Below, piece after piece: positions 1 to 64,000 of a stretch of DNA of 64,000 nt. How positions within the stretch are numbered: position 1 is the stretch's first letter; each line of letters starts with the position of its first letter. Under the pieces are notes generated by a model. The model searched no databases and was not told the origin of the DNA. It saw nothing but the letters and a program-made list of their open reading frames with translations. The stretch is from Heterodontus francisci (taxonomy: Eukaryota), in contig NC_090374.1 of NCBI RefSeq assembly GCF_036365525.1, positions 14,673,168 through 14,737,167 on the forward strand. Reading direction: 5' to 3'. A program made the translations under genes and the position numbers.

Positions 1-130
1 CAGACCATCTATATCGTCCTGTAATCTAAGGCGTTCCTCCTCACTATTTACGACACCACCAATTTTTGTGTCATCTGTGAACTTACGGATCATACCTCCT
101 ATATTCAAGTCTAGATCAGTAATGTACAAG

Positions 131-967
131 GAGCCCTTGAAAAATTGAAGTCCGTGGGAATCGGGGGAAAGCTCTCCACTGGCTGGAGTACAAACGTAGA
201 TGGTGGCGGTTGTTGGACATCAATCATCTCGGCCCAGGACATCAATCATCTCGGCCCAGGACATCACTGCATGAGTTCCCCAGGGCAATGTGCTAGGCTC
301 AACCATTTTCAGCTGGTGCATCAATGACCTTCCCTCCATCATAATGCTAGAAGTGGGGATGCTTGCTGATGATTGCGCAGAGTTTAGTCCTGTTCTTAAC
401 TTCTCAGATATTGAAGCAGTCCATGTTTGTATATACAAAGACTTGGACAACATTCAAGCTGAGAAGTGGCAAGTATCATTGGCACCACACAAGTTCCAGC
501 CAATGACCATCTCCAACAAGAGAGAACCTAACCATCTCACGTTGACAGTCAAACGCATTGCCATTGCTGAATGCCTTCCATCAACATCCTGGGGTTACTA
601 TTGACCAGAAACTTAACTAGATCAGGCAAATAAATACTGTGACTACAAGAGCAGGTCAGAGGCTAGGAATTCTGCAGTGAGTAACTCACCTCCTGACTCC
701 CCAAAGCCTGTCCACCATCTACAAGGTACAAGCCACCTGCAAGTTCTCCTCGAAGTCACTCACCATCCTGTCTTGGAACTATGTCACCGAACCTTCACTG
801 TTGCTGGTTCAAAGTCCAGGAACTCTTTCCCTAATAGCACTGTGCACCTACACCAGAAGAAGTGCAGCAGTTCAAGAAGGCTGTTCACCACCACCTTCTC
901 AAGGGCAATTAGAGATGGACAATAAATGCTGGGCTTACCAGCGTTGCCTACATCCCATGAAAAAAAT
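131..967 (+). mobile_element. Degenerate 3' fragment of a non-LTR retrotransposon, here 'family B' (CR1/L2-group LINE)
   Basis: RT remnant (FSWCINDLPSII...GMLADDC) and the family 3' tail AAGGGCAATTAGAGATGGACAATAAATGCTGG...CATCCCATGAAAAAA shared with many other copies in the window. Confidence 0.85.
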
Positions 968-2120
968 CTCCTCTGGACCATCTCTAGTGCGATCACATCT
1001 TTCATGTAATACGGTGACCAGAGCTGTAAGCAGTATTCTAGTTGTGGCCTAACTAGTGTTTTTTTATAGTTCTAGCATAACCTCCGTGCTCTTACATTCT
1101 ATGCCTTGCTTAATAAAGGAATGTATCCCATATGCCTTCTTTACCACCTTGTCTATTGTCTTGCTACCTTGAGGGATCGATGGGCATGCACTATAAGGTC
1201 TCTCTGTTCCCCGACACTTCTCAGTATCCTACCATTTATTGTGTATTCCCTTGCCTTGCTTGCTGTCCCCAAATGCAGTACCTCACACTTCTCTGGGTTG
1301 AATTTCTTTTGCCACTTTTCTGCCCACCTGACCACTATCAACCACACAGCTAATTTTTGTACCATTTTCAAACTTCTTAATCATCCCCCATACATTTGAG
1401 TCTAAATCATTGACATATATCCCGAACAGTACTCAGCTTTGTGGAACTGTACTGGGAACAGCTGTCCAGTCACAAATTCTCTGTTGACCATTATGCTTTG
1501 CTTCCCACCACTGAGTCAATTTTGGATCCAACTTGCCACATTGCCTTGGATCGCATGGGCTGTTACTTTTCTGACCAGTTTGTTAATTTTCTGACCAGTC
1601 TGTCACTTTTCAGACCAGTCTGTCACTTTTCAGACCAGTCTGTCACTTTTCTGACCAGTCTGTCACTTTTCTGACCAGTCCATTACTTTTCTGACCAGTC
1701 TGTCACTTTTCTGACCAGTCTGTCACTTTTCTGATCAGTCTGTTAATTTTCTGACCAGTCTGTCACTTTTCTGACCAGTCTGTCACTTTTCTGACCAGTC
1801 TGTTAATTTTCTGACCAGTCTGTCACTTTTCTGACCAGTCTGTTAATTTTCTGACCAGTCTGTCACTTTTCTGACCAGTCTGTTAATTTTCTGACCAGTC
1901 TGTCACTTTTCTGACCAGTCTGTCACTTTTCTGACCAGTCTGTCACTTTTCTGACCAGTCTGTTAATTTTCTGACCAGTCTGTCACTTTTCTGACCAGTC
2001 TGTCATTTGGAACCTTGTCAAAAGCCTTACTAAAATCCTATGCCCTTCCCTCCTCAAACATCCTTGTTACCTCTTCAAAAAATTCAATCAAGTTTGTCAG
2101 ACACAACCTTCCCTTAACGA
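968..2120 (-). mobile_element. Degenerate CR1 LINE ORF2 fragment containing an internal minisatellite
   Basis: ORF 1153..1371 (WAEKWQKKFNPEKCEVLHLG) and KAFDKVP motif at ~2010-2030 on minus strand. Confidence 0.85.
1561..2005. repeat. 20-bp minisatellite, about 22 units (TGTCACTTTTCTGACCAGTC and variant TGTTAATTTTCTGACCAGTC)
   Basis: Exact 20-bp periodicity directly visible. Confidence 0.97.
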
Positions 2121-2124
2121 ATTA

Positions 2125-2300
2125 GCCTGAGATGGCAGAAGGACCTTGGCTTGATTTCTCATCCAAAAGATGGCATCTCCAGTACTGCAACAATTCCTCA
2201 GTACTGCACTGGAGTATGTGCTCAAAGTCTCTGGAGTGGGACGAAGAACACACAACATTTTGATTCAGAGGCGAGAATGCTATCCACTAAACCACAGCTA
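2125..2300 (-). mobile_element. tRNA-derived Deu-domain SINE fragment (SacSINE1-like)
   Basis: CTCAGTACTGCACTGG...TCTGGAGTGGGAC...TCAGAGGCGAGA motif, homologous to copies at ~40770-41140, 41700-42020 and 56210-56570. Confidence 0.7.
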
Positions 2301-3968
2301 ATTGTAGGATCATAGGAAATAGGAGCAGGAGTAGGCCATTCGGCCCATCGAGCCTGCTCCGCCATTCAAACAGATCATGGCTGATCATCTACCTCTACGC
2401 CATTTTTCCCCACTATCCCCATATCCCTTGATATCATTAGTATCCAGAAATCTATTGATTTCTGTCTTGAACATACTCAATGATTGAGCTTCCACAGCCC
2501 GCTGGAGTAGAGACTTCCACAGGTTCACCACCCCCTGAGTGAAGAAATTCCTTCTCATCTCAGTGTTAAGTGGCCTGCCCCTTGTTCTAGACTCACCATC
2601 CAGAGAAAACATCCTATCCATATTTACCCTGTCACGCCCTGTAAGAATTTTGTAAGTTTCAATGAGATCACCTCTCATTCTTCGAAACGCTAGAGAATAC
2701 AGGCCCAGTTTCTGAAATCTCTCCTCATAAGACAATCCCACCATCCCAGGGATTCGTCTGGTGAACCTCCGTATCACTCCCTCTATGGCAAGTACAAGGA
2801 GACCAAAACTGTACGCAATACTCCAGGTGCGGTCTTACCAAGGCTTTATACAATTGCAGTATTACATCTTTACAGCTGCACTCAAATCCCCTTGCAAAGA
2901 AGGGCAACATACCATTTGCCTTCTTAATTGCTTGATGCACCTGCATGCGAGCTTTTAGTGACTCATAAACAAGGACACCCAGGTCTCTTTAGATATCAAC
3001 ACTTCCCAACCTCTCATCATTTAAGAAATACTCTGCCTTTCTGTTTTTTCTACCAAAGCGGATCACTTCACACTTATTCACATTATATTCCATTTGCCAT
3101 GTTCTTGCCCATTCACTTAGCATGTCCAAAATCCCCTTGAAGCCTTCTTGCATCCTCCTCACAACTTACATTCCCCCCTAGTTTTGTGTCATCAGCAAAT
3201 TTGGAAATATGACAATTGGCCCCCACATTCAAATCATTTATGTAGATTGTGAACAGCTGTGGCCCAAGCACTGATCCTTGCAGTACCCCACCAGCAACAG
3301 CCTGCTATCTTGAGAATGACCCATTTATTCCTACTCTCTGCTTTCTGTCTGTTAACCAATTCTCAGTCCTTTGCAGTATATTACCCCCAATCCCATGTGC
3401 TCTAATTTCGTTTACTAACCTCCCGTGTGGGACCTTATTAAAAGCCTTCTGAAAATCCAAATACACCACATCCACTGGTTCCCCTTTATCTATGATACAA
3501 GTAACATCCTCAAAAAACTCCAACAGGTTTGTCAAAATGATTTCCCTTTCACAAATCCATGTTGACTCGGCCCAATCATATCATTATTTTCCAAGTGTCC
3601 AGTTACCTCATGCTATATAATGGATTCTAACATTTTCCCTACTACTGACATCAAACTAATAGGTCTGTACTTCTCTGTTTTCTCTCTCGTTCCCTACTTA
3701 AATAGTAGGGTTACATTTGAACAAAGAACAAACAAAGAACAAAGAACAGTACAGCACAGGAACAGGCCATTCGGCCCTCCAAGCCTGCGCCAATCTTGAT
3801 GCCTGCCTAAACTAACACCTTCTGCACTTCCGGGGCCCATATCCCTCTATTCCCTTCCTATTCATGTATTTGTCAAGATGTCTCTTAAACGTCGCTATCG
3901 TATCTGCTTCCACCACCTCCCCTGGCAGCATGTTCCAGGCACTCACCACCCTCTGTGTAAAAAAACTT

Positions 3969-6900
3969 TTTTAGAATTAGAATTAGAATATTACAGCGCA
4001 GTACAGGCCCTTCGGCCCTCGATGTTGCGCCGATCATCTGACCTACACTATTCCATTTACATCCATATGTCTATCCAATGACCACTTAAATGCCCTTAAA
4101 GTTGGCGAGTCTACTACTGTTGCAGGCAGGGCGTTCCACGCCCCTACTACTCTCTGCATAAAGAAACTACCTCTGACATCTGTCCTATATCTTTCACCCC
4201 TCAACTTAAAGCTATGTCCCCTCGTGTTTGCCATCCTCATCCGAGGAAAAAGACTCTCACTATCCACCCTATCTAACCCTCTGATTATCTTGTATGTCTC
4301 TATTAAGTCACCTCTCCTCCTCCTTCTCTCTAACGAAAACAACCCCAAGTCCCTCAGCCTTTCCTCGTAAGACCTTCCTTCCATACCAGGCAACATCCTA
4401 GTAAATCTCCTCTGCACCCTTTCCAAAGCTTCGACATCCTTCCTATAATGCGGTGACCAGAACTGCACGCAATACTCCAGGTGCGGCCTCACCAGAGTTT
4501 TGTACAGCTGCATCATGACCCCGTGGCTCTGAAACTCGATCCCCCTACTAATAAAGGCTAACACACCATATGCCTTCTTAACAGCCCTATTAACCTGGGT
4601 AGCAACTTTCAGGGATTTATGTACCTGGATACCAAGATCTCTCTGCTCATCTACACTACCAAGAATCTTCCCATTAGCCCAGTACTCTGCATTGCTGTTA
4701 CTCCTTCCAAAGTGAATCACCTCACACTTCTCCGCATTAAACTCCATTTGCCATCTCTCAGCCCAGCTCTGCAGCCTATCTATGTCCCTCTGTACCCTAC
4801 AACACCCTTCGACACTATCCACAACTCCACCGACCTTCGTGTCATCCGCAAATTTACTAACCCACCCTTCTACACCCTCATCCAGGTCGTTTATAAAAAT
4901 GACAAACAGCAGTGGCCCCAAAACAGAACCTTGCGGTACACCACTAGTAACTAAACTCCAGGATGAACATTTGCCATCAACCACCACCCTCTGTCTTCTT
5001 TCAGCTAGCCAATTTCTGATCCAAAGCTCTAAATCACCTTCAACCCCATACTTGCGTATTTTCTGCAATAGCCTACCGTGGGGAACCTTATCAAACGCCT
5101 TACTGAAATCCATATACACCACATCCACGGCTTTACCCTCATCCACCTGTTTGGTCACCTTCTCGAAAAACTCAATAAGGTTTGTGAGGCACGACCTACC
5201 TTTCACAAAACCGTGCTGACTATCGCAAATGAACTTATTCTTTTCAAGATGATTATAAATCCTGTCTCTTATAACCTTTTCCAACATTTTACCCACAACC
5301 GAAGTAAGGCTCACAGGTCTATAATTACCAGGGCTGTCTCTACTCCCCTTCTTGAACAAGGGGACAACATTTGCTATCCTCCAGTCCTCCGGCACTACTC
5401 CTGTCGACAATGACGACTTGAAGATCAACAACAACGGCTCTGCAATCTCCTCCCTGGCTTCCCAGAGAATCCTAGGATAAATCCCATCTGGCCCAGGGGA
5501 CTTATCTATTTTCACTCTTTCCAAAATTGCTAACACCTCCTCCTTGTGAATCTCAATCCCATCTAGCCTAGTAGCCTGAATCTCAGTATTCTCCTCGGCA
5601 ACATTTTCTTTCTCTACTGTAAATACTGACGAAAAATATTCATTTAACGCTTCCCCTATCTCCTCTGATTCCGCACACAACTTCCCACTACTATCCTTGA
5701 TTGGCCCTGTTCTAACTCTTATCATTCGTTTATTCCTGATATACCTATAGAAAGCCTTAGGGTTTTCTTTGATCCTATCCGCCAATGACTTCTCGTGTCC
5801 TCTCCTTGCTCTTCTTAGCCCTCCCTTTAGATCCTTCCTGGCTAGCTTGTAACTCTCAAGCGCCCTAACTGAGCCTTCACGTCTCATCCTAACATAAGCC
5901 GCCCTCTTCCTCTTGACAAGCGCTTCAACTTCTTGAGTAAACCACGGCTCCCTTGCTCGACAACTTCCTCCCTGCCTGACAGGTACATACTTATCAAGGA
6001 CACGCATTAGCTGCTCCTTGAATAAGCTCCACATTTCGTTTGTGCCCATCCCCTGCAGTTTCCTTCCCCATCCTACACATCCTAAATCTTGCCTAATCGC
6101 GTCATAATTTCCTTTCCCCCAGCTATAATTCTTGCCCTGCGGTATATACCTGTCCCTGCCCATCGCTAAGGTAAACCTAACCGAATTGTGATCACTATCG
6201 CCAAAGTGCTCACCTACATCTAAATCGAACACCTGGCCGGGTTCATTACCCAGTACCAAATCCAATGTGGCATCGCCCCTGGTTGGCCTGTCCACATACT
6301 GTGTCAGAAAACCCTCCTGCACACACTGGACAAAAACAGACCCATCTAAAGTACTCGAACTATAGTATTTCCAGTCAATATTTGGAAAGTTAAAGTCCCC
6401 CATAACCACTACCCTGTTACTCTCGCTCCTGTCGAGAATCATCTTCGCTATCCTTTCCTCTACATCTCTGGAACTATTCGGAGGTCTATAGAAAACTCCC
6501 AACAGGGTGACCTCTCCTCTCCTGTTTCTAACCTCGGCCCATACTACCTCAGTAGACGAGTCCTCAAACGTCCTTTCTGCCGCTGTAATACTTTCCTTGA
6601 TTAACAATGCCACACCCCCCCCTCTTTTACCCTCTTCTCTGTTCTTTCTGAAACATCTAAATCCCGGAACCTGCAACATCCATTCCTGCCCCTGCTCTAC
6701 CCATGTCTCCGAAATGGCCACAACATCAGGATCCCAGGTACCAACCCATGCTGCAAGCTCACCCACCTTATTCCGGATGCTCCTGGCGTTGAAGTAGACA
6801 CACTTTAAACCAAGTTCTTGCTTGCCAGTGCCCTCTTGCGTCCCTGTAACCTTATCCCCTACCTCACTACTCTCAACAGCCTGTACACTGGCACTGCAAT

Positions 6901-7157
6901 TTAGGTTCCCATTCCCCTGCTGATTTAGTTTAAACCCCCCCGAAGAGCACTAACAAATCTCCCCCCCAGGATATTGGTACCCCTCTGGTTCAGGTGAAGA
7001 CCATCCTGTTTGTAGAGGTCCCACCTACCCCAGAAAGAGCCCCAATTATCCAGGAAACCAAAACCCTCCCTCCTACACCATCCCTGCAGCCACGTGTTCA
7101 ACTCCTCTCTCTCCCTATTCCTCTCTTCGCTAGCACGTGGCACAGGCAACAACCCAT
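3969..7157 (-). mobile_element. Young CR1 LINE, 5'-truncated within ORF1, with intact ORF2
   Basis: (TTCTAA)n tail at 3969-3990, uninterrupted ORF2, ORF1 C-terminus (SGNH block DGLHL) at 6925-7157, short AACTT duplication at the junctions. Confidence 0.93.
4043..6934 (-). CDS. CR1 ORF2: APE endonuclease + reverse transcriptase, intact reading frame of about 963 aa
   Basis: 907-aa ORF in the track starts at a GTG; the frame stays open upstream to 6934. Motifs [55 protein letters not shown]. Confidence 0.95.
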   Translation of the reverse strand, partial: FKLNQQGNGNLNCSASVQAVESSEVGDKVTGTQEGTGKQELGLKCVYFNARSIRNKVGELAAWVGTWDPDVVAISETWVEQGQEWMLQVPGFRCFRKNREEGKRGGGVALLIKESITAAERTFEDSSTEVVWAEVRNRRGEVTLLGVFYRPPNSSRDVEERIAKMILDRSESNRVVVMGDFNFPNIDWKYYSSSTLDGSVFVQCVQEGFLTQYVDRPTRGDATLDLVLGNEPGQVFDLDVGEHFGDSDHNSVRFTLAMGRDRYIPQGKNYSWGKGNYDAIRQDLGCVGWGRKLQGMGTNEMWSLFKEQLMRVLDKYVPVRQGGSCRAREPWFTQEVEALVKRKRAAYVRMRREGSVRALESYKLARKDLKGGLRRARRGHEKSLADRIKENPKAFYRYIRNKRMIRVRTGPIKDSSGKLCAESEEIGEALNEYFSSVFTVEKENVAEENTEIQATRLDGIEIHKEEVLAILERVKIDKSPGPDGIYPRILWEAREEIAEPLLLIFKSSLSTGVVPEDWRIANVVPLFKKGSRDSPGNYRPVSLTSVVGKMLEKVIRDRIYNHLEKNKFICDSQHGFVKGRSCLTNLIEFFEKVTKQVDEGKAVDVVYMDFSKAFDKVPHGRLLQKIRKYGVEGDLELWIRNWLAERRQRVVVDGKCSSWSLVTSGVPQGSVLGPLLFVIFINDLDEGVEGWVSKFADDTKVGGVVDSVEGCCRVQRDIDRLQSWAERWQMEFNAEKCEVIHFGRSNSNAEYWANGKILGSVDEQRDLGIQVHKSLKVATQVNRAVKKAYGVLAFISRGIEFQSHGVMMQLYKTLVRPHLEYCVQFWSPHYRKDVEALERVQRRFTRMLPGMEGRSYEERLRDLGLFSLERRRRRGDLIETYKIIRGLDRVDSESLFPRMRMANTRGHSFKLRGERYRTDVRGSFFMQRVVGAWNALPATVVDSPTLRAFKWSLDRHMDVNGIV

Positions 7158-8899
7158 AACTTGCCTCGCACATCCCCTCTAAACTTTGCCCCTCGCACCT
7201 TAAACCTATGTCCCCTAGTAACTGACTCTTCCACCCTGGGGAAAAGCTTCTGACGATCCACTCTGTCCATGCCGCTCATAACTTTGTAAACCTCTATCAT
7301 GTCGCCCCTCCACCTCCGTCGTTCCAGTGAAACCAATCCGAGTTTATCCAGCCTCTCCTCATAGCTAATACCCTCCAGACCAGGCAACATCCTGGTAAAC
7401 CTCCTCTGTACCCTCTCCAAAGCCTCCACGTCCTTCTGGTAGTGTGGCGACCAGAATTGCACGCAATATTCTAAGTGTGGCCTAACTAAGGTTCTGTACA
7501 GCTGCAACATGACTTGCCAATTTTTATACTCTGTACCCCGACCGATGAAGACAAGCATGCCGTATGCCTTCTTGACTACCTTATCCACCTGCGTTGCCAC
7601 TTTCAGTGACCTGTGGACCTGTACGCCCAGATCTCTCTGCCTGTCAATACTCCTAAGGGTTCTGCCATTTACTGTATACCTCCCACCTGCATTAGATCTT
7701 CCAAAATGCATTACCTCACATTTGTCCGGATTAAACTCCATCTGCCATTTCTCCTTTGCTACTTTCCAGTCTGCAGGAACCCTTCCAGAATCGATAGAAT
7801 TTTGAAAGATAACCACCAATGCATTCACTATCTCTATACCAACCTCCTTCAATACTCTGGGATGTAGCTCATCTGGTCTGGAGATTTATCAACTTTCCAT
7901 CCAATTAATTTTTCGAGTACTACCTCTTTAATGATACTAATTACTTTCAGTTCTTCATTTTTACATGTCTCTTGGTTCCCTAGTATTTCTGGGAGATTTT
8001 CTGTGTCTTCCTCTGTGAAGACAGACACAAAGTAATTGTTTAGTCTCTCGCCATTTCCTCATTCTCCACCACAAATTCTCCTGTCTCCACCTTCAATGGA
8101 CCCACATACATCCTTGCTAATCGTTGCCTTTTCACATAGCTAAAGGAGCTTTTACAGTCTGCTTTTATGTTTCTAGAAAGCTTGCATTCATAATCTCTTT
8201 TCCCTTTCTTTATCAGTTTCTTGGTCCTCCTTTGTTGGACTCTAAATTGCTCCCAAACCTCAGGCTTACCACTTTTTCTGGCAACCTTATAAGCCATTTC
8301 CTTTGACCTAATGCATTCTTTAACTTCTTTTGTTAGCCATGGTTGATTCACCTTTCTTGTTGAGTTTTTGTGTCTCAGTGTATATTTCTTGTAAACCATG
8401 TAAAACTTCTTTAAATACGAGCCTTTGCCTGTCTACCGTCAAATCTTTTAATGTGTTTTCCCAATCCACCATAGCAAACTTGCCCCTCATACCTTTATGG
8501 TTTCCTTTGGTCCGATTTAAGTCTCAAGTTTCAGAATTAACTACATTTCTTTCAAACTTAATGTAGCGTTCTAACATATTGTGGTCGCTATTTCCTAATG
8601 GCTCCTTTACAGCAAGGTTATTAATTAGCTCTTTCTCATTACATAATACTAATTCTAAAATAGCCTGATCCCTAGTTGGTTCTTCAATATACTGCTGTCG
8701 AAACCCATCTTGTACACATTCCAGAATTCATCCGTCACAGCATTAGTGCTAATTAGGTTTATCCAATCTATATGTAAATTGAAGTTTCCCATTATTACTG
8801 TATTGCCCATGCTCCATATAACTCTAATTTCCTGGTTTTTACCGTGCCCAACACTACCACGACAGTTTGGTGGCCTATAAACAACTCCCACCAATGTTT

Positions 8900-9040
8900 A
8901 AAGAAAAGCAAAATACTGCAGATGCTGGAAATCTAAAATAAAAACAAAATGTGCTGGAAAATACTCAGCGGGTCTGGCAGCATCTGTGGAGAGAGAAGTA
9001 AAGTTAATTTTTCAGGTCAGTGACCTTTCATCAGAACTGC
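8900..9040 (-). mobile_element. Penelope-like element terminal fragment with a hammerhead-like core
   Basis: Homologous to the end of the GIY-YIG Penelope at 46261-46360; minus strand reads CTGATGA-aggtca-c-tgacct-GAAA. Confidence 0.7.
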
Positions 9041-9042
9041 AC

Positions 9043-10066
9043 AGAACCATACCTAGCGCAAAGGAAGGTGGTTGTGGTTGTTGGAGGTCAATCATCTAAG
9101 CTCCAGGACATCACTGCTGGAGTTCCTCAGGATAGTGTCATCTTCAGCTACTTCATCAATGACCTTCCTTCAATCATAAGTTCAGAAGTGGGGATGTTCG
9201 CTGATGATTGCACAATGTTCAGCACCTTTGAAGCAGTCCATGTAGAAATGCAGCAAGGCCTGGACAATATCCAGGATTGGGCTGAAAAGTGGAAAGTAAC
9301 ATTCGCGCCACACAAGTGCCAGGCAATGACCATCACCAACAAGAGAAAATCTAACCATCTCCCCTTGACATTCAATGGCATTACCATTGCTGAATCCCCC
9401 ACTATCAACATCCTGGAGTTACCATTGACCAGAAACTGAACTGGAGTCACCATATAAATACTGTGGCTACAAGAGCAGGTCAGAGGCTAGGAATCCTGTG
9501 GCGAGTAACTCACCTCCTGACTCCCCAAAGTCTGTCCACCATCTACAAGGCTCAAGTCAGGAATGTGATGGAATACTCTCCACTTGCCTGGATGGGTGCA
9601 GCTCCAACAACATTCAAGAAGCTCGACGCCATCCAAGATAAAGCAGCCCGCTTGATTAGGACCCCATCCACCACCTTCAACATTCACTCCCTCCACCACC
9701 AATGCACAGTGGCAGCAGTGTGTACCATCTGCAACATGCACTGCAGCAACGCACCAAGACTCCTTCAACAGCACCTTCCAAACCCGCGACCTCTACCACC
9801 TCGAAGGGCAAGAGCAGCAGATGCATGGGAACACCATCACCTGCAAGTGACCCTCTAAGCCACACACCATCATTAGTTGGAACTATATCACCATTCCTTC
9901 ACTGTCGCTGGGTCAAAATCCTGGAACTCCCTTCCTAACAGCACTGTGGGTGTATCTACCTCCCATGGACTGCAGAGGTTCAAGAAGGTAGCTCATCACC
10001 ACCTTCTCAAGAGCAATTAGGGATGGCCTAGCCAGCGACGCCCACATCCCATGAATGAATAAAAAA
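9043..10066 (+). mobile_element. Family B LINE, 5'-truncated (RT + 3' tail)
   Basis: ORFs 9020..9439 (GVPQ, FADD) and 9463..9858; tail CCCATGAATGAATAAAAAA. Confidence 0.9.
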
Positions 10067-10621
10067 CAATTCTGAGCTAACTCTTGGGTTCCCAACCCCC
10101 TGACAATTTAGTTTAAACCCTCCCCAACAGCACTAGAAAATCTCACTGCGAGGATGTTAGTCCCGGTCCTGCTAATGTGCAACCCATCAATCTTGTACAG
10201 GACCCACCTATCCCAGAACATGTCCCAATGCCTCAGAAATCTGATATCCTCCCTCCTGCACCAGTTCTCCAGCCATGTGTTAAATCGCTTAATCCTCCTA
10301 TTCCTATGCTCACTCGCACGTTGGCATTGGGAATAAACCTGAGATTACTGCTTTTAAGGTCCTGCTTTTTAATTTCATATTTCCAATGTGGGTATGCCAC
10401 AAATGGTCTTGAAATGGCTAAGGATTAAGTTGAAAGATATCTCGGTACATTAATAGTTTCAGTGCTTAACATGTTATCATGTTCAATTGCAAATAAAATG
10501 CTGAGCTACATGGCTACAAGTCCGAGAGAGTGATTCTCAAACTGTACAGTGCTCTGGTTCGGTCATATCTTGATTGCCATGTTCTAGTCACACAGTAAGA
10601 CAGTCAAGTCCTGGAGGCAAG

Positions 10622-11543
10622 TGTCAGGCAAGCCCCCCACCTGCCAAAAATGAGGAAAATTAATTTTGCCACATGAACATTGATTTTGGACTGTTGTTGG
10701 TGAAGACAGAACTTGCTTTAAAAACACTTGGGGACTTTGGCTGGAGAGAGATATTACCATATCAACAGACAGTACTTCAAAGGATGAAGGGGCTAGTCCC
10801 TGCTCCAATTTAATCCACAGTGGACTTTTGATTACCAGACGTTGAAGGTGGAAAGGCTAGCATTCCAGGTTAACTGCTAAGATGGCCAAATACACAAAAA
10901 GATGTGGTCAGACCGGCTTGGGTCACATGACTAACTGACTGTTGGAGTTTTTTTGAATTTGAACTTCCAACAGGGAATTTGAAATCAGAAAGCTGTTTTC
11001 TCCTGGACTGATAACTCCTCTCTCCTGTCTGCTCTCATCTCACTCTCACCAGCTTCGGAAACCATTGAAGACACATGAACCCAAGAGAGAAAAGTCTCCT
11101 ACAGTGAACAAGGGTTAAGAAGAATACTGGGCCACAACAAAAAGCAAGACTACTTACAAAAGGACTGAGCTCGAAGCACAGTAAACAAGAAACTCTTCTG
11201 ATATTGCCTCAAGCCTCTCTATTTTATTTTTCTTCTGCTCTTTTCTGTCTCTATTTGCATGTGTGTATCATATGTGCATGCTAGCGTGGGCGTGTCGTAT
11301 ATCCGTAGGCGTTAACCGTATTAGAGTTTAAGTTTAAGTTTCAATAAATTTCACTTTTTTCTTTAAACCTAAGAAAGCTTGTTTGTGCTCATTTCTTTGC
11401 CTTATAATTAGAAAGTGGTGAACAAGAATTCACCAAAGGGGGAGCTCAAAACACAGTGTGTTTAAAAATGAAACCCTGTTACAATAAGACCAGGTGAAGA
11501 CAGTAAAAGACCCCCTCGACACCTTTCTCACCTGGTTGTAACA
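10622..11543 (+). mobile_element. Solo LTR (~920 bp), related to the Gypsy LTR at 54651-55535
   Basis: TGTCA...TAACA termini; colinear homology with 54651-55535; no internal sequence or PBS follows. Confidence 0.88.
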
Positions 11544-11994
11544 CAGAGCAGAGAAGAGGCACTAGTCTGATCCCTGATATCAGAGGAAGGAGCATTGAAG
11601 AAAAAAATGTGTCCTCTTTGTAATGGCAGCTTGGCTCAGTTGGTAGCACTGTTGTTTCTGAGCCTGGAAGATATAGGCTCAAGCTTGGAGCAGATCCTTT
11701 AATCTGGAAGTTTTATTCCACCAGCTCTCTTCACCTTTGCACTGCTTCAGTACTGTCAGACTTGCCTGAAAACAAGTTCTAGATGAATTACAACTTCCCA
11801 TGCACAGCACTGGTGTAAGATCTTTTGGCTCCTGTCTTATCTCATTAATTAACAGGTCTGAGTGTCAGCAATTTTAATACTTTAATACGATAAACAAAAT
11901 TTAGTCGACTTTGTGTCCTCTGTTTATCGATACATCAATAACATTATACACACAATTGTTGATACACGTCAGCATATTTAAATGTTCTTGTCTA

Positions 11995-12160
11995 TCTAAC
12001 CAGAGCCAGAGAATCATCTGCAACGGTTTCTCTTCCCACTCCCGCGCAGTTATCTCTGATGTCCCCCAGGATCTATCCTTGGTCCCCTTCCTGTTTCTCA
12101 TCTACAAGCTTCCCTTCGGTGATCTCATCCGAAAACAAGTCAGTTTCCACAAGCATTTGC
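11995..12160 (+). mobile_element. L2 LINE RT fragment
   Basis: Degenerate YLSNRSQ...GVPQGSxLGPxLF-like sequence (ORF 11911..12201). Confidence 0.55.
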
Positions 12161-13755
12161 ATCTGACTTTACCAAGGAAGAATATGCTGCCAAAGTCATA
12201 GTGAAAGAGGTGGTAGTTGAGGCAGTGGAAGGGCTAAAATTTGATAAAGAGGAAGTATTAGATAGGCTGACTGTACTTAAAGTTGATAAGCCACCAGGAC
12301 TGGATTAGATGCATCTGAGGATACTGAGGGAAGTAAGTGTGGAAATTGCGGAGGCACTGGCCATAACCTTCCAATCCTCCCTAGATACAGGGAAGGTGCC
12401 AGAGCACTGCAGAGTTGCAAATATTACAACCTTGTTCAAAAAATGGCATAGGATAAACCCAGCAACTACAGGCCAGTTGGCCAAAGGTGGTAACTGCTTT
12501 CCCTATGTGTGTTATCGAGCTCTACATCAGGGGACAGATTGTCTGTCACCGTGGACCCAAGGTAGCAGAATTTGCTAACCACTTCCAGTGAGGTGTTATT
12601 TAGTGTGATCAGGGTCAGAGATGCAATATTTTGTCCCATGACCATAGTTTTTTGATGCATATAATCAAGGAGAACAAGTTACACGCATGGGAGAGAAAGT
12701 CCATGAGACTTTGTAGCTGAGTTTCTGTGTGAGCAACTAACGCAGCATCATCAACGTAGAGGAGTTCTCTGATGTGATATGTTTTTGTCTTCAATTTCAG
12801 CCTTGATAGATTGTAGAACTTGCTGTCTGACCTAGTGTGCAAGTAGACTCCTTACATATCTGCAGGGAAGGCGCAGGCCAGGAGCATGGAGAGGAAGATG
12901 CCAAACAGAATGAGGGCTAGGACACAGAAATATGCATGGGATAACAGCAAGCTGACACTTAGGATCAAGCTGATGGTGTAACAGGCCTGTGTCCTCAGCA
13001 TCTTGCTATATGGCTGGGAAACATGGGGAACTTACAGCTACCAGGGAAAGAAGCTCAATAATCTCCATCTTCACTGTCTGCGGTGCATTATGGGTATATT
13101 CTGGCAGGACAAAATCACAAATGTGGCAGTCCTCTCAAAGGCAGGACTTCCAAGTGTGTTGGCACTAATCAAACAGAGAAGGCTTCGGTGGATAAATGTG
13201 TCCGCAGGATGGAAGAAGGTCACATACCCAAGGACCTTCTGTATGGTGAGGAAGTTGGGGCCAGATGACCAGAGGAGTGCCCAAAGCTCTGCTTCAAGGA
13301 TGTTTGCAAGTGTGACATGAAGGCCCGATCGCACCTGTGAGTTACTAGCTGGCGAAGAAGGGAAATGTTAACACATCCTGAGGACTGGTGTGCACTACCA
13401 CGATCACCAGTTGCTACAGTGTCAACAGGCACCAATGTCAAAAACAACAACTCACTGAGTCACTTGGCAGCTTCACGTGCAGCACTTGTGGCAGAACCTG
13501 CCTCTCAAGGATTGGCCTTCACAGCCATCAGTAAAGGTGCACCAAGAGAAGACACCCCAGCTAAGTGGATAGTTTGCTGCATGTCCATCATCTTTCGTAG
13601 ATGGAAGGATGCCAACACAACCAACCAACAGGACAGTCAGTTTAACCTTGGTGAGTGGGAAAGTTTTTAGAAACGATAATCCAGGACAAAATTAACAGTC
13701 ACTTGCGCAGATGAGGATTAATTAAGGAAAGCCAACACAGATTGTGTTTAATGAA
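12160..13755 (+). mobile_element. Degenerate CR1 ORF2 fragment interrupted by the RTE insertion
   Basis: KPPGLD..HLRILREVSVEIAEAL; PSNYRP|VSLT rejoins across 12478-13627. Confidence 0.75.
12478..13627 (+). mobile_element. RTE-clade LINE with 5' inversion (12478-~12925 minus; ~12930-13627 plus)
   Basis: RELLYVDDAAL, FCYLGS and GKAVTTFGQL on minus; AWDNSKL...LYG.ETW on plus; TSD ACAGGCCAGT (12468-12477) / ACAGGACAGT (13628-13637). Confidence 0.85.
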
Positions 13756-13756
13756 T

Positions 13757-16740
13757 TTTTTAAAAATTCATTCATGGGATGTAGGCGTCGCTGGCTAGGC
13801 CAGCATTTATTACCCATCCCTAATTGCCCTTGAGAAGGTGGCGGTGAGCTGCCTTCTTGAACCGCTGCAGTCCATGTGGGGTAGGTACACCCACAGTGCT
13901 GTTAGGAAGGGAGTTCCAGGATTTTGACCCAGTGACAGTGAAGGAGCGACGATATAGTTCCAAGTCAGGATGATGTGTGACTTGGACGGGAACTTGCAGG
14001 TGATGGTGTTCCCATGCATCTGCTGCTCTTGTCCTTCGAGGTGGTAGAGGCCACGGGTTTGGAAGGTGCTGTCTAAGGAGCCTTGGTGCGTTGCTGCAGT
14101 ACATCTTGTAGATGGTACACACTGCTGCCACTGTGCATCGGTGGTGGAGGGAGTGAATGTTTGTCGATGGTGTGCCAATCAAGCGGGCTGCTTTGTCCTG
14201 GATGGTGTCGAGCTTCTTGGATGTTGTTGGAGCTGCAACCATCCAGGCAAGTGGAGAGTATTCCATCACACTCCTGACTTGTGCCTTGTAGATGGTAGAC
14301 AGGCTTTGGGGAGTCAGGAGGTGAGTTACTTGCCGCACAATTCCTAGCCTCTGACCTGCTCTTATAGCCACGGTATTAATATGGCTACTCCAGTTCAGTT
14401 TCTGGTCAATGGTAGCCCCTAGGATGTTGATAGTGGGGGATTCAGCAATGGTAATGCCGTTGAATGTCAAGGGGAGATGGTTAGATTCTCTCTTGTTGGA
14501 GATGGTCATTGCCTGGCACTTGTGTGGTGCGAATGTTACTTTCCACTTATCAGCCCAATCCTGGATATTGTTCCAGATCTTGCTGCATTTCTACACGGAC
14601 TCTTCAGTATTTGAGGAGTCACGAATTGTGCTGAACATTGTGCAATCATCAGCGAACATCCCCACTTCTGACCTTATGATTGAAGGAAGGTCACTGATGA
14701 AGCAGCTGAAGATGATTGGGCCAAGGACACTACCCTGAGGAACTCCTGCAGTGATGTCCTGGAGCTCATGTGATTGACCTCCAACAACCACAGCCATCTT
14801 CCTTTGCGCTAGGTATGACTCTAACCAGCTGAGAGTTTTCCCCCTGATTCCCATTGACTCCAGTTTTGCTATGGCTTCTTGATGCCATACTCGGTCAAGT
14901 GCTGCCTTGATGTCAAGGGCAGTCACTCTCACCTCACGCCTTGAGTTCAGCTCTTTTGTCCATGTTTGAACCAAGGCTGTAATGAGGTCAGGTGCTGAGT
15001 GACCCTGTCGGAACCCAAACTGGGTAACACTGAGCAGGTTATTGCTAAGCAAGTGCTGCTTGATGGCACTGTTGATGACACCTTCCATCACTTTGCTGAT
15101 GATTGAGAGTATACTGATGGGGCGGTAATTAGCCGGGTTGGACTTGTCCTGCTTTTTGTGTACAGGACATACTTGGGCAATTTTCAACATTGCCGGGTAG
15201 ATGCCAGTGTTGTAGCTATACTGGGACAGTTTGGCTAGGGGTGCGGCAAGTTCTGGAGCACAGGTGTTCAGTACTATTGCTGGAATATTGTCAGGACCCA
15301 TTGCCTTTGCAGTATCCAGTGCCTTCAGTCGTTTCTTGATATCACGCGGAGTGAATCGAATTGGCTGAAGTCTGGCTTCTGTGATGCTGGGAACTTCAGG
15401 AGGAGGCTGAGATGGATCATCAATTCAACACTTCTGGCTGAAGATTGTTGCAAATGCTTCTGCCGTATCTTTCGCACTGATGTGCTGGGCTCCCCCATCA
15501 TTGAGGAGGGGGATATTTATGGAGCCACCTCCTCCAGTTAGTTGTTTAATTGTCCACCACCATTCACAGCTTTATGTGGCAGGACTGCAGAGCTTAGATC
15601 TGATCCGTTGGTTATGGGATCGCTTAGCTCTGTCTATCGCATGCTGCTTACGCAGTTTGGCATGCAAGTAGTCCTGGGTTGTCACTTCACCATGTTGACA
15701 CCTCATTTTGAGGTATGCCTGGTGCTGCTCCTGGCATGCCCTCCTGCACTCTTCATTGAACCAGGGTTGGTCTCCTGGCTTGATGGTAATGGTAGAGTGG
15801 GGGATATGCCGGGCCATGAGGTTACAGATTGTGATTGAGTACAATTCTGCTGCTGCTGATGGCCCACAGCGCCTCATGGATGCCCAGTTTTGCATTGCTA
15901 GATCTGTTTGAAATCTATCCCATTTAGCACGGTGATAGTGCCACACAACACAATGGACAGTATCCTCAATGTGAAGGCGGGACTTCGTCTCCACAAGGAT
16001 TGTGCGGTGGTCACTCCTACCAATGCAGTCATGGACAGAAGCATCTGCAGCAGGCAGATTGGTGAGGACAGGAAGACTCCCTCAGTGCATCCTCCAAGTG
16101 CTGTTCAACATGGAGGAGTACTGAGTCATCAGCTGAGGGAGGGCAGTAGGTGGTAATCAGCAGGAGGTTACCTTGTTCATGTTTGACCTGATGCCATGAG
16201 ACTTCATGGGGTCCGGAGTCGATGTTGAAGACTCCCAGGGCAACTCCCTGCCTACTGTAAACCACTGTCCCGCCACCTCTTCTGGGTCTGTCCCTCGGAC
16301 ATACCCTGGGATAGTGATTGTAGTGTCTGGGACATTGTCTGTAAGGTGTAATTCCGTGAGTATGACTATGTCAGGCTGTTGCTTGACTAGTCTGTGGGAC
16401 AGCTCTCCCAACTTTGGCACAAGCCCCCAGATGTTAGTAAGGAGGACTTTGCAGGGTCGACAGGGCTGGGTTTGCCGTTGTCGTTTCCGGTGCCGAGGTC
16501 GATGCCAGGTGGTCCGTCCAGTTTCATTCCTTTTTATTGACTTCGTAGCGGTTAGGTACAACTGAGTGGCTTGCTGGGCCATTTCAGAGGGCATGTAAGA
16601 GTTAACCACATTGCTGTGGGTCTGGAGTCCCATGTAGGCCAGACCAGGTAAGGACAGCAGATTTCCTTCCCTGAAGGACATTAGTGAACCAGATGGGTTT
16701 TTACAACAATCGACAATGGTTTCATGGCTTGATTGAGTTT
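13757..16740 (-). mobile_element. Near full-length family B LINE: single ORF (APE + RT), decayed, 5'UTR homologous to a SINE body
   Basis: ATG at 16582 leads into VLLTNIWGLV..PDIVILTE (endonuclease); ORFs 15572..15994, 14591..15301 (RT) and 13820..14509; 3' tail at ~13760. Confidence 0.9.
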
Positions 16741-16749
16741 TTATGATGA

Positions 16750-18727
16750 TGTAACAGAAGGATTGATGAAGGCGATGTGATTGATGTGATGTACATGGAC
16801 TTCCAAAAGGCATTTGATAAAGTGCCACATAACAGGTTTATCAGCAAAGTTAACTTGACTGGAATAAAAGGGACAGTAGCAGCGTGGATATGAAATTGGC
16901 TGATTGACAGGAAACAGAGAACGATGGTGAATGGTTGTTTATCGGATTGGAGGAAAGTATAGGATGGTGTATCCCAGGGATCAGTATTAGGACCACTGGT
17001 TTTCATGATAAATATTAATGACCTAGACTTGGATGTGCAGGTCACAATTTCAAAATTTGAAAATGCCACTAAAATTAGAAGATTTGTGAACAGAGGAGGA
17101 TAATGATAGACTTCAAGAGGACATAGACAGGCTGGTTGAATGGGTGGACACGTGGCAGATGAAATTTAATTCAGAGAAGTGTGAAGTGATAAGGCCCCAC
17201 ATAAGAGGTTAGTGTGCAAAATTAAAGCACATGGGATTGGGGGTAATATACTGGCATGGATTGAGAATTGGTTGACAGACAGGAAACAGAGAGTAGGAAT
17301 AAACGGGTCTTTTTCCAGGTGGCAGGCAGTGACTAGTGGGGTACCACAGGGATCTGTGCTTGGGCCTTCATTGCAAGAGGATTTGAGGACTGGAGCAAGG
17401 ATGTCTTACTACAGTTATACAGGGCCTTGGTGAGACCACATCTGGAGTATTGTGTGCAGTTTTGGTCTCCTTATCTGAGGAAGGATGTTTTTGCCATAGA
17501 GGGAGTGCAAAGATGATTTACTAGGCTGATTCCTGGGATGGTAGGATTGACGTATGAGGAGAGATTGGGTCACGAGAGTTTAGAAGAATGAGAGGGGATC
17601 TCATAGAAACCGATAAAATTCTAACAGGACTAGACAGGTTAGATGCAGGGAGGATGTTCCCAATGGCTGGGGAATCCAGAACCAGGTATCACAGTCTCAG
17701 CATACGGGGTATGCCATTTAGAACCGAGATGAGGAGAAATTTCTTCACTCAGAGGCTGATGAACCTGTGGAATTCTGTACCACAGAAGCCGTCAATAAAT
17801 ATATTCAAGCAGGAGATAGGTATATTTCTTAATGCCAAAGGGATCAAGGGATATGGGGAGAAAGCGGGAACAGGGTACTGAATTAGACAATCAGCCATGA
17901 TCTTTTATGAATGGCGGAGCAGGCCCGAAGGGCCAAATGGCCTACTCCTGCTCCTATTTTTATGTTTCTATGTTATATGTGATTCATTTTATTAGGAACG
18001 ATGAGGTAAGGCAATATAAAATAAAGGATAAAATTCAAAAGTGGGTGCAGGAACCGAGAGACCTATGTGCACAAATATATGCACAAATGAAGGCGGCAGG
18101 GCAGGTTGAGAAAGTGGTTAATACGACTTATGGGATCTTAGGCTTTATAAATGGAAATGTAGAGAACAAAATCAAGGAAGATATAAAACACTGGTTCTGC
18201 TTCAACTGGAGTATTGTGTCCAGTTCTGGGCACCGCACTTCAGAAATGATGTGAGGTCTTTAGAGAGGTGCAGAAAAGATTTACAAGCATAGTTCCAGGG
18301 ATGAGGGACTTTAGTGATGTGGATAGATTGGAGTAGCTGGAGTTGTTCTCCTTAGAGAAGAGAAGGTTGAGAGGAGATTTAATAGAGGTGTTCAAAATCA
18401 TGAGTAGATGGGGAGAAACCACTCCCATTGGTGGAAGGATCGAGAACCAGAAGACACTGATTTAAGGTGAATAGCAAAAGAACCAAAGGTGACATGAGGA
18501 AAAACTTTTTATGTAGCGAGTGGTTCGGATCTGGAGTGCACTGCCTGAGTGTGTGGTGAAGGCAGATTCGATCACGGCTTTCAAAAGAGAATGGATAATC
18601 ATCTGAAGAGAAAAATTTGCAGGTTATGGGGAAAGGCAGGGGAATTAGATTAGCTGAGTTGCTTTTGCAGACAGCTAGCATGATGGGCAGAATGGCCTCC
18701 TCTGTGCTGTAACCATTCTATGATTCT
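16750..18727 (+). mobile_element. Cluster of degenerate CR1 3' fragments
   Basis: [11 protein letters not shown] and [10 protein letters not shown] remnants; CR1 3' ends at ~17970 and ~18727. Confidence 0.8.
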
Positions 18728-18789
18728 ACATATGATACTGGCACATAGATCTATTTCACCACCATTTTTATTGATTCCTCCACTCCCTC

Positions 18790-19535
18790 TAAATTGCCAT
18801 ATTCCTGTCTGACAACCAGTGCTGAATAAACAGAAATTTCCTCCAAATAAATATTGTCTTCAGTCTCCCCCATAAACTCTGCTCCCAAGCCACTGATACC
18901 ATCCTCCTTCCTGGTAACTGTCTGAGACTGATCCAGACTGTTTGCATCCTTGCTGTTACAATTGACCCATGATGAACTTCCACTGATATATCTGTGTCAT
19001 CATCACTATGACTACCTATTTCCACCTCTGTAATATCACCATCTCCACCCCTGCCTCAGCTCAGCTGCTGAAACCCTCATCCCTGCCTTTTTTACCTCTA
19101 GACTTGACTATTCTCATGTACTCCTTGTCAGCCTCCCATGTTCTGCGCTCTGTAAACTTGGCGTCATGAAGACCTCTGCTGCCTGTGTCCTAACTTGCTC
19201 CAAGTCCCGTTTTACTCATCACCTCTGTGCTCGCTGACCGACATTGACTCCCGGTTAAGCAATGGCTCAATTTTAAAATTCTTATCCTTGTTTATAAGTC
19301 CCTTTATCACTTCGACCTTCCCTACTGCTGTAATCTCCTCCAGCTCCTTAATCTGCCCAGATATCTGCGCTCATCTGATTCTGTTTTCTTGAGCATCTCC
19401 AATTTTAATTGCTCCACCATTGATGCTTGTGCCTTCAGATTCTTGGGCCCTAAGCACAGGAATTCCCTCCCTAAACCTCCCCACCTCCCTTTCCTCCTTT
19501 AAGTGGTTTCTTTAAACTTGCTTCTTTGACCAAAC
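18790..19535 (+). mobile_element. L2 LINE 3' fragment
   Basis: AETLIxAFxTSRLDY-like remnant at 19065-19115 and L2-type C-terminal sequence. Confidence 0.65.
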
Positions 19536-19904
19536 ACATGCACATTTCAGATGCATATTTCCTGTGGGAGGATGTGATGCCCACCATTTTGGTAAGAACA
19601 ATAGGCATTCAGCCTTCTACAGAAGAAGTAAAGGGGCCAAATGTCTGTTTGGGGTCCCACTGTAATATTGTTTCTCCCCAAGGCAATCGGGACTGACACT
19701 CAGTAAAACCGAGCTTGGGACTGCCTGTGTCTGACAAGGTAAGTTCTGAAATTTACTTACCGGAATGTGAAATCTGGGGGATCAGGAGGGCTCCTCCCGA
19801 CTCCGCATTTAACAAAAACTGTCCCCCAACTCCCACTCGCCCAACTCCTATATTCACCCTAGACCCTGGGTTTCACATTTGAGGTTCACTGTGACCCATC
19901 TGTT

Positions 19905-20355
19905 TATCTGTAAGTGTGTTTGTGAGTGAGTGAGTGAATGAGTGAGATTGTGACTGTATTAGTCAGTGAGTGAGTGAGAGCGTGAGTGAGCGTGTGAGTG
20001 TATTAGTCATTGAGTGAGAGAGCGTGAGTGAGTGTGTGAGTGTATTAGTCATTGAGTGAGTGAGTGAATGAGTGAGATTGTGACTGTATTAGTCAGTGAG
20101 TGAGTGAGAGCGTGAGTGAGTGTGTGAGTGTATTAGTCATTGAGTGAGAGAGTGTGAGTGAGTGAGAGTGTGAGTGAGAGTGCGTGTATTAAGAGTGTGA
20201 GTGTATTAAGAGCGAGTGAGAGTATGGGTGAGTGAGTAAGAGTGTGAGCATATAAGAATATGAGTGAGTGATATGAGTGAGTGAGAGTTTAAGTGTATTA
20301 GTGTGTGTGAGTGATTGGGTGTGTGAGCGTATTAGAGTGTGAGTGAAAGTGTGAG
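19905..20355. repeat. GT/GAGT-rich simple repeat with an internal ~120-bp duplication
   Basis: (GAGT)n/(GT)n composition; 19921-20040 is repeated at ~20050-20160. Confidence 0.9.
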
Positions 20356-20730
20356 TGTACTGAGGAGGCACCGCACTGTTGGAGCGACAGTACTGAGGGA
20401 GTGCTGCACTGTCAGAGGGTCAGCACTGAGGGAGCACTGCACTGTCGGTGGGGCAGTACTGAGGGAGTGCTGCATAGTCGGAGCAACAGGACTGGAGAAG
20501 CGCCACACTGTCAGAGCAACAGGACTGAAGGAGTGCCACATTGTCAGAGGCTCAGTACTGAGGGAATGCTGCACTGTCAGAGGCTCAGTACTGAGGGAGC
20601 GCTGTACTTTCAGAAGGCCGGTACTGGGGGAGCGCCAATATTTATCCCTCAACCAACATTACTAAAACTGAATAACTGGTTACACATTTCATGGCTGTTT
20701 TTGGGATCCTTCTGTGTACAAAATGACTGT
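20355..20730 (+). repeat. ~30-bp tandem array (CAGTACTGAGGGAGTGCTGCACTGTCAGAGG) expanded from a Deu-SINE segment, followed by remaining SINE sequence
   Basis: About 9 units; the unit matches the SINE motif at 56230-56265; CCAATATTTATCCCTCAACCAAC follows. Confidence 0.85.
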
Positions 20731-20744
20731 CAGGATTATCTAAA

Positions 20745-20879
20745 CATTGACAGATCTGTACACAGCAGTACAGTACCCCACAGTTATACAGCGAGAGACC
20801 CGTCTTCACCACTACTGTATCCCAGTGTTATACAGTGACAGACTTGTACCCACCAGTACTGTACCCCAGTGTTATACAG
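20745..20879. repeat. ~44-bp satellite (CAGTACTGTACCCCAGTGTTATACAGTGACAGAC...), continuing at 23399-23515
   Basis: Same unit on both sides of the LTR element. Confidence 0.8.
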
Positions 20880-23398
20880 TGTTACCATTCTGTAAGAGTC
20901 CAGTAAGTTTTTAAAAAGAAATTTGAACTCCTAGTATTACTGAAAGAATTATGCCACAAGATTTCATGTTTTAAACAAAAAAACTTTACTGTATAAGAGT
21001 TAAACAAAGCAAAACACTACTAGCCTAATACTACAATTTGAAATCTTTAATAGTTTAAACTTAAAATCTTAACAAAACATGAAGGCGTATACTTCAAACT
21101 CTAAATCTCAACAAAACACTCCCATTTGACTTTTACTTCCACCCTTATCTTCCCCTATACTTTACAGGATCTTAGCAGTTTGTTCACCTATCCTGCGACC
21201 AATCCAAAGTGTACCACAGCTCTTAGGTATTCACTGATTTTTCTCAAATTCTCAGCTATCTTCCGAGGTATGAGACCTCCTGGGGATTCTTCCTCTAGCG
21301 TTTGGCTAAGCAACCCTCCAGCTCTCATTCATCACCTCATGAATCTGGATTTCCCAGCTTAAGCACTGGCCTTACTCAAAACAGAAACATCTCTGGTTCC
21401 CAATAGCCTTCCTGCTCCTGAGTCCAGCTGCTTTCAAAGCTAACTGCTTTCTATGACTACCTGACTGTCTATGATCAAGCACAGAGATATATAAAAAAAA
21501 ACACCTGACCGAAAGGAATCCCCCTGCATCATCTATCTCCATAGCAAGGTGGTATATGTGCTATGCCCCAGATAGTAATTTAAGCTGATTACCTCCAACT
21601 CCAAACTATCTCTTTGATTTATGATACCCACATGAATATTTGTTATTGCTGACAATGACAGGACAATTCCACCCAGACACTCTGGCTACAATTCCCAATT
21701 AAATGAGGTTACCTGCTGTTTTATAGCTCTCACCTCTCTAACTTTGTCCTTGCAAGCACACATGGAAAGATCTTTGCAATGTAAATCTTGGGTGGTCCTG
21801 CAACCCTTTTTAAATTCTGGAATTTCAGTTATCTTACTGATACACATTTAATTTCCCCAAAACTAAAAGTTACCTCTAAAATATTATTGCAAGCTATGGA
21901 TTAGATGATCATAACACCTTCTTCCCCCTGAGGAAAAAATGAAAATGCATCATCATAATGATGCATTTTCATTCAGACCAACTAAAAGAAAATAACTTAT
22001 GCTGCATATTTTAACAACAACCTTATCACATACAATACATATAACTGTCTCCCCCATTGTCCACCAAATAATCCATCTTGACAATATTGCTTTGCTAAAT
22101 CTGTAACCAGAAATCCAATTAAGACTTAATGTTTCTTTTTGTGGTATTTTCTGAAAGTTGTCTTCTTCTGCTAATGCTATCAACCTAACCTTTGTTGATT
22201 GTTGCAAAACACTCAGGGATAAATCTTCCTGTCCCAGAAATGGCTTAGCAATTGGCAAAACCATTCAGCTTTTCAATAAATACAGTGAAATTTTGTTTGC
22301 TTAAACTTGAGCAAATCCCAACATACCCATCTCAGTCTGTGGATTCGAAATCCTGCAAGTAATTCCCACTTTTGTGACAATTCTGTTAGACACCAGTAAC
22401 TTTTTAAAAAGGAATTCAAACTCCCAGTTTTACTGAAAGAATTATGCCACAAAACTTCACATTTTAAACAAAAAAACTTTACTGTACAAGGGTTAAATAA
22501 AGCAAAACGTACTAACCTAATACTACAATTTGAAATCACTTATACTTTAAACTTAAAATCTTAATGAAACATAAAGACATATACTTTAAACTCTAACTCT
22601 CACCATTACACCCCCCATTTGACTTTTACTTTCAGCCCAAGTGTTCCCCTATACTTTACAGGACCTTAGCGATTTGCTCACTTCTGCAGGGACCAATCCA
22701 AAGTGTACCACAGCTCTTAGGTATTCACTTCAATTTTCCGGCTATCTTCTGAGGTATGAGATCTCCTGGGGATTCACCCTCTAGCGTTTGGTTAAGCAAC
22801 CCTCCATCTCTCATTCACCACCTGATGTATCAGGATTTCCGAGCTTAAGCACTGGCCTTACTCAAAACAGAAACATCTCTGATTCCCAATAGCCTTCCTG
22901 CTCCTGAGTCCAGCTGCTTTCAAAGCTGATTGCTTTCCATCACCATCTGACTGTCTTTAAGCAAGCACAGAGATTTAAAAACACCTGACTGAAAGGAATC
23001 CCCCTGCATCATCTATCTCCATAGCAAGGTGGTATATGTGGTATGTCCCAGATAGTAATTTAAGCTGATTAGCTCCAACTCCAAAACATCTCTTTGATTT
23101 CTGATACCCACATGAATAATTGATATTGCTAACAATGGCAGGACAATTCCACCCTGACTTTCAGACTACAATTCCCACCTAAATGAGGACCCCCTGCTGT
23201 TTTATGGCTCTCACCTCTCTAACTTTGTCCTTGCAAACACACATGTAAAGATATTTGAAATGAAAATCTTGGGTGGTCCTGCAACCTTTTTTTAAATTCT
23301 GGAATTTAAATTATCTTACAGCTATAAATTTAATTTCCCCAAAACTAAAAGTGACCTCTAAAATATTAATGCAAACCATGAACTAGATGATTGTGACA
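20880..23398 (-). mobile_element. Non-autonomous LTR retrotransposon: two ~1.03-kb LTRs (20880-21916, 22373-23398) and a 456-bp internal region
   Basis: Direct repeats with TG...CA ends; PPT (minus GGGGGAAGAAGG) at 21917-21929; degenerate PBS-like sequence at ~22350-22372; gag N-terminal remnant (MVLPIAKPFLG...RLIALAE); TSD ACAG/GCAG. Confidence 0.9.
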
Positions 23399-23726
23399 GC
23401 AGTGATAGTACTTACCAGTACTGTATCCTCGTGATATACAGTGACAGACCCGTACCCATCAATGCTGTACCTCAGTGTTATACAGTGACAGACTTGTCCC
23501 CACCAGTACTGTGTATAATGATTGCATTTATAAACACTTGGATAAGCACTTTAGTGCTGTATCCGACAGGGCTACAGTCCAAGAGCTGGGAATTGGGATT
23601 AGGCTGAATAGCTCTTTTTTGGCCGGCACAGATGCAATGGGCTGAATGGCCTCCTCCTGTACTGCAGATTTTCTGTGTTTCTCTGTTTTAGTGCCTATGT
23701 GAGTGTATTTCTCCCCGCGGTGGATC

Positions 23727-24135
23727 CGTTTTTTTTATTCATTCATGGGATGTGGGGGTCGCTGGCAATGCCAGCATTTGTTGCCCATCCCTAATTGCCC
23801 TTGACAATGGAATGGGTTGCTAGGCCATTTCAGAGGGCAGTTAAGAGTCAACCACATTGCTGTGGGTCTGGAGTCACATGTAGGCCAGACCACGTAAGGA
23901 TGGCAGATTTCCTTCCCTTCAGGACATTAGTGATCCAGATGGGTTTTCAGGACAATCAATGATAGTTTCATGGCACCATTACTGACTCTAACTTTCAAGT
24001 CCATATATTTATTAATTAATTGAATTTAAATTCCACCAGCTGCTGTGGTGGGATTTGAATCCATGTCTCCAGGGCATTAGTCTGAGCCTCTGGATTACCA
24101 TGTTCAGTGACATTACCACTATGCCACCATCTCCC
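23727..24135 (-). mobile_element. tRNA-headed SINE sharing both its 5' body and 3' tail with the family B LINE
   Basis: A-box-like TGGCATAGTGG and B-box-like GATTCAAATCC; body matches 34623-34905 and 16560-16740; tail AAGGGCAATTAGGGATGGGC...ATGAATGAATAAAAAA. Confidence 0.88.
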
Positions 24136-24224
24136 TGCCAAGGGAATTGGCCCCAGACAGTCACATGAGACAATTGATTGATAGTAGTGTGAGGGGCGGG
24201 GGCCAGAATAACAGTCACATGGAA

Positions 24225-24452
24225 CAGCTGTGGGAAAACACCAGGAATATGAGGGGAAATCACCAGGAATGAGGGTAAAACATCGGTAATGTGAGGAGAA
24301 AACACCAGGAATGAGGCAAAGCTACCAGAAATGTGATAGGAAAACATTGAGAATCTGACGGAAAAACACTGACAATGTTGAGGAAAACACTGGAAATGTG
24401 ATAGAAAAACATCAAGAATGTGAGAGGAAAACTCTGGGAAAGTGATAGAAAG
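24225..24452. repeat. Degenerate ~20-bp minisatellite (GAGGAAAACACCAGGAATGT-like)
   Basis: About 11 recurrences of GAAAACAC...GAATGTG. Confidence 0.75.
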
Positions 24453-24599
24453 AATTTTGTACTCAGGACCCAGGATCACACAGCGAATGATGACTAAAGC
24501 AAGTCCAGTTTAAATTGCTGGATGAGATTCAGTGCAGGGCGAGTGGAACAGGTTTATATTACAGTTTGAACATTCGGTTTCTCAGCCTCCTGTGATGGA

Positions 24600-24615
24600 T
24601 CAGTCCTGCTCCTTT
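24600..24615 (-). CDS. SIGLEC15-like: Probable terminal coding exon of the Siglec-15-like gene (R-K-E-Q-D-stop), followed by 3'UTR
   Basis: Strong acceptor ttttatttaatcttgttttgtccccag in unique sequence; phase-2 join with the TM exon gives AG|A AAG GAG CAG GAC TGA. No homology evidence, so tentative. Confidence 0.45.
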
Positions 24616-25304
24616 CTGGGGACAAAACAAGATTAAATAAAATGAGCCATATTAACAGTAAAATAAGAGCATTTTTAGAACCGCCATATACAACCTGCAG
24701 CTGTTTACATAGGATTCCCCATGTATTTGAAAAGAGATGTGAATAGCAGTATCACTGTTAAACATTGAAACAATGGGACTAAATGTTGTCCCTATTTTCA
24801 GACAAGAACGACAACAACTTGCATTTAAATATCACCTTTAATGTAGTAAAATATCCCACGGCACATCACAGGAGTGTAATCAGGAGAAATTTGACACCGA
24901 GCCACATGGGGAGATATTAGGACAGGTGACCAAAAGCTGGGTCAAAGAGGCAGGATTAAGCAGCTTTTGATCATGTGTCCTAATGTCTCCTTTGTAGTGC
25001 AATGGGACATTTTCCTGTGTTAAAGGCGCTATATAAATGAAAGTTATTATTGAGTCACAGACATGAATTCCAGTCAGGCCTTGCACTGATCCAATCCAGT
25101 AGGCAGTGGGTTTCCAACACTCATCTCCTGCCCGATGGAATGAAACAATAGGCCCCACGAACCTGAAACTATTACGTATCACTGTTGCACAATAAATCAG
25201 AACAATCCGTTCTTTCTTGGGCCAGTTCAGGTGTTTAAATTTCATTACATTTTAATGAATCGTAAATGACTGCTCAATTGATTTGCTATTTCTTGTATAT
25301 CAGC

Positions 25305-25625
25305 TGTCGTTACACAGTAACTCCCAGTGAATGTAAATTCTTACTTATCAATCCCCAAAGGAAAACAGGACTGAATACTAGGTGCCACACCATGTAGTAA
25401 TATAATGAAAAAGCAATACATATTGGAGCAGATTCTATAGATGCAGTTCCGACAAGTGCAGTAGCCACAGAGGCACAATTCACTATTGGCCAATCAGGAT
25501 GACAATGGTTTGCCCCAGTGTCATCAATCAAAATAAAGATAATTTTACAAAAGGTCTCCTTTTCAAGGGGACATGAACAATAAGTACGCAAATCATACAT
25601 TAAGAAACTAAACTTTTCAGATTAA
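25305..25625 (-). mobile_element. Highly degraded Gypsy protease-region remnant
   Basis: ILIDDTGAN resembles the IL(R)D(T/S)GA aspartic-protease motif (compare ILRESGA at ~58835-58860). Confidence 0.4.
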
Positions 25626-26127
25626 GTCTTTTTTTTATTCTATCATGGGATGACTGCCGCTGGCCAGGCCAGCATTTGTTGCCCATCCCTAATTGCCCTT
25701 GAGAAGGTGGTGGTGAGCTGCCTTCTTAAACTGCTGCAGTCCTTGTGGTGTAGGTACACCAATAGTGCTGTTTGGGAGGGAGTTCCAAGATTTTGACCCA
25801 GAAACAGTGAAGGAACAGCGATATAGTTCCAAGTCAGGATGATGTGTGACTTGGAGGGGAACTTGCAGGTGGTAGTGTTTAGGAACGTAGGAACTAGGTG
25901 CCATGAGTAGGCCATTTGGCCCCTTGAGCCTGCCTCACCATTAAACTAGATCATGGCTGATCTTCTATGTCACCATTTCCTGCACTATCTCCATATCCCT
26001 TGATGCTTTAATATCTAGAATAGCGACAAAGGATTCAATAGTGTGTTCAAGAGCAGAGTTGCAGAAAAAGCTAACACAGACAGCAAGATCACTGGTGGAA
26101 TTCTAACAAACCATACTGGCAATCATG

Positions 26128-27235
26128 CTTTTTATTATTCATTCATGGGATGTGGGTGTCGCCAGCATTTATTGCCTATCTCTAATTGCCCTAGACAACT
26201 CTCAAACAAAAGAGAATCTAACCATGCCATTCAATGGCATTATGATCGCTGAATCCCCCACTATCAACATCCTGGGGATTACCATTAACCAGAAACTGGA
26301 ATAGCCATATAAATACCGTGGCTACAAGAGCAGGTCAGAGGCTAGGAATCCTGCAGCGAATAACTCACCTCCTGACTACCCAAAGCCTGTCCACCATCTA
26401 CAAGACACAAGTCAGAAGTGTGATGGAATACACTCCACTTGCCTGGATGGGTGCAGCTCCAACAAAACTCAAGAAGCTCAACACCATCCAGGAGAAAGCA
26501 GCCCGCTTGATTGGCACCCAATCTACAAACATTTACTCCCTCCACCACCGACGCACAGTGGCAGCAGTGTGTACCATCTACAAGATGCACTGCAGCAAAG
26601 CATCAAGGCTTAGACAGTACCTTCCAAACCTGCAACCTCTACCAGCTCGAAGGACAAGCACAGCAGATGCATGGGAACACCACCACCTGCAAGTTCTCTT
26701 CCAAGTCACACAGCATCCTGACTTGGAACTATCTGCCATTCGTTCACTGTCACTGGGTCAAAAACCTGGAACTCCTTCCTAAAAACTCTGTGGATGTACC
26801 TACCTCACATGGACTGCAGCGGTTCAAGAAGGCGGCTCACTGCCACCTTCTCAAGGGCAATTAGGGATGGGCAATAAATGCTGTCCAAGCCAGCGATGTC
26901 CACATCCCATGAATGATTAAAAAAGAGTGGCTTCCTAGGCCATTGAGGGCAGCTAAGAGTCATTCCTGTGGGTCTGGAGTCACATGTAGGCCAGACCAGG
27001 TAAGGACAGCAAATTTCCTGCACTAAAGGGCACTAGTAAACCAGATTGGTTTTTATGACAATCAGAGTTTCATGGCATTATTACTGAGGCTAGTTTTCAA
27101 CTGCAGCCTTTCATTAATTAATTGAGTTTAAATTCCACCAGCTGACATGGTGGGATTTGAACGCATATCCTTGGGGCATTAGCCTGGGCCTCTGGAATAT
27201 TAGTTCAGTGACATTACCATGACACCACTGTCTCC
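26128..27235 (-). mobile_element. tRNA-headed SINE (as 23727-24135) interrupted by a plus-strand family B LINE fragment (26200-26922)
   Basis: SINE tail at 26128-26199 and body/head at 26923-27235 rejoin as GACAACT|GAGTGGC; ORF 26318..26782 lies in the insert. Confidence 0.8.
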
Positions 27236-27239
27236 TTTG

Positions 27240-28052
27240 GGATGCCATGCCTCTGCTGCCCTTGTCCTTCTAGGTGGTAGCAGTCGTGCGTTTGGAAGGT
27301 GCTATTGAAGGAGGCTTGACGAGTTGCTGCAGTACATCTTGTAGATGGTACATACTGCTGCCACTGTGCACTGGTGGTGGAGGGAGTCAATGTTTAAGCT
27401 GGTAGACGGGTTGCTAACCAAGCGGGTTGCTTTGTCCTGGATGCTATCGAGATTCTTGAGTGTTTTTGAAGCTGCACTCATCCTTGCAAGTGGAGAGTAT
27501 TCCCTCACACTCCTGAATTGTGGCTTGTAGGTGACAGACAGGCTTTGGGAAGTCAGGAGGTGAGTTACTCGCTGCAGAATGCCCAGCCTCTGTGCTGCTG
27601 TTGCAGTCACTGTATTTATATTGCTACTTCAGTTAAGTTTTTGGTCAACCCCCAGGATGTTGATGGTGGTGGATTCAATGATGGTAATGCTATTGAACAT
27701 CAAGGGGAGATGGTTAGATTCTGTCGTGTTGGAAATGGTCATTGCCTGGCACTTGTTGTGGCGTGAATGTTACTTGCCACTTGATCAGCCCAAGCTTGAA
27801 TGTTATCCAGGTGTTGCTATATGCGGGCATGGACAGCTTCAGTATCTGAGGAGTTGCGAATGGCACTGAACACTGTGCAATCATTAACAAACATCTGCAC
27901 TTCTGGCCTTAATAAATAGGGAGGGTCATTGATGAAGCAACTGAAGATAGTTTGACCTAGGACACTACCCTGAGGAACTCCTGCAACGATGTCCTGGAGC
28001 TGAGATAATTGGCCTTCAACAACCACACCCATTTTCCTTTGTGCTAGGTATG
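27240..28052 (-). mobile_element. Family B LINE RT fragment
   Basis: ORFs 27817..28080 ([13 protein letters not shown]) and 27302..27610. Confidence 0.85.
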
Positions 28053-28261
28053 TGTCTAGGGGTAGATGAGTCATCTCCATGGCTGCAGTATCTATGGATA
28101 CAGCTTACATAGGTACAGTATCTAAGGGTACAGTCTCCATGGTTATGCTATGGGTAGTTTCCATAGAGAGACTTTTAATGGGTGGTTTCCTTTCTACTCT
28201 TCCAATTGAGATCACACAGCAGTCACCAGTTAAAATCATATGATAAAGAGTCCACTTTATG

Positions 28262-31200
28262 AAGTTTATTTTTCCCAAAAATATACTTTATTCATAAAAA
28301 TCTGTTAAAAAAATACATTACAACTCAGTTCAAAACAGCACAAAGTTGACATTCCAAAAAGTGCAAAGGAGATCAGTTTTCTTCAATACAGGAGTGAGTT
28401 GCCTCACAACTCTTCCATTCCATTTTACATGCCATGTACATCTCACAGCAAAACCATATTTGGTGTATACAGCCCGAGGGGATTCCCATGGGACAGCCCC
28501 TCAGTTCACTTTGGTGGGAGGACCTTACACTGTGGTCTTTCCTCATTGAGCCTTTGCAACGGCTGCCCCAAGCTTTAGTGCATCCCTCAGCACGTAGTCC
28601 TGGACCTTGGAATGTGCCAGTCTGCAACACGCAGTCGTGGATAATTCTTTGCGCTGGAAGACCAGCAAGTTTTGGGCAGACCAAAGAGCGTCTTTCACCG
28701 AATTGATGGTCCTTCGGCAGCAGTTGATGTTTATATCGGTGTGCGTCCCTGGGAACAACCCGTAGAGCACAGACTCTTGTGTTACAGAGCTGCTTGGGAT
28801 GAACCTCGACAAAAACCACTGCATCTCTTTCCACACCTGCTTTGCAAAGACACATTCCAGAAAGAGGTGGGCAACAGTCTCTTCCCCACCACAGCCACCT
28901 AGAGGGCAGCGTGCGGAGGGAGCGAGACTCCGGGCGTGCAGGAAGGATCTGACAGGGAGGGCCCTTCTCACCATGAGCCAAGCTACGCCTTGGTGCTTGT
29001 TTGAAAGTTCTGGTGATGAGGCATTCTGCCAAATGACTGGCAGTCTGCTCAGGGAACCATCCAACAGGATCCACATCTCTTTTTCCCATAGGGCCTTGAG
29101 GACATTCTGTGCAGACCACTACCTGATGGATTGGTGGCCAAAGGTGTTTTTCTGCAGAAACTTTTCCACTAAGGATAGGTGGTACAGCACAGTCCAACTG
29201 GATGGAGCGTTACGTGGCAATGTGACCAGACCCATCATTCGCAACATAGGGGACAGATAGAACCTCAGCATATAGTGACACTTGTTGTTTGCATACTGGG
29301 GCTCTACGCACAGCTTGATGTAGTCGCACAAGAAGGTGGTCATCAGGATGAGGGCGATGTTGGGTACATTTTTCCTGCCCTTATCCAGAGGTTTGAACAT
29401 TGTGTCCCTCTGGACCGGGTCCATTTTGGATCTCCAGATAAAGCGGAAAATGGCTCGGGTGACCGCCACGGCGCAGGAGTGGTGTATGGGCCAAACCTGC
29501 GCCACATACAGCAACAACGTGAGCAGCTCGCACCTGATGACCAGGTTCTTACCCACAATGGAGAAAGATCGCTGCTCCCACATGCTCAGTTTATGGTATC
29601 CTGGCTATTCGCTCCTTCCAGGTTTTGGCACACGCCCCAGCCCTTCCGAACCATATCCCCTTCACCTTCAGGTAGTCTGACCTGACGGTGAAGGGGACAA
29701 AGGATCGGTTGGCCCAGTTTCCAAAGAACATGGCCTCACTCTTGCCATGGTTAGCTTTGGCTCCCGAGGCCAGTTTGAACATGGGTTCAGATGCTCATCA
29801 GTCTGGTACAGACAGCGGATCCGAGCAGAAGACGGTGACGTCGTCCATGTACAAGGAGGTTTTTACCTGAGTGCCTCCGCTGCCTGGGATTGTCACCCAT
29901 CTTATGTCCGCATCCTTCTTAATGGACTCAACAAAAGGTTTGATACAGCAAACAAACAAAACAGGAGAGAGAGGACAACCCTGTCTGACTCCAGATTGGA
30001 TCGGAGAACTTTCTGATTCCCACCCATTGATTGAGACTGCACTATTGATAGTTTGATCCAATTGCGGATTCCCTCTCCAAACCCTATTTTGGAGAGCACG
30101 TTCATCATGTAGGTGTGCGTTATGCTGTCAAAAGCCTTCTCCTGGTCCAAGCTGATGAGGCAGGTGTCCACCCTCCTGTCCCGTACATAGGTGATCATAT
30201 CCCTGAGTAGCACGAGACTATCAGAGATCTTCCTGCCGGGTACAGTGTAGGTCTGGTCAGGGTGAATCACCAACTCCAGAGCAGACTTGACCTGACTGGC
30301 AATGACTTTGGACAGAATCTTGTAGTCAACATTAAGCAGTGAGATGGGCTGCCAATTTCTGATTTCTGCCCTCTCCCCCTTTCGCTTGTATATGAGGGTG
30401 ATGATGCCTTTCCTCATGGATTCTGACATGCTGCCGGCCAGAAGCATACTCCCGTATACTTCCAGCAGGTCTGGGCTGACCCAGTCCCACAGAGCTTAAT
30501 ACATCGCAACCGGTAAGCTGTCGCTTCCGAAAGTTTTACTCGTCTCGCAGGACCTGACAGCGTTTGTCAGCTCATCCAGAGCTAATGGTTTGTCCAGACT
30601 CTCCCACGTGAAGTCACCTTTGTGATAGATGACAGGAAGGACTGGGAGGCTGTGCTGTCTGTGGGCTTCACGACGTACAGCCCAGCATAAAAGATTTTGC
30701 TGATCCTTAGTATGTCGGACAGCAAAGACGTTATCGAGCCATCGTCTTTCTTCAGGCTGCTGATCACAGAGCTCTCTCTGTGTACCTTTTGGAAGAAGTA
30801 ATGCGAGCACATCTCATCCTGCTCAACAGAGCAGACTCTGGACCGGAAGATGATCTTGGAGGCCTCCTTGAACTCGACCTCCATAGACTGCAGCCGGAGC
30901 AGATTTTGCATTCTTTTCTGGAGTCGGGACATTTCCCTCTGTCTCTCTCTCTCCCTCAACACCTTTGAAGATAAAGAACCTCTTGATGTTCTCCTTGATC
31001 GCCTCCCACCAGTGAACTGGAGACTCAAAGAGGGGTTTCACGGTTCTCCAACCTTTGTAATCCCTTTTGTGTTCCTCAATGTTCTCTGGGGTTAGCAGTG
31101 TAACATGCAGCTTCCATGTCTCCCTGCCAACCCGTTGGTCATTCTGTAAGTGACAGTCGGCCAGTAAGAGGCAGTGGTCAGAGAAGAACACAAGAAGTCA

Positions 31201-33032
31201 ATCCTGGAATGGGAAGACCCTTCCGATCTTAGATTAGAGATACAGCACTGAAACAGGCCCTTCGGCCCACCGAGTCTGTGCCGAACATCAACCACCCATT
31301 TATACTAATCCTCCACTAATCCCATATTCCTACCAAACATCCCCACCTGTCCCTATATTTCCCTACCACCTACCTATACTAGTGACAATTTATAATGGCC
31401 AATTTACCTATCAACCTGCAAGTCTTTTGGCTTGTGGGAGGAAACCGGAGCACCCGGAGAAAACCCACGCAGACACAGGGAGAACTTGCAAACTCCACAC
31501 AGGCAGTACCCGGAATCGAACCCAGGTCCCTGGAGCTGTGAGGCTGCGGTGCTAACCACTGCGCCACTGTGCCGCAGTCTTGATCAGGTGTATCTATGCT
31601 GCGCTCGATCTGCAGGGTTGCTGAAGACGTCGTGCAGCTTGGCATCTTTAACTGTTTCCGTTAGGAATCTGGACGTAGTGTCCAGTTTGCTGTCATCCCT
31701 GCCGGATCGTCCAGCTGCGTTAATGATGCAGTTGAAGTCACCGCCTAGAATGACCGGTCTGGATGTTGCCAGCAGCAGTGGGAGTTGCTGGAGGACCGTC
31801 AATTGCTCGCTGCATTGAGCTGGGGCATACACGTTGATCAACCGGAGCGGAGCATTGTTGTCCATTACATCTGCTACGAGGATGCGGCCGCACACCACCT
31901 CCTTAACTTCGGAGATGGTGAAGTTACCTCCCCGCAGCAGAATACCCAGGCCGGAGTAACGCGAATCATTACCCCCTTGATCAGATCGATGGCCCGTGGG
32001 ACCACCATCTCAACCATTGCCTGTAGGTGCTGAGGTGTGGTATTCCACACTCCTGCAGAAACAGCAGGTCAGCTTTGACCTTGGTGAGGCAGTCCAAGGT
32101 TAAAACACATCGCGTAGTGGATTTGATGCTACGCACATTAATCGAAGCAATCTTTATACCCATTTTAAAGTTGCTTCCCACACCAGTTGTTCTTGCGAGT
32201 CCCATTCCTTGGGTATGTTCCTGCATACCCATAGTATACACAAGCTGTTTCACATTCGTTGGGCTCAGAAACCCCTCCTGGTTACTCCTGGGGGGTTTGT
32301 TCTGCTGGGGTGACATCAGGGTGGGGTGGGGGGGGTGGTTCTTGTAGGCAGCAAAGCTTGGGCTGTCCTCTGCTGGTGGTGTCTTTCCCCTCTGTTCCTC
32401 CTCAAAGACATCACTGCTCCCGGCTTCCCGGAGCTGGAGTGCGCCAGACGTGTCTTTGCTCTCGGTGTCCCGGAGCTGGGATGCGCTGGGCATGTCGCTA
32501 GGTTCGGCGCTTTGGGTTTGGGGCGTGCTGGGCCCATCACAGCTTCCAGTGCCCCAGAGCTGGGGGGGCTTTATCTTCCAGCTCCTTTGAGTTCTGCCGT
32601 TTCTTTTGCAGGTGCCGTCGTTCTGGCCCTTCCCCGTCAATGAGGAGGAGCTGCCATAGTCTGTCTCAGACGGTAGCCTCCTCTTGCTACTGGTTTGGGT
32701 GGTGACCGGTTCCTTTTTTTGAGGTTTTTTTCTTTGTGGTTTTCTTTTGTACCACTTGCCACTGACCAGTTTGTCCATCTGCTGCCTCATCCTCCACTGA
32801 TTCTGTCTGCAGAGGAGGGGTTTCCAGCACACGGTAGGTGTTGGGTCGCTGGTTGCAGCTGCCTCCCCTGTCTTCTGCTTCTCAGGTAGACTTTCCTCAT
32901 TGCGGGGAGTATTGCTTATCTCCTTCCCAGCACCAGAAGTATTCACCGTTCCTTCTCCCAGCCTTTCCTTGGACCTTGCCCCCTGAGCATAACTGAGGCA
33001 GTGTTTGGGGCAGGTTTTGTAGAGGTGGCCTG
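28262..33032 (-). mobile_element. Tx1/L1-clade LINE, 5'-truncated in ORF1, decayed ORF2
   Basis: Zinc-knuckle end GHLYKTC; endonuclease MGIKIASINVRS..LQEC, GGDFN, SDHC; RT PISLLNVDYKILSK, DQEKAFD, GVRQGCPLSP, YMDD; C-terminal CPLGGCGGEETVAHLFLEC; AATAAA + A-rich end at ~28265-28295. Confidence 0.93.
31231..31577 (-). mobile_element. HE1-like V-SINE inserted in the Tx1 endonuclease
   Basis: tRNA head GGCACAGTGGCGCAGTGGTTAGCAC, V domain GTGTGGAGTTTGCA...GGTTTCCTCCCACA, CR1-type tail; TCTT duplication. Confidence 0.92.
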
Positions 33033-33439
33033 ACAATAAAATCCCAACTATCAATTTAACTAAAGGAAACCTAATAAATTAAATCATCATCTTCTATTCT
33101 GTGTCTACAGTACATTTTTTACTCTTCCTTTGGCCACTCAGAATAACAGCATCAAACAAAATAAAATTAATCTAACAAAAATGGATTAATCTTTTTAAAG
33201 GGACACAAACAATAGCCACCAAATTATTAATAAAACAAAGGGAACTTGTCAAGTGAAATCCGAATATTATTACCCATCTCTCTGTCTCTGTAGTAGGTAT
33301 CATTCAAATACAATGTAAATTCTAGTCTAGAGAGAGATTCTAACACCCTCTAGTGACATGTTTTGGTCATTAACGGGATTGCAAAACTTTTTCAATGCTC
33401 TTGATAGCCATCATTTCATCTGAAGTGCAGCCAATACCC

Positions 33440-36400
33440 AGAGTCATAGTCATTCACAGCACAGAAGGATGCCATTTGGCCCATCGAGTCTATGCCAGCA
33501 TTCTGTAGAGTAATCCAGTCAGTCCCATTCCCCCACTCTATCCCCGTAGCCCTGCAAGTTTATTTTCTTCAAATGCCCATCCAATTTACCTTTTGAAATC
33601 ATTGGTCATTTCTGCTTCCATCACCCTCGAGTTCCGCCGTGTAAAAAAGCTCCCCCTGCATCTCTTGCCCAAAACCTTAAATCTGTGTCCCCTGGTCCTT
33701 GTATCATCAATTAATGGGGGCAGTTTTTCTTTGTCTGCCTCTTCTAAACCTGTAATAATCTTGTACACCTTTATCAAATCTCCCCACAATCTCCTTCTCT
33801 CCAAGGAGAACAACCCCAGGTACTCCAACCTAACTTTGTAGCTAAAATCCCTCATCCCTGGAACCATTCTGGTAAATCTCCTCTGCACCCTCTCAAGGAC
33901 CCTCACATCCTTCTTAAAGCGTGGTGACCAACACTGGACACAATACTCTAGTTGTGACCGAACCAGAAATTTATAAAGGTTCAGTATAACTTCCCGCTTT
34001 TGTTCTCAATAATTCTATTTATAAAGCCCAAGATCCCATATGCTTTGCTGACCACTCTCTAAATATCTGCTGCAACCTTCAAAGATCGATGCAAATACAC
34101 CCCCAGGTCCTTCTGTCCCTGCGCACTCCTTAGAACTGCACCATTAAGTACCTATTGCCTCTCCCCATCCCTTCTGCTTAAGTGCATCACCTCAAAATTC
34201 TCTGCATTAAATTCCAGTTGCCACTTGTCTGCCCATTCTGCTAGCCTATCTATGTCCTGTTTCAGACAGTTCATATCATCCTCACTGTTTGCCACTCCTC
34301 CGTGTTCAGTATCATAGGCAAATTTTGAAATTCTACTCTGTATTCCATGATCCAAGTCATTTATATATATCAAAAAAGCAGTGGTCCTAGCATTCACCCT
34401 TAGAGAACACCACTGTCTACCCATCCTCCAGTCTGAAAAATACCCATTCACCATTACTCGCTGTTTTCTGTCCTTAAGCCAATTTTTTCTCCAAGCTGAC
34501 ACTGACCCTCCTATTCCATGAGCCTCAGTTTTGTTAACCAGCCTTTTATCTGGTACTTTGTCAAACACTTTCTTAAAATCTAAATAAACAACATCTATTG
34601 CATTCCCTTCATCATTTCTTTCAGGGGGAGGCAGTAGCGTAGTGGTACTGTCACATGACTAATAAATCCTGAGGCCCAGGCTAGTGCTCCGGGGACATGG
34701 GTTTAAATCCCACCATGGCAGATGGTGAAGTTTGAATTCAATTAATAAGTCTGGAATTAAAAGTTAATCTAATGGTGACCATGAATTCATTGTCAATTAT
34801 TGTAAAGACACATCTGGTTCACTAATGTCCTTTAGGTCCTTACCAAAGCAATCTGGTTGACTCTTCAAATGCCTTCTGAAATGGCCTAGCAAGCCACTCA
34901 GTTGTATCAAACTGCTACGCAGTCTAAGTAAAGGAATGAAACCGGACGGATCACCCGGCATCGACCTAGGCACTGGAAACAACAACAGCAAACCTATCCC
35001 TGTGGACCCTTACGAACATCTGGGGGCTTGTGCCAAAATTGGGAGAGCTGTCCCACAGACGAGTCAAGCAACAGCATACTCACGGAATCATACCTTACAG
35101 ACAATGTTCCAGACACCAACATCACCATCCCTGGGTATGTCCTGTCCCACCAGGCAGGACAGACCCAGCAGAGGTGGCGGCACAGTGGTATACAGTAAGG
35201 AGGGAGTTGCCCTGGGAGTCCTTAACACCGACTCCAGACCCCATGACGTCTCATGGCATCAGGTCAAACGTGGGCAAGGAAACCTGCTGATTACCACCTA
35301 CTGCTCCCCCTCAGCAGATAAATCAGTGCTTCACCATGTTGAGCACCAATTGGAAGAAGCTGGATCCTTCTCGGTCTCCTCCTGAAGTCCCCAGCATCAC
35401 AGATGCCAGTCTTCCGCCAATCAGATTCATTCCAGGTGATATCAAGAAATGGCTGAAGGCACAGGATACTGCAAAGACTATGGGCCCTGACAACATTCCA
35501 GCAATAGTACTGAAGACTTGTGCTCCAGAACTAGCCGTGCCCCTAGCCAAACTGTTCCAATAAAGCTACATTGACATCTACAATGTAGAAAATTGTCCAG
35601 GTATGTCCTGTGCACAAAAAGCAGGACAAATCCAACCAGTCAATTACCGCCCCATCAGTCTACTCCCGATCATCAGCAAAGTGATGGAAGGGGTTGTCGA
35701 CAGTGCTATCAAGCGGCACTTGCTTAGCAATATCCTGCTCAGTTTGGATTCCGCCAGGACCACTCAGCTCCTGACCTCATCACAGCCTTGGTCTAAACAT
35801 GGACAAAAGAGCTGAACTCCAGAGGTGAAGTGAGAGTGACTGCCCTTGACATCAAAGGCAGCATTTGACCGAGTACGGCATCAAGGAGTCCTCGCAAAAC
35901 CAGAGTCAATGGGAGTCAGGGGGAAAACTCTCCGCTGGTTGGAGTCATGCGTAGCACAAGGAAAAAACATCTCAGTCCCAGGACATCACTGCAGGAGTTC
36001 CTCAGGCCCAATCACCTTCAGCTGCTTCATGAATAGCCTTCCCTCAACCATAAGGCCAGAAGTGGGGATAATTGCACAATGTTCAGCACCATTCGTGATG
36101 CCTCAGATACTGAATGGTCTGTGCCCATATGCAGGAAGACTTGGACAACATCCAGGCTTGGGCAGATAAGTGACAAGTAACATTTGTGCCAGGCAATGAC
36201 TATCTCATACAAGAGAGAATCTAACCATCTCCTCTTGATGTTCAATGGCATTACCATCGCTGAATCCCCGACTGTCAACATCTTGGGGGGTTACCATTTA
36301 CAGAAACTGAACTGGACTAGCTACCTAAATACTGTAGCTGCAGGAGCAGGTCAGAGGTGGGGAATTCTCTGGCGAGTAACTCACCTCTTGTCTCCCCAGT

Positions 36401-37115
36401 GCCTGTCCACCAACTATAAGGCGCAAGTCAGGAATGCAATGAAATACTCTCCACTTGCCTGGATGGGTGCAGCTCTAAAAACACTCAAGAAGCTCGACAC
36501 CATCCAGGACAAAACAGCCCACATGATCGGCGCTCCATTCACAACCTTCAACATTCACTCTTTCCATCACTGACCCACAGTGTTAGCTGCGTGTACCACT
36601 TACAAGATGCACTGGAGCAACTCGCCAGGCCCCTTAGACAGCACCTTCCAAACCTATGGACCCTACCACCTAGAAGGACAAGGGCAGCAGATGCATGGGA
36701 ACACCACCTGCATGTTCCCTTCCAAGCCTCACATCATCTTGACTTGGAACTATATCACCATTCCTTCACTGTTGCTGGGACAAAATCCTGGAACTCCCTT
36801 CCTAATAGCACTGTTGCTGTATGTAGACCACATGGAGTGCAGCGGTTCAAGAAGGCAGCTCACTACCACCTTCTCAAAGGTAACTAGGGATAGGCAATAA
36901 ATGCTGGCCTGGCCAGTGACGCCCACATCCCACAAATGAATAAAAGAGAACCTTCTCTGTTGCTTCATCAAAATATTCAATTAGCACGATCTGCCTTTCA
37001 CAAATCTGTGCTGGCTCTCCTTAATTAGCTGAAAGTTCTCCAAGTGCCTGTTCATTTTTTTCACTGATTATTGTTTCTACAACTTTACCCACCACTGATG
37101 TTAAACCAACTTGCC
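33440..37115 (-). mobile_element. Degenerate CR1 (33440-34620, 36946-37115) split by a family B LINE
   Basis: ORFs 33586..33906 and 34152..34568; RT continues after 36946. Confidence 0.8.
34623..36945 (+). mobile_element. Family B LINE retaining both ends (tRNA/SINE-like 5' head, APE, RT, tail), with internal deletions
   Basis: GGGGAGGCAGTAGCGTAGTGG...GGTTTAAATCCCACC head, then SINE body, NIWGLVPKLGEL, YRPISLL, tail CCCACAAATGAATAAAA. Confidence 0.88.
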
Positions 37116-37688
37116 TGTGTTTTATTTTATTTCCGAGTGTTGAGGTGAGTGGTTGGTGCTTTCCAGGAAGCATTAGGAAAAGACTGAGATTGGAAAGTGA
37201 ACAGGAATCTGACTGTCAATAACCCAGCACTGCAATCAAATTCAACTCAATCAGTTTTGCATCATAATATGCCCTGAGGGCTTAACCTTGCAGATTAAAC
37301 TAGACAATAGTGAATAGAGGTGGTCTGGGAGATTTAATCAGGTCCCTGATAGCTCAGCAAATTCTTGCTGTGAGGAGCTGAATCATACAGACCAGAAAGG
37401 GGCCAGTTTCCATCCCCAGTCTGGGCTGAATTAGCCAATCCCAGCTGGGCTGCAGTCGGGGCTCTCCAATTGGTCCAAGAGCTACTGGGATAGGGAAAGG
37501 AAACATTGCCCAGAGTTCCTGATCCTGCTGGGATCCAGCGACCTCTGCTGGACATGTACTGTGTCGCCATTTGTCGACCAGAATGGCTCAAGTGTTTGAA
37601 TCACCTGCCAACACACACTGACCAAAGCTCACTCATGAATCAAGCTTCAGGCATTTAAAGACAAGAGTCTCCCAGCAATATTACATAC

Positions 37689-37788
37689 CTGGATTTGTCC
37701 CTCCATAAAATAATCCACATCACTAAAAGGGCGAGGAGTTTCACTCCAAGTGGAATGCACAATATCGCAATGGGGAAAGTCTCTGCAG
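37689..37788 (-). CDS. SIGLEC15-like: Transmembrane exon of the Siglec-15-like receptor: (A)AETFPIAILCIPLGVKLLALLVMWIILWRDKS
   Basis: 100-nt exon, acceptor ttttctctcccttcctgttcag, donor AG|gtatgt; phase 1 matches the V2 donor; hydrophobic helix with central Lys (LGVKLL, compare Siglec-15 LGFKAL). Confidence 0.88.
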
Positions 37789-37892
37789 CTGAACAGGAAG
37801 GGAGAGAAAACAAATCAGAGACAAGCAAAGGTGAGAGACCAACAACGCAGAGACAATTAATCCAAGTTTGTAAACAAGCAGGGCAGAAATAT

Positions 37893-38877
37893 TGTTGTCT
37901 TTCTTCTTTTGGGCCTCCTTATCTCGAGAGACAATGGATACGCGCCTGGAGGTGGTCAGTGGTTTGTGAAGCAGCGCCTGGAGTGGCTATAAAGGCCAAT
38001 TCTGGAGTGACAGGCTCTTCCACAGGTGCTGCAGAGAAATTTGTTTGTTGGGGCTGTTGCACAGTTGGCTCTCCCCTTGCGCCTCTGTCTTTTTTCCTGC
38101 CAACTACTAAGTCTCTTCGACTCGCCACAATTTAGCCCTGTCTTTATGGCTGCCCGCCAGCTCTGGCGAATGCTGGCAACTGACTCCCACGACTTGTGAT
38201 CAATGTCACACGATTTCATGTCGCGTTTGCAGACGTCTTTATAACGGAGACATGGACGGCCGGTGGGTCTGATACCAGTGGCGAGCTCGCTGTACAATGT
38301 GTCTTTGGGGATCCTGCCATCTTCCATGCGGCTCACATGGCCAAGCCATCTCAAGCGCCGCTGACTCAGTAGTGTGTATAAGCTGGGGGTGTTGGCCGCT
38401 TCAAGGACTTCTGTGTTGGAGATATAGTCCTGCCACCTGATGCCAAGTATTCTCCGAAGGCAGCGAAGATGGAATGAATTGAGACGTCGCTCTTGGCTGG
38501 CATACGTTGTCCAGGCCTCGCTGCCGTAGAGCAAGGTACTGAGGACACAGGCCTGATACACTCGGACTTTTGTGTTCCGTGTCAGTGCGCCATTTTCCCA
38601 CACTCTCTTGGCCAGTCTGAACATAGCAGTGGAAGCCTTACCCATGCGCTTGTTGATTTCTGCATCTAGAGACAGGTTACTGGTGATAGTTGAGCCTAGG
38701 TAGGTGAACTCTTGAACCACTTCCAGAGCATGGTCGCCAATATTGATGGATGGAGCATTTCTGACATCCTGCCCCATGATGTTCGTTTTCTTGAGGCTGA
38801 TGGTTAGGCCAAATTCATTGCAGGCAGACGCAAACCTGTCGATGAGACTCTGCAGGCATTCTTCAGTGTGAGATGGT
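37893..38877 (-). mobile_element. 5'-truncated young RTE-clade LINE with uninterrupted C-terminal ORF
   Basis: 273-aa ORF 37956..38777: FTYLGS, LLYGSEAW, RLRWLGHV, GRPCLRYKD, CSTCGRACHSRIGLYSH. Confidence 0.93.
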
Positions 38878-39065
38878 GCTGAATCAGACCAAGTGTATGG
38901 ACTGTGAATGGAGAGGATGAATAATAGTGTCGAACAGCGACAAGGCTTAATACTGTAGTATTTACAGCATCTAGGTTAGTCCTGTCATATTTACAGTGAA
39001 AAGGGTTAATACTGTAGTATATCCCCATCATGACTAAATATTGCAATGGTCAAAGTGACATGGGT

Positions 39066-40095
39066 ACACAAGAACACAAGAAATAGGAGCATAAGTAGAC
39101 CATATGGCCCATCGAGCCCGCTCCACCATTCGATACGATCATGGCTGATCTTGGGCTTCAATTCCACTTTCCTGACCACTCCCCATATCCCTTGATTCCC
39201 TGTGAGACCAAAAATCTATCTATCCCAGTCTTAAATGTTTTCGACGCTGGAACATCCACAACCCTCTGGGATAGAGAATTCCAAAGATTCACAACCCTTT
39301 GAGTGAAGTAATTTCTCCTCATCTCAGTCCTGAATGTTCGTCCCCATATCATGAGACTGTGTCCCCGTGTTCTAGATTCCTCAGCCAGCAGAAAACATCT
39401 CTTAGCTTCTACCCTATCAAGCCCTTTCAGAATCTTTTATGTCTCAATTAGATCGCCTCTTGGAACTAAACTCCGGAGAATATAGGCTCAATTTGCTCAG
39501 CCTCTCATCATAGGACAACGCTCCTCATCCCAGAGACCAATTTAGTAAATCTTCACTGCACTGCCTCCAGTGCAAGTATATCCTTTCTTAAATGTGAAGA
39601 CCAAAGCTGCACACAGTATTACAGGTGCGGTCTCACCAGAGCCCTGTACAATTTTAGTAAGATTTCTTTATTCCTGTACTCCAATCCCCTTGCAAGAAAG
39701 GCCAACATTCCATTTGCCTTCCTAATAGCCTGCTGCACCTGCATGTTAACTTGTGCATTCTTTGTACGAGTACCCCCAAGTCCCCTCTGAACATCAACAC
39801 TTAGCAGTTTCACATCTTTTAAAAAATATTTTGCTTTTCTATTTTTACAACCAAAGTGAATAACTTCACATTTCCCTGCATTATTCTCCATTTGCCATCT
39901 TGTTGCCCACTCACTTAACCTATATCTCTTTGCAGCCTCTATGTCCTCCCTGCATCTTACCTTTCCACCGAGCTTTGTATCATAAGAAAACTTAGATACA
40001 TTACTCTCTGTCCCTTCATCCAAGTCATTAATATAGAGTGTAAATAGCTGAGGCCCCAGCACTGATCTTCCAACATGAAAATGCCCCATTTATGC
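39066..40095 (-). mobile_element. Degenerate CR1 3' fragment
   Basis: ORFs 39619..40089 and 39158..39352; CR1 3' end near 39070. Confidence 0.85.
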
Positions 40096-40354
40096 TCAAA
40101 TTCTGTAGTACTTACAGTAAAATGGGTGAGTTGTGTAATATTGAGTGTTAGGGGTAAATCATGTCATAGACTCACAGAGTCATTATGGCACAGAGGGAGG
40201 CCAGTCAGCCCTTGGAGTCCATGTAGTACACATGCTGACAGGGGTGAATGCTACATTAATGTTAGGGGGTAAATACTATTGTAATCACAATGCTCGGGGT
40301 AAATCTATAGCACCCATGGTAGCCAGGGTAAATACCTCAATGTCTGCACAGACA

Positions 40355-42020
40355 TGATGATGGGGCTAAAAGAGTTAATTTATGAGGAAAGGTTACATCG
40401 ACTAAGCTTATATACTCTTGCATATTGAAGATGAAGGGGTGATCTGGTTGAGGTGTTTAAGATAATTAAAAGCAGTTGATAGGGTAAATAGAGAGAAACT
40501 ATTTCCTCTGGTGGGAGAGTCCAGAACAAGGGGCCATAACCTTCAAATAAGAGCTAGGCTGTTTGGGGTGATGTCAGGAAGGACTTCTTCACACAAAGGA
40601 TAATGGCATCTGAACCTCTTCCTGGAAAAGCTGTTGAGGCTGGGAATCAATTGAAAACTTCAACACTGAGATTGATAGATTTTTGTTACACAAGGATAAG
40701 AAGGATTATTGGTAAATGGAGTTAAGATGCAGGACAGTCATGTTCTAATTGAATGGCAGGACTTTTTAAAAAAGTAAAGTAACTGTTGTAATGCAGCATA
40801 CATGGAAGCCAAATTGCACACAGCATGATCCCATATACAGCCATTCAAGAATGACCAGATAGTGTGTGTTAGTGGCGTTGGTTCAGAGATAAATATTGGC
40901 CAGGACACTGGGGACAACTCCCATACTCTTCTTCAAAATAGTGTCAGGGGATCATTGACATCCATCTGAGTGGGCAGATGGGACCCCGTTTCATATCTCT
41001 TCTGAAAGATACCACATCCTAAATTGCAGCACTCCCTCAGTTTTCACTGGAGAGTCAGTTTAGATGTTGTGCTCCAGTCTCTGGAGTGGGACCTGAACCT
41101 TTAACCGTCTGATTCAGAAGCAAAAGTGAAATCCACTGAGCTGCTTCTGTTGTACTGCCCACTCTTGCTGTACAACTTCTATACACAGGAGAATATTTTT
41201 TATTCATTCATGGGATGTGGGTGTCACTAGCTAGTCGAGCATTTATTGCACATCCCTAATTACCCTTGAGAAGGTGGTGGTGAGCTGCCTTCTTGAACTG
41301 CTGCAGCCCATGTGGGGTAGGTACACCCACAGTGCTGTTAGGAAAGGAGTTCCAGGATTTTGACCCAGCGACAGTGAAGGAACGGTGATATAGTTCCAAG
41401 TCAGGATAGTGTATGACTTGGAGGGGAACTTGCAGGTGGTGGTGTTCCCATGCATTTGCTGCCCTTGTCCTTCTAGCTGGTAGAGGTTACAGGTTTGGAA
41501 GGTGCTGTCGAAGGTGAGTTGCTGCAGTGCATCTTGTAGATGGTACACACTGCTGCCACTGTGCGTCGATGGTGAAGGGAGTGAATGTTGAAGGTGGTGG
41601 ATGGGGTGCCAATCAAGGAGGCCACATAATCCTGGTTCCAGAAACAAGGCCTTTAAATGGAGTTAAGATGCAGGTCTGCCAGGAGTTAATTGAATGACAG
41701 AACTTTGTTTTTGAAGTGTAGTCACTGTTTTAATGCAGGATACACAGCAGCCAATTTGCACACATTAAGATCCCATAAACAGCAATGAGATAATTATCAG
41801 ACTATGTTTCGGTGTTGTTGGTTCTGAGGTAAATATTGGCCAGGAAATTGGGGGCAACTCCCATACTCTTCCTGAGAGGGCAGTGAGGACCTCGTTTTAA
41901 TATCTCTTCTTAAACACAGCACCTGGAACAGTGCAGCACTCCCTCAGTATTGCATTGAGGTGTCTTGAACCCACAACCTTCTGACTTAGAGGTGAGAGTG
42001 CTAACCACTGAGCCACAGCT
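40355..42020. mobile_element. Mixed old repeats: CR1 3' end (+, 40355-40760), Deu-SINEs (-, ~40770-41140 and ~41700-42020), family B tail (-, 41197-41620)
   Basis: Family-diagnostic motifs shared with other copies in the window. Confidence 0.7.
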
Positions 42021-42098
42021 GATGAGTGTTGTCTGTTACACCACCCACCCTCACTGTGCAACATCTATACACTGGAGAATGTGGGAATGGTTTCTTAC

Positions 42099-42449
42099 CA
42101 TGTACAACCTGCAGCTGTGTCTCAGTCTGGATCAGATGTTGATAATTGTCCAATGATGTGTATTCCACCAGACACAGGTAAGTGTGATTGTCATTCACAC
42201 TCAGCTGGTTTATCCTGGTTGAGGCGTTTCCCTCCTGTGGATTCCCGATGAGTTCGTACCGATTTCCACCATTTGCAGTTGTCCAAGATCCATTTGATTG
42301 GGCTCTGAATGTGACTATGTGTTGGTAGGGCTCCTTCCTCATCCATGTAACAGTGGACAGGGTGCGGTAACTCCTGGGTGTGAACATACAGGGCAATGTA
42401 ACTGAAGCTCCCTCGGTCCCAGTCACCACTGAGACATTTCCATGGGCAG
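42099..42449 (-). CDS. SIGLEC15-like: Second Ig V-set exon of the Siglec-15-like receptor
   Basis: 351-nt phase 1-1 exon (tgtcctttcctcag| ... CAT G|gtaag); EGASVTLPC..VTW..RYELIGNPQEGNAS..DNHTYLCLVEY..TQLQV. Confidence 0.93.
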
Positions 42450-43269
42450 CTGAGGAAAGGACAGACATCAGAATGGATCAGTGTCTTGATGAGAACTTTA
42501 ACTTATTTCAGTTCTGAGCTCTCCCTGTGGTCCAGTAGGTAGAGGCATTGCCCAGTGTAGTACTCAGCCAGTGGAGATCCCAGGGATTGTGGGCTCAGGA
42601 GGCCGGGTAGCAGAACAGATTGAAAGATGGTGACAAAACAGGAAACAGAGGGTAAGAGGTCAGGGACGTTTCTCAGACTAGCAGAAAGTGGGAAGTGGTT
42701 TGACTTGTACTGAATGGTTTTATTAATACAACCCAATGCCCTGTTTGTTTTGTCAATGGCTTCACTGCATTGGTTGTGAATTTTGAGTGATGTGTGTACA
42801 TTAACAGTCTCGATCCTTTTCTCTCTCAGCCACTTTCTGTATTATTCCCTGTAAATGTTCAGTGAATTCCGTGTTGATCCTACCTACCCGCATCACACTG
42901 CATTTGTCTCGGTTAAATATCATTTCCCATTGGTCCCAGAAATGCCCAGACGATTCAATCGATTTGAGGGGCAACATCGGGGGAAGGTTAAGGTGCGGCT
43001 AATGGCACCTCAGCCAGTGCAGCACTCCCTCGGTACTGCCCTGAAGTGTGAGCTGAGCAGCAATGACCCAATTGACAGCGTCTCCCTGTGATCCACCCGC
43101 CAATTCTCCACTGAAATCATTTCAATGTATGAAGCGGTGGAACAGGTCCAGTCAGCTTTGGGCTGGACACTGCAGGCCTACAGCACTGAGACTGTGAGAT
43201 GGACGTAGCTGGTTCTAATAACATGGGAACATATATATCACATTGAAAGATGATTGAGCTTCAATAGGA

Positions 43270-43900
43270 CAGTTTAGGAATCTGAGAACAAAGAGGTCAG
43301 AATGAGAGTGGGATAGAGAAGTAACATGGCAGGAGATGGGAAGCTCTGGGTTACTCTTGTGCATTGAATTGAGGTTTCCAAAAATCAACAGTGTTTGGTT
43401 TCCCCATTGTGGAGGAGACCACATTGTGAGCAGTGAATACGGTATATTAAGTTGGAAGAAGTACAAGTAAATTGATGATTCACTTGAAAGGAACATTTGG
43501 GGTCCTGGACAGTGGGAAGGGAGGAGGTGACATGGCAAGTTTTGCACGGAAAAAGGATGTTGGGGTGATGAAGAGTGTTTCATCATGTAGCAGACAGAAT
43601 GGTCACTTTGGAATGCCAGAATGGGAGGAGAAGATGTGTTTGACAATGGAGGTGGTGGAAATGGCAGAGGGTGAACCGTTGAATGTGAAGGCTGCTGCAG
43701 TGGGACAAAGGGGGAGCCCAGTCATGGGATGGGAAGCGGTGAGGACGTAAGTGTGGGAAATCGGATGAACACAGTTGATACCCCTGCCAACTACTGTGTT
43801 TAAGTTAAAGGAATACAAATCAGAAGCACTGGTGTGGTAGGCGATATCTTCAGAACAGATGTGATGGATACAGTGAAATTGGGAGACAATTGCAGATCTG
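43270..43900 (-). mobile_element. Old Penelope-like remnant
   Basis: Colinear homology to the GIY-YIG region at 46850-47240. Confidence 0.7.
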
Positions 43901-44385
43901 TGCACCCAACCAAGTGATCTGTTGGGAAGATCTTCAAAAGCTGGAGGAAAGGATTCAAAGGATAAAGTGTCTGGACTAACGTTCATGGTCACATGATACA
44001 AAAATGATGAAGTTGATTATTCATAGTTTTCATTCTCAATTAATCAGTCAATTTGTTAATTAATCAACAGACCCAGACATGAAGTGAGGAAAATCCCCAG
44101 TGGTGGAGAGTACTGGGAACTATAGACCCAAAGTCACCTGTTTCTTCCAAGCCACCCTGCACTCACTGCAGGAGTTTCCACTTTGGCACAATGGACAAGC
44201 TGGGTGCAAATTACGCTCAAAATTACATGAGTTTCAGCATTGATATTTTTGCTCAATTTTCTGCTCACACTCAGATACATATCACCAAACATAAAATATA
44301 CCATAAAGCAGAGCAAACAGGCAGCGTTTGAATTTTAGTTTTTTATAAAAAAAGTTTTGCATTAAAATTATTCCTTGATATATTT

Positions 44386-47300
44386 AACATAGAAACATAG
44401 AAAAATAGGAGGAGTAGGCCATTCGGCCCTTCGACCCTACTCCGCCATTCAATACGATCATGGCTGATCATCCAAACTCAGTACCCTATTCCCACTTTTT
44501 CCCCGTATCCCTTGCTCCCTTTACACCTAAGAACTATATCTAACTCTTTCTTGAATATATTTAGTGATTTGGCCTCTACTGCTTTCTGTAGTAGAGGATT
44601 CCACAGGTTCACCACTCTCTGGGTGAAGAAATCCCTCCTCATCTCAGTCCTAAATGACTTACCCCTTATCCTTAGACTGTGACCCCTGGTCCTGGACTCC
44701 CCCGCCATCGGGAACATCCTTCCTGCATCTAGTCTGTCCAGTCCTGTTAGAATTTTGTAGGTTTCTATGAGATCCCTTCTCATTCTTCTAAACTCTAGCG
44801 AATACAAGCCTAATCGACCCAATCTCTCTTCAGACGTCTGTTCTGCCATCCCAGGAATCAGCCTGGTGAACCTTCACTGCACTCCCTCCATAGCAAGAAC
44901 ATCCTTCCTCAGATAAGGAGACCAAAACTGCACACAATACTCAAGGTGTGGTATCATCAAAGTGGATAACCTCATATTTATCCACATTATACTGCATCTG
45001 TCATGTATTTGCCCACTCATTCAACCTGTCAAAATCACACTGGAGCTTCTCTGCATCCTCCTCACAGCTCACTCTCCCCCACAGCTTTGTGTCATCTGCA
45101 AACTTGGATATATTACATTTAATTCCCTCATCTATATCATTAATATATATTGTGAATAGCTGGGGTCCTCACACTGGTCCCTGTGGTACCCCACTAGTCA
45201 CTGCCTGTCACTCGGAAAAAGACCCGTTTATTCCTACTTTTTGTTTCCTTTCTGCCAGCCAGTTCTCTATCCATGTCAGTACCTTAACTCCAATCCCATG
45301 CGCTTTAATTTTGCATGCTAATCTCTTATGTGGGACCTTATTGAAAGCCTTCTGAAAGTCCAAATACACCACACCCACTGGTTTTCCCTTATCTATTCTA
45401 CTGGTTACATCCTCAAAAAATTCCAGTAGATTTGTTGAGCATGATTTCCCTTTCGTAAATCCATGCTGACTTTGTCCGATCCTGTCACTGTTTTCCAAGT
45501 GCTCGATTATTACATCTTTTATAATGGACTATAGCATTTTTCCCATGACTGATGTCAGGCTAACTGGTCTATAATTCCCTGTTTTCTCTCTACCTCCTTT
45601 TTTAAACAGTGGGGTTACATTAGCTACCCTCCAATCCATTGGAACTGTTCCAGAGTCTATAGAATTTTGAAAAATGATCAGCAATGCATCTACTATTTCA
45701 AGGGCCACTTCCTCAAGTACTCTGGGATGTAGATTATCAGGCCCTGGGGATTTATCAGCCTTCAATCCTGTCAATTTCCCTCACACCATTTCCCTACTAA
45801 TATTGATTTCATACAGTTCCTCCTTCTCACTAGACCCTATGTTCCCTAACATTTCTGGGAGGTAATTTGTGTCCTCCTTTGTGAAGACAGAACCAAAGTA
45901 TGTATTTAATTGGTCTGCCATTTCTTTGTTCCCCATTATAAAATTCCCCCGTTTCTGACTGCAAGGAACCAACATTTGTCTTCACTAATCTTTTTCTCTT
46001 CACATATCTATAGAAGCTTTTACAGTCAGTTTTTACGTTCTCAGCAAGCTTACTCTCATACTCTATTTTCCTTTTCTTAATCAATCCCTTTGTCCTCCTT
46101 TGCTGAATTCTAAACTGCTCCCAATCCTCAGGTTTGCTGCTTGTTCTGGCCATTTTATATTTCTCCTCCTTGGATCTAATACTATCCCTAATTTCTTTTG
46201 TAAGCCACAGTTGAGTCACCCTTCCTGTTTTATTTTTGCGCCAGACAGGAATGAACAATTAAAACAAGAAATGCTGGAAATACTCAGGTCTGGCAGCAGG
46301 TCTGGAAAGAGAAGCAGAGTTAATGTTTCAGGTCAGTGACCCTTCTTCAGAATTGGCAGATATTAGAAATGTGAAAGGTTTTAAGCAAGTAAAGCGGGGT
46401 GGGGCAAGAGATAACAAAGGAGAAGGTGTAGATAGGACAAGGTCACCGAGAATAACCGACCAGAAGGTCATGGAGCAAAGGCAAACAATTTGTTAATGGT
46501 GTGTTGAAAGACAAAGCATTAGTACAGATAGGGTGTTAATGGACTGAAAACTGAACAGCCACAAGCACAACATGAAAAAAAACAGTGGGTAAGCAAACTG
46601 AACAAACTAAGATAAAATAAAATAAACACAAAAAAAGATTTAAAAAAAGAAGAAAAAATAACTAAAAATGAAAGTAAAATGGGGGGCCCGTCATGCTCTG
46701 AAATTATTGAACCGAAGGTTCAGTCCGGCAGGCTGCAGTGTGCCTAATTGGTAAATGAGGTGCTGTTCCTCGAGCTTGGGTTGCGGTTCACTGGAACATT
46801 GCAGCAATCCCAGGACAGAGATGAGAGCAGGGGGGAGTGTTGAAATGGCAAGCAACTGGAAGCTCGGGGTCATGCTTTTGGACTGAGCGGAGGTGTTCCG
46901 CAAAGCGGTCACCCAGTCTGCGTTTGGTCTCCCCAATGTAGAGGAGACCACATTGTGAGCAGCGAATACAGTATACTACATTGAAAGAAGTACAAGTAAA
47001 TCGCTGCTTCACCTGAAAGGAGTGTTTGGGGCCTGGGATAGTGAGGAGAGAGGAGGTAAATGGGCAGGTATTACACCTCCTGTGATTGCAGGGGAAGGTG
47101 CCGTGGGAAGGGGACGAGGTGGTGGGGGTAATGGAGGAGTGGACCAGGGTGTCGCGGAGGGAACGATCCCTTTAGAATGCTGACAGGGGAAGGGAGGGGA
47201 AGATGCGTTTGGTAGTGACATCACGTTAGACGTGGTGGAAATGGCAGAGGAATTAACAATTGTTGTACTTCATCCATGCACTCTTTAAATGCTAACCATT

Positions 47301-47550
47301 GCCTATTGACTGTCAACCCTTTAAGTAACGTTCCCCAATCTATCATAGCCAAATTACACCTCATACCTTCATAGTTTCCTTTATTTAGATTCAAGACCCT
47401 AGTCTTGGAATCAACTCTCTCACTGTCCATCTTAATGAGGAATTCTATCATGTTATGGCTGCTCTTCCCCAAGGGACCCCGCACAACAAGATTATTAACT
47501 AATCCTTTCTCATTACACAATATCCAGTCTGGGATGGCCTGTTCTCTAGT
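44386..47550 (-). mobile_element. Degenerate CR1 ORF2 interrupted by Penelope
   Basis: ORFs 44478..44849, 45208..45498, 45529..45774, 45830..46258, 47221..47520. Confidence 0.88.
46261..47250 (-). mobile_element. 5'-truncated Penelope-like element (GIY-YIG endonuclease)
   Basis: FTCTSFNVVYCIRCSQCGLLYIGETKRRLGDRFAEHL; duplication AACAATT at 46254-46260 / 47255-47261. Confidence 0.92.
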
Positions 47551-48166
47551 TGTGATAACTTGGTGCAGTTTTATTAATATGGCTGAAAATCAGTTTTATC
47601 CGAATAAAATTGCATTGGAGCGCTAAAGTGGGAGTTTTATGACTGAGGGTAATAAGTGTTAGTTTTATCTAAAGTCTAGTCTTTCTTTTATTTAGCAAAT
47701 TAACTTAACAGTTGCTGTTTGGGTTGGAGAAGGTGAGTTTTAGACCAGCTTTAAACAGAGTTCACTCAGGCTCTGCTTGCAGCCGCACCTTGTTAATTAG
47801 ATAACAGGCTTAAACCAGTTTTCAGGGGCGAGAGTCAGTCAGTATAAAAGTGGGCCATCTTACAGTGCTGACTTTGTTTGCACTAGAGTGCTGACTTGGG
47901 TTGCATTAGAGTGCTAAAGTGGGCGTTTTGTGACTGAGGGAGTTTGGTGAGGAGGGAGCGAGGTGCTCCTATCATTTTCTACCTGTCCTCAAAGAGCGTG
48001 AGGGGAGCCGAGAGTCTCCACAGAGCACAGCTGACAGGTGTGTAATTCCTGCTGGGTACTTTTCAAGCTGGATTGAATTGTAAGTCATTGTTTCAGCAAG
48101 ACTTAGTTGATTGATTTTTAAAAATTATAATAGTCTTCTAAAGTTTTAAATTTAAAGGGTATAGTC

Positions 48167-49108
48167 ATGGCAGGACAGCACAAAGCCGTGGTTTGCTCCT
48201 CTTGCTGCATGTGGGAATCCGGGAACATTTCCAGTCCCCGGGACCAGCATGTGTGCAGGAAGTGTGTCCAGCTGCATCTCCTGGAAGCTCGGGTTTCAGA
48301 GCTAGAATGGCAGCTGGAAACACTGTGGAGTGTCTGCGAGATTGAGAGTATCATGGAAAGCACATGGAAAGAGGTGGTCACACCGCAGCTGAAGGGACTT
48401 GAGGAAGGAAGGGAATGGGTGACCACCAGACAGTCCAAGAGAATCAGGCAGGTAGTTCAGGAGTCCCCTGGGGTCCCACTTGCAAATCGGTATTCCATTT
48501 TGGAGGCTGATGAGGCTGGTTCCTCCAGGGAGTGCAGACAGAGCCAAGCTTCTGGCACCACAAGCAGCCAGTCTGCACAGGAAGGGGGAAAGAGAGGAAG
48601 AGCAATAGTAATAGGGGATTCTACAGTCAGGGGAACAGATAGGTGCTACTGTGGCCGTCAGCGTGACTCCAGGATGGTGTGTTGCTTCCCTGGTTCCAGG
48701 GTCCAGGATGTCATTGAACGGCTACAGGGCATCCTGAAGGGGGAGGGTGGTAAGGCAGAGGTCATGGTACATGTTGGTACCAATGACATAGGAAGAAAGA
48801 GGGATGAGGTCTTGCATCAAGAGTTCAGGGAGTTAGGCAGCAGACTAAAAAGCAGGACCTCTCGGGTTGTAATCTCTGGATTATTCCCAGTGCCACGTGC
48901 TAGCGTCTATAGAAATAGGAGAATAGCACAGATGAATGCGTGGCTTAAGAATTGGTGCAGGAGGGAGGGTTTTAGATTCCTGGACCACTCGGACCGTTTC
49001 TGGGGAAGGTGGGACCTGTACAAGCGGGACGGTCTACATCTGAACCAGAGGGGGACTAACATCCTTGCTGGCGGGTTTGCTAGTGCTGTTTGGAGGAGTT
49101 TAAACTAA
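48167..49108 (+). CDS. CR1 ORF1p: zinc finger/leucine zipper + SGNH esterase-like domain
   Basis: CSSCCMW..CRKC..LEARVSELE; IGDS, HVGTND and DGLHL blocks; 313 aa uninterrupted. Confidence 0.9.
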   Translation: MAGQHKAVVCSSCCMWESGNISSPRDQHVCRKCVQLHLLEARVSELEWQLETLWSVCEIESIMESTWKEVVTPQLKGLEEGREWVTTRQSKRIRQVVQESPGVPLANRYSILEADEAGSSRECRQSQASGTTSSQSAQEGGKRGRAIVIGDSTVRGTDRCYCGRQRDSRMVCCFPGSRVQDVIERLQGILKGEGGKAEVMVHVGTNDIGRKRDEVLHQEFRELGSRLKSRTSRVVISGLFPVPRASVYRNRRIAQMNAWLKNWCRREGFRFLDHSDRFWGRWDLYKRDGLHLNQRGTNILAGGFASAVWRSLN

Positions 49109-50452
49109 TTTGGCAGGGGGAGGGGACGCAGACTCCGAGCAGAATAGGGACACAGCTAAACACAGGAAAGCAAACAAGTCAGAGGAATACAATGGAAGTA
49201 TGTTTCTAGGGAGTAAGACCAGGATGGATGGCCTCTACTTTAATGCCAGGAGTATTACAGGTAAAACGGATGAGTTAAGGGCAAGGATTGACACGTGGAA
49301 TTGTGATATAGTAGCCATCACGGAGACATGGTTGAGGGAGGGGCAGGATTGGCAGCTCAATATCCCAGGATATAGAATCTTCAGGTGGGACAGAGGGGGG
49401 GGGGGGTAAAAGAGGAGGGGGCATTGCAATATTAGTTAAGGAGTCAGTTACTGCAGTAAGGAGAGATGATATCTTGGAGGGGGCATCAAATGAAGCTTTA
49501 TGGGTAGAGTTTAGGAATAAAAAAGGGACAGCCACATTGCTAGGTGTTTATTATAGACCCCCAGATAGTCAGCGGGAAATTGAGGAGCAAATATGTGCGC
49601 AATTTGCAGAGGTGTGTAAAAATAATAACAGGGTAATTATATTAGGTGATTTCAACTTTTCCAACATTAATTGGGATAGTCATCATGTTAAGGGCTTAGA
49701 TGGAGTGGAGTTCTTAAAATGTATACTGGAGAACTTTTCCGCTCAATATGTAGAGGATCCAACAAGGGAGGATGCAGTGCTGGACCTAATTCTGGGGAAT
49801 GAAGCTGGACAGGTGGTTGATGTGTTGGTGGGGGCGCATTTTGGTGATAGCGACCACAACATGGTACAATTTAAGCTTGTTATGGAGAAAGAAATAGACA
49901 AGTTGCAAAAAAAGGTTTTGGATTGGAGGAGAGCGAATTTTAGTAAAATAAGGCAGGATCTGGCCAAGGTAGACTGGAAAGAGTTACTTGTCGAGAAATC
50001 TACAGAAGAGCAGTGGGGGGCATTCAAAAAGGAAATGGGGAGGGTACAGGCCCAACATGTTCCCTCCAGGGTAATAGGTAGGAGCAACAAGCCCAGAGAA
50101 CCATGGATGACCAACAACATTCAGGATACGATGAGAAGGAAAAGAGAGGCTTTTAGAAAATACAAGGACAGCAAATTAACAGAAGCATTAGTGGAATACA
50201 GAAAGTGTAGGATGGAGCTTAAGAAAGCAATTAGGAGAGCAAAGAAGGGATATGAGAAAGCTCTGGCTGGTAAAAGTAGGGAAAATCCCAAGATATTCTG
50301 TAAGTATATCAATGGGAAGAGGATAACCAGGGAAAGAGTGGGACCCATTAGGGACCAAGGGGTAAATCTGTGGGTGGAGCCAGAGGACATTGGTCAGGTG
50401 TTGAACGAATACTTCACATCTGTCTTCACCCAAGAGAAAGAGGATGTAGATT

Positions 50453-50802
50453 AGGGCGGCACAGTGGCGCAGTGGTTAGCACCGCCGCCTCACAGCTCCA
50501 GCGACCCGGGTTCAATTCTGGGCACTGCCTGTGTGGAGTTTGCAAGTTCTCCCTGTGTCTGCGTGGGTTTCCTCCGGGTGCTCCGGTTTCCTCCCACAAG
50601 CCAAAAGACTTGCAGGTTGGTAGGTAAATTGGCCATTATAAATTGCCCCTAGTATAGGTAGGTGGTAGGGAAATGTAGGGACAGGTGGGGATGTGGTAGG
50701 AATATGGGATTAGTGTAGGATTAGTATAAATGGGTGGTTGATGGTCGGCACAGACTCGGTGGGCCGAAGGGCCTGTTTCAGTGCTGTATCTCTAAACTAA
50801 AC
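50453..50802 (+). mobile_element. HE1-like V-SINE inserted in CR1 ORF2
   Basis: Near-identical to 31231-31577; host frame EKEDVD|MELRE rejoins. Confidence 0.92.
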
Positions 50803-52879
50803 ATATGGAACTCAGAGAGAGAGACTGTGAGGTTCTCGAGCAAATTGTCATAGGGAGTGACAAGGTATTGGAGGTTTTGGCAGGCTTAAAAGTGGACAAA
50901 TCTCCAGGTCCGGACGATTTGTGTCCCAGGATGCAGTGGGAGGCGAGGGTGGAGATTGCAGGGGCTCTGACCCTAATTTTTAATTCCTCTCTGGCCACGG
51001 GGGAGGTGCCAGAGGACTGGAGAACAGCTTATGTGGTCCCACTATTTAAGCAAGGTTGTAGAGATAAGCCAGGGAACTACAGACCAGTGAGTCTCACGTC
51101 AGTGGTAGGGAAACTATTGGAGAAAATTCTGAAGGAGCGAATCAATCTCCACTTGGAGAGGCAAAATTAGATTAAGAATAGTCAGCATGGCTTTGTCAGA
51201 GGGAGGTCATGCCTAACAAATTTGATTGAATTTTTTGAGCATGTGACCAGGTGTGTAGATGGATTTCAGCAAAGCCTTTGACAAGGTCCCACATGGGAGA
51301 CTTATCAAGAAAGCAAATGCACATGGGATACAGGGTAACTTGATAAGGTGGATTCAAAATTGGCTTATCTGTAGGAAACAGAGAGTGATGACAGACGGCT
51401 GTTTTAGTGACTGGAAGCCAGTGTCCAGTGGCGTACCACAGGGATCTGTGCTGGGTCCCCTATTGTTTGTCATTTATGTAAATGACATAGATGACTATGT
51501 GGGGGGTAGGATCAGCAAGTTCGCGGACGACACAAAGATTGGCCGAGTGGTTAACAGTGAGGTTGAGTGTCTTGGGTTACAGGAAGATATAGACGGGATG
51601 GTCAAATGGGCAGAAAAGTGGCAGATGGAATTTAACCCTGAAAAGTGTGAGATGATACACTATGGAAGGAGTAATGTGACATGGAAGTATTCAATGAATG
51701 GCCTGACACTGGGAAGTTCCGAGGAACATAGATCTCTGAAGGCAGAAGGGCAGGTTAATAGGGTGGTGAAAAAGGCATATGGGACACTTGCCTTTATCAA
51801 TCAAGGCATAGATTACAAAAGCAGGGAGGTCATGTTGGAGTTGTATAGAACTTTGGTAAGGCCACAGCACTGTGCAATTCTGAGCGCCACATTATAGGAA
51901 GGATGTGATTGCACTGGAGGGGGTGCAGAGGCGATTCACCAGGATGTTGCCTGGGATGGAACATTTAAGCTATGAAGAGAGGTTGGGTAGGCATGGGTTG
52001 ATTTCGCTGGAGCAGAGAAGACTGAGGGGTGACCTGATCGAGATGTACAAGATTATGGGGTGCATGGACAGGGTGGATAGGGAACAGCTGTTCCCCTTAG
52101 TTGAAGGGTCAGTTACGAGGGGACACAAGTTTAAGGTGAGGGGCAGGAGGTTTAAGGGGCATTTGAGGAAGAACTTTTTTACCCAGAGGGTGGTGACGGT
52201 TTGGCATGCCCTGCCTGGGAGGGTGGTAGAGCCGGGTAGCCTCACATCCTTTAAAAAGTACCTGGATGAGCACTTGACACATCATAACATTCAAGGCTAT
52301 GGGCCAAGTGCTGGCAAATGGGATTAGGTAGATAGGTCAGGTGTCTTTAATGCATCGGTACAGACTCGATGGGCCAAAGGGCCTCTTCTGCACTGTATTA
52401 TTCTGTGATTCTGTGAAAATAAGCCTTTTTAATCGGTGTCTAATCCACCACCTGAGTAATCTGATTTTTAAATAACTGAAAATGATTTTAAAAAACTAAA
52501 CAGAACTATCCACTAGTTGCATTGATGTACAGTAGTCAGTTTCTTAGTAAAGTTTTAAATATATATAAAAACTGTTTAAAAATGCTGCTAGATAAACAGC
52601 TTAATTTTAAGAGGCTCTTTGAAGGGTCATAAACAGGCACAATGATCAGAAACTTGGCATGATGGTTAAATCTATCTGGGGAGGTGATCAGTTTTATCAT
52701 CAGGGCCAGATTGCAAAATGACATTTTTAAAGCATCCCAAAAAATCACAACTCAGTTTGCACTGGATGTAATTTGTGCTTGTAATTCTTCAATCTTTTGC
52801 AATGATTTGGCAGATTTTGGGTAAATTTTGCCCAAACTGTCAGACACTCCAGGCTGTAATATCTTAAATTACTGAAATA

Positions 52880-53470
52880 TAGGTCAGAGGCTTGGAATCC
52901 TGCAGCGAATAACTCACCTCCTGACTCCCTAAAGCCTGTCCACCATCTACAAGGCACAAGTCAGGAGTGTGATGGAATACTCTCCACCTGCCTGGATGGG
53001 TGCAGCTCCAACAACACTCAAGACGCTCGACACCATCCAGGACAAAGCAGCTTGATTGGCACCCCATCTACAAACATTCACTCCTTCCACAACCAACGCA
53101 CAGTGGCAGCAGTGTGTACCATCTACAAGATGCACTGCAGCAACGCACCAAGACAGCACCTTCCAAACCTGCGACCTCTACCAACTAGAAGGACAAAGGC
53201 AGCAAGTGCATGAGAACACCACCAGCTGCAAGTTCCCCTCCAAACCACACACCATCCAGACTTGGAACTATATCGCCGTTCCTTCACTGTCGCTGGGCCA
53301 AAATCCTGGAACTCCCTTCCTAACAGCACTGTGGGTGTACCTGCTACCTGTACATGGACTGCAGTGGTTCATGAAGACAGCTCACCACCACCTTCTCAAG
53401 GGCAATTAGGGATGGGCAATAAATGCTGGCCTAGCCAGCGCCACCCACATCCCATGAATGAATTAAAAAA
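52880..53470 (+). mobile_element. Family B LINE 3' fragment
   Basis: YKAQVRSVMEY region and tail CCCATGAATGAATTAAAAAAA. Confidence 0.88.
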
Positions 53471-53793
53471 ATTATTACTGAAAGGAATTGATCTAATTCG
53501 TAGTTGCCTCATTCAAATGGCACCCCCTAGAGCTTGGTCAATGAGTGTCTGTGGACTATTTGACTGTGAGAGCCTCACAGGAAGGTCCAATGTCTCATTC
53601 AATGTCCAATAAGACACCTTCCTGCAGGAGTGTCTGGAAAGTGATCAGGAGCAGGAATCCCGGGCAATATTCCCCTTTCAAAGCCCGGGATTGCTGAGAG
53701 TTTATTTACCCGTGTGGTTCAGGACCAGACCAGGTGGAGCCTTTAGCCATTGAGCTATCGGGGCAGCTGCAGCCCCTGAACATTGTTCCTCAC

Positions 53794-54177
53794 CTTCCAC
53801 TCTCAGACTCGTTAGTTTCAGTGTTTGATGTTTTCCAACAGTGAGCTCCACACGACACCGATAATGACCACTGTCCGCCCGGATCAGCCGCTCCATCATT
53901 ATTGAGACATCTTTGTTACTGAAGTTCCCCACGAATCTGAATCGATTCCCGCCGTCCTGCTGTATCACATTCTCACACAGCTCACTCTGTGAATGGCCTG
54001 GACCAGAATATGTACACTTAAAAATAACATTGTTACGGCCTTTGTACCATATCACAGAGCCGGTGACCGTCTGATCAGTGTGTGGGTGGGTGAAAGTACA
54101 CGACAAGACAGCGGACCCTCCTTCCTCAACACTCACTATATCCGCAGCGCTCATTGTCCAACCATTAGCAGAAACCT
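53794..54177 (-). CDS. SIGLEC15-like: N-terminal Ig V-set exon, Siglec-15-like sialic-acid-binding domain
   Basis: 384-nt phase 1-1 exon (tctctctccacag| ... GAA G|gtgagg). WTMS..EGGSAVLSCTFTHPH, VIFKC...SELC, RFRFVGN..KDVSIMMERLIRADSGHYRCRVEL parallels Siglec-15 (WSMQ..AVLPCTFTHPH, VFRC..SELC, RFRLLGN..NDLSLRVERL..YFCRVEF), including four Cys and the essential Arg. Confidence 0.93.
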
Positions 54178-54319
54178 CTGTGGAGAGAGAGAGAATATTA
54201 AAAGCGCGTGGGGACAGAGGTTAGGGATCGAAAACAAACTGCGACACAATATACTGAGTCTGTTATATAGTGACAACATCCAGTCAGATTGGGATAGTTT
54301 ATACACTGACTTTGGACAC

Positions 54320-54650
54320 TGGAGTGAGCTACAGGCTGGCATATAAAAGAGGGATTTAATTAGTTTCTATATTGAAGAAGATACCTCGCAGAAAGGTATA
54401 GGCTGGAATTTAATCGAGGGGTTCAGATGGTTTATATATAGAGCAATGCATACCTGGAAGTGAGTTACAGGGTAGAATCTAATTGAACGGGTCAGATGTT
54501 AATATAGAAAGTGATGGTAATCTAACAGTGAATTACAAGCTGGAATCTAATCAAGGGGTTTGGATGGTTAATATAGAGAATGATGGATGCTTGAGAGTGA
54601 GTTACAAACTGGAATCCAATTGAACAGTTCAGTGGTTTATATATAGAGTG
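54320..54650. repeat. Degenerate ~68-bp satellite (GAGTGAGTTACAGxCTGGAATCTAATCGAGGGGTTCAGATGGTTTATATATAGA...)
   Basis: About 5 units, truncated by the LTR at 54651. Confidence 0.8.
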
Positions 54651-56705
54651 TGTCATGCAGGTCCCCACCTGCCAAGCACGAGGCATATTAATTTTGCCAC
54701 ATGTACATTAAATTTCAAACTGTTTTTGAAGTGAAGAAAGGACTTACTTCAAAAAATGGCCAGATCTTGACTGGAAAGATATTTGCATATCAACAGACAG
54801 TGCTTGGAAAGGACAAAGGACCTTTCCCCTGACACATTCAACCCACAATGGACTTTGATCACCAGACGTTGAAGGTGGGGGAGCTCGCATTCCAGGTTGA
54901 CTGCTAAGTTGCACAAACAGACATGGTCAAACCAGCTAGTCACATGACTAACCTGCTGGGCAACCTGAGTTTTTTGAATTTGTACAAACAGTTTGGGCAG
55001 AAGGTCTGTTTGCTCCTGGACTGAGAAGATCTCTCCTGTTGCTCCCATCTCTTTCTCACTAGTCTCTGAATCCACTGAAGACACATGAATCCCAAGAGAG
55101 AAAAGTCTCCTACAGCGAACAAGGTTTAAGAAGAATACTGGGCCCCAATGAAATGCAAGATCTACCTACAATCAAGGACTCGACAGTGAACTCGAAGAAC
55201 CGTAACAACAACTCTTCAGATATTGCCTCAAACCTTTCCACTTTATTTTTCTTCTCTTTTCTGTCCCTATTTGCATGTGTGTACTGCATATGCATGCTAG
55301 CGTGGCTGTGTCATGTATCCGTAGGCATGAACCGAATTAGGGTTTAAGTTTATATTTAATAATTTTCAACTTTTCTTCTTTAAACCTAAGAAAGCCTTAT
55401 AATTGGAAAGCGGTGAACCAGGATTCACCAAAGGGGAGCTAAAAACACAGTGTGTTCAAAATTAAACCCTGTTACAGTAAGACCAGGTGAAGGTTGAGAG
55501 GGAACCCTAGATCCCTTTCTCGCCTGGTTGTAACAGAAATTTGGGTGCTAGTGTCTGAAAGTGCCCCACAGGCAAACAAGAAATTGGAAGTGGGAAGCCA
55601 AATTGTTCCCAATCAAAAAGGAGCAAAGATCAATACAGGTTTTCTTGTGGTTGTGTGTGATTGAATACTGACATGTCTGCAACTGAAGCCAGTAACTCCC
55701 CAAGCCAGGGTGAAGTAACTTGGGATGAGTTAAAAGCACTGTCTATGGAGGAATTGAGAAAAATGGCTGAGCAGTACTGAGTAGTACTGAGCAGTACGTG
55801 GCAAGGCTAGGAAGTCTGAACTCCTAAGACTAATGGCCAACCATTTTTCTCTTGAATGTAAAGAAACAGAAACAGGGGTAGAAGCAGATCCAACAAGGTA
55901 TTGTTAGCAAAGATACGATTGGAACAGAGGAAACTTGAAATAGAAGAGAGGGAGAAAGAAAGAGCCTTCCAGAAGGAACGTGAAGAAAATGAAAGGCAAG
56001 AGAGGGAGAGAGAAAGAATATTCCAGAAGGATTGTGAAGAAAGAGCTCTGAAACGGCTTGAGTTAACTATGGGGTGACAGAGTAACCCCAGTGAAAGCGT
56101 GGCCAATATGGAGGAGCGTAAGTCAGGGCTGGGTACAAAATTGTTAAAACTAGCTCAATTCATTCCAAAATTCAATGAGGAAGATGTAGAAGATATTATG
56201 AGTACATGTCTAGGCTGGCACTTGCAATGCAGTACTGAGGGAGTGCTGCACTATCAAGGTTGCCATCTTTTGAATGAGATGTACTGAGCCCCAGTCTGCA
56301 TCCTTGGGTGGATACAAATGATCACATGACACGTTATGAAGAGTAGCAGGGGAATTCTTGTGTCCTGACCAATATTTATCCCTCAACCAACGCCACTAAA
56401 ATAGATGATAATTTCTTGCAATTTATTACTATTTGTGGGACCTTGCTGTGTACATATTTACTTCCATGTTTCCCCCGTTACAGTAATTACATTTCGAAAA
56501 GTATTAGATTGGTTGTAAAATGCTCTAGGATGCTCTGAACACATAAATGGAAGTTGCTCCCTTTCCTTTTCTATCTTAAATTCTACCCTGCTTATTCTGC
56601 TGAGTAAATTAGCTTCAACCTGGGAAGCAAGGAGATGGATGGGTTTGTCTTGATGCTTACAGGCACGGAGGGGAAATTAGCAGAATTTCTGTTTGATCAT
56701 TATTG

Positions 56706-57925
56706 GGTTTTTCGAGAAGGTGACCAAACAGGTGGATGAGGGTAAAGCCGTGGATGTGGTGTATATGGATTTCAGTAAGGCGTTTGATAAGGTTCCCCAT
56801 GGTAGGCTATTGCAGAAAATACGGAAGTATGGGGTTGAAGGTGATTTAGAGCTTTGGATCAGAAATTGGCTAGCTGAAAGAAGACAGAGGGTGGTGGTTG
56901 ATGGCAAATGTTCATCCTGGAGTTTAGTTACTAGTGGTGTACCGCAAGGTTCTGTTTTGGGGCCACTGCTGTTTGTCATTTTTATAAATGACCTGGAAGA
57001 GGGTGTAGAAGGGTGAGTTAGTAAATTTGCGGATGACACGAAGGTCGGTGGAGCTGTGGATAGTGCAGAAGGATGTTGTAGGGTACAGAGGGACATAGAT
57101 AGGCTGCAGAGCTGGGCTGAGAGATGGCAAATGGAGTTTAATGCGGAGAAGTGTGAGGTGATTCACTTTGGAAGGAGTAACATCAATGCAGAGTACTGGG
57201 CTAATGGGAAGATTCTTGGTAGTGTAGATGAGCAGAGAGATCTTGGTGTCCAGGTACATAAATCCCTGAAAGTTGCTACCCAGGTTAATAGGGCTGTTAA
57301 GAAGGCATATGGTGTGTTAGCTTTTATTAGTAGGGGGATCGAGTTTCGGAGCCACGAGGTCATGATGCAGCTGTACAAAACTCTGGTGAGACCGCACCTT
57401 GAGTATTGCGTGCAGTTCTGGTCACCGCATTATAGGAAGGATGTGGAAGCTTTGGAAAGGGTGCAGAGGAGATTTACTAGGATGTTGCCTGGTATGGAGG
57501 GAAGGTCTTACGAGGAAAGGCTGAGGGACTTGGGGTTGTTTTCGTTAGAGAGAAGGAGGAGGAAAGGTGACTTAATAGAGACATACAAGATAATCAGAGG
57601 GTTAGATAGGGTGGATAGTGAGAGTCTTTTTCCTCGGATGATGATGGCAAACACGAGGGGACATAGCTTTAAGTTGAGGGGTGAAAGATATAGGACAGAT
57701 GTCAGAGGTAGTTTCTTTACGCAGAGAGTAGTAGGGGCGTGGAACGCCCTGCCTGCAACAGTAGTAGACTCGCCAACTTTAAGGGCATTTAAGTGGTCAT
57801 TGGATAGACATATGGATGAAAATGGAATAGTGTAGGTCAGATGGTTTCACAGGTCGGCGCAACACCGAGGGCCGAAGGGCCTGTACTGCGCTGTAATGTT
57901 CTAATTCTAAAAAAAAAAAATTCTA
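56706..57925 (+). mobile_element. 5'-truncated young CR1, same family as 3969-7157
   Basis: Near-identical to the reverse complement of 3969-5172; one TGG>TGA stop at 57014-57016; TTCTAA/A-rich tail. Confidence 0.93.
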
Positions 57926-59040
57926 AGAATTTTTGTGTCCTTTGAGAAATTGGCAAGGCAGCTAAAATGGCCAGCTGAGACCTGGCCTCTTTTACTGCAA
58001 AGCAAGCTCAGTGGAAAAGCCCATGAGGTCTATTCCTTGTTGCCAGATGAGAGTTCATCAAATTATGAAGGGACAAAAAGTGCTATCCTCGAGGCATATG
58101 AATTAGTATCCGAAGCCTATCGCCAAAAGTTTAAAACCCTCAAGAAGCAAGCTGATCAAACTTATCTGGAGTTTGAAAGAAGTAAGCAGCTGGCTTTTGA
58201 CCAGTGGCTGAGGGCTCTTAAAGTACAGCTCAGCTATGAGAATCTCAGACAAGTAATTCTGTTAGAGGAATTTAAACATTCTCTCCCACTCTCCATAAGG
58301 ACCCATGTAGAGGAGCAGCGGGTTCATAGAGCCCGGCAAGCGGCCGTTCTGGCCAATGAATTTGCTTTAATTTATAAGTTGGTTTCCCGGGGAGAACCTT
58401 TCCTAGTCACCCCCACAAATCCGAAAAGGACAAAGGGTGGGAAGGTGATAGGAGCCCAAGCAGTCCTGGAAGAGAAAGGAAAGCAGGAGACACAGGGACC
58501 CTCCTCTCACCAAAAAGAAGGTGCTGTGAGCAAGAGTGAGACCCAGAGACCTTAGTGCTTCCATTGTAATAAAGCAGGGCGTTTAAAAGCTGGCTGCTGG
58601 AAACTAAAGGGAAAACTTGTAGGGTTAATCAGATCACACCCACGCAGTGAAGAAGTGAACCTGATGGAAAGCACAGCAGAACAAGCTGTGGCTTTAACTG
58701 CAGCGAGAGTGAGACCCAGGAAGCTTACTGCTGCAAGTGCAGAAAAAGTTAGTCGGATTCCTGAAGGCTATCAGGGTTTTGTGTCCGAAGGGAAAATAAC
58801 CCCATACCCCTCGAGTGGGGCAAGCAAGCCCTTAGTGATTCTCAGGGAATCAGGGGCCACTATATCCCTTTTACTAGGAAAAGGCCTGACCTTTCCCCCA
58901 GAGAGTGCAGTGAACACCAAAACTATGGCGAATGGTATTGGAGGGCAGTGTATGCCTGTACCTGCACAGAGGGTGCACTCAGTTTCGGGACCGGTGACCG
59001 TAGGGATTGTCCCTAGTTTGCCTGTGGATGGGGTTGACGT

Positions 59041-61227
59041 TGTTAGCGGGAATGAATCTAGAAGAATCACTCAACATTCAGGTCTGCTCCAATGTCAAAC
59101 AGTTAATTGAGTTACGCCAGCGGGGAGCAGGTCACTGGGCTGTCCAGATGCCTCTCCACCGAACAAAGGAGCAAAAGCATCAATACTTATACATTTTCAA
59201 ACAGTTACTCAGCCCATCCTGGCTGGACATGGTCCAGTCACAACAATTATAGATCATATACATTGATTATTCGAGCCAATAGAAGTGGTTACTAGGCATG
59301 GACTGCACAACCGGCCCATAGGCAGATAGGGGATTACTCATGATGTTTTCCATTCCCTCTTATCCATTATCTTTAATGAGTCTTTGTTTGAATTTATGTT
59401 ACTCAGCTCCTGTGTGGAATGTGGTCAAGTTGGCTAAGCTCCATGATGCCTTGCAACCTCTTCATTGTTCACTAAGATTATACGTTACTGGTTACTCAAA
59501 TAACATTTAAACAGTATGATATTTACTGCAGGTGCCTCTGCGCTTGGGAATACCCGACAACAATCCCCTCTTTCGGTAGGGAGACTAACCCCAGTCTCCT
59601 TAACCGACACCATTTTTTTTTAACCCTTTAAACTCGCCCGGTATTCCCTGCTTCAACCACACTGGCCAGTCACGTGATTTCAGGAATTCCGGTCATATTA
59701 TATCATATTAATGTGATCCAAATGGCTTAGCTCCCCAGATAGACAAATTGTCTCTCTTGCTTTGGCTCTAGGTTTTACCTGCCTTCACCGCACATATCGT
59801 CTGTATGATCGGCAGGCCAGTATGCCCCATGTTATGGCCAGTATCAACTGTATTCCAACTAGCACATGAGAAATTATCCGAATCCAGGGGTGGATATTCA
59901 CATTCATTCCCCAATCCCAAATCTTCTCCCACCAGCTCCGGTTCTGCAGTTCTGTGTTAGTATCTTTCTCTAGCTTTTTGATTTTTGCCTGCAGTTGGTG
60001 GTAGAGTTTTACGGATTCCCTTAGTACCTCGGCCAGGTGTGGGATGGGGACTGGTTCTGGTTCCTCGTAATCCTGTCGGTGGTCATGGAGGTAATCAGTG
60101 ATGTTGATGGTCTCGGTATCTCTGCGCCAAACCTGGATAATTCGGGCTTGCCCTATAGTGACGGGTCGTAAGGGCGTAAAGCAAACATTAGGAAACGGGA
60201 TAGGGCATTGTAGATTATTGTAGCGGTAGGAACTTTCTGTAGTGGAGACGCAATATTTCCCTTTACCTCCATATCCTGTTCTTGCGAAATGCATGGGGGC
60301 AGGTATGATTTCTACGACACAACCGTCTGTTCGATTAAACCCACATTCATCCAATTCTCCCTGTCCCATTGGGTGTGGACATAGTGTAATGTCTCCCCTC
60401 TGCTTGCATCCCGTAAGGGAAATTCCATATAGTGTATTGTTCCTGAGTATGGCAGAGGTTTCAGTTAAATAGTAACGGAGGGAGGTGTTACCCCGTACGA
60501 CCCCAATATTTTCCAATTAGTAGTGGGGAAATGGCCCTGAGTCCCATGCTACTGTGGGGATCATCAGGACTACCCCCACTCCGGTATCTTTGCCCAATTC
60601 GCAGTCTGGGATCACTGGATATACTCTGGTGAGTCCTTTCAGTGTACAATTGTCCAGTGTACCTTTCCTCTCTGCTAATCGAGCTAAATGTGGGCTGTCT
60701 ATCCAATCGGGCAGCTCCTCCCTTTGGATCTGATCGAGATTGTGTCATATCTGTCCCACCATCCATAAGCCATAAGCGTGGCAGAGTTGTCCCTGCCTTA
60801 GCTTTCCGGCATCTTCCTTTTCTCTATCTGTGACGTGATTGATGGTCTTGGCATGGGCTTCTAATACCGTAATTCCATCTAATTGTATTCCCATGCCCTC
60901 TTCTCCTAGATTGGCCTGATCCGCCTGATTTTCCTCGGCTCTCTCTAAGAGTTCCTTCATTACTCCTTTCAGTCGTTCTACCTTTTCATTTAGACCTTGT
61001 ATGTCCAGTGAGTTTATGACGGAAGTACCAGTATTGACTCTAGTAGCAACATCGTTAACTACCCCCCTTTTTGTTCTATAAAGCTGATCCTGGCCTTGAA
61101 ATCTAGTGGCACCCATGGCATTGGCAGCCTGCTGCATTACAACCTTACTTCATACACTATACATATTTCTTGCCTGTTCTGTACAATATCCCGGCATTTG
61201 TATTCCGGGTCAGAATACCCGACAACA
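59041..61227 (-). mobile_element. Internally deleted env-bearing LTR element (endogenous retrovirus-like): 15-bp 5' LTR stub, env, PPT, 522-bp 3' LTR
   Basis: TSD ACGT at 59037-59040 / 61228-61231; LTR 59041-59562 with TGTT..AACA ends; PPT GAAAGAGGGGAT at 59563-59574; 61213-61227 is identical to 59548-59562. Confidence 0.9.
59785..61209 (-). pseudogene. env: Envelope/fusion glycoprotein pseudogene (F-type class I fusion protein architecture)
   Basis: One colinear frame of 475 codons with three in-frame stops (61150-61152, 60745-60747, 60517-60519); furin-type RTKR at 61066-61077, heptad repeats, Cys-rich domain, Trp-rich membrane-proximal region, C-terminal TM and basic tail. Confidence 0.85.
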
Positions 61228-61877
61228 ACGTGCTCCTTGGTAATGATCTGGTGGGGGTGAAGGTGGTAGCCCCCCCAGTAGTGAAAGAAAGACCGCAGGA
61301 GGTTAGAGAGGCAGCGGCGGGAGACGGACCCTTGCAGTTTCCCTGAATGTGTAGTGGATCAGGCCATGATCAAACCAGTTCCCCCAGAGGAGACTGAATT
61401 AGCACTGCAGGCAGATGACCAGGTCTATCTTTCCAAGACTATCTTTGGAAAGTTAGGAGACCCAGGGAATGAATTAAATGGATTTTCCCTAGGTGAGGCT
61501 CAGCGAGCCAACCCAGTATTGCAAGAGTTAGCACATGCTGCCCAGTCTGAAATTGAAGCAGAGGGAGTCCCTGGTTGCTACTATTTAAAGAATGAGGTAC
61601 TGATGAGGAAATGGATTTCTCTTGCCTGAGGGCAAGGAATGGTTGGTAGTTCACCAGTTAGTGGTGCCACAGAGGTATCGGAGAGAAATATTAAGAAGGG
61701 CCCGCCAGACTACAGTGGCTGTAGATGCTGGTATATGAAAGAGCAAAGCCCGTATAAGACAGCAGTTTGACTGACTAAAACTCCACAAAGAGGACTGCAG
61801 GAGTTGTCACATGTGCCAGGTTGAGGGGAAACACCAACCTACAGTGAAACCTGCACCCCTACGTCCTGTACCGGTAT

Positions 61878-62910
61878 TACAAAGAACAAAGAACTGTACA
61901 GCACAGGAACAGGCCATTTGGCCTCCAAGCCTGCGCCGATCTTGATGCCTGCCTAAACTAAAACCTTCTGCACTTCCGGGGACCATATCCCTCTATTCCC
62001 ATCCTATTCATGTATTTGTCAAGATGCCTCTTAAGCGTCATTATCGTACCTGCTTCCACCACCTCCCCCGGCAGCAAGTTCCAGGCGCTCACCACCCTCT
62101 GTGTAAAGAACTTGCCCCGCACATCCCCTCTAAACTTTGCCCCTCGCACCTTAAACCTATGTCCCCTAGTAACTGACTCTTCCACCCTGGGAAAAAGCTT
62201 CTGACTATCCACTCTGTCCATGCCTCTCATAAACCTCTATCATGTCGCCCCTCCACCTCCGTCATTCCAGTGAAAACAATCCGAGTTTATCCAACGTCTC
62301 CTCATAGCTAATGCCCTCCAGACCAGGCAACATCCTGGTAAACCTCTTCTGTACCCTCTCCAAAGCCTCCACATCCTTCTGGTAGTGTGGCGACCAGAAT
62401 TGCACGCAATATTCTAAGTGTGGCCTAACTAAAGTTCTGTACAGCTGCAGCATGACTTGCCAATTTTTATACTCTATGCCCCGACCGATGAAGGCAAGCA
62501 TGCCGTATACCTTCTTGACTACCTTATCCACCTGTGTTGCCACTTTCAGTGACCTGTGGACCTGTATGCCCAGATCTCTCTGCCTGTCAATACTCCTAAG
62601 GGTTCTGCCATTTACTGTATACTTCCCACCTGTATTAGATTGTCCAAAATGCAGTACCTCACATTTGTCCGAATTATACCCCTTCTGCCATTTCTCCGCC
62701 CAAGTCTCCAACCGATCTATATCCTGCTGTATCCTCTGACAATCCTCATCACTGTCCGCAACACCACCAGCCTTTGTGTCGTCCGCAAACTTACTAATCA
62801 GACCAGCTACATTTTCCTCCAAATCATTTATATATACTACAAAGAGCAAAGGTCCCAGCACTGATCCCTGCGGAACACCACTAGTCACATCCCTCCATTC
62901 AGAAAAGCAC
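61878..62910 (-). mobile_element. 5'-truncated CR1 (AAAGAAC-tail family) inserted in the Gypsy
   Basis: ORFs 62262..62888 and 61958..62230; TATTA duplication at the junctions. Confidence 0.9.
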
Positions 62911-63316
62911 CTATTAGGAGGACCCTCCAGCAGAGGGCTGGTGAGGGACCCCCGCCGAGATCAAAAAGGGACAGGCAGGCACAAGGCTGGCAAAAGGTTA
63001 GACAGGGAAGGGGAAAAAGTGACCAAGAGGGCAGGTTAAAGGAAGTCAGGGAGGAATTCCAGATGAAAACCCCTACTGTCCGGTCAGCCTACCCTGAAAA
63101 ATGTGAAAAGTTAGACCCCACATCCTCCTACATAAATGCAAACACTAGAAGCACCCCACTGGAGTTGCTAACAGTATTTACAGGAACCTGCAGAAACAAA
63201 GAAAGACCTCTAGGGGGCAGAGAAACCATGAGGTTGATGCCTCACCTAGTCGAAGGGCCATACGGGAGTGCAGTAGAGTCTGCGCAAACACCTGCAGGCA
63301 GGAGTGTTCTCTGGGA

Positions 63317-64000
63317 CAAACAAAGAACAAAGATAATTACAGCACAGGAACAGGCCCTTCGGCCCTCCAAGCCTGCGCCGATCCAGATCCTCTCTCTAAA
63401 CATGTCGCCTATTTTCTAAGGTTCTGTATCTCTTTTCTTCCTGCCCATTCATGTATCTGTCTGGATACATCTTAAAAGACTCCATCGTGCCCGCATCTAC
63501 CACCTCTGCTGGCAATGCGTTCCAGGTGCCCACCACCCTCTGCGTAAAGAACTTTCCACGCATATCCCCCCTAAACTTTTCCCCTTTCACTTTGAACTCG
63601 TGTCCTCCAGTAATTGAAACCCCCACTCTGGGAAAAAGCCTCTTGCTATCCACCCTGTCTATACCTCTCATGATTTTGTACACCTCAATCAGGTCCCCCC
63701 TCAACCTCCGTCTTTCTAATGAAAATAATCCTAATCTACTCAACCTCTCTTCATAGCTAGCGCCCTCCATACCAGGCAACATCCTGGTGAACCTCCTCTG
63801 CACCCTCTCCAAAGCATCCACATCCTTTTGATAATGTGGCGACCAGAACTGTACGCAGTATTCCAAATGTGGCCGAACCAAAGTCCTATACAACTGTAAC
63901 ATGACCTGCCAACTCTTGTACTCAATACCCCGTCCGATGAAGGAAAGCATGCCGTATGCCTTCTTGACCACTCTATTTACCTGCGTTGCCACCTTCAGGG
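63317..64000 (-). mobile_element. CR1 3' end (continues beyond the window)
   Basis: ORF 63396..63992, CR1 ORF2 C-terminus. Confidence 0.9.

Follow-up and report, generated by a model that had tools for sequence, protein, structure and literature searches.

A classical −1 ribosomal frameshift signal consists of an X_XXY_YYZ slippery heptamer and a required 3′ structure, according to PMC3542737, and on mammalian ribosomes few heptamers slip more readily than U_UUA_AAC (PMC5009743). Among APE-type non-LTR retrotransposons, TRE5-A and TRE3-A of Dictyostelium can express ORF2 only through a −1 frameshift, as stated in the legend of a review (PMC5911963). CR1 is the dominant retrotransposon of most vertebrates (PMC13343379). 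The translation of CR1 ORF2 is not addressed in the literature searched, in which reviews generalise from L1 and SART1. In these two elements, ORF2p is a protein of its own, started at an AUG close to the stop of ORF1. We found no published account of CR1 frameshifting in that literature, which left out the CR1 papers of 1997-2003, and frameshifting is mentioned neither in the text and the searched part of the supplement of PMC13343379 nor in PMC8665684.

The window analyzed here, a stretch of 64,000 nucleotides, contains a young CR1 copy of family A on the minus strand (3971..7156), recognized by its 99.6% identity to the intact copy L415 across 3,186 nt and by loose ends at 7156/7158 in the sequencing-run contigs searched. 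This focal copy interrupts the 3′ end of an older CR1, ends in three ATTCTA repeats (3972..3989, minus strand), and is flanked by a likely target-site duplication, AAGTT (5′ copy at 7158..7162, minus strand; 3′ copy at 3968-3964). The CR1 elements here have the traits common to canonical vertebrate CR1 (PMC13343379 and PMC3905857), i.e., an SGNH-esterase ORF1 (PF13472, E 7e-15), an ORF2 with APE endonuclease and reverse transcriptase (PF03372 and PF00078), a short 3′ repeat tail, (ATTCTA)3 in the focal copy, and 5′ truncation, at 7156 in the focal copy. Family-A ORF1 encodes 311 aa in the intact copies L415, L417, and L418; the focal copy keeps only the 3′ remnant with the end of the esterase (...DGLHL...GGLN stop; 6925..7156, minus strand), about 75 codons, and is therefore incapable of making an ORF1-ORF2 fusion itself. 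Compared by eye, the junctions look like the published shark and ray CR1 consensuses.

The ORF1 remnant ends in T TTA AAC TAA, as the sequence-only reading had noted: the slippery heptamer U_UUA_AAC (TTTAAAC; 6928..6934, minus strand) lies in ORF1 phase and is abutted by the TAA stop (6925..6927, minus strand), which supplies the UA of a C-UA leucine codon when read in −1. A TAG in the −1 frame six codons upstream of the heptamer (6950..6952, minus strand) limits the overlap of the two ORFs. From 6949 the −1 frame is open down to a stop at 4045-4043, i.e., 968 codons from stop to stop; the 963 codons counted from the heptamer (4043..6934, minus strand) encode the endonuclease and the reverse transcriptase and match Exo_endo_phos (PF03372) and RVT_1 (PF00078). 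The linker up to the endonuclease (6791..6924, minus strand) contains neither a stop nor a Met, and its only near-cognate start is an ACG at 6841-6839. The claim that no ATG occurs until well inside the endonuclease also held: the first one, at 6679-6677, is codon 86, after NARS (codon 49, Asn at 6790-6788) and the Glu of SETW (codon 76), hence 37 codons beyond the endonuclease Asn. Just after the ORF1 stop, a G-rich tract, GGGGAATGGG (6908..6917, minus strand), encodes a GxG at −1-frame codons 7 and 9.

We consider it likely that −1 ribosomal frameshifting at U_UUA_AAC, assisted by a non-classical stimulator, yields a 1,272-aa ORF1-ORF2 fusion in family A, a reading based on sequence analysis. 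A minority of ribosomes would slip back one base on the heptamer, tRNA-Leu and tRNA-Asn re-pairing from UUA-AAC to UUU-AAA, and ORF2 would be made as an extension of ORF1. The ORF1 stop would then be read as part of CUA or CUG (Leu), with a predicted family-A junction of ...GGLN/LNQQGNG... Most ribosomes would terminate at the stop and release free ORF1p, and the ratio of ORF1p to fusion would be set as in Gag/Gag-Pol.

The same junction recurs within the window. The motif TTTAAACTA occurs four times (0.53 expected; as many as four were seen in 0 of 100 shuffles), and two of these occurrences are the further CR1 copies singled out by the sequence-only reading, whereas the fourth match, at 21059-21051 on the minus strand, showed no CR1 context on inspection by eye. 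One copy is a second, interrupted CR1 fragment whose ORF1 ends in the heptamer plus TAA at 10108..10117 (minus strand; heptamer 10117-10111), and its endonuclease phase is unreadable because there is no endonuclease match within 700 nt. The other is a family-B ORF1 of 313 aa with a Lipase_GDSL_2 match (48167..49108, plus strand), ending in the heptamer at 49099-49105 followed by TAA. Its endonuclease departs from the −1 frame, which had been put down to a linker indel. Comparison with family B, where 29 of 36 copies have a 137-nt linker (−1 phase), indeed revealed a private 1-nt deletion near 49184, one G missing about 85 nt after the heptamer.

The junction was then followed through 13 CR1 families, examined as family majorities in the host's own 6.0-Gb genome. 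TTTAAAC followed by TAA, TAG, or TGA ends ORF1 in all 13 majorities, although these counts are not independent because the families share ancestry. Heptamer and stop are also kept in 211 of 274 decayed single copies, retrieved with an ORF1 anchor lacking the last 10 codons, and a 35-nt junction has 1,875 exact matches in the genome. Codon usage was tabulated for 12 majorities, family H being omitted from the upstream codon table since its majority carries an extra G. The stop itself varies (TAA in 6, TAG in 5, and TGA in 1), while the terminal Leu codon is TTA in 12/12 and three other invariant leucines use 5, 4, and 4 codons. The codon before TTA ends in T in every case, across Gly, Ser, Thr, Ala, and Val, and the NNT+AGN pair that creates the −1 stop six codons upstream, closing the ORF1/ORF2 overlap, was found in 12/12. 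The heptamer thus appears to be conserved at the nucleotide level beyond the needs of the protein. Four other third positions within the last 28 codons are likewise invariant among the 12 majorities.

Among full-tailed ORF1 homologues, i.e., those ending 22-30 aa past the DxxH motif, 41 of 46 end in LN; the residue before LN is never one without an NNT codon (M, W, K, E, or Q; 0/41), while one position further upstream such residues occur in 22/33. L184 was set aside, as its reading continues past the LN position. The motif is present in published CR1 consensuses from crocodilians, lizard, frog, coelacanth, and bowfin, and it ends ORF1 in 18 of the 21 rows of the PMC13343379 supplement inspected by eye, covering 12 species codes. 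Searching that portion of the supplement with upstream ORF1 motifs gave 4/4, a result that is not independent, the motifs having been drawn from rows already inspected. An ORF1 alignment scan of metagenome, viral, and prokaryote contigs yielded no CR1 junctions, only distant SGNH matches.

The persistence of LN in these proteins could also mean that the LN-stop and the GxG reflect protein constraint or an inherited accident, with ORF2 expressed from a separate RNA, whether internally initiated or spliced (e.g., at the CAG|G that follows the stop in shark families). In several families the G tract is indeed preceded by an AG, and the linker contains in-frame ATGs. However, the terminal Leu lacks the synonymous freedom present at other leucines, family D has no AG, and no splice joints at CAG|G were present in contigs of four runs, whose status as RNA is a guess and which can speak to presence only. 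Moreover, 0 of 60 endonuclease-selected family-A and -D copies join the 5′ UTR to CAG|G, and the sole internal deletion among them (in L042) is not GT-AG. We regard this explanation as very improbable.

Beyond the junction, the phase of ORF2 is consistent with the fusion proposed by the sequence-only reading, the frameshift itself being deduced. The endonuclease lies in the −1 phase in 11 of 13 families (10 majorities plus family K), and in none of the 11 was it seen in 0 or +1. Family K was assigned to −1 from the commonest length of its A run (45 of 100 among the matches listed, counted by hand); its apparent placement in frame 0 was rejected as an artifact, since this run is unstable and the majority was built from 10 copies. 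The phase counts do not include cluster J, which is mixed and 15% diverged, or cluster P, which has 3 copies. In single copies the −1, 0, and +1 phases number 154, 46, and 45 (n = 245). Linkers are 137-233 nt long and poorly alike (pairwise identity 34-58%, about 45%), and contain 0 stops in the −1 frame versus 1-9 and 3-12 in the other two (shuffle P 0.004-0.10 each). In the 6-copy family-I majority, a stop lies 5 codons before the Asn, just beyond the linker segment tested. In family D, a 2-nt deletion in the linker disrupts the frame (exact matches: 160 versus 553); it was rejected as an amplifying frame-0 lineage since it is polyphyletic (9 changes, shuffled mean 9.1; found on both SNP backgrounds).

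A fused frame could in principle arise earlier, if RNA polymerase inserted a single extra base at the homopolymers of the junction (G, U, or A) in some mRNAs. The site does lie between such runs, e.g., G7 in family A, and those in the linker are unstable among copies. Nonetheless, the T3 and A3 runs are short, the G run upstream lacks conservation, being missing from families D, I, J, and N, and no junction insertion or deletion appears among those listed for the run contigs. Slipped RNAs would also retrotranspose and leave many +1 copies, yet the 137-nt linker is kept in 22 of 25 family-A copies. Such transcriptional slippage is, in our judgment, extremely improbable.

No conserved upstream ATG emerged from the family majorities. 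Five of ten families (A, C, E, H, and I) have no Met ahead of the catalytic Asn, and the other five have one at non-homologous positions. The nearest in-frame Met to the ORF1 stop is at codon 10, in one family; an AUG overlapping or adjoining the stop was not found, nor was a shared near-cognate start in the linkers of the families compared. Ribosomes might nevertheless restart in −1 beside the ORF1 stop, at a non-AUG codon where AUG is absent, to give free ORF2p. Such termination-reinitiation is how L1 and SART1 are known to express ORF2 (PMC2881922), and PMC5009743 and PMC3542737 describe AUG-independent cases in L1 and in caliciviruses, respectively. It would likewise keep the linker open, and it needs no 3′ structure. 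Its fit to the junction is poorer: it leaves unexplained a fixed X_XXY_YYZ over five different preceding residues, and the families share no start-like codon at the stop, where CTA or CTG is found. A UGGGA lies 96 nt upstream in families A, B, E, and F, but it corresponds to a conserved Trp-Asp pair outside the 40-90 nt range, and family C has no TURBS-type UGGGA upstream, while in the other families its position is scattered (−16, −39, −55, −81, −96). Reinitiation seems unlikely to us, if the most serious competitor of frameshifting.

Across the 13 families, no significant fold was predicted after the heptamer (z-scores −1.4 to +1.1), pseudoknot scores were within shuffle range, and no stem-loop or pseudoknot was predicted 5-9 nt downstream. 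G4Hunter exceeded shuffles in 1/13 families, with a low value in the focal family (0.92) and no conserved G-quadruplex, and no conserved long-range duplex was found. Prediction thus gave no consistent support for a 3′ stimulator in the form of a hairpin, an H-type pseudoknot, a G-quadruplex, or pairing over a long range, and all four were rejected; because none is predicted, a classical 3′ pseudoknot is probably not what makes ribosomes pause. The G-rich tract reported after the stop is thus present, with a conserved GxG, but folds into no detectable stimulator. Gly7 and Gly9 are encoded in 12/13 majorities by GGG/GGC and GGG/GGA/GGT, respectively, so that the tract is explained in part by a GxG conserved in the −1 frame. 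The likeliest stimulator would be slow decoding of the adjacent stop, perhaps aided by the G-rich tract 7-10 nt downstream.

More tentatively, and short of calling it probable, we propose that a single −1 cassette, comprising the upstream −1 stop, U_UUA_AAC, the ORF1 stop, and the G-rich tract with no pseudoknot, has operated in the dominant retrotransposon of most vertebrates since before sharks and bony fish split (about 460 My). Slippage might proceed via the terminating ribosome, a G-tract-binding factor, or a G-quadruplex, and a Gag-Pol-like ORF1p-ORF2p fusion might tether endonuclease and reverse transcriptase to the ORF1 multimer, unlike in L1. If frameshifting is true, the CR1 ORF2 protein would be redefined as a fusion of ~1,270 aa, and the annotation of intact or active copies would change, as ATG-based ORF calls remove the catalytic N terminus of the endonuclease. 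It would also help in setting up functional assays of CR1 retrotransposition, and a naturally occurring −1 site seemingly without a classical RNA stimulator would join those known. The conserved slippery site makes CR1 ORF2 translation precisely and cheaply testable.

Compared with viral −1 frameshifting at U_UUA_AAC (coronavirus IBV type, arteriviruses, and retroviral gag-pol), as described in PMC3542737 and PMC5009743, CR1 shares the exact heptamer, correctly phased where a structural-type ORF ends, and its replicative enzyme lies in −1 without a start codon of its own. Unlike in these viral systems, CR1 has no predicted 3′ pseudoknot or stem-loop 5-9 nt downstream in the 13 families, its 0-frame stop abuts the heptamer, and the host is a non-LTR retrotransposon. 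TRE5-A and TRE3-A, compared through the review legend, belong to a different clade and have another ORF1 type, and the heptamer of CR1 is canonical and conserved across jawed vertebrates. With human L1 and silkworm SART1, CR1 has in common a bicistronic LINE RNA whose ORF2 depends on ORF1 translation (PMC2881922). In CR1, by contrast, half of the ten families lack an AUG before the catalytic Asn, and the two ORFs overlap in −1 through the slippery heptamer.

The focal CR1 element lies at 3971-7156 on the minus strand (99.6% identity to an intact copy). Its 5' truncation falls inside ORF1, its 3' end consists of three ATTCTA repeats, and it is inserted in an older CR1 and flanked by AAGTT duplications. 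As the sequence-only reading had it, ORF1 ends GGT TTA AAC TAA, with the heptamer U_UUA_AAC at 6934-6928 and the stop TAA at 6927-6925 (both minus strand), and the -1 frame runs open from 6949 to 4043 (minus strand), encoding the APE endonuclease and RT. Counted in -1-frame codons from the heptamer, the first Met (codon 86) indeed comes only after the NARS Asn (codon 49) and the SETW Glu (codon 76), which we take to be catalytic from L1/APE work. The heptamer and same stop also end ORF1 in the two other copies proposed, at 10117 (minus) and 49099 (plus). The latter, suspected of leaving the -1 frame through a linker indel, lacks one G relative to its own family, in which 29 of 36 copies have the -1 length. 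Elsewhere in the window, further decayed LINEs occur at 13.8-16.8 kb, 28.4-33.1 kb, and 37956-38975 (by eye, a second CR1-group type, Tx1/L1-like, and RTE-like). Ig V-set-like open frames at 42001-42477 (plus) and 53702-54220 (minus) look by eye like host-gene exons, and broken frames at 57911-59110 (plus) and 59785-60516 (minus), also by eye, resemble Gypsy/LTR-type gag-protease, with a possible envelope-like stretch.

From the 6.0-Gb Heterodontus francisci genome, 388 loci were collected by several routes: ORF1 ends including the terminal LN (heptamer-biased, family B only), endonuclease peptides, Pfam families, ORF1 peptides minus the last 10 codons, linker patterns, and 60 arbitrary 10-kb stretches. 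With an ORF1 HMM that omitted the final 10 codons we located 274 junctions, besides 2 at locus ends that were dropped; TTTAAAC followed by a stop was kept in 211 of the 274, and at 7 of the 9 junctions in the arbitrary stretches. Among 245 junctions with an endonuclease match, the endonuclease lay in the -1, 0, and +1 frames in 154, 46, and 45 cases, a spread expected of decaying copies. Clustering (at least 4 members) yielded 13 families, and their majority sequences bore out the proposed heptamer and phase: heptamer and stop were present in 13/13 and the endonuclease was in the -1 frame in 10/13. In family K, phase is set by an unstable A run whose modal length gives -1 (45/100 by hand count among the matches listed of 202); phase counts leave out J, a mixed old cluster, and P, with 3 usable copies. 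Cluster J (e.g., L353 and L370) is a subfamily whose ~375-nt linker appears duplicated or chimeric. Family A, which includes the focal element, is young (mean divergence, 0.4%); its 35-nt junction has 1,875 exact matches in the genome, and intact copies carry a 311-aa ORF1 and a 963-codon -1 frame.

For published CR1 consensuses, we read the row codes AllMis, CroPor, PogVit, AquCat, LatCha, AmiCal, AldAff, CalMil, HypSab, PriPec, ScyCan, and SquAca as crocodilians, lizard, frog, coelacanth, bowfin, teleost, and chondrichthyans. Rows with these codes matched TTTAAAC plus a stop in the PMC13343379 supplement, over the initial 400 letters per consensus, at ORF1 ends by eye in 18 of the 21 matches listed of 23, a count without a denominator. 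ORF2 phase is not readable in this part of the supplement because bases are dropped there.

We then compared conservation at the RNA and protein levels in 12 majorities, whose shared ancestry limits such counts. The terminal ORF1 Leu is TTA in 12/12, and control invariant Leu residues at -24, -22, and -14 use 5, 4, and 4 codons. The preceding codon ends in T in 12/12 even though five different residues are encoded there (Gly, Ser, Thr, Ala, or Val); the stop that follows can be TAA, TAG, or TGA. AAC by itself is weak evidence, since four more third positions (-27, -21, -9, and -4) do not vary either. Sharks and rays supply the named homologues of ORF1 that rank near the top. Among 74 ORF1 homologues, 46 end 22 to 30 residues past the DxxH motif; LN is terminal in 41 of these, among them proteins of named rays, coelacanth, turtles, and a mormyrid fish. 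In those 41, the position ahead of LN never holds Met, Trp, Lys, Glu, or Gln, the amino acids without any NNT codon; one residue further upstream, these account for 22/33. LN also ends eight more distant esterase ORF1-like proteins with longer tails, and two proteins end in LK, which would be compatible with U_UUA_AAA (P0058-P0068, P0053, and P0066 for these groups together). P0012, a CR1 ORF1 whose record, on a 4-kb contig, names it a Pseudomonas aeruginosa SGNH hydrolase, is likely host contamination. The recoding-type signal is real and strongly conserved.

The linkers between heptamer and endonuclease in 10 majorities are 137 to 233 nt long and 34 to 58% identical (median, 45%; endonuclease start, 63%), with 0 stops in the -1 frame versus 1 to 9 and 3 to 12 in the others (shuffle P, 0.004 to 0.10 per family). 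In the family I majority (6 copies), a stop lies five codons ahead of the Asn, slightly beyond the tested window; one copy has Gln at that position. Both -1 codons 7 and 9 retain Gly with synonymous variation. The anticipated lack of an upstream ATG held in five of these families, which carry no Met ahead of the Asn; in the others Met occurs at places unrelated to one another, and near-cognate starts are not shared between families. Non-AUG reinitiation at the ORF1 stop, which we judge unlikely, accounts for the open linker and for a lack of structure but leaves the heptamer unexplained. A -1-frame TAG lies six codons upstream of the heptamer in 12/12 majorities (6952-6950, minus, in the window), so any change of frame has to occur within the final eight ORF1 codons. 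By eye, such a stop also appears in some of the published consensuses (TGA in an alligator row), and it may be part of the cassette. One result sits less well with this reading: an identical 2-nt linker deletion occurs in 10/38 family D copies (e.g., L198, L221, and L224), with 160 versus 553 exact genomic matches (160/713, ~22%). A lineage was rejected: on the tree the deletion needs 9 changes, about as many as shuffled labels do, and it occurs on both SNP backgrounds; from these sequences it looks like a recurrent error, possibly at an RT slippage hotspot.

Four public runs, presumed to be RNA, were examined as contigs over 6300-7200; among the entries listed, which for loose ends cover part of the table, there were no joints, junction indels, or heptamer changes. 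The 5' UTR was joined to CAG|G in 0/60 endonuclease-selected copies. A separate or spliced ORF2 RNA fits poorly and is improbable; polymerase slippage, also a poor fit, is more improbable still. One family A locus, L042, has a clean 1,022-nt deletion fusing the 5' UTR to the ORF1 3' end, not GT-AG.

The stimulatory structure expected downstream was not found: folding of 45 and 70 nt gave z scores of -1.4 to +1.1, and simple pseudoknots scored no better than shuffles (13 families). No conserved long-range pairing partner for the junction was found. G4Hunter exceeded shuffles in one of 13 families (0.92 in family A), and the junction ranks high in G-richness within the element in D, F, E, and N, not in A. 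G runs flank the heptamer on both sides in A, C, E, F, G, and K and are absent from D, I, J, and N; they could form a G-quadruplex across the slip site. Natural G-quadruplex stimulation was not known as of 2016, according to PMC5009743, which places U_UUA_AAC among the heptamers most prone to shifting. With these null predictions, the structural part of the classical signal, as defined in PMC3542737, has no counterpart here. The stimulator is non-classical or absent, and we infer that it is the stop next to the heptamer that makes ribosomes pause.

Judged from sequence, frameshifting at the CR1 heptamer is likely, and we consider it quite probable that -1 slippage there yields an ORF1-ORF2 fusion, which in family A would comprise 311 + 961 = 1,272 aa. 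No report of frameshifting in CR1 was found in the literature searched; the original CR1 papers of 1997-2003 lie outside it and may mention the overlap. Frameshifting in a LINE has precedent: Dictyostelium TRE5-A/TRE3-A are stated to use a -1 frameshift (PMC5911963), and +1 shifting or reinitiation has been suggested for Paramecium LINEs. The proposal for CR1 resembles TRE5-A/TRE3-A in placing a -1 frameshift in a LINE, stated there and inferred here.

What the first reader, a model, noticed from the sequence alone, without database searches (positions are those of the whole stretch)
37689..54177. Siglec-15-like receptor with non-canonical V-V-TM(Lys) architecture
Seen: three phase-compatible, stop-free exons. 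V1 keeps the Siglec-15 signature (CTFTHPH, extra Cys pair FKC...ELC, F-strand YRCRVE with the essential Arg). The second domain is another Siglec-type V-set (RYELIGNP..GNAS) with Leu at the Arg position (YLCLVEY) and four N-glycosylation sequons. No C2-set exon is visible in the intervening unique sequence. The TM has a central Lys. Established: canonical Siglec-15 is V-C2-TM(Lys) and pairs with DAP12/DAP10; tandem V domains are exceptional among Siglecs (e.g. Siglec-12). Inference: a chondrichthyan-specific Siglec-15-related activating receptor, probably one of an expanded family, using a non-binding V domain as a stalk.
Basis: partly seen in the sequence, partly recalled or inferred. Interest (0 to 1): 0.78.

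Follow-up and report, generated by a model that had tools for sequence, protein, structure and literature searches.

The report
Shark Siglec-15-like V-V activating receptor
This is a real horn shark gene, already listed in RefSeq, for a surface receptor with two V-type immunoglobulin domains and a lysine in its membrane span; it is one copy of a large shark-and-ray family that grew out of the usually single sialic-acid receptor Siglec-15.

Summary
On the minus strand lie three open, phase-compatible exons with canonical splice sites: V1 (54177-53794), V2 (42449-42099) and a Lys-bearing membrane exon (37788-37689). The leader exon is not in the window.

V1 is closest to human Siglec-15 among solved structures (E 3e-16; next is CD33, 1.6e-5). 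No C2 remnant is in the window.

The gene belongs to a family found only in sharks and rays in my searches (86 of 86 and 88 of 88 hits). The family has activating (Lys) and inhibitory (ITIM) members with about 94-97% identical ectodomains.

V2 is old: cartilaginous fishes, horn shark included, also have V-V-C2-TM(Lys) "Siglec-15" genes.

Expression of this copy was not shown. RNA-like contigs end at its exon borders but carry paralogues' letters.

Ligand and adaptor are inferred. The scan had already found this family at seven or more other places in this genome.

The parts
53794..54177 (-). V1 exon (384 nt, phase 1/1): Siglec-15-type V-set domain with four Cys and the F-strand Arg
   Evidence: Searches give the borders and splice sites. 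Pfam V-set E 9.5e-14; best solved relative is human Siglec-15 (7zoz_A), E 3.2e-16; identical to residues 22-148 of RefSeq XP_067885299.1 (P0226).
42099..42449 (-). V2 exon (351 nt, phase 1/1): second V-set domain, Leu at the Arg position, four N-glycosylation sequons
   Evidence: V-set E 2.2e-16; best is Siglec-15 at 1.8e-9, with TIM-2 and pIgR at 2-3e-8; identical to residues 150-265 of P0226.
37689..37788 (-). Transmembrane exon (100 nt, phase 1 in, phase 2 out) with a central Lys (..PLGVK..)
   Evidence: identical in P0226, P0229 and P0232, and absent from isoform X4 (P0236); the PLG-x-K motif is shared with bird, lungfish and ray Siglec-15 membrane spans.
24554..24615 (-). Coding part of the last exon. 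Acceptor AG at 24617-24616 gives tail RKEQD (stop 24602-24600). An alternative acceptor AG at 24613-24612 gives a 19-residue tail (stop 24556-24554). The same exon closes the TM-skipping soluble isoform.
   Evidence: tblastn hit 24613-24557; frames and stops; the tails of P0226, P0229 and P0236 match.
42450..53793 (-). Intron between V1 and V2 (11.3 kb), mostly retroelement debris, including a CR1-like LINE on the + strand at about 48134-52327
   Evidence: ORF1 with a GDSL esterase domain, E 7.8e-15; no credible C2 match.
37789..42098 (-). Intron between V2 and the TM exon (4.3 kb). No Ig-like exon inside.
   Evidence: 0 of 13 minus-strand stop-free stretches of 60 aa or more match an Ig family at E 0.1 or better; no C2 hit here.
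24616..37688 (-). Last intron (13.1 kb), filled with LINE/SINE sequence

Best explanation
The window holds exons 2-5 of an intact horn shark (Heterodontus francisci) gene. [quoted passage not shown]

The product is a type I membrane protein:
- a leader, whose exon lies upstream of the window;
- a Siglec-15-type V domain (V1);
- a second, glycosylated V domain (V2);
- a membrane span with a central Lys;
- a tail of 5 or 19 residues.

It is an activating member of an elasmobranch multigene family of paired receptors. That family descends from the cartilaginous-fish V-V-C2-TM(Lys) form of Siglec-15 by loss of the C2 exon.

Likely mechanism (inferred):
- V1 binds a ligand, probably sialylated, on its C-C'/F/G face.
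- V2, which lacks the Arg, acts as a spacer.
- The membrane Lys recruits a DAP12/DAP10-type ITAM adaptor.
- Inhibitory sister genes with almost the same ectodomain signal through an ITIM.
- Skipping the TM exon would give a soluble form.
For: Shown:
- Exon borders, phases and splice sites.
- The three exon translations and both tails are contained exactly in XP_067885299.1, XP_067885300.1, XP_067885302.1/303.1 and XP_067885304.1.
- Both domains are V-set.
- V1 is far closer to human Siglec-15 (62.6 bits) than to any other solved protein (CD33, 28 bits).
- In the alignment, V1 keeps the human C64-C142 and C95-C104 cysteines, R143 and W44. Residue names come from PMC10264397 passages.
- No C2 remnant was found.
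- Family: 86 of 86 hits and 88 of 88 hits are sharks or rays.
- Horn shark paralogues with the Lys span share 30/32 TM residues.
- Inhibitory paralogues share 120/127 V1 residues (P0235) and 113/116 V2 residues (P0161). They carry an uncharged span and a C-terminal V-I-Y-A-x-V motif.
- V-V-C2-TM(Lys) proteins exist in Callorhinchus, rays and sharks, horn shark included (P0282).
- The V2+C2+TM part of P0282 aligns colinearly with bird Siglec-15 (E 6e-27).
- The V2 domains of the two architectures group together (96*; 92/33).
- RNA-like contigs end exactly at 37689/37788 and at 42099, so these borders are used at least in paralogues.

Inferred: the ligand, the spacer role of V2 and the adaptor.
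Against: - This copy's own transcript was not seen. At 37726, 42237 and 42253 every contig in all four runs carries the paralogues' letter. Pieces on the TM exon differ at 4 of 100 letters.
- A V2-to-TM joint is not among the 15 joints listed (61 more were not shown).
- The runs are only guessed to be RNA.
- The leader exon is not in the window. RefSeq XP models are automatic predictions whose support I could not see.
- The free careful tree put the family's V1 clade with lamprey and turtle rows (96/86*), not with Siglec-15. The AU tests only show that this is not decisive.
- Of the human ligand contacts, Y87 falls in a 3-residue gap of this copy's short C-C' loop and Y154 aligns with Leu.
- The Arg is missing in 4 of 14 family V1 rows sampled (one more not parsed).
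- I did not check whether horn shark has DAP12.
Confidence: 0.8

Rival explanations
1. The copy is intact-looking but silent or decaying: an unexpressed duplicate in a birth-and-death cluster, whose RefSeq models rest on reads from near-identical paralogues.
For:: no contig with this copy's own letters at the three diagnostic places; no leader exon within 9.8 kb upstream. The copy has private substitutions at otherwise constant family positions, such as Ser for Pro before the first Cys, and His in the F and G strands.
Against: All four coding exons in the window are open with canonical splice sites. All Cys, the Arg and the Lys are kept. RefSeq gives it protein models, not a pseudogene. Contigs drop rare variants, and only one sample (four runs) was laid.
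Confidence: 0.12
2. The gene does not derive from Siglec-15. It belongs to another V-set receptor lineage (CD300/pIgR/TIM-like, or the skate MDIR family) and resembles Siglec-15 only by convergence or shared V-set features.
For: V2 scores almost as well against TIM-2 and pIgR as against Siglec-15. NCBI names family members variously pIgR-like, JAM-like, Siglec-12 or HAVCR1-like. The free tree did not join V1 to Siglec-15.
Against: V1 shows a 35-bit gap in favour of Siglec-15. It shares the CxFTHPH signature, both disulfides, the Arg and the Trp. The PLG-x-K membrane motif is shared. The V-V-C2 intermediates have C2 and TM parts that align with bird Siglec-15. The tree constrained to V1 + V-V-C2 d1 + Siglec-15 has a higher likelihood than the free tree. 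None of the 88 hits to a skate member is named MDIR or comes from clearnose skate. That is only a weak negative, because MDIR sequences themselves could not be fetched.
Confidence: 0.05
3. A C2-set exon exists but was missed (short, diverged, or in a paralogue-specific isoform), so the mature receptor is V-V-C2-TM like the canonical shark form.
For: A weak match of a mammalian Siglec-15 C2 to 43424-43269 (E 0.023).
Against: That match lies upstream of V2 (wrong order), lacks the Cys, and was one of ten queries. 0 of 13 open stretches between V2 and TM are Ig-like. None of the four RefSeq isoforms of this gene has a C2. Nor did any family protein that I read.
Confidence: 0.02

Closest known systems
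Canonical Siglec-15 (human, bird, frog, teleost): V-C2-TM(Lys), pairs with DAP12/DAP10
   Same: An N-terminal V domain with the CxFTHPH signature, the B-F disulfide plus the extra C'-C'' disulfide, the F-strand Arg and the N-terminal Trp. A membrane Lys in a PLG-x-K context. No ITIM.
   Different: No C2 domain and a second V domain instead. The tail is only 5 or 19 residues. It is multigene, with inhibitory sisters. This copy has a short C-C' loop without the Y87 equivalent, and Leu at the Y154 position.
Cartilaginous-fish V-V-C2-TM(Lys) 'Siglec-15' (horn shark P0282/RefSeq, Callorhinchus P0022, Mobula P0034, Pristis P0224)
   Same: The same V1-V2 order. The V2 domains group together. A Lys span and a very short tail. 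P0282 and the window gene's own RefSeq products show the same longest-contig length, 212,062,168 bp.
   Different: These proteins keep the C2 domain that aligns with bird Siglec-15. Identity to the window gene is only 47/127 in V1 and 47/116 in V2. Horn shark P0282 has Leu where the Arg should be.
Mammalian paired Siglecs (Siglec-5/14, Siglec-11/16)
   Same: Activating (charged span) and inhibitory (ITIM) genes with nearly identical ligand-binding domains. Variable blocks are shared in a mosaic pattern, as expected from gene conversion. For the mammalian pairs I saw only titles and abstracts (PMC4042635, PMC5701461).
   Different: The mammalian pairs are CD33-related Siglecs with C2 domains. 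This family derives from the Siglec-15 branch and is far larger.
Siglec-12 (two V-set domains) and the two-V Siglec-15 of lungfish and gar
   Same: Tandem V domains in a Siglec.
   Different: In lungfish (P0020) and gar (P0021) the two V domains are recent twins that group with each other. Here V1 and V2 are only 28% identical, and V2 forms an old clade specific to cartilaginous fishes. The architecture of Siglec-12 is recalled, not checked.
Skate modular domain immune-type receptors (MDIR)
   Same: A cartilaginous-fish multigene family of activating and inhibitory V-type Ig receptors (PMC3031540 passages).
   Different: MDIRs are described there as CD300/TREM/pIgR-like. No MDIR-named protein appeared among 88 hits to a skate family member. 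A direct comparison was not possible.

Membership tests
Siglec-15 (canonical, orthologue sense) | N-terminal V-set domain of the Siglec-15 type (signature before strand C, B-F disulfide plus extra C'-C'' disulfide) | tested here: met
   E 3.2e-16 to 7zoz_A, and all four Cys align; the paper's description of C64-C142 and C95-C104. Cys at 26, 54, 67 and 107.
Siglec-15 (canonical, orthologue sense) | Essential Arg on strand F (human R143) | tested here: met
   alignment: the Arg of C-R-V-E aligns with the human one. Searches give its role. Binding itself was not tested.
Siglec-15 (canonical, orthologue sense) | A single C2-set domain between V and the membrane | tested here: not met
   RefSeq isoforms; no C2 match; 0 of 13 open stretches are Ig-like.
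Siglec-15 (canonical, orthologue sense) | Lys in the membrane span | tested here: met
Siglec-15 (canonical, orthologue sense) | One-to-one orthology and conserved locus | tested here: not met
   Horn shark has a separate V-V-C2-TM(Lys) gene (P0282) that aligns with bird Siglec-15 through C2 and TM, and the window gene has many paralogues.
Siglec-15 (canonical, orthologue sense) | Sialic-acid binding and DAP12/DAP10 association | not testable with these tools
   Needs protein work.
Elasmobranch V-V-TM Siglec-15-like paired receptors (RefSeq-annotated; no paper found) | Leader - V1 (Siglec-15 type) - V2 (GNxxxGNAS, Leu at the Arg position) - TM, no C2 | tested here: met
   (V2 has Leu in 13 of 14 rows).
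Elasmobranch V-V-TM Siglec-15-like paired receptors (RefSeq-annotated; no paper found) | Activating and inhibitory members with near-identical ectodomains | tested here: met
   V1 120/127 to inhibitory P0235 and V2 113/116 to inhibitory P0161; the tails.
Elasmobranch V-V-TM Siglec-15-like paired receptors (RefSeq-annotated; no paper found) | Expression of this member | tested here: inconclusive
   the contigs respect the exon borders but carry paralogues' letters.

The most novel reading that the evidence does not exclude
In sharks and rays, sialic-acid sensing by Siglec-15 has moved from one conserved gene to a fast-turning multigene system of paired on/off receptors. Loop cassettes of the V1 binding face (C-C' loop, F-strand flank, G strand) are shuffled between activating and inhibitory genes. 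Meanwhile the ancestral V-V-C2 gene of horn shark has lost the essential Arg. That would be a KIR- or Siglec-5/14-like arms race built on the one Siglec thought to be static across vertebrates.
Probability: 0.3. Interest if true: 0.65.

Novelty: new variant of a known kind. Interest (0 to 1): 0.45.

Why it matters
The two papers I read passages of treat Siglec-15 as a conserved V-C2 activating receptor (PMC7226832, PMC10264397). That it is a single gene outside cartilaginous fishes is recalled, not checked.

The data here show something different in cartilaginous fishes:
- The ancestral-looking form has two V domains.
- In elasmobranchs it gave rise to a large family without the C2 domain.
- That family has both activating and inhibitory members.

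This gives a natural series for three questions:
- What the C2 domain and the second V domain do.
- How the Siglec-15 binding face can vary.
- Whether paired-receptor evolution, known from KIR, Ly49 and CD33-related Siglecs, arose independently on this branch.

The locus itself is an ordinary member of the family. It is already in RefSeq, so the value lies in the family rather than in this copy.

Tried and rejected
- **Leader exon.** I looked for it in the window with a motif scan and with a BLOSUM scan using eight family leaders on all six frames (best score 37, inside a LINE). It is not there.
- **C2 exon and inhibitory exons.** I ran tblastn with the C2-to-end parts of eight proteins and two inhibitory tails. 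I also ran Pfam on 13 of 13 open stretches between V2 and TM, and on 1 of 46 between V1 and V2. Nothing credible came up, so a hidden C2 is rejected.
- **Reads.** I hoped to see the V2-to-TM joint. Only 15 of 76 joints are listed, all inside repeats. The exon pieces come from paralogues, so expression of this copy stays open.
- **Trees.** About 130 columns are too few. The free careful tree joins V1 to lamprey and turtle rows. I do not trust this, because the constrained alternative is as good or better. I named the constrained groups after seeing the tree.
- **MDIR identity.** I could not fetch the skate MDIR sequences. There is only the negative result.
- **Literature searches.**
  - Siglec-15 + shark: 15 papers held the terms.
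  - Siglec-15 + cartilaginous fish: 3 papers.
  - Siglec / elasmobranch / paired receptors: 15 of 203 papers were listed, and none of those holds 'elasmobranch'.
  - Siglec + elephant shark: 5 papers.
  - Siglec + Chondrichthy-: 8 papers.
  - MDIR: 1 paper.
  - Judged by titles and abstracts, plus passages of PMC8455134 and PMC13262535, none describes this family.
  - I did not ask for supplements. Supplementary file 9 of PMC8455134, which lists Ig families, may bear on this.
  - Subscription journals are not covered.


Full report
**What is there.** The window has no N and is dense with retroelement debris.
- V1: 54177-53794, 384 nt.
- V2: 42449-42099, 351 nt.
- A membrane exon: 37788-37689, 100 nt.

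The first two begin and end in phase 1. The third begins in phase 1 and ends in phase 2. Each acceptor is a pyrimidine tract plus AG, and each donor starts with GT. All quoted motifs are present. V1 has four Cys and one sequon. V2 has two Cys and four sequons. The span has a central Lys. Pfam calls both domains V-set (E 9.5e-14 and 2.2e-16). Each exon occurs once in the window, and V1 and V2 are 28% identical over 103 residues.

**The rest of the gene.** A tblastn with 11 family proteins found one more piece, at 24613-24557, 13 kb below the membrane exon. Reading it shows:
- An acceptor AG at 24617-24616. After the phase-2 membrane exon this gives the tail R-K-E-Q-D and a stop at 24602-24600.
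- A second AG 4 nt further on. This gives a 19-residue tail ending at 24556-24554.
- If the membrane exon is skipped, V2 runs into the same exon in the long frame. That would be a soluble form.

No leader exon is in the 9.8 kb upstream that the window holds. That may be the leader, but I could not check it.

**It is an annotated gene.**
- The representative search with V1 gave 215 proteins at E 0.001 or better. The word search with a full-length relative gave 86 at E 1e-10 or better.
- A script showed that the window's three exon translations are exact substrings of these proteins. One junction residue (Ala) sits at each join, and the tails are those read above.
- X1 and X2 differ by the 4-nt acceptor choice. 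X3 lacks the leader. X4 skips the membrane exon.
The RefSeq proteins served as the joined form, in local scripts only.

**No C2.**
- None of the four isoforms has a third Ig domain.
- tblastn with the C2-to-end parts of eight V-(V-)C2 proteins found nothing better than E 0.023. That match is at 43424-43269, upstream of V2, and lacks the Cys.
- Of the 13 minus-strand open stretches of 60 aa or more between V2 and the membrane exon, 0 match an Ig family at E 0.1 or better.
- Of the 46 such stretches between V1 and V2, I scanned only one by Pfam. The rest rest.

**Relation to Siglec-15.**
- Against all solved structures, V1's best match is human Siglec-15 (E 3.2e-16, 62.6 bits). The next is CD33 (1.6e-5, 28 bits).
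- In that alignment V1 keeps the cysteines of both human disulfides, the F-strand Arg and the N-terminal Trp. The residue roles are from passages of PMC10264397 and PMC7226832.
- Two other human contacts are not kept. Y87 falls in a three-residue gap of this copy's short C-C' loop, and Y154 aligns with Leu. Sugar binding is therefore plausible but not assured.
- V2's best match is also Siglec-15 (1.8e-9), but TIM-2 and pIgR follow closely.
- V2 has Leu at the Arg position in 13 of 14 family rows (one not parsed).

**Where V2 comes from.**
- The hits include proteins with V1-V2-C2-TM. They come from Callorhinchus (P0022, Lys span), Mobula (P0034, Lys), Pristis (P0224) and Heptranchias (P0024, inhibitory tail).
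- A search with P0224 found 35 relatives. One is a horn shark protein, P0282 (401 aa, RefSeq 'Siglec-15', Lys span, three-residue tail).
- The V2+C2+TM part of P0282 aligns colinearly with bird Siglec-15 (E 6e-27). Its V1 aligns with the bird V as well (E 5e-17).
- In the domain trees, the family's V2 clade (100/99*) sits next to the V2 domains of the V-V-C2 proteins. Support is 96* in the quick tree of 97 rows, but only 92/33 in the careful tree of 74 rows.
- The simplest reading is that the two-V form is old in cartilaginous fishes and that the V-V-TM family arose from it by loss of the C2 exon.
- The membrane exon supports common descent: its ..PLGVK.. resembles bird ..PLGIK.. and the shark and ray V-V-C2 spans.

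**Limits of the tree.**
- The family's V1 domains form a firm clade (100/99*). The free careful tree, however, joins it to lamprey and turtle rows (96/86*), not to Siglec-15.
- AU tests show the data do not decide. Holding V1 with the V-V-C2 first domains costs 1.12 log units (p 0.45).
- Holding these together with the Siglec-15 group gives a tree 0.71 log units better than the free search found (p 0.52).
- I named the groups after seeing the tree, and only about 130 columns are available.
- The case for Siglec-15 descent therefore rests on similarity scores, shared signatures and the V-V-C2 intermediates.

**The family.**
- All 86 hits and all 88 are from sharks or rays. The chimaera appeared only among the V-V-C2 relatives.
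- The listed clusters hold 24 different horn shark protein sequences. They are products of fewer genes, and I could not count loci.
- The 13 aligned products differ in V1.
- Members with the Lys span share 30/32 residues of the membrane exon with this gene.
- Members with an uncharged span and a long tail ending in V-I-Y-A-x-V (an ITIM by the pattern quoted in PMC7226832) share 120/127 residues of V1 (P0235) and 113/116 of V2 (P0161).
- Variation among paralogues is concentrated in three blocks of V1: the C-C' loop (short or long form), the residues flanking the F-strand Cys, and the G strand. V2 has a few smaller blocks.
- The variable blocks occur in different combinations in activating and inhibitory genes.
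- These V1 blocks lie on the face that the human structure paper describes as the ligand and antibody site.
- The Arg itself is not universal. It is present in 9 of 14 family V1 rows and in 3 of 9 V-V-C2 first domains, with two not parsed. Horn shark P0282 has Leu.

**Expression.**
- One search for runs with the V1 stretch gave four runs of one sample. They hold 24-28% of its words and are only guessed to be RNA.
- I laid them on 37400-42900 (5,501 letters).
- Contig pieces lie exactly on the membrane exon (37689-37788/9), inside longer records that do not match the flanking introns. Pieces on V2 start exactly at its donor border (42099).
- The material therefore behaves as spliced RNA, and these exon borders are in use.
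- But the membrane-exon pieces differ at 4 of 100 letters. At 37726, 42237 and 42253 all contigs in all four runs carry another letter. Translated, those are the paralogues' Ile in the span and Lys in N-P-K-E-G of V2.
- The contigs thus come from sister genes. This copy's own transcript was not seen. Contigs drop rare variants, so absence is not shown either.
- The V2-to-TM joint is not among the 15 joints printed.

**Mechanism.**
- Shown: the exon structure, the domain types, the conserved residues, and the paired family.
- Inferred from established knowledge of Siglec-15 and other Lys-span receptors (PMC10264397 and PMC7226832 passages):
  - The Lys recruits a DAP12/DAP10-type adaptor.
  - V1 engages a probably sialylated ligand through the Arg.
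  - V2, glycosylated and Arg-less, holds V1 away from the membrane in place of the lost C2.
  - The 5- or 19-residue tails carry no Tyr.
  - The TM-skipping isoform would be secreted.

**Novelty.** The gene and many relatives are in RefSeq under a variety of automatic names. In six literature searches, and in the passages read, I found no description of a two-V Siglec-15 or of this paired family in cartilaginous fishes. Subscription journals and supplements were not covered. Earlier agents of this scan reported the same family at seven or more other places in this genome. This window adds one more activating copy.

Noticed in passing
window 48134-52327 (+): A CR1-like LINE sits in the V1-V2 intron. 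Its first ORF carries a GDSL-type esterase domain (Pfam E 7.8e-15). It is followed by endonuclease/RT-like ORFs that are broken into several frames.
   Followed up: partly
window 57911-61626: A retroelement-like block. An ORF at 57911-58552 (+) has a SCAN (capsid-like) domain (E 4e-11). The next ORF has a Cys-His knuckle-like stretch. Long minus-strand ORFs at 59788-61149 have no Pfam match. Described only.
   Followed up: partly
window 42483-42900: A 1,976-letter contig of run X1 matches this intron stretch at 415 of 418 letters. It leaves the window's sequence 34 nt upstream of the V2 acceptor. It may be a paralogue's unspliced intron or a transcribed LINE fragment.
   Followed up: no
P0282 (horn shark V-V-C2-TM(Lys) 'Siglec-15', not in the window): The likely true Siglec-15 counterpart of horn shark has Leu at the essential Arg position of V1. 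So do the Mobula, Hypanus and Leucoraja proteins. Callorhinchus, Pristis and Heptranchias keep Arg.
   Followed up: partly
window 24611-24617 (-): Two acceptor AGs 4 nt apart shift the frame of the last exon. One gene therefore yields a 5-residue or a 19-residue tail. The same long frame closes the TM-skipping soluble isoform.
   Followed up: yes
window 43269-43424 (-): Weak similarity (E 0.023, 25% over 60 aa) to the C2 domain of a mammalian Siglec-15. It lies upstream of V2 and lacks the Cys, so it is probably chance. Pfam found nothing in the enclosing open stretch.
   Followed up: partly
window 20335-20835: A stretch open in several frames on both strands, with a periodic peptide-like repeat. 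It looks like a minisatellite.
   Followed up: no
window 4046-6949 (-): A 968-aa uninterrupted CR1-type ORF2, possibly a young LINE copy.
   Followed up: no

Follow-up and report, generated by a model that had tools for sequence, protein, structure and literature searches.

An envelope gene resembling the fusion (F) protein of paramyxoviruses, left in a broken LTR element of a shark, raises two questions: which kind of retrovirus brought it there, and whether the encoded protein belongs with the F proteins in its fold. We addressed them in a 64,000-nucleotide stretch of the Heterodontus francisci contig NC_090374.1, referred to here as the window, and in the 6.0-Gb shark genome that contains it (G000). 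Our joint reading, in which we have good confidence, is of a dead provirus with a predicted F-type Env and a pol that is likely SnRV/ERV-S-like rather than lokiretroviral, foamy or errantiviral.

The provirus in the window and its relatives

Positions 59041-61227 hold a dead provirus that has lost most of its interior and belongs to a high-copy family of shark retroviruses. Read on the minus strand, it consists of a 15-bp stub of the 5' LTR (61213-61227), identical to the start of the element's own 3' LTR, a broken env, a polypurine tract (59563-59576) that stands directly before the 3' LTR and is also found in other copies, and a 3' LTR with TG...CA ends (59041-59562). The target-site duplication (TSD) ACGT, four matching bases at each end, flanks it at 59037-59040 and 61228-61231. 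The LTR length of 522 bp given in a sequence-only reading of this DNA is true of the window copy but is that copy's own, about 90 bp shorter than the LTR of its closest copies (~610 bp); its first 191 bp are 97-98% identical to the paired LTRs of loci L031, L035, L037 and L038. A few unassigned bases separate the stub from env, and ~4-7 kb of provirus have been deleted there. As the 5' LTR is missing, LTR-pair dating is impossible for this copy.

The env remnant (59698-61206, minus strand), which shares 93-95% DNA identity with the same four loci, its closest copies, represents the 3' two thirds of the gene, without the signal peptide and the N-terminal Cys-rich domain. All peptides quoted in the sequence-only reading occur exactly in the minus-strand frame from 61227 to 59785: IQMPG at 61203, RTKR at 61077-61066 and GVVND at 61065, together with CKQRG, CPIPF, LYHQL, WWEKIW, the TM helix and RSYRRYVR. 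The three stops said to be read through lie inside that range, at 61150-61152, 60745-60747 and 60517-60519. A fourth, at 59785-59787, at the edge of the range given in that reading, is premature too, since the homologous tail runs 28 codons further, to 59698. Seven residues present in other copies before heptad repeat B are also missing, through a 7-codon deletion.

Three parts can be distinguished in the remnant, all on the minus strand. The remaining pre-cleavage segment (61078-61206) is F2-like by alignment of the model of an unbroken copy to RSV F. It is followed by a furin-type cleavage site, RTKR (61066-61077), whose pattern R-x-K/R-R is kept in most relatives, and by an F1-like membrane-anchored subunit (59788-61065), identified from model secondary structure and from Foldseek and VIA matches to F proteins; its 426 aa agree with the length of about 426 proposed earlier. 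This subunit contains, in order, a putative fusion peptide, a long heptad helix A, Cys-rich beta domains, heptad helix B, a Trp-rich membrane-proximal stretch, a TM helix (~59815-59885) and a basic tail. With promoter LTR and signal peptide gone and the frame cut by four stops, the window copy makes no Env; it is an ordinary dead fragment, and inert.

The provirus is inserted in antisense orientation into the protease part of a Gypsy element that encodes a SCAN domain and that we take to be Gmr1-like. On the plus strand, the left part of this host element, with gag (SCAN; Pfam E 4e-11) and zinc knuckle/protease, occupies 57911-59040 and the right part 61232-61629, the reading frame resuming across the TSD. 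Its segment 61285-61626 has at least 150 matches among 26264 candidates in G000. A LINE fragment at 56677-57910, presumably CR1-like, interrupts the gag of this Gypsy element, which makes the locus a nested stack. Elsewhere in the window, the open frame at 53705-54220 (minus strand) encodes an immunoglobulin V-set domain (E 2.4e-13) and is likely a host exon.

The env match is not a chance one, given the number of relatives: the last 243 aa yielded at least 150 scored matches among 5500 candidates in G000 (151 listed; the best non-self match among them has 94% identity), and database proteins added 15, of which 14 are from sharks. We took 20 env-bearing copies (L031-L050) with 10 kb, a sample that is biased because its members were chosen by env. 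Three keep pol (L034, L045 and, in part, L041), 16 have a common 2-kb internal stretch with 66% AT in place of gag-pol, and one has neither. The earlier statement that no pol survives and that the clade cannot be assigned is thus correct for the window copy in its first half only; since longer copies keep pol, the clade can be approached.

Among the 13 copies with both ends, the TSD measures 4 bp in six, 5 bp in three and 5 bp with one mismatch in two; one is ambiguous and one copy has none. Paired LTRs differ by a K2P of 0.003-0.047 where the pair aligned, two short or off-target alignments giving higher values. A K2P of 0.03 would correspond to ~70 My at the slow rate of 2.2e-10 assumed in Han 2015, or to ~7 My at a mammalian rate.

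Purifying selection acted on Env during the diversification of the family. Comparisons between groups, and those among the copies that retain pol, give a pairwise dN/dS of 0.17-0.24; within groups it is 0.29-0.32 in two and 0.57 in the window's group, from which L037 was omitted. Such selection is as expected for spread by infection and supports the proposal that the element is the remnant of an infectious LTR lineage. An unbroken env occurs in locus L044.

Two further observations concern the copies. Copies share 88-96% identity in the 2-kb AT-rich stretch, yet their env dS reaches 0.3-0.48 across the same groups. This contrast would be accounted for by exchange of env with helper viruses or by constraint acting on the stretch itself. 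Dense clusters with dozens of ERV copies lie at C40:22-40 Mb and C29:32-43 Mb of G000, the former containing RT and the latter broken env, likely through segmental or tandem expansion.

The retroviral carrier

The longer copies have the layout LTR, tRNA-Ser primer-binding site (PBS), gag, stop, pro-RT-tether-RNase H-IN, env, polypurine tract, LTR. L045 and L034, for instance, have a gag whose product carries two CCHC knuckles and, after an in-frame stop, protease, RT with LPQG and YVDD motifs, tether, RNase H, an integrase with a GPY-type end and env, and with PBS, polypurine tract and TSD both have the layout of Retroviridae. The 3' end of tRNA-Ser(AGA) is the complement of the PBS; six gene matches are exact, and ARAGORN confirmed three of the three checked. 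It is a weak marker, also present in L096 and L102 of another family. Together with L095, these two loci represent a high-copy ERV family with ~51% identical RT and no env-profile match within 10 kb.

The family RT scores 205 bits against MLV, 161 against foamy virus and 118 against Ty3. RNase H gives 117 bits with MLV/XMRV versus 23 with foamy virus, in a pairwise proxy comparison without a lokiretroviral positive control, and the best integrase match is foamy IN (118 bits), in a list containing no MLV core IN. As a control, the RT of locus L119 in the same genome reaches 179 bits with foamy virus and has no MLV match at 1e-8; it is clearly distinct from the family RT. This broken foamy-like RT (L119:3350-3946) indicates that a foamy-like ERV exists in G000.

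We built a quick RT tree of 102 rows, with eight near-duplicate or short proteins dropped, and a careful one of 52 rows (40 of 89 proteins, 11 loci and L119). The trees place the family in a shark clade (100/99) adjoining teleost rows, apart from L119 and outside a clade of gamma and epsilon-like sequences (100/100), the epsilon-like rows being unnamed host proteins; the family RT also falls outside the sister clade (100/97) of that gamma and fish epsilon-like clade. The foamy-like row of the careful tree, which has no lokiretroviral row, branches outside the family on long branches. In motif, too, the family differs, with NSPxWPV versus NTP in the gamma and epsilon-like rows. An IMG/VR scan with the family RT retrieved no relative, a homolog search with a 35-row alignment no named virus, and eight stretches 3' of Gmr1-like matches no RT for outgroup use.

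RT, RNase H, the tether and the L119 control together indicate a true retrovirus that is likely neither a lokiretrovirus nor a foamy virus or errantivirus, and the lokiretrovirus/errantivirus label of the sequence-only reading is not supported for the carrier. Errantiviruses resemble the family in their F-type Env, and the nearest Atlas clusters of the shark Env are Gypsy env/Baculo_F (bioRxiv 2023.10.26.564294 for the viruses). They have, however, a Ty3/Gypsy pol with a single RNase H, whereas the shark carrier combines a tether and second RNase H with a retroviral RT. Similarly, foamy viruses share an F-type Env core (PMC11468914) but are marked by foamy RT and RNase H, a Gag without zinc knuckle and a separate pol frame; the shark Gag has zinc knuckles, gag-pol continues in frame behind a stop, and RNase H is MLV-like.

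Our best guess, favoured with some reserve, is an SnRV/ERV-S-like carrier (clade Huo). It stays a best guess because the rows of the trees include none named as lokiretrovirus, SnRV, ERV-S/L or a virus of walleye, and because the two outgroups are long branches that meet. The family shares the tRNA-Ser(AGA) PBS, read-through gag-pol and TGT...ACA LTR ends with XtERV-S (PMC8278194) and CmiERV lineage I (PMC4422223); XtERV-S differs in its gamma-type Env, its dUTPase and its lack of a zinc knuckle (PMC8278194). An SnRV-like lineage is known from the elephant shark (PMC4422223), and clade III RTs, catalogued in bulk, are reported to account for most shark ERVs (PMC11089739).

A basal class I (epsilon-like) retrovirus, whose env would be an epsilonretrovirus-type Env and itself F-type, is the strongest alternative, although we consider it unlikely. 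The predicted Envs of the walleye viruses WEHV-1 (E 1.9e-10) and WDSV (E 2.9e-7) match our Env model and likewise have a long TM subunit without CX6CC; RT and RNase H are MLV-like, as are the walleye pol enzymes. Read-through gag-pol, CCHC knuckles, the GPY motif and 4-bp TSDs are ERV1 traits, zinc knuckles, GPY and many 4-bp TSDs being given as such in Table 1 of PMC4299795. However, the RT lies outside both the gamma and fish epsilon-like clade and its sister clade, in trees without a WDSV row, and has NSPxWPV instead of the NTP motif. The tRNA-Ser PBS is that of the class III XtERV-S (PMC8278194), 5-bp TSDs also occur, and the walleye Envs are much longer, with 1159-1317 aa versus ~714 here.

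The SnRV/ERV-S-like reading is challenged still less by a lokiretrovirus that would extend that group to cartilaginous fish, which is very improbable. Wang and Han 2021 (PMC7947760) describe lokiretroviruses from lampreys, bony fish, amphibians and reptiles, with no cartilaginous fish in the portions consulted. According to that source, their Env is of the same type, with heptad repeats and a TM besides an RXKR site, and their carrier has a tether and dual RNase H. Yet the lokiretroviral RNase H groups with that of foamy viruses at 96% support (PMC7947760), against the MLV-type scores obtained here, and the family RT is much nearer to MLV than to Ty3. Moreover, the lokiretroviral Env matches PF00523 at 2e-7, while the shark Env, related to Mononegavirales F by its predicted fold, has no Pfam match.

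Other ERV families of the genome were also seen with this env type. L083, L084, L085, L080 and L087 belong to older families whose pol is nearer to frog and coelacanth proteins, and weak env matches adjoin L094, L097, L098, L100 and L101.

Predicted fold of the envelope protein

The ectodomain of the unbroken natural copy L044 was modelled with a 36-row alignment, reaching a pLDDT of 66.8 and a pTM of 0.48, with pLDDT below 50 in the fusion-peptide region; an earlier model from a 13-row alignment (pLDDT 31.6) was not used. In a Foldseek search of the PDB, the F proteins of hPIV3, RSV, Nipah, NDV and Langya viruses rank top (E 1e-10 to 1e-8), and F proteins fill the listed rows of the 237 matches at E<=0.001. 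A Foldseek-independent search of 48161 chains gave Z 11.4 for RSV F (272 residues aligned, 4.8 A), 11.2 for hMPV F and 10.8 for NDV F, versus 6.1-6.3 for foamy Env, in line with the earlier judgement that a foamy-like env was the less likely alternative. Eight chains have Z>=8, and the ten best rows are all F proteins. A further structure comparison agrees, with overall Z of 11-12 for the F matches.

The alignments to F proteins cover 270-340 residues (model 10-400) at an rmsd of 4-5 A, including the beta domains and the F2-like strand, with TM-scores of 0.3-0.45 and 7-14% sequence identity. That the match reflects long coiled coils only, and that Env is an unrelated class I protein, is scarcely credible: coiled-coil proteins do reach Z 6-7 and identity to F is as low as just given, but unrelated helical proteins attain Z 7.3 at most with fewer than 140 residues aligned, short of the extent of the F alignments and of the PDB matches, whose listed rows are all F proteins.

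The neighbours in a language-model search (Gypsy env/Baculo_F/Fusion_gly at 0.91-0.93) agree with both structure searches, and the predicted identity of Env is that of a class I fusogen of F type, akin to paramyxo- and pneumovirus F, as had been proposed. The predicted fold shares with paramyxo- and pneumovirus F (hPIV3, RSV, hMPV, Nipah, NDV) the F2-like strand and helix, cleavage, long helix A, beta domains, helix B and TM. The proposal that the pre-cleavage segment is F2-like fits the model as well, in which residues from ~10 align with RSV F from residue 33. A furin site and a TM anchor are present, and CX6CC is absent from the window protein, as noted before, and also from the full-length relative P0002; the putative fusion peptide is weakly hydrophobic. 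In contrast to those F proteins, the shark Env is encoded by a retrovirus and, in complete copies (~714 aa), adds a Cys-rich N-terminal domain of ~130 aa and a Pro/Thr hinge. An Atlas search with this domain (P0002 35-155) returned no usable match. Two distant Env relatives, P0133 and P0156, have N-terminal V-set Pfam matches (E 0.045 and 1e-5).

Among predicted viral proteins, the model also matches fish filovirus and lispivirus glycoproteins, baculovirus F and paramyxovirus F, and among retroviral Envs, besides the walleye proteins, that of feline foamy virus (E 2.6e-5); WEHV-1 Env has 16% identity to the model, the highest among the top rows. At the sequence level, neither Pfam scans nor PDB sequence searches with the family env gave an F-protein match. 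The best PDB profile match is the HERV-K TM (E 0.007), restricted to the C-terminal helix and TM, and one of 30 distant Env relatives matches Baculo_F (E 0.001). A PF00523 search of G000, a stricter first pass without positive control, gave no match. A profile search of 1.84 billion representatives found 57 proteins at E<=0.001; of 20 examined, 18 are named and come from sharks, a skate, four frog genera and the coelacanth.

Proposed life cycle, origin and domestication

A complete virus of this family would make Gag-Pol by stop read-through. By analogy with known class I fusogens, its Env would enter the secretory route through a signal peptide and form a trimer. The general scheme comprises furin cleavage, fusion-peptide insertion and a six-helix bundle (PMC11468914). 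In this Env, furin would cut at RTKR and leave the F2-like part packed within the fold of the F1-like core, and the membranes would fuse as heptad helices A and B zip up into the bundle. Receptor binding or attachment was likely the task of the Cys-rich N-terminal domain, which the window copy lacks. Complete helper viruses probably mobilised the copies with the AT-rich stretch in trans. The window copy would be one of this group that then lost nearly everything 5' of mid-env and decayed.

Our findings suggest an F-type Env that is of old origin and widely distributed in the retroviruses of fish and amphibians. The article by Calcraft et al. 2024 (Cell) may already discuss F-type Env in fish retroviruses. 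With that article outside the search, we found no description of an F-type Env on such a retrovirus or in sharks in the excerpts consulted, which included PMC12583693, PMC11521997, PMC6001957, PMC13709493, PMC10536682, PMC10435555, PMC8922424 and bioRxiv 2024.07.05.601823. The sequence-only reading had named lokiretroviruses and errantiviruses as carriers of F-type Env, which holds, although the list was too short: F-type Env is known in lokiretroviruses (PMC7947760), errantiviruses (bioRxiv 2023.10.26.564294, whose consulted part does not mention sharks) and also foamy viruses (PMC11468914), and the walleye epsilonretrovirus Env models match as well.

Wang and Han considered four scenarios for how retroviral Env originated and did not decide between them (PMC7947760). 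An F-type Env found together with MLV-type pol enzymes, and in several RT clades of one shark genome, favours the F-type as the ancestral retroviral Env, as do the frog and coelacanth relatives and the walleye match. If so, the F-type would have been kept in lokiretroviruses, foamy viruses, epsilonretroviruses and the shark-frog-coelacanth lineage, with gamma- and beta-type Envs replacing it later. We advance this only tentatively, and jointly with the proposal that sharks domesticated one such F-type env, on C6, as a spliced gene; the combination of the two is somewhat doubtful. Such a domestication would be a syncytin-like capture of a fusogen of non-orthoretroviral type as a conserved host gene. 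Since Envs of this kind have no Pfam match, screens for gamma-type TM motifs likely miss them, domesticated copies included, and the C6 gene is a concrete candidate for a domesticated one.

Taken by itself, the domestication of the C6 env is likely, although the gene remains a candidate. Syncytin-like Env in chondrichthyans is the subject of a 2026 preprint (10.64898/2026.05.06.723177), which may cover this gene. The solo env, found by searching G000 with the distant relative P0112, is an unbroken frame of 754 codons (L051:1495-3759, minus strand; G000:C6:34172670-34174929). It is 23% identical to the window env and 85% identical (627/739, no gaps) to GCC29952.1 of Chiloscyllium punctatum. No gag/pol match and no LTR pair were seen in the 60 kb around it, and G000 has no near-identical copy, the nearest showing 79-85% DNA identity. 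Eight paralogues examined have 6-12 stops and ~60% identity, against the 85% of the C6 env to the Chiloscyllium protein.

Contigs from three organisms contain the C6 env; their source runs are only guessed to be RNA. The contigs of two organisms stop matching at a splice-acceptor-like AG just before the ATG, which suggests splicing. One contig of organism C covers the C6 frame with 292 differences in 2384 nt (88%) and no gap, and includes a block of the 3' flank. In organism B, the frame has 5 differences in 998 positions versus 13 in 464 in the 3' flank (Fisher p 0.0005), and another piece of the frame, with upstream DNA, has 15 in 1237.
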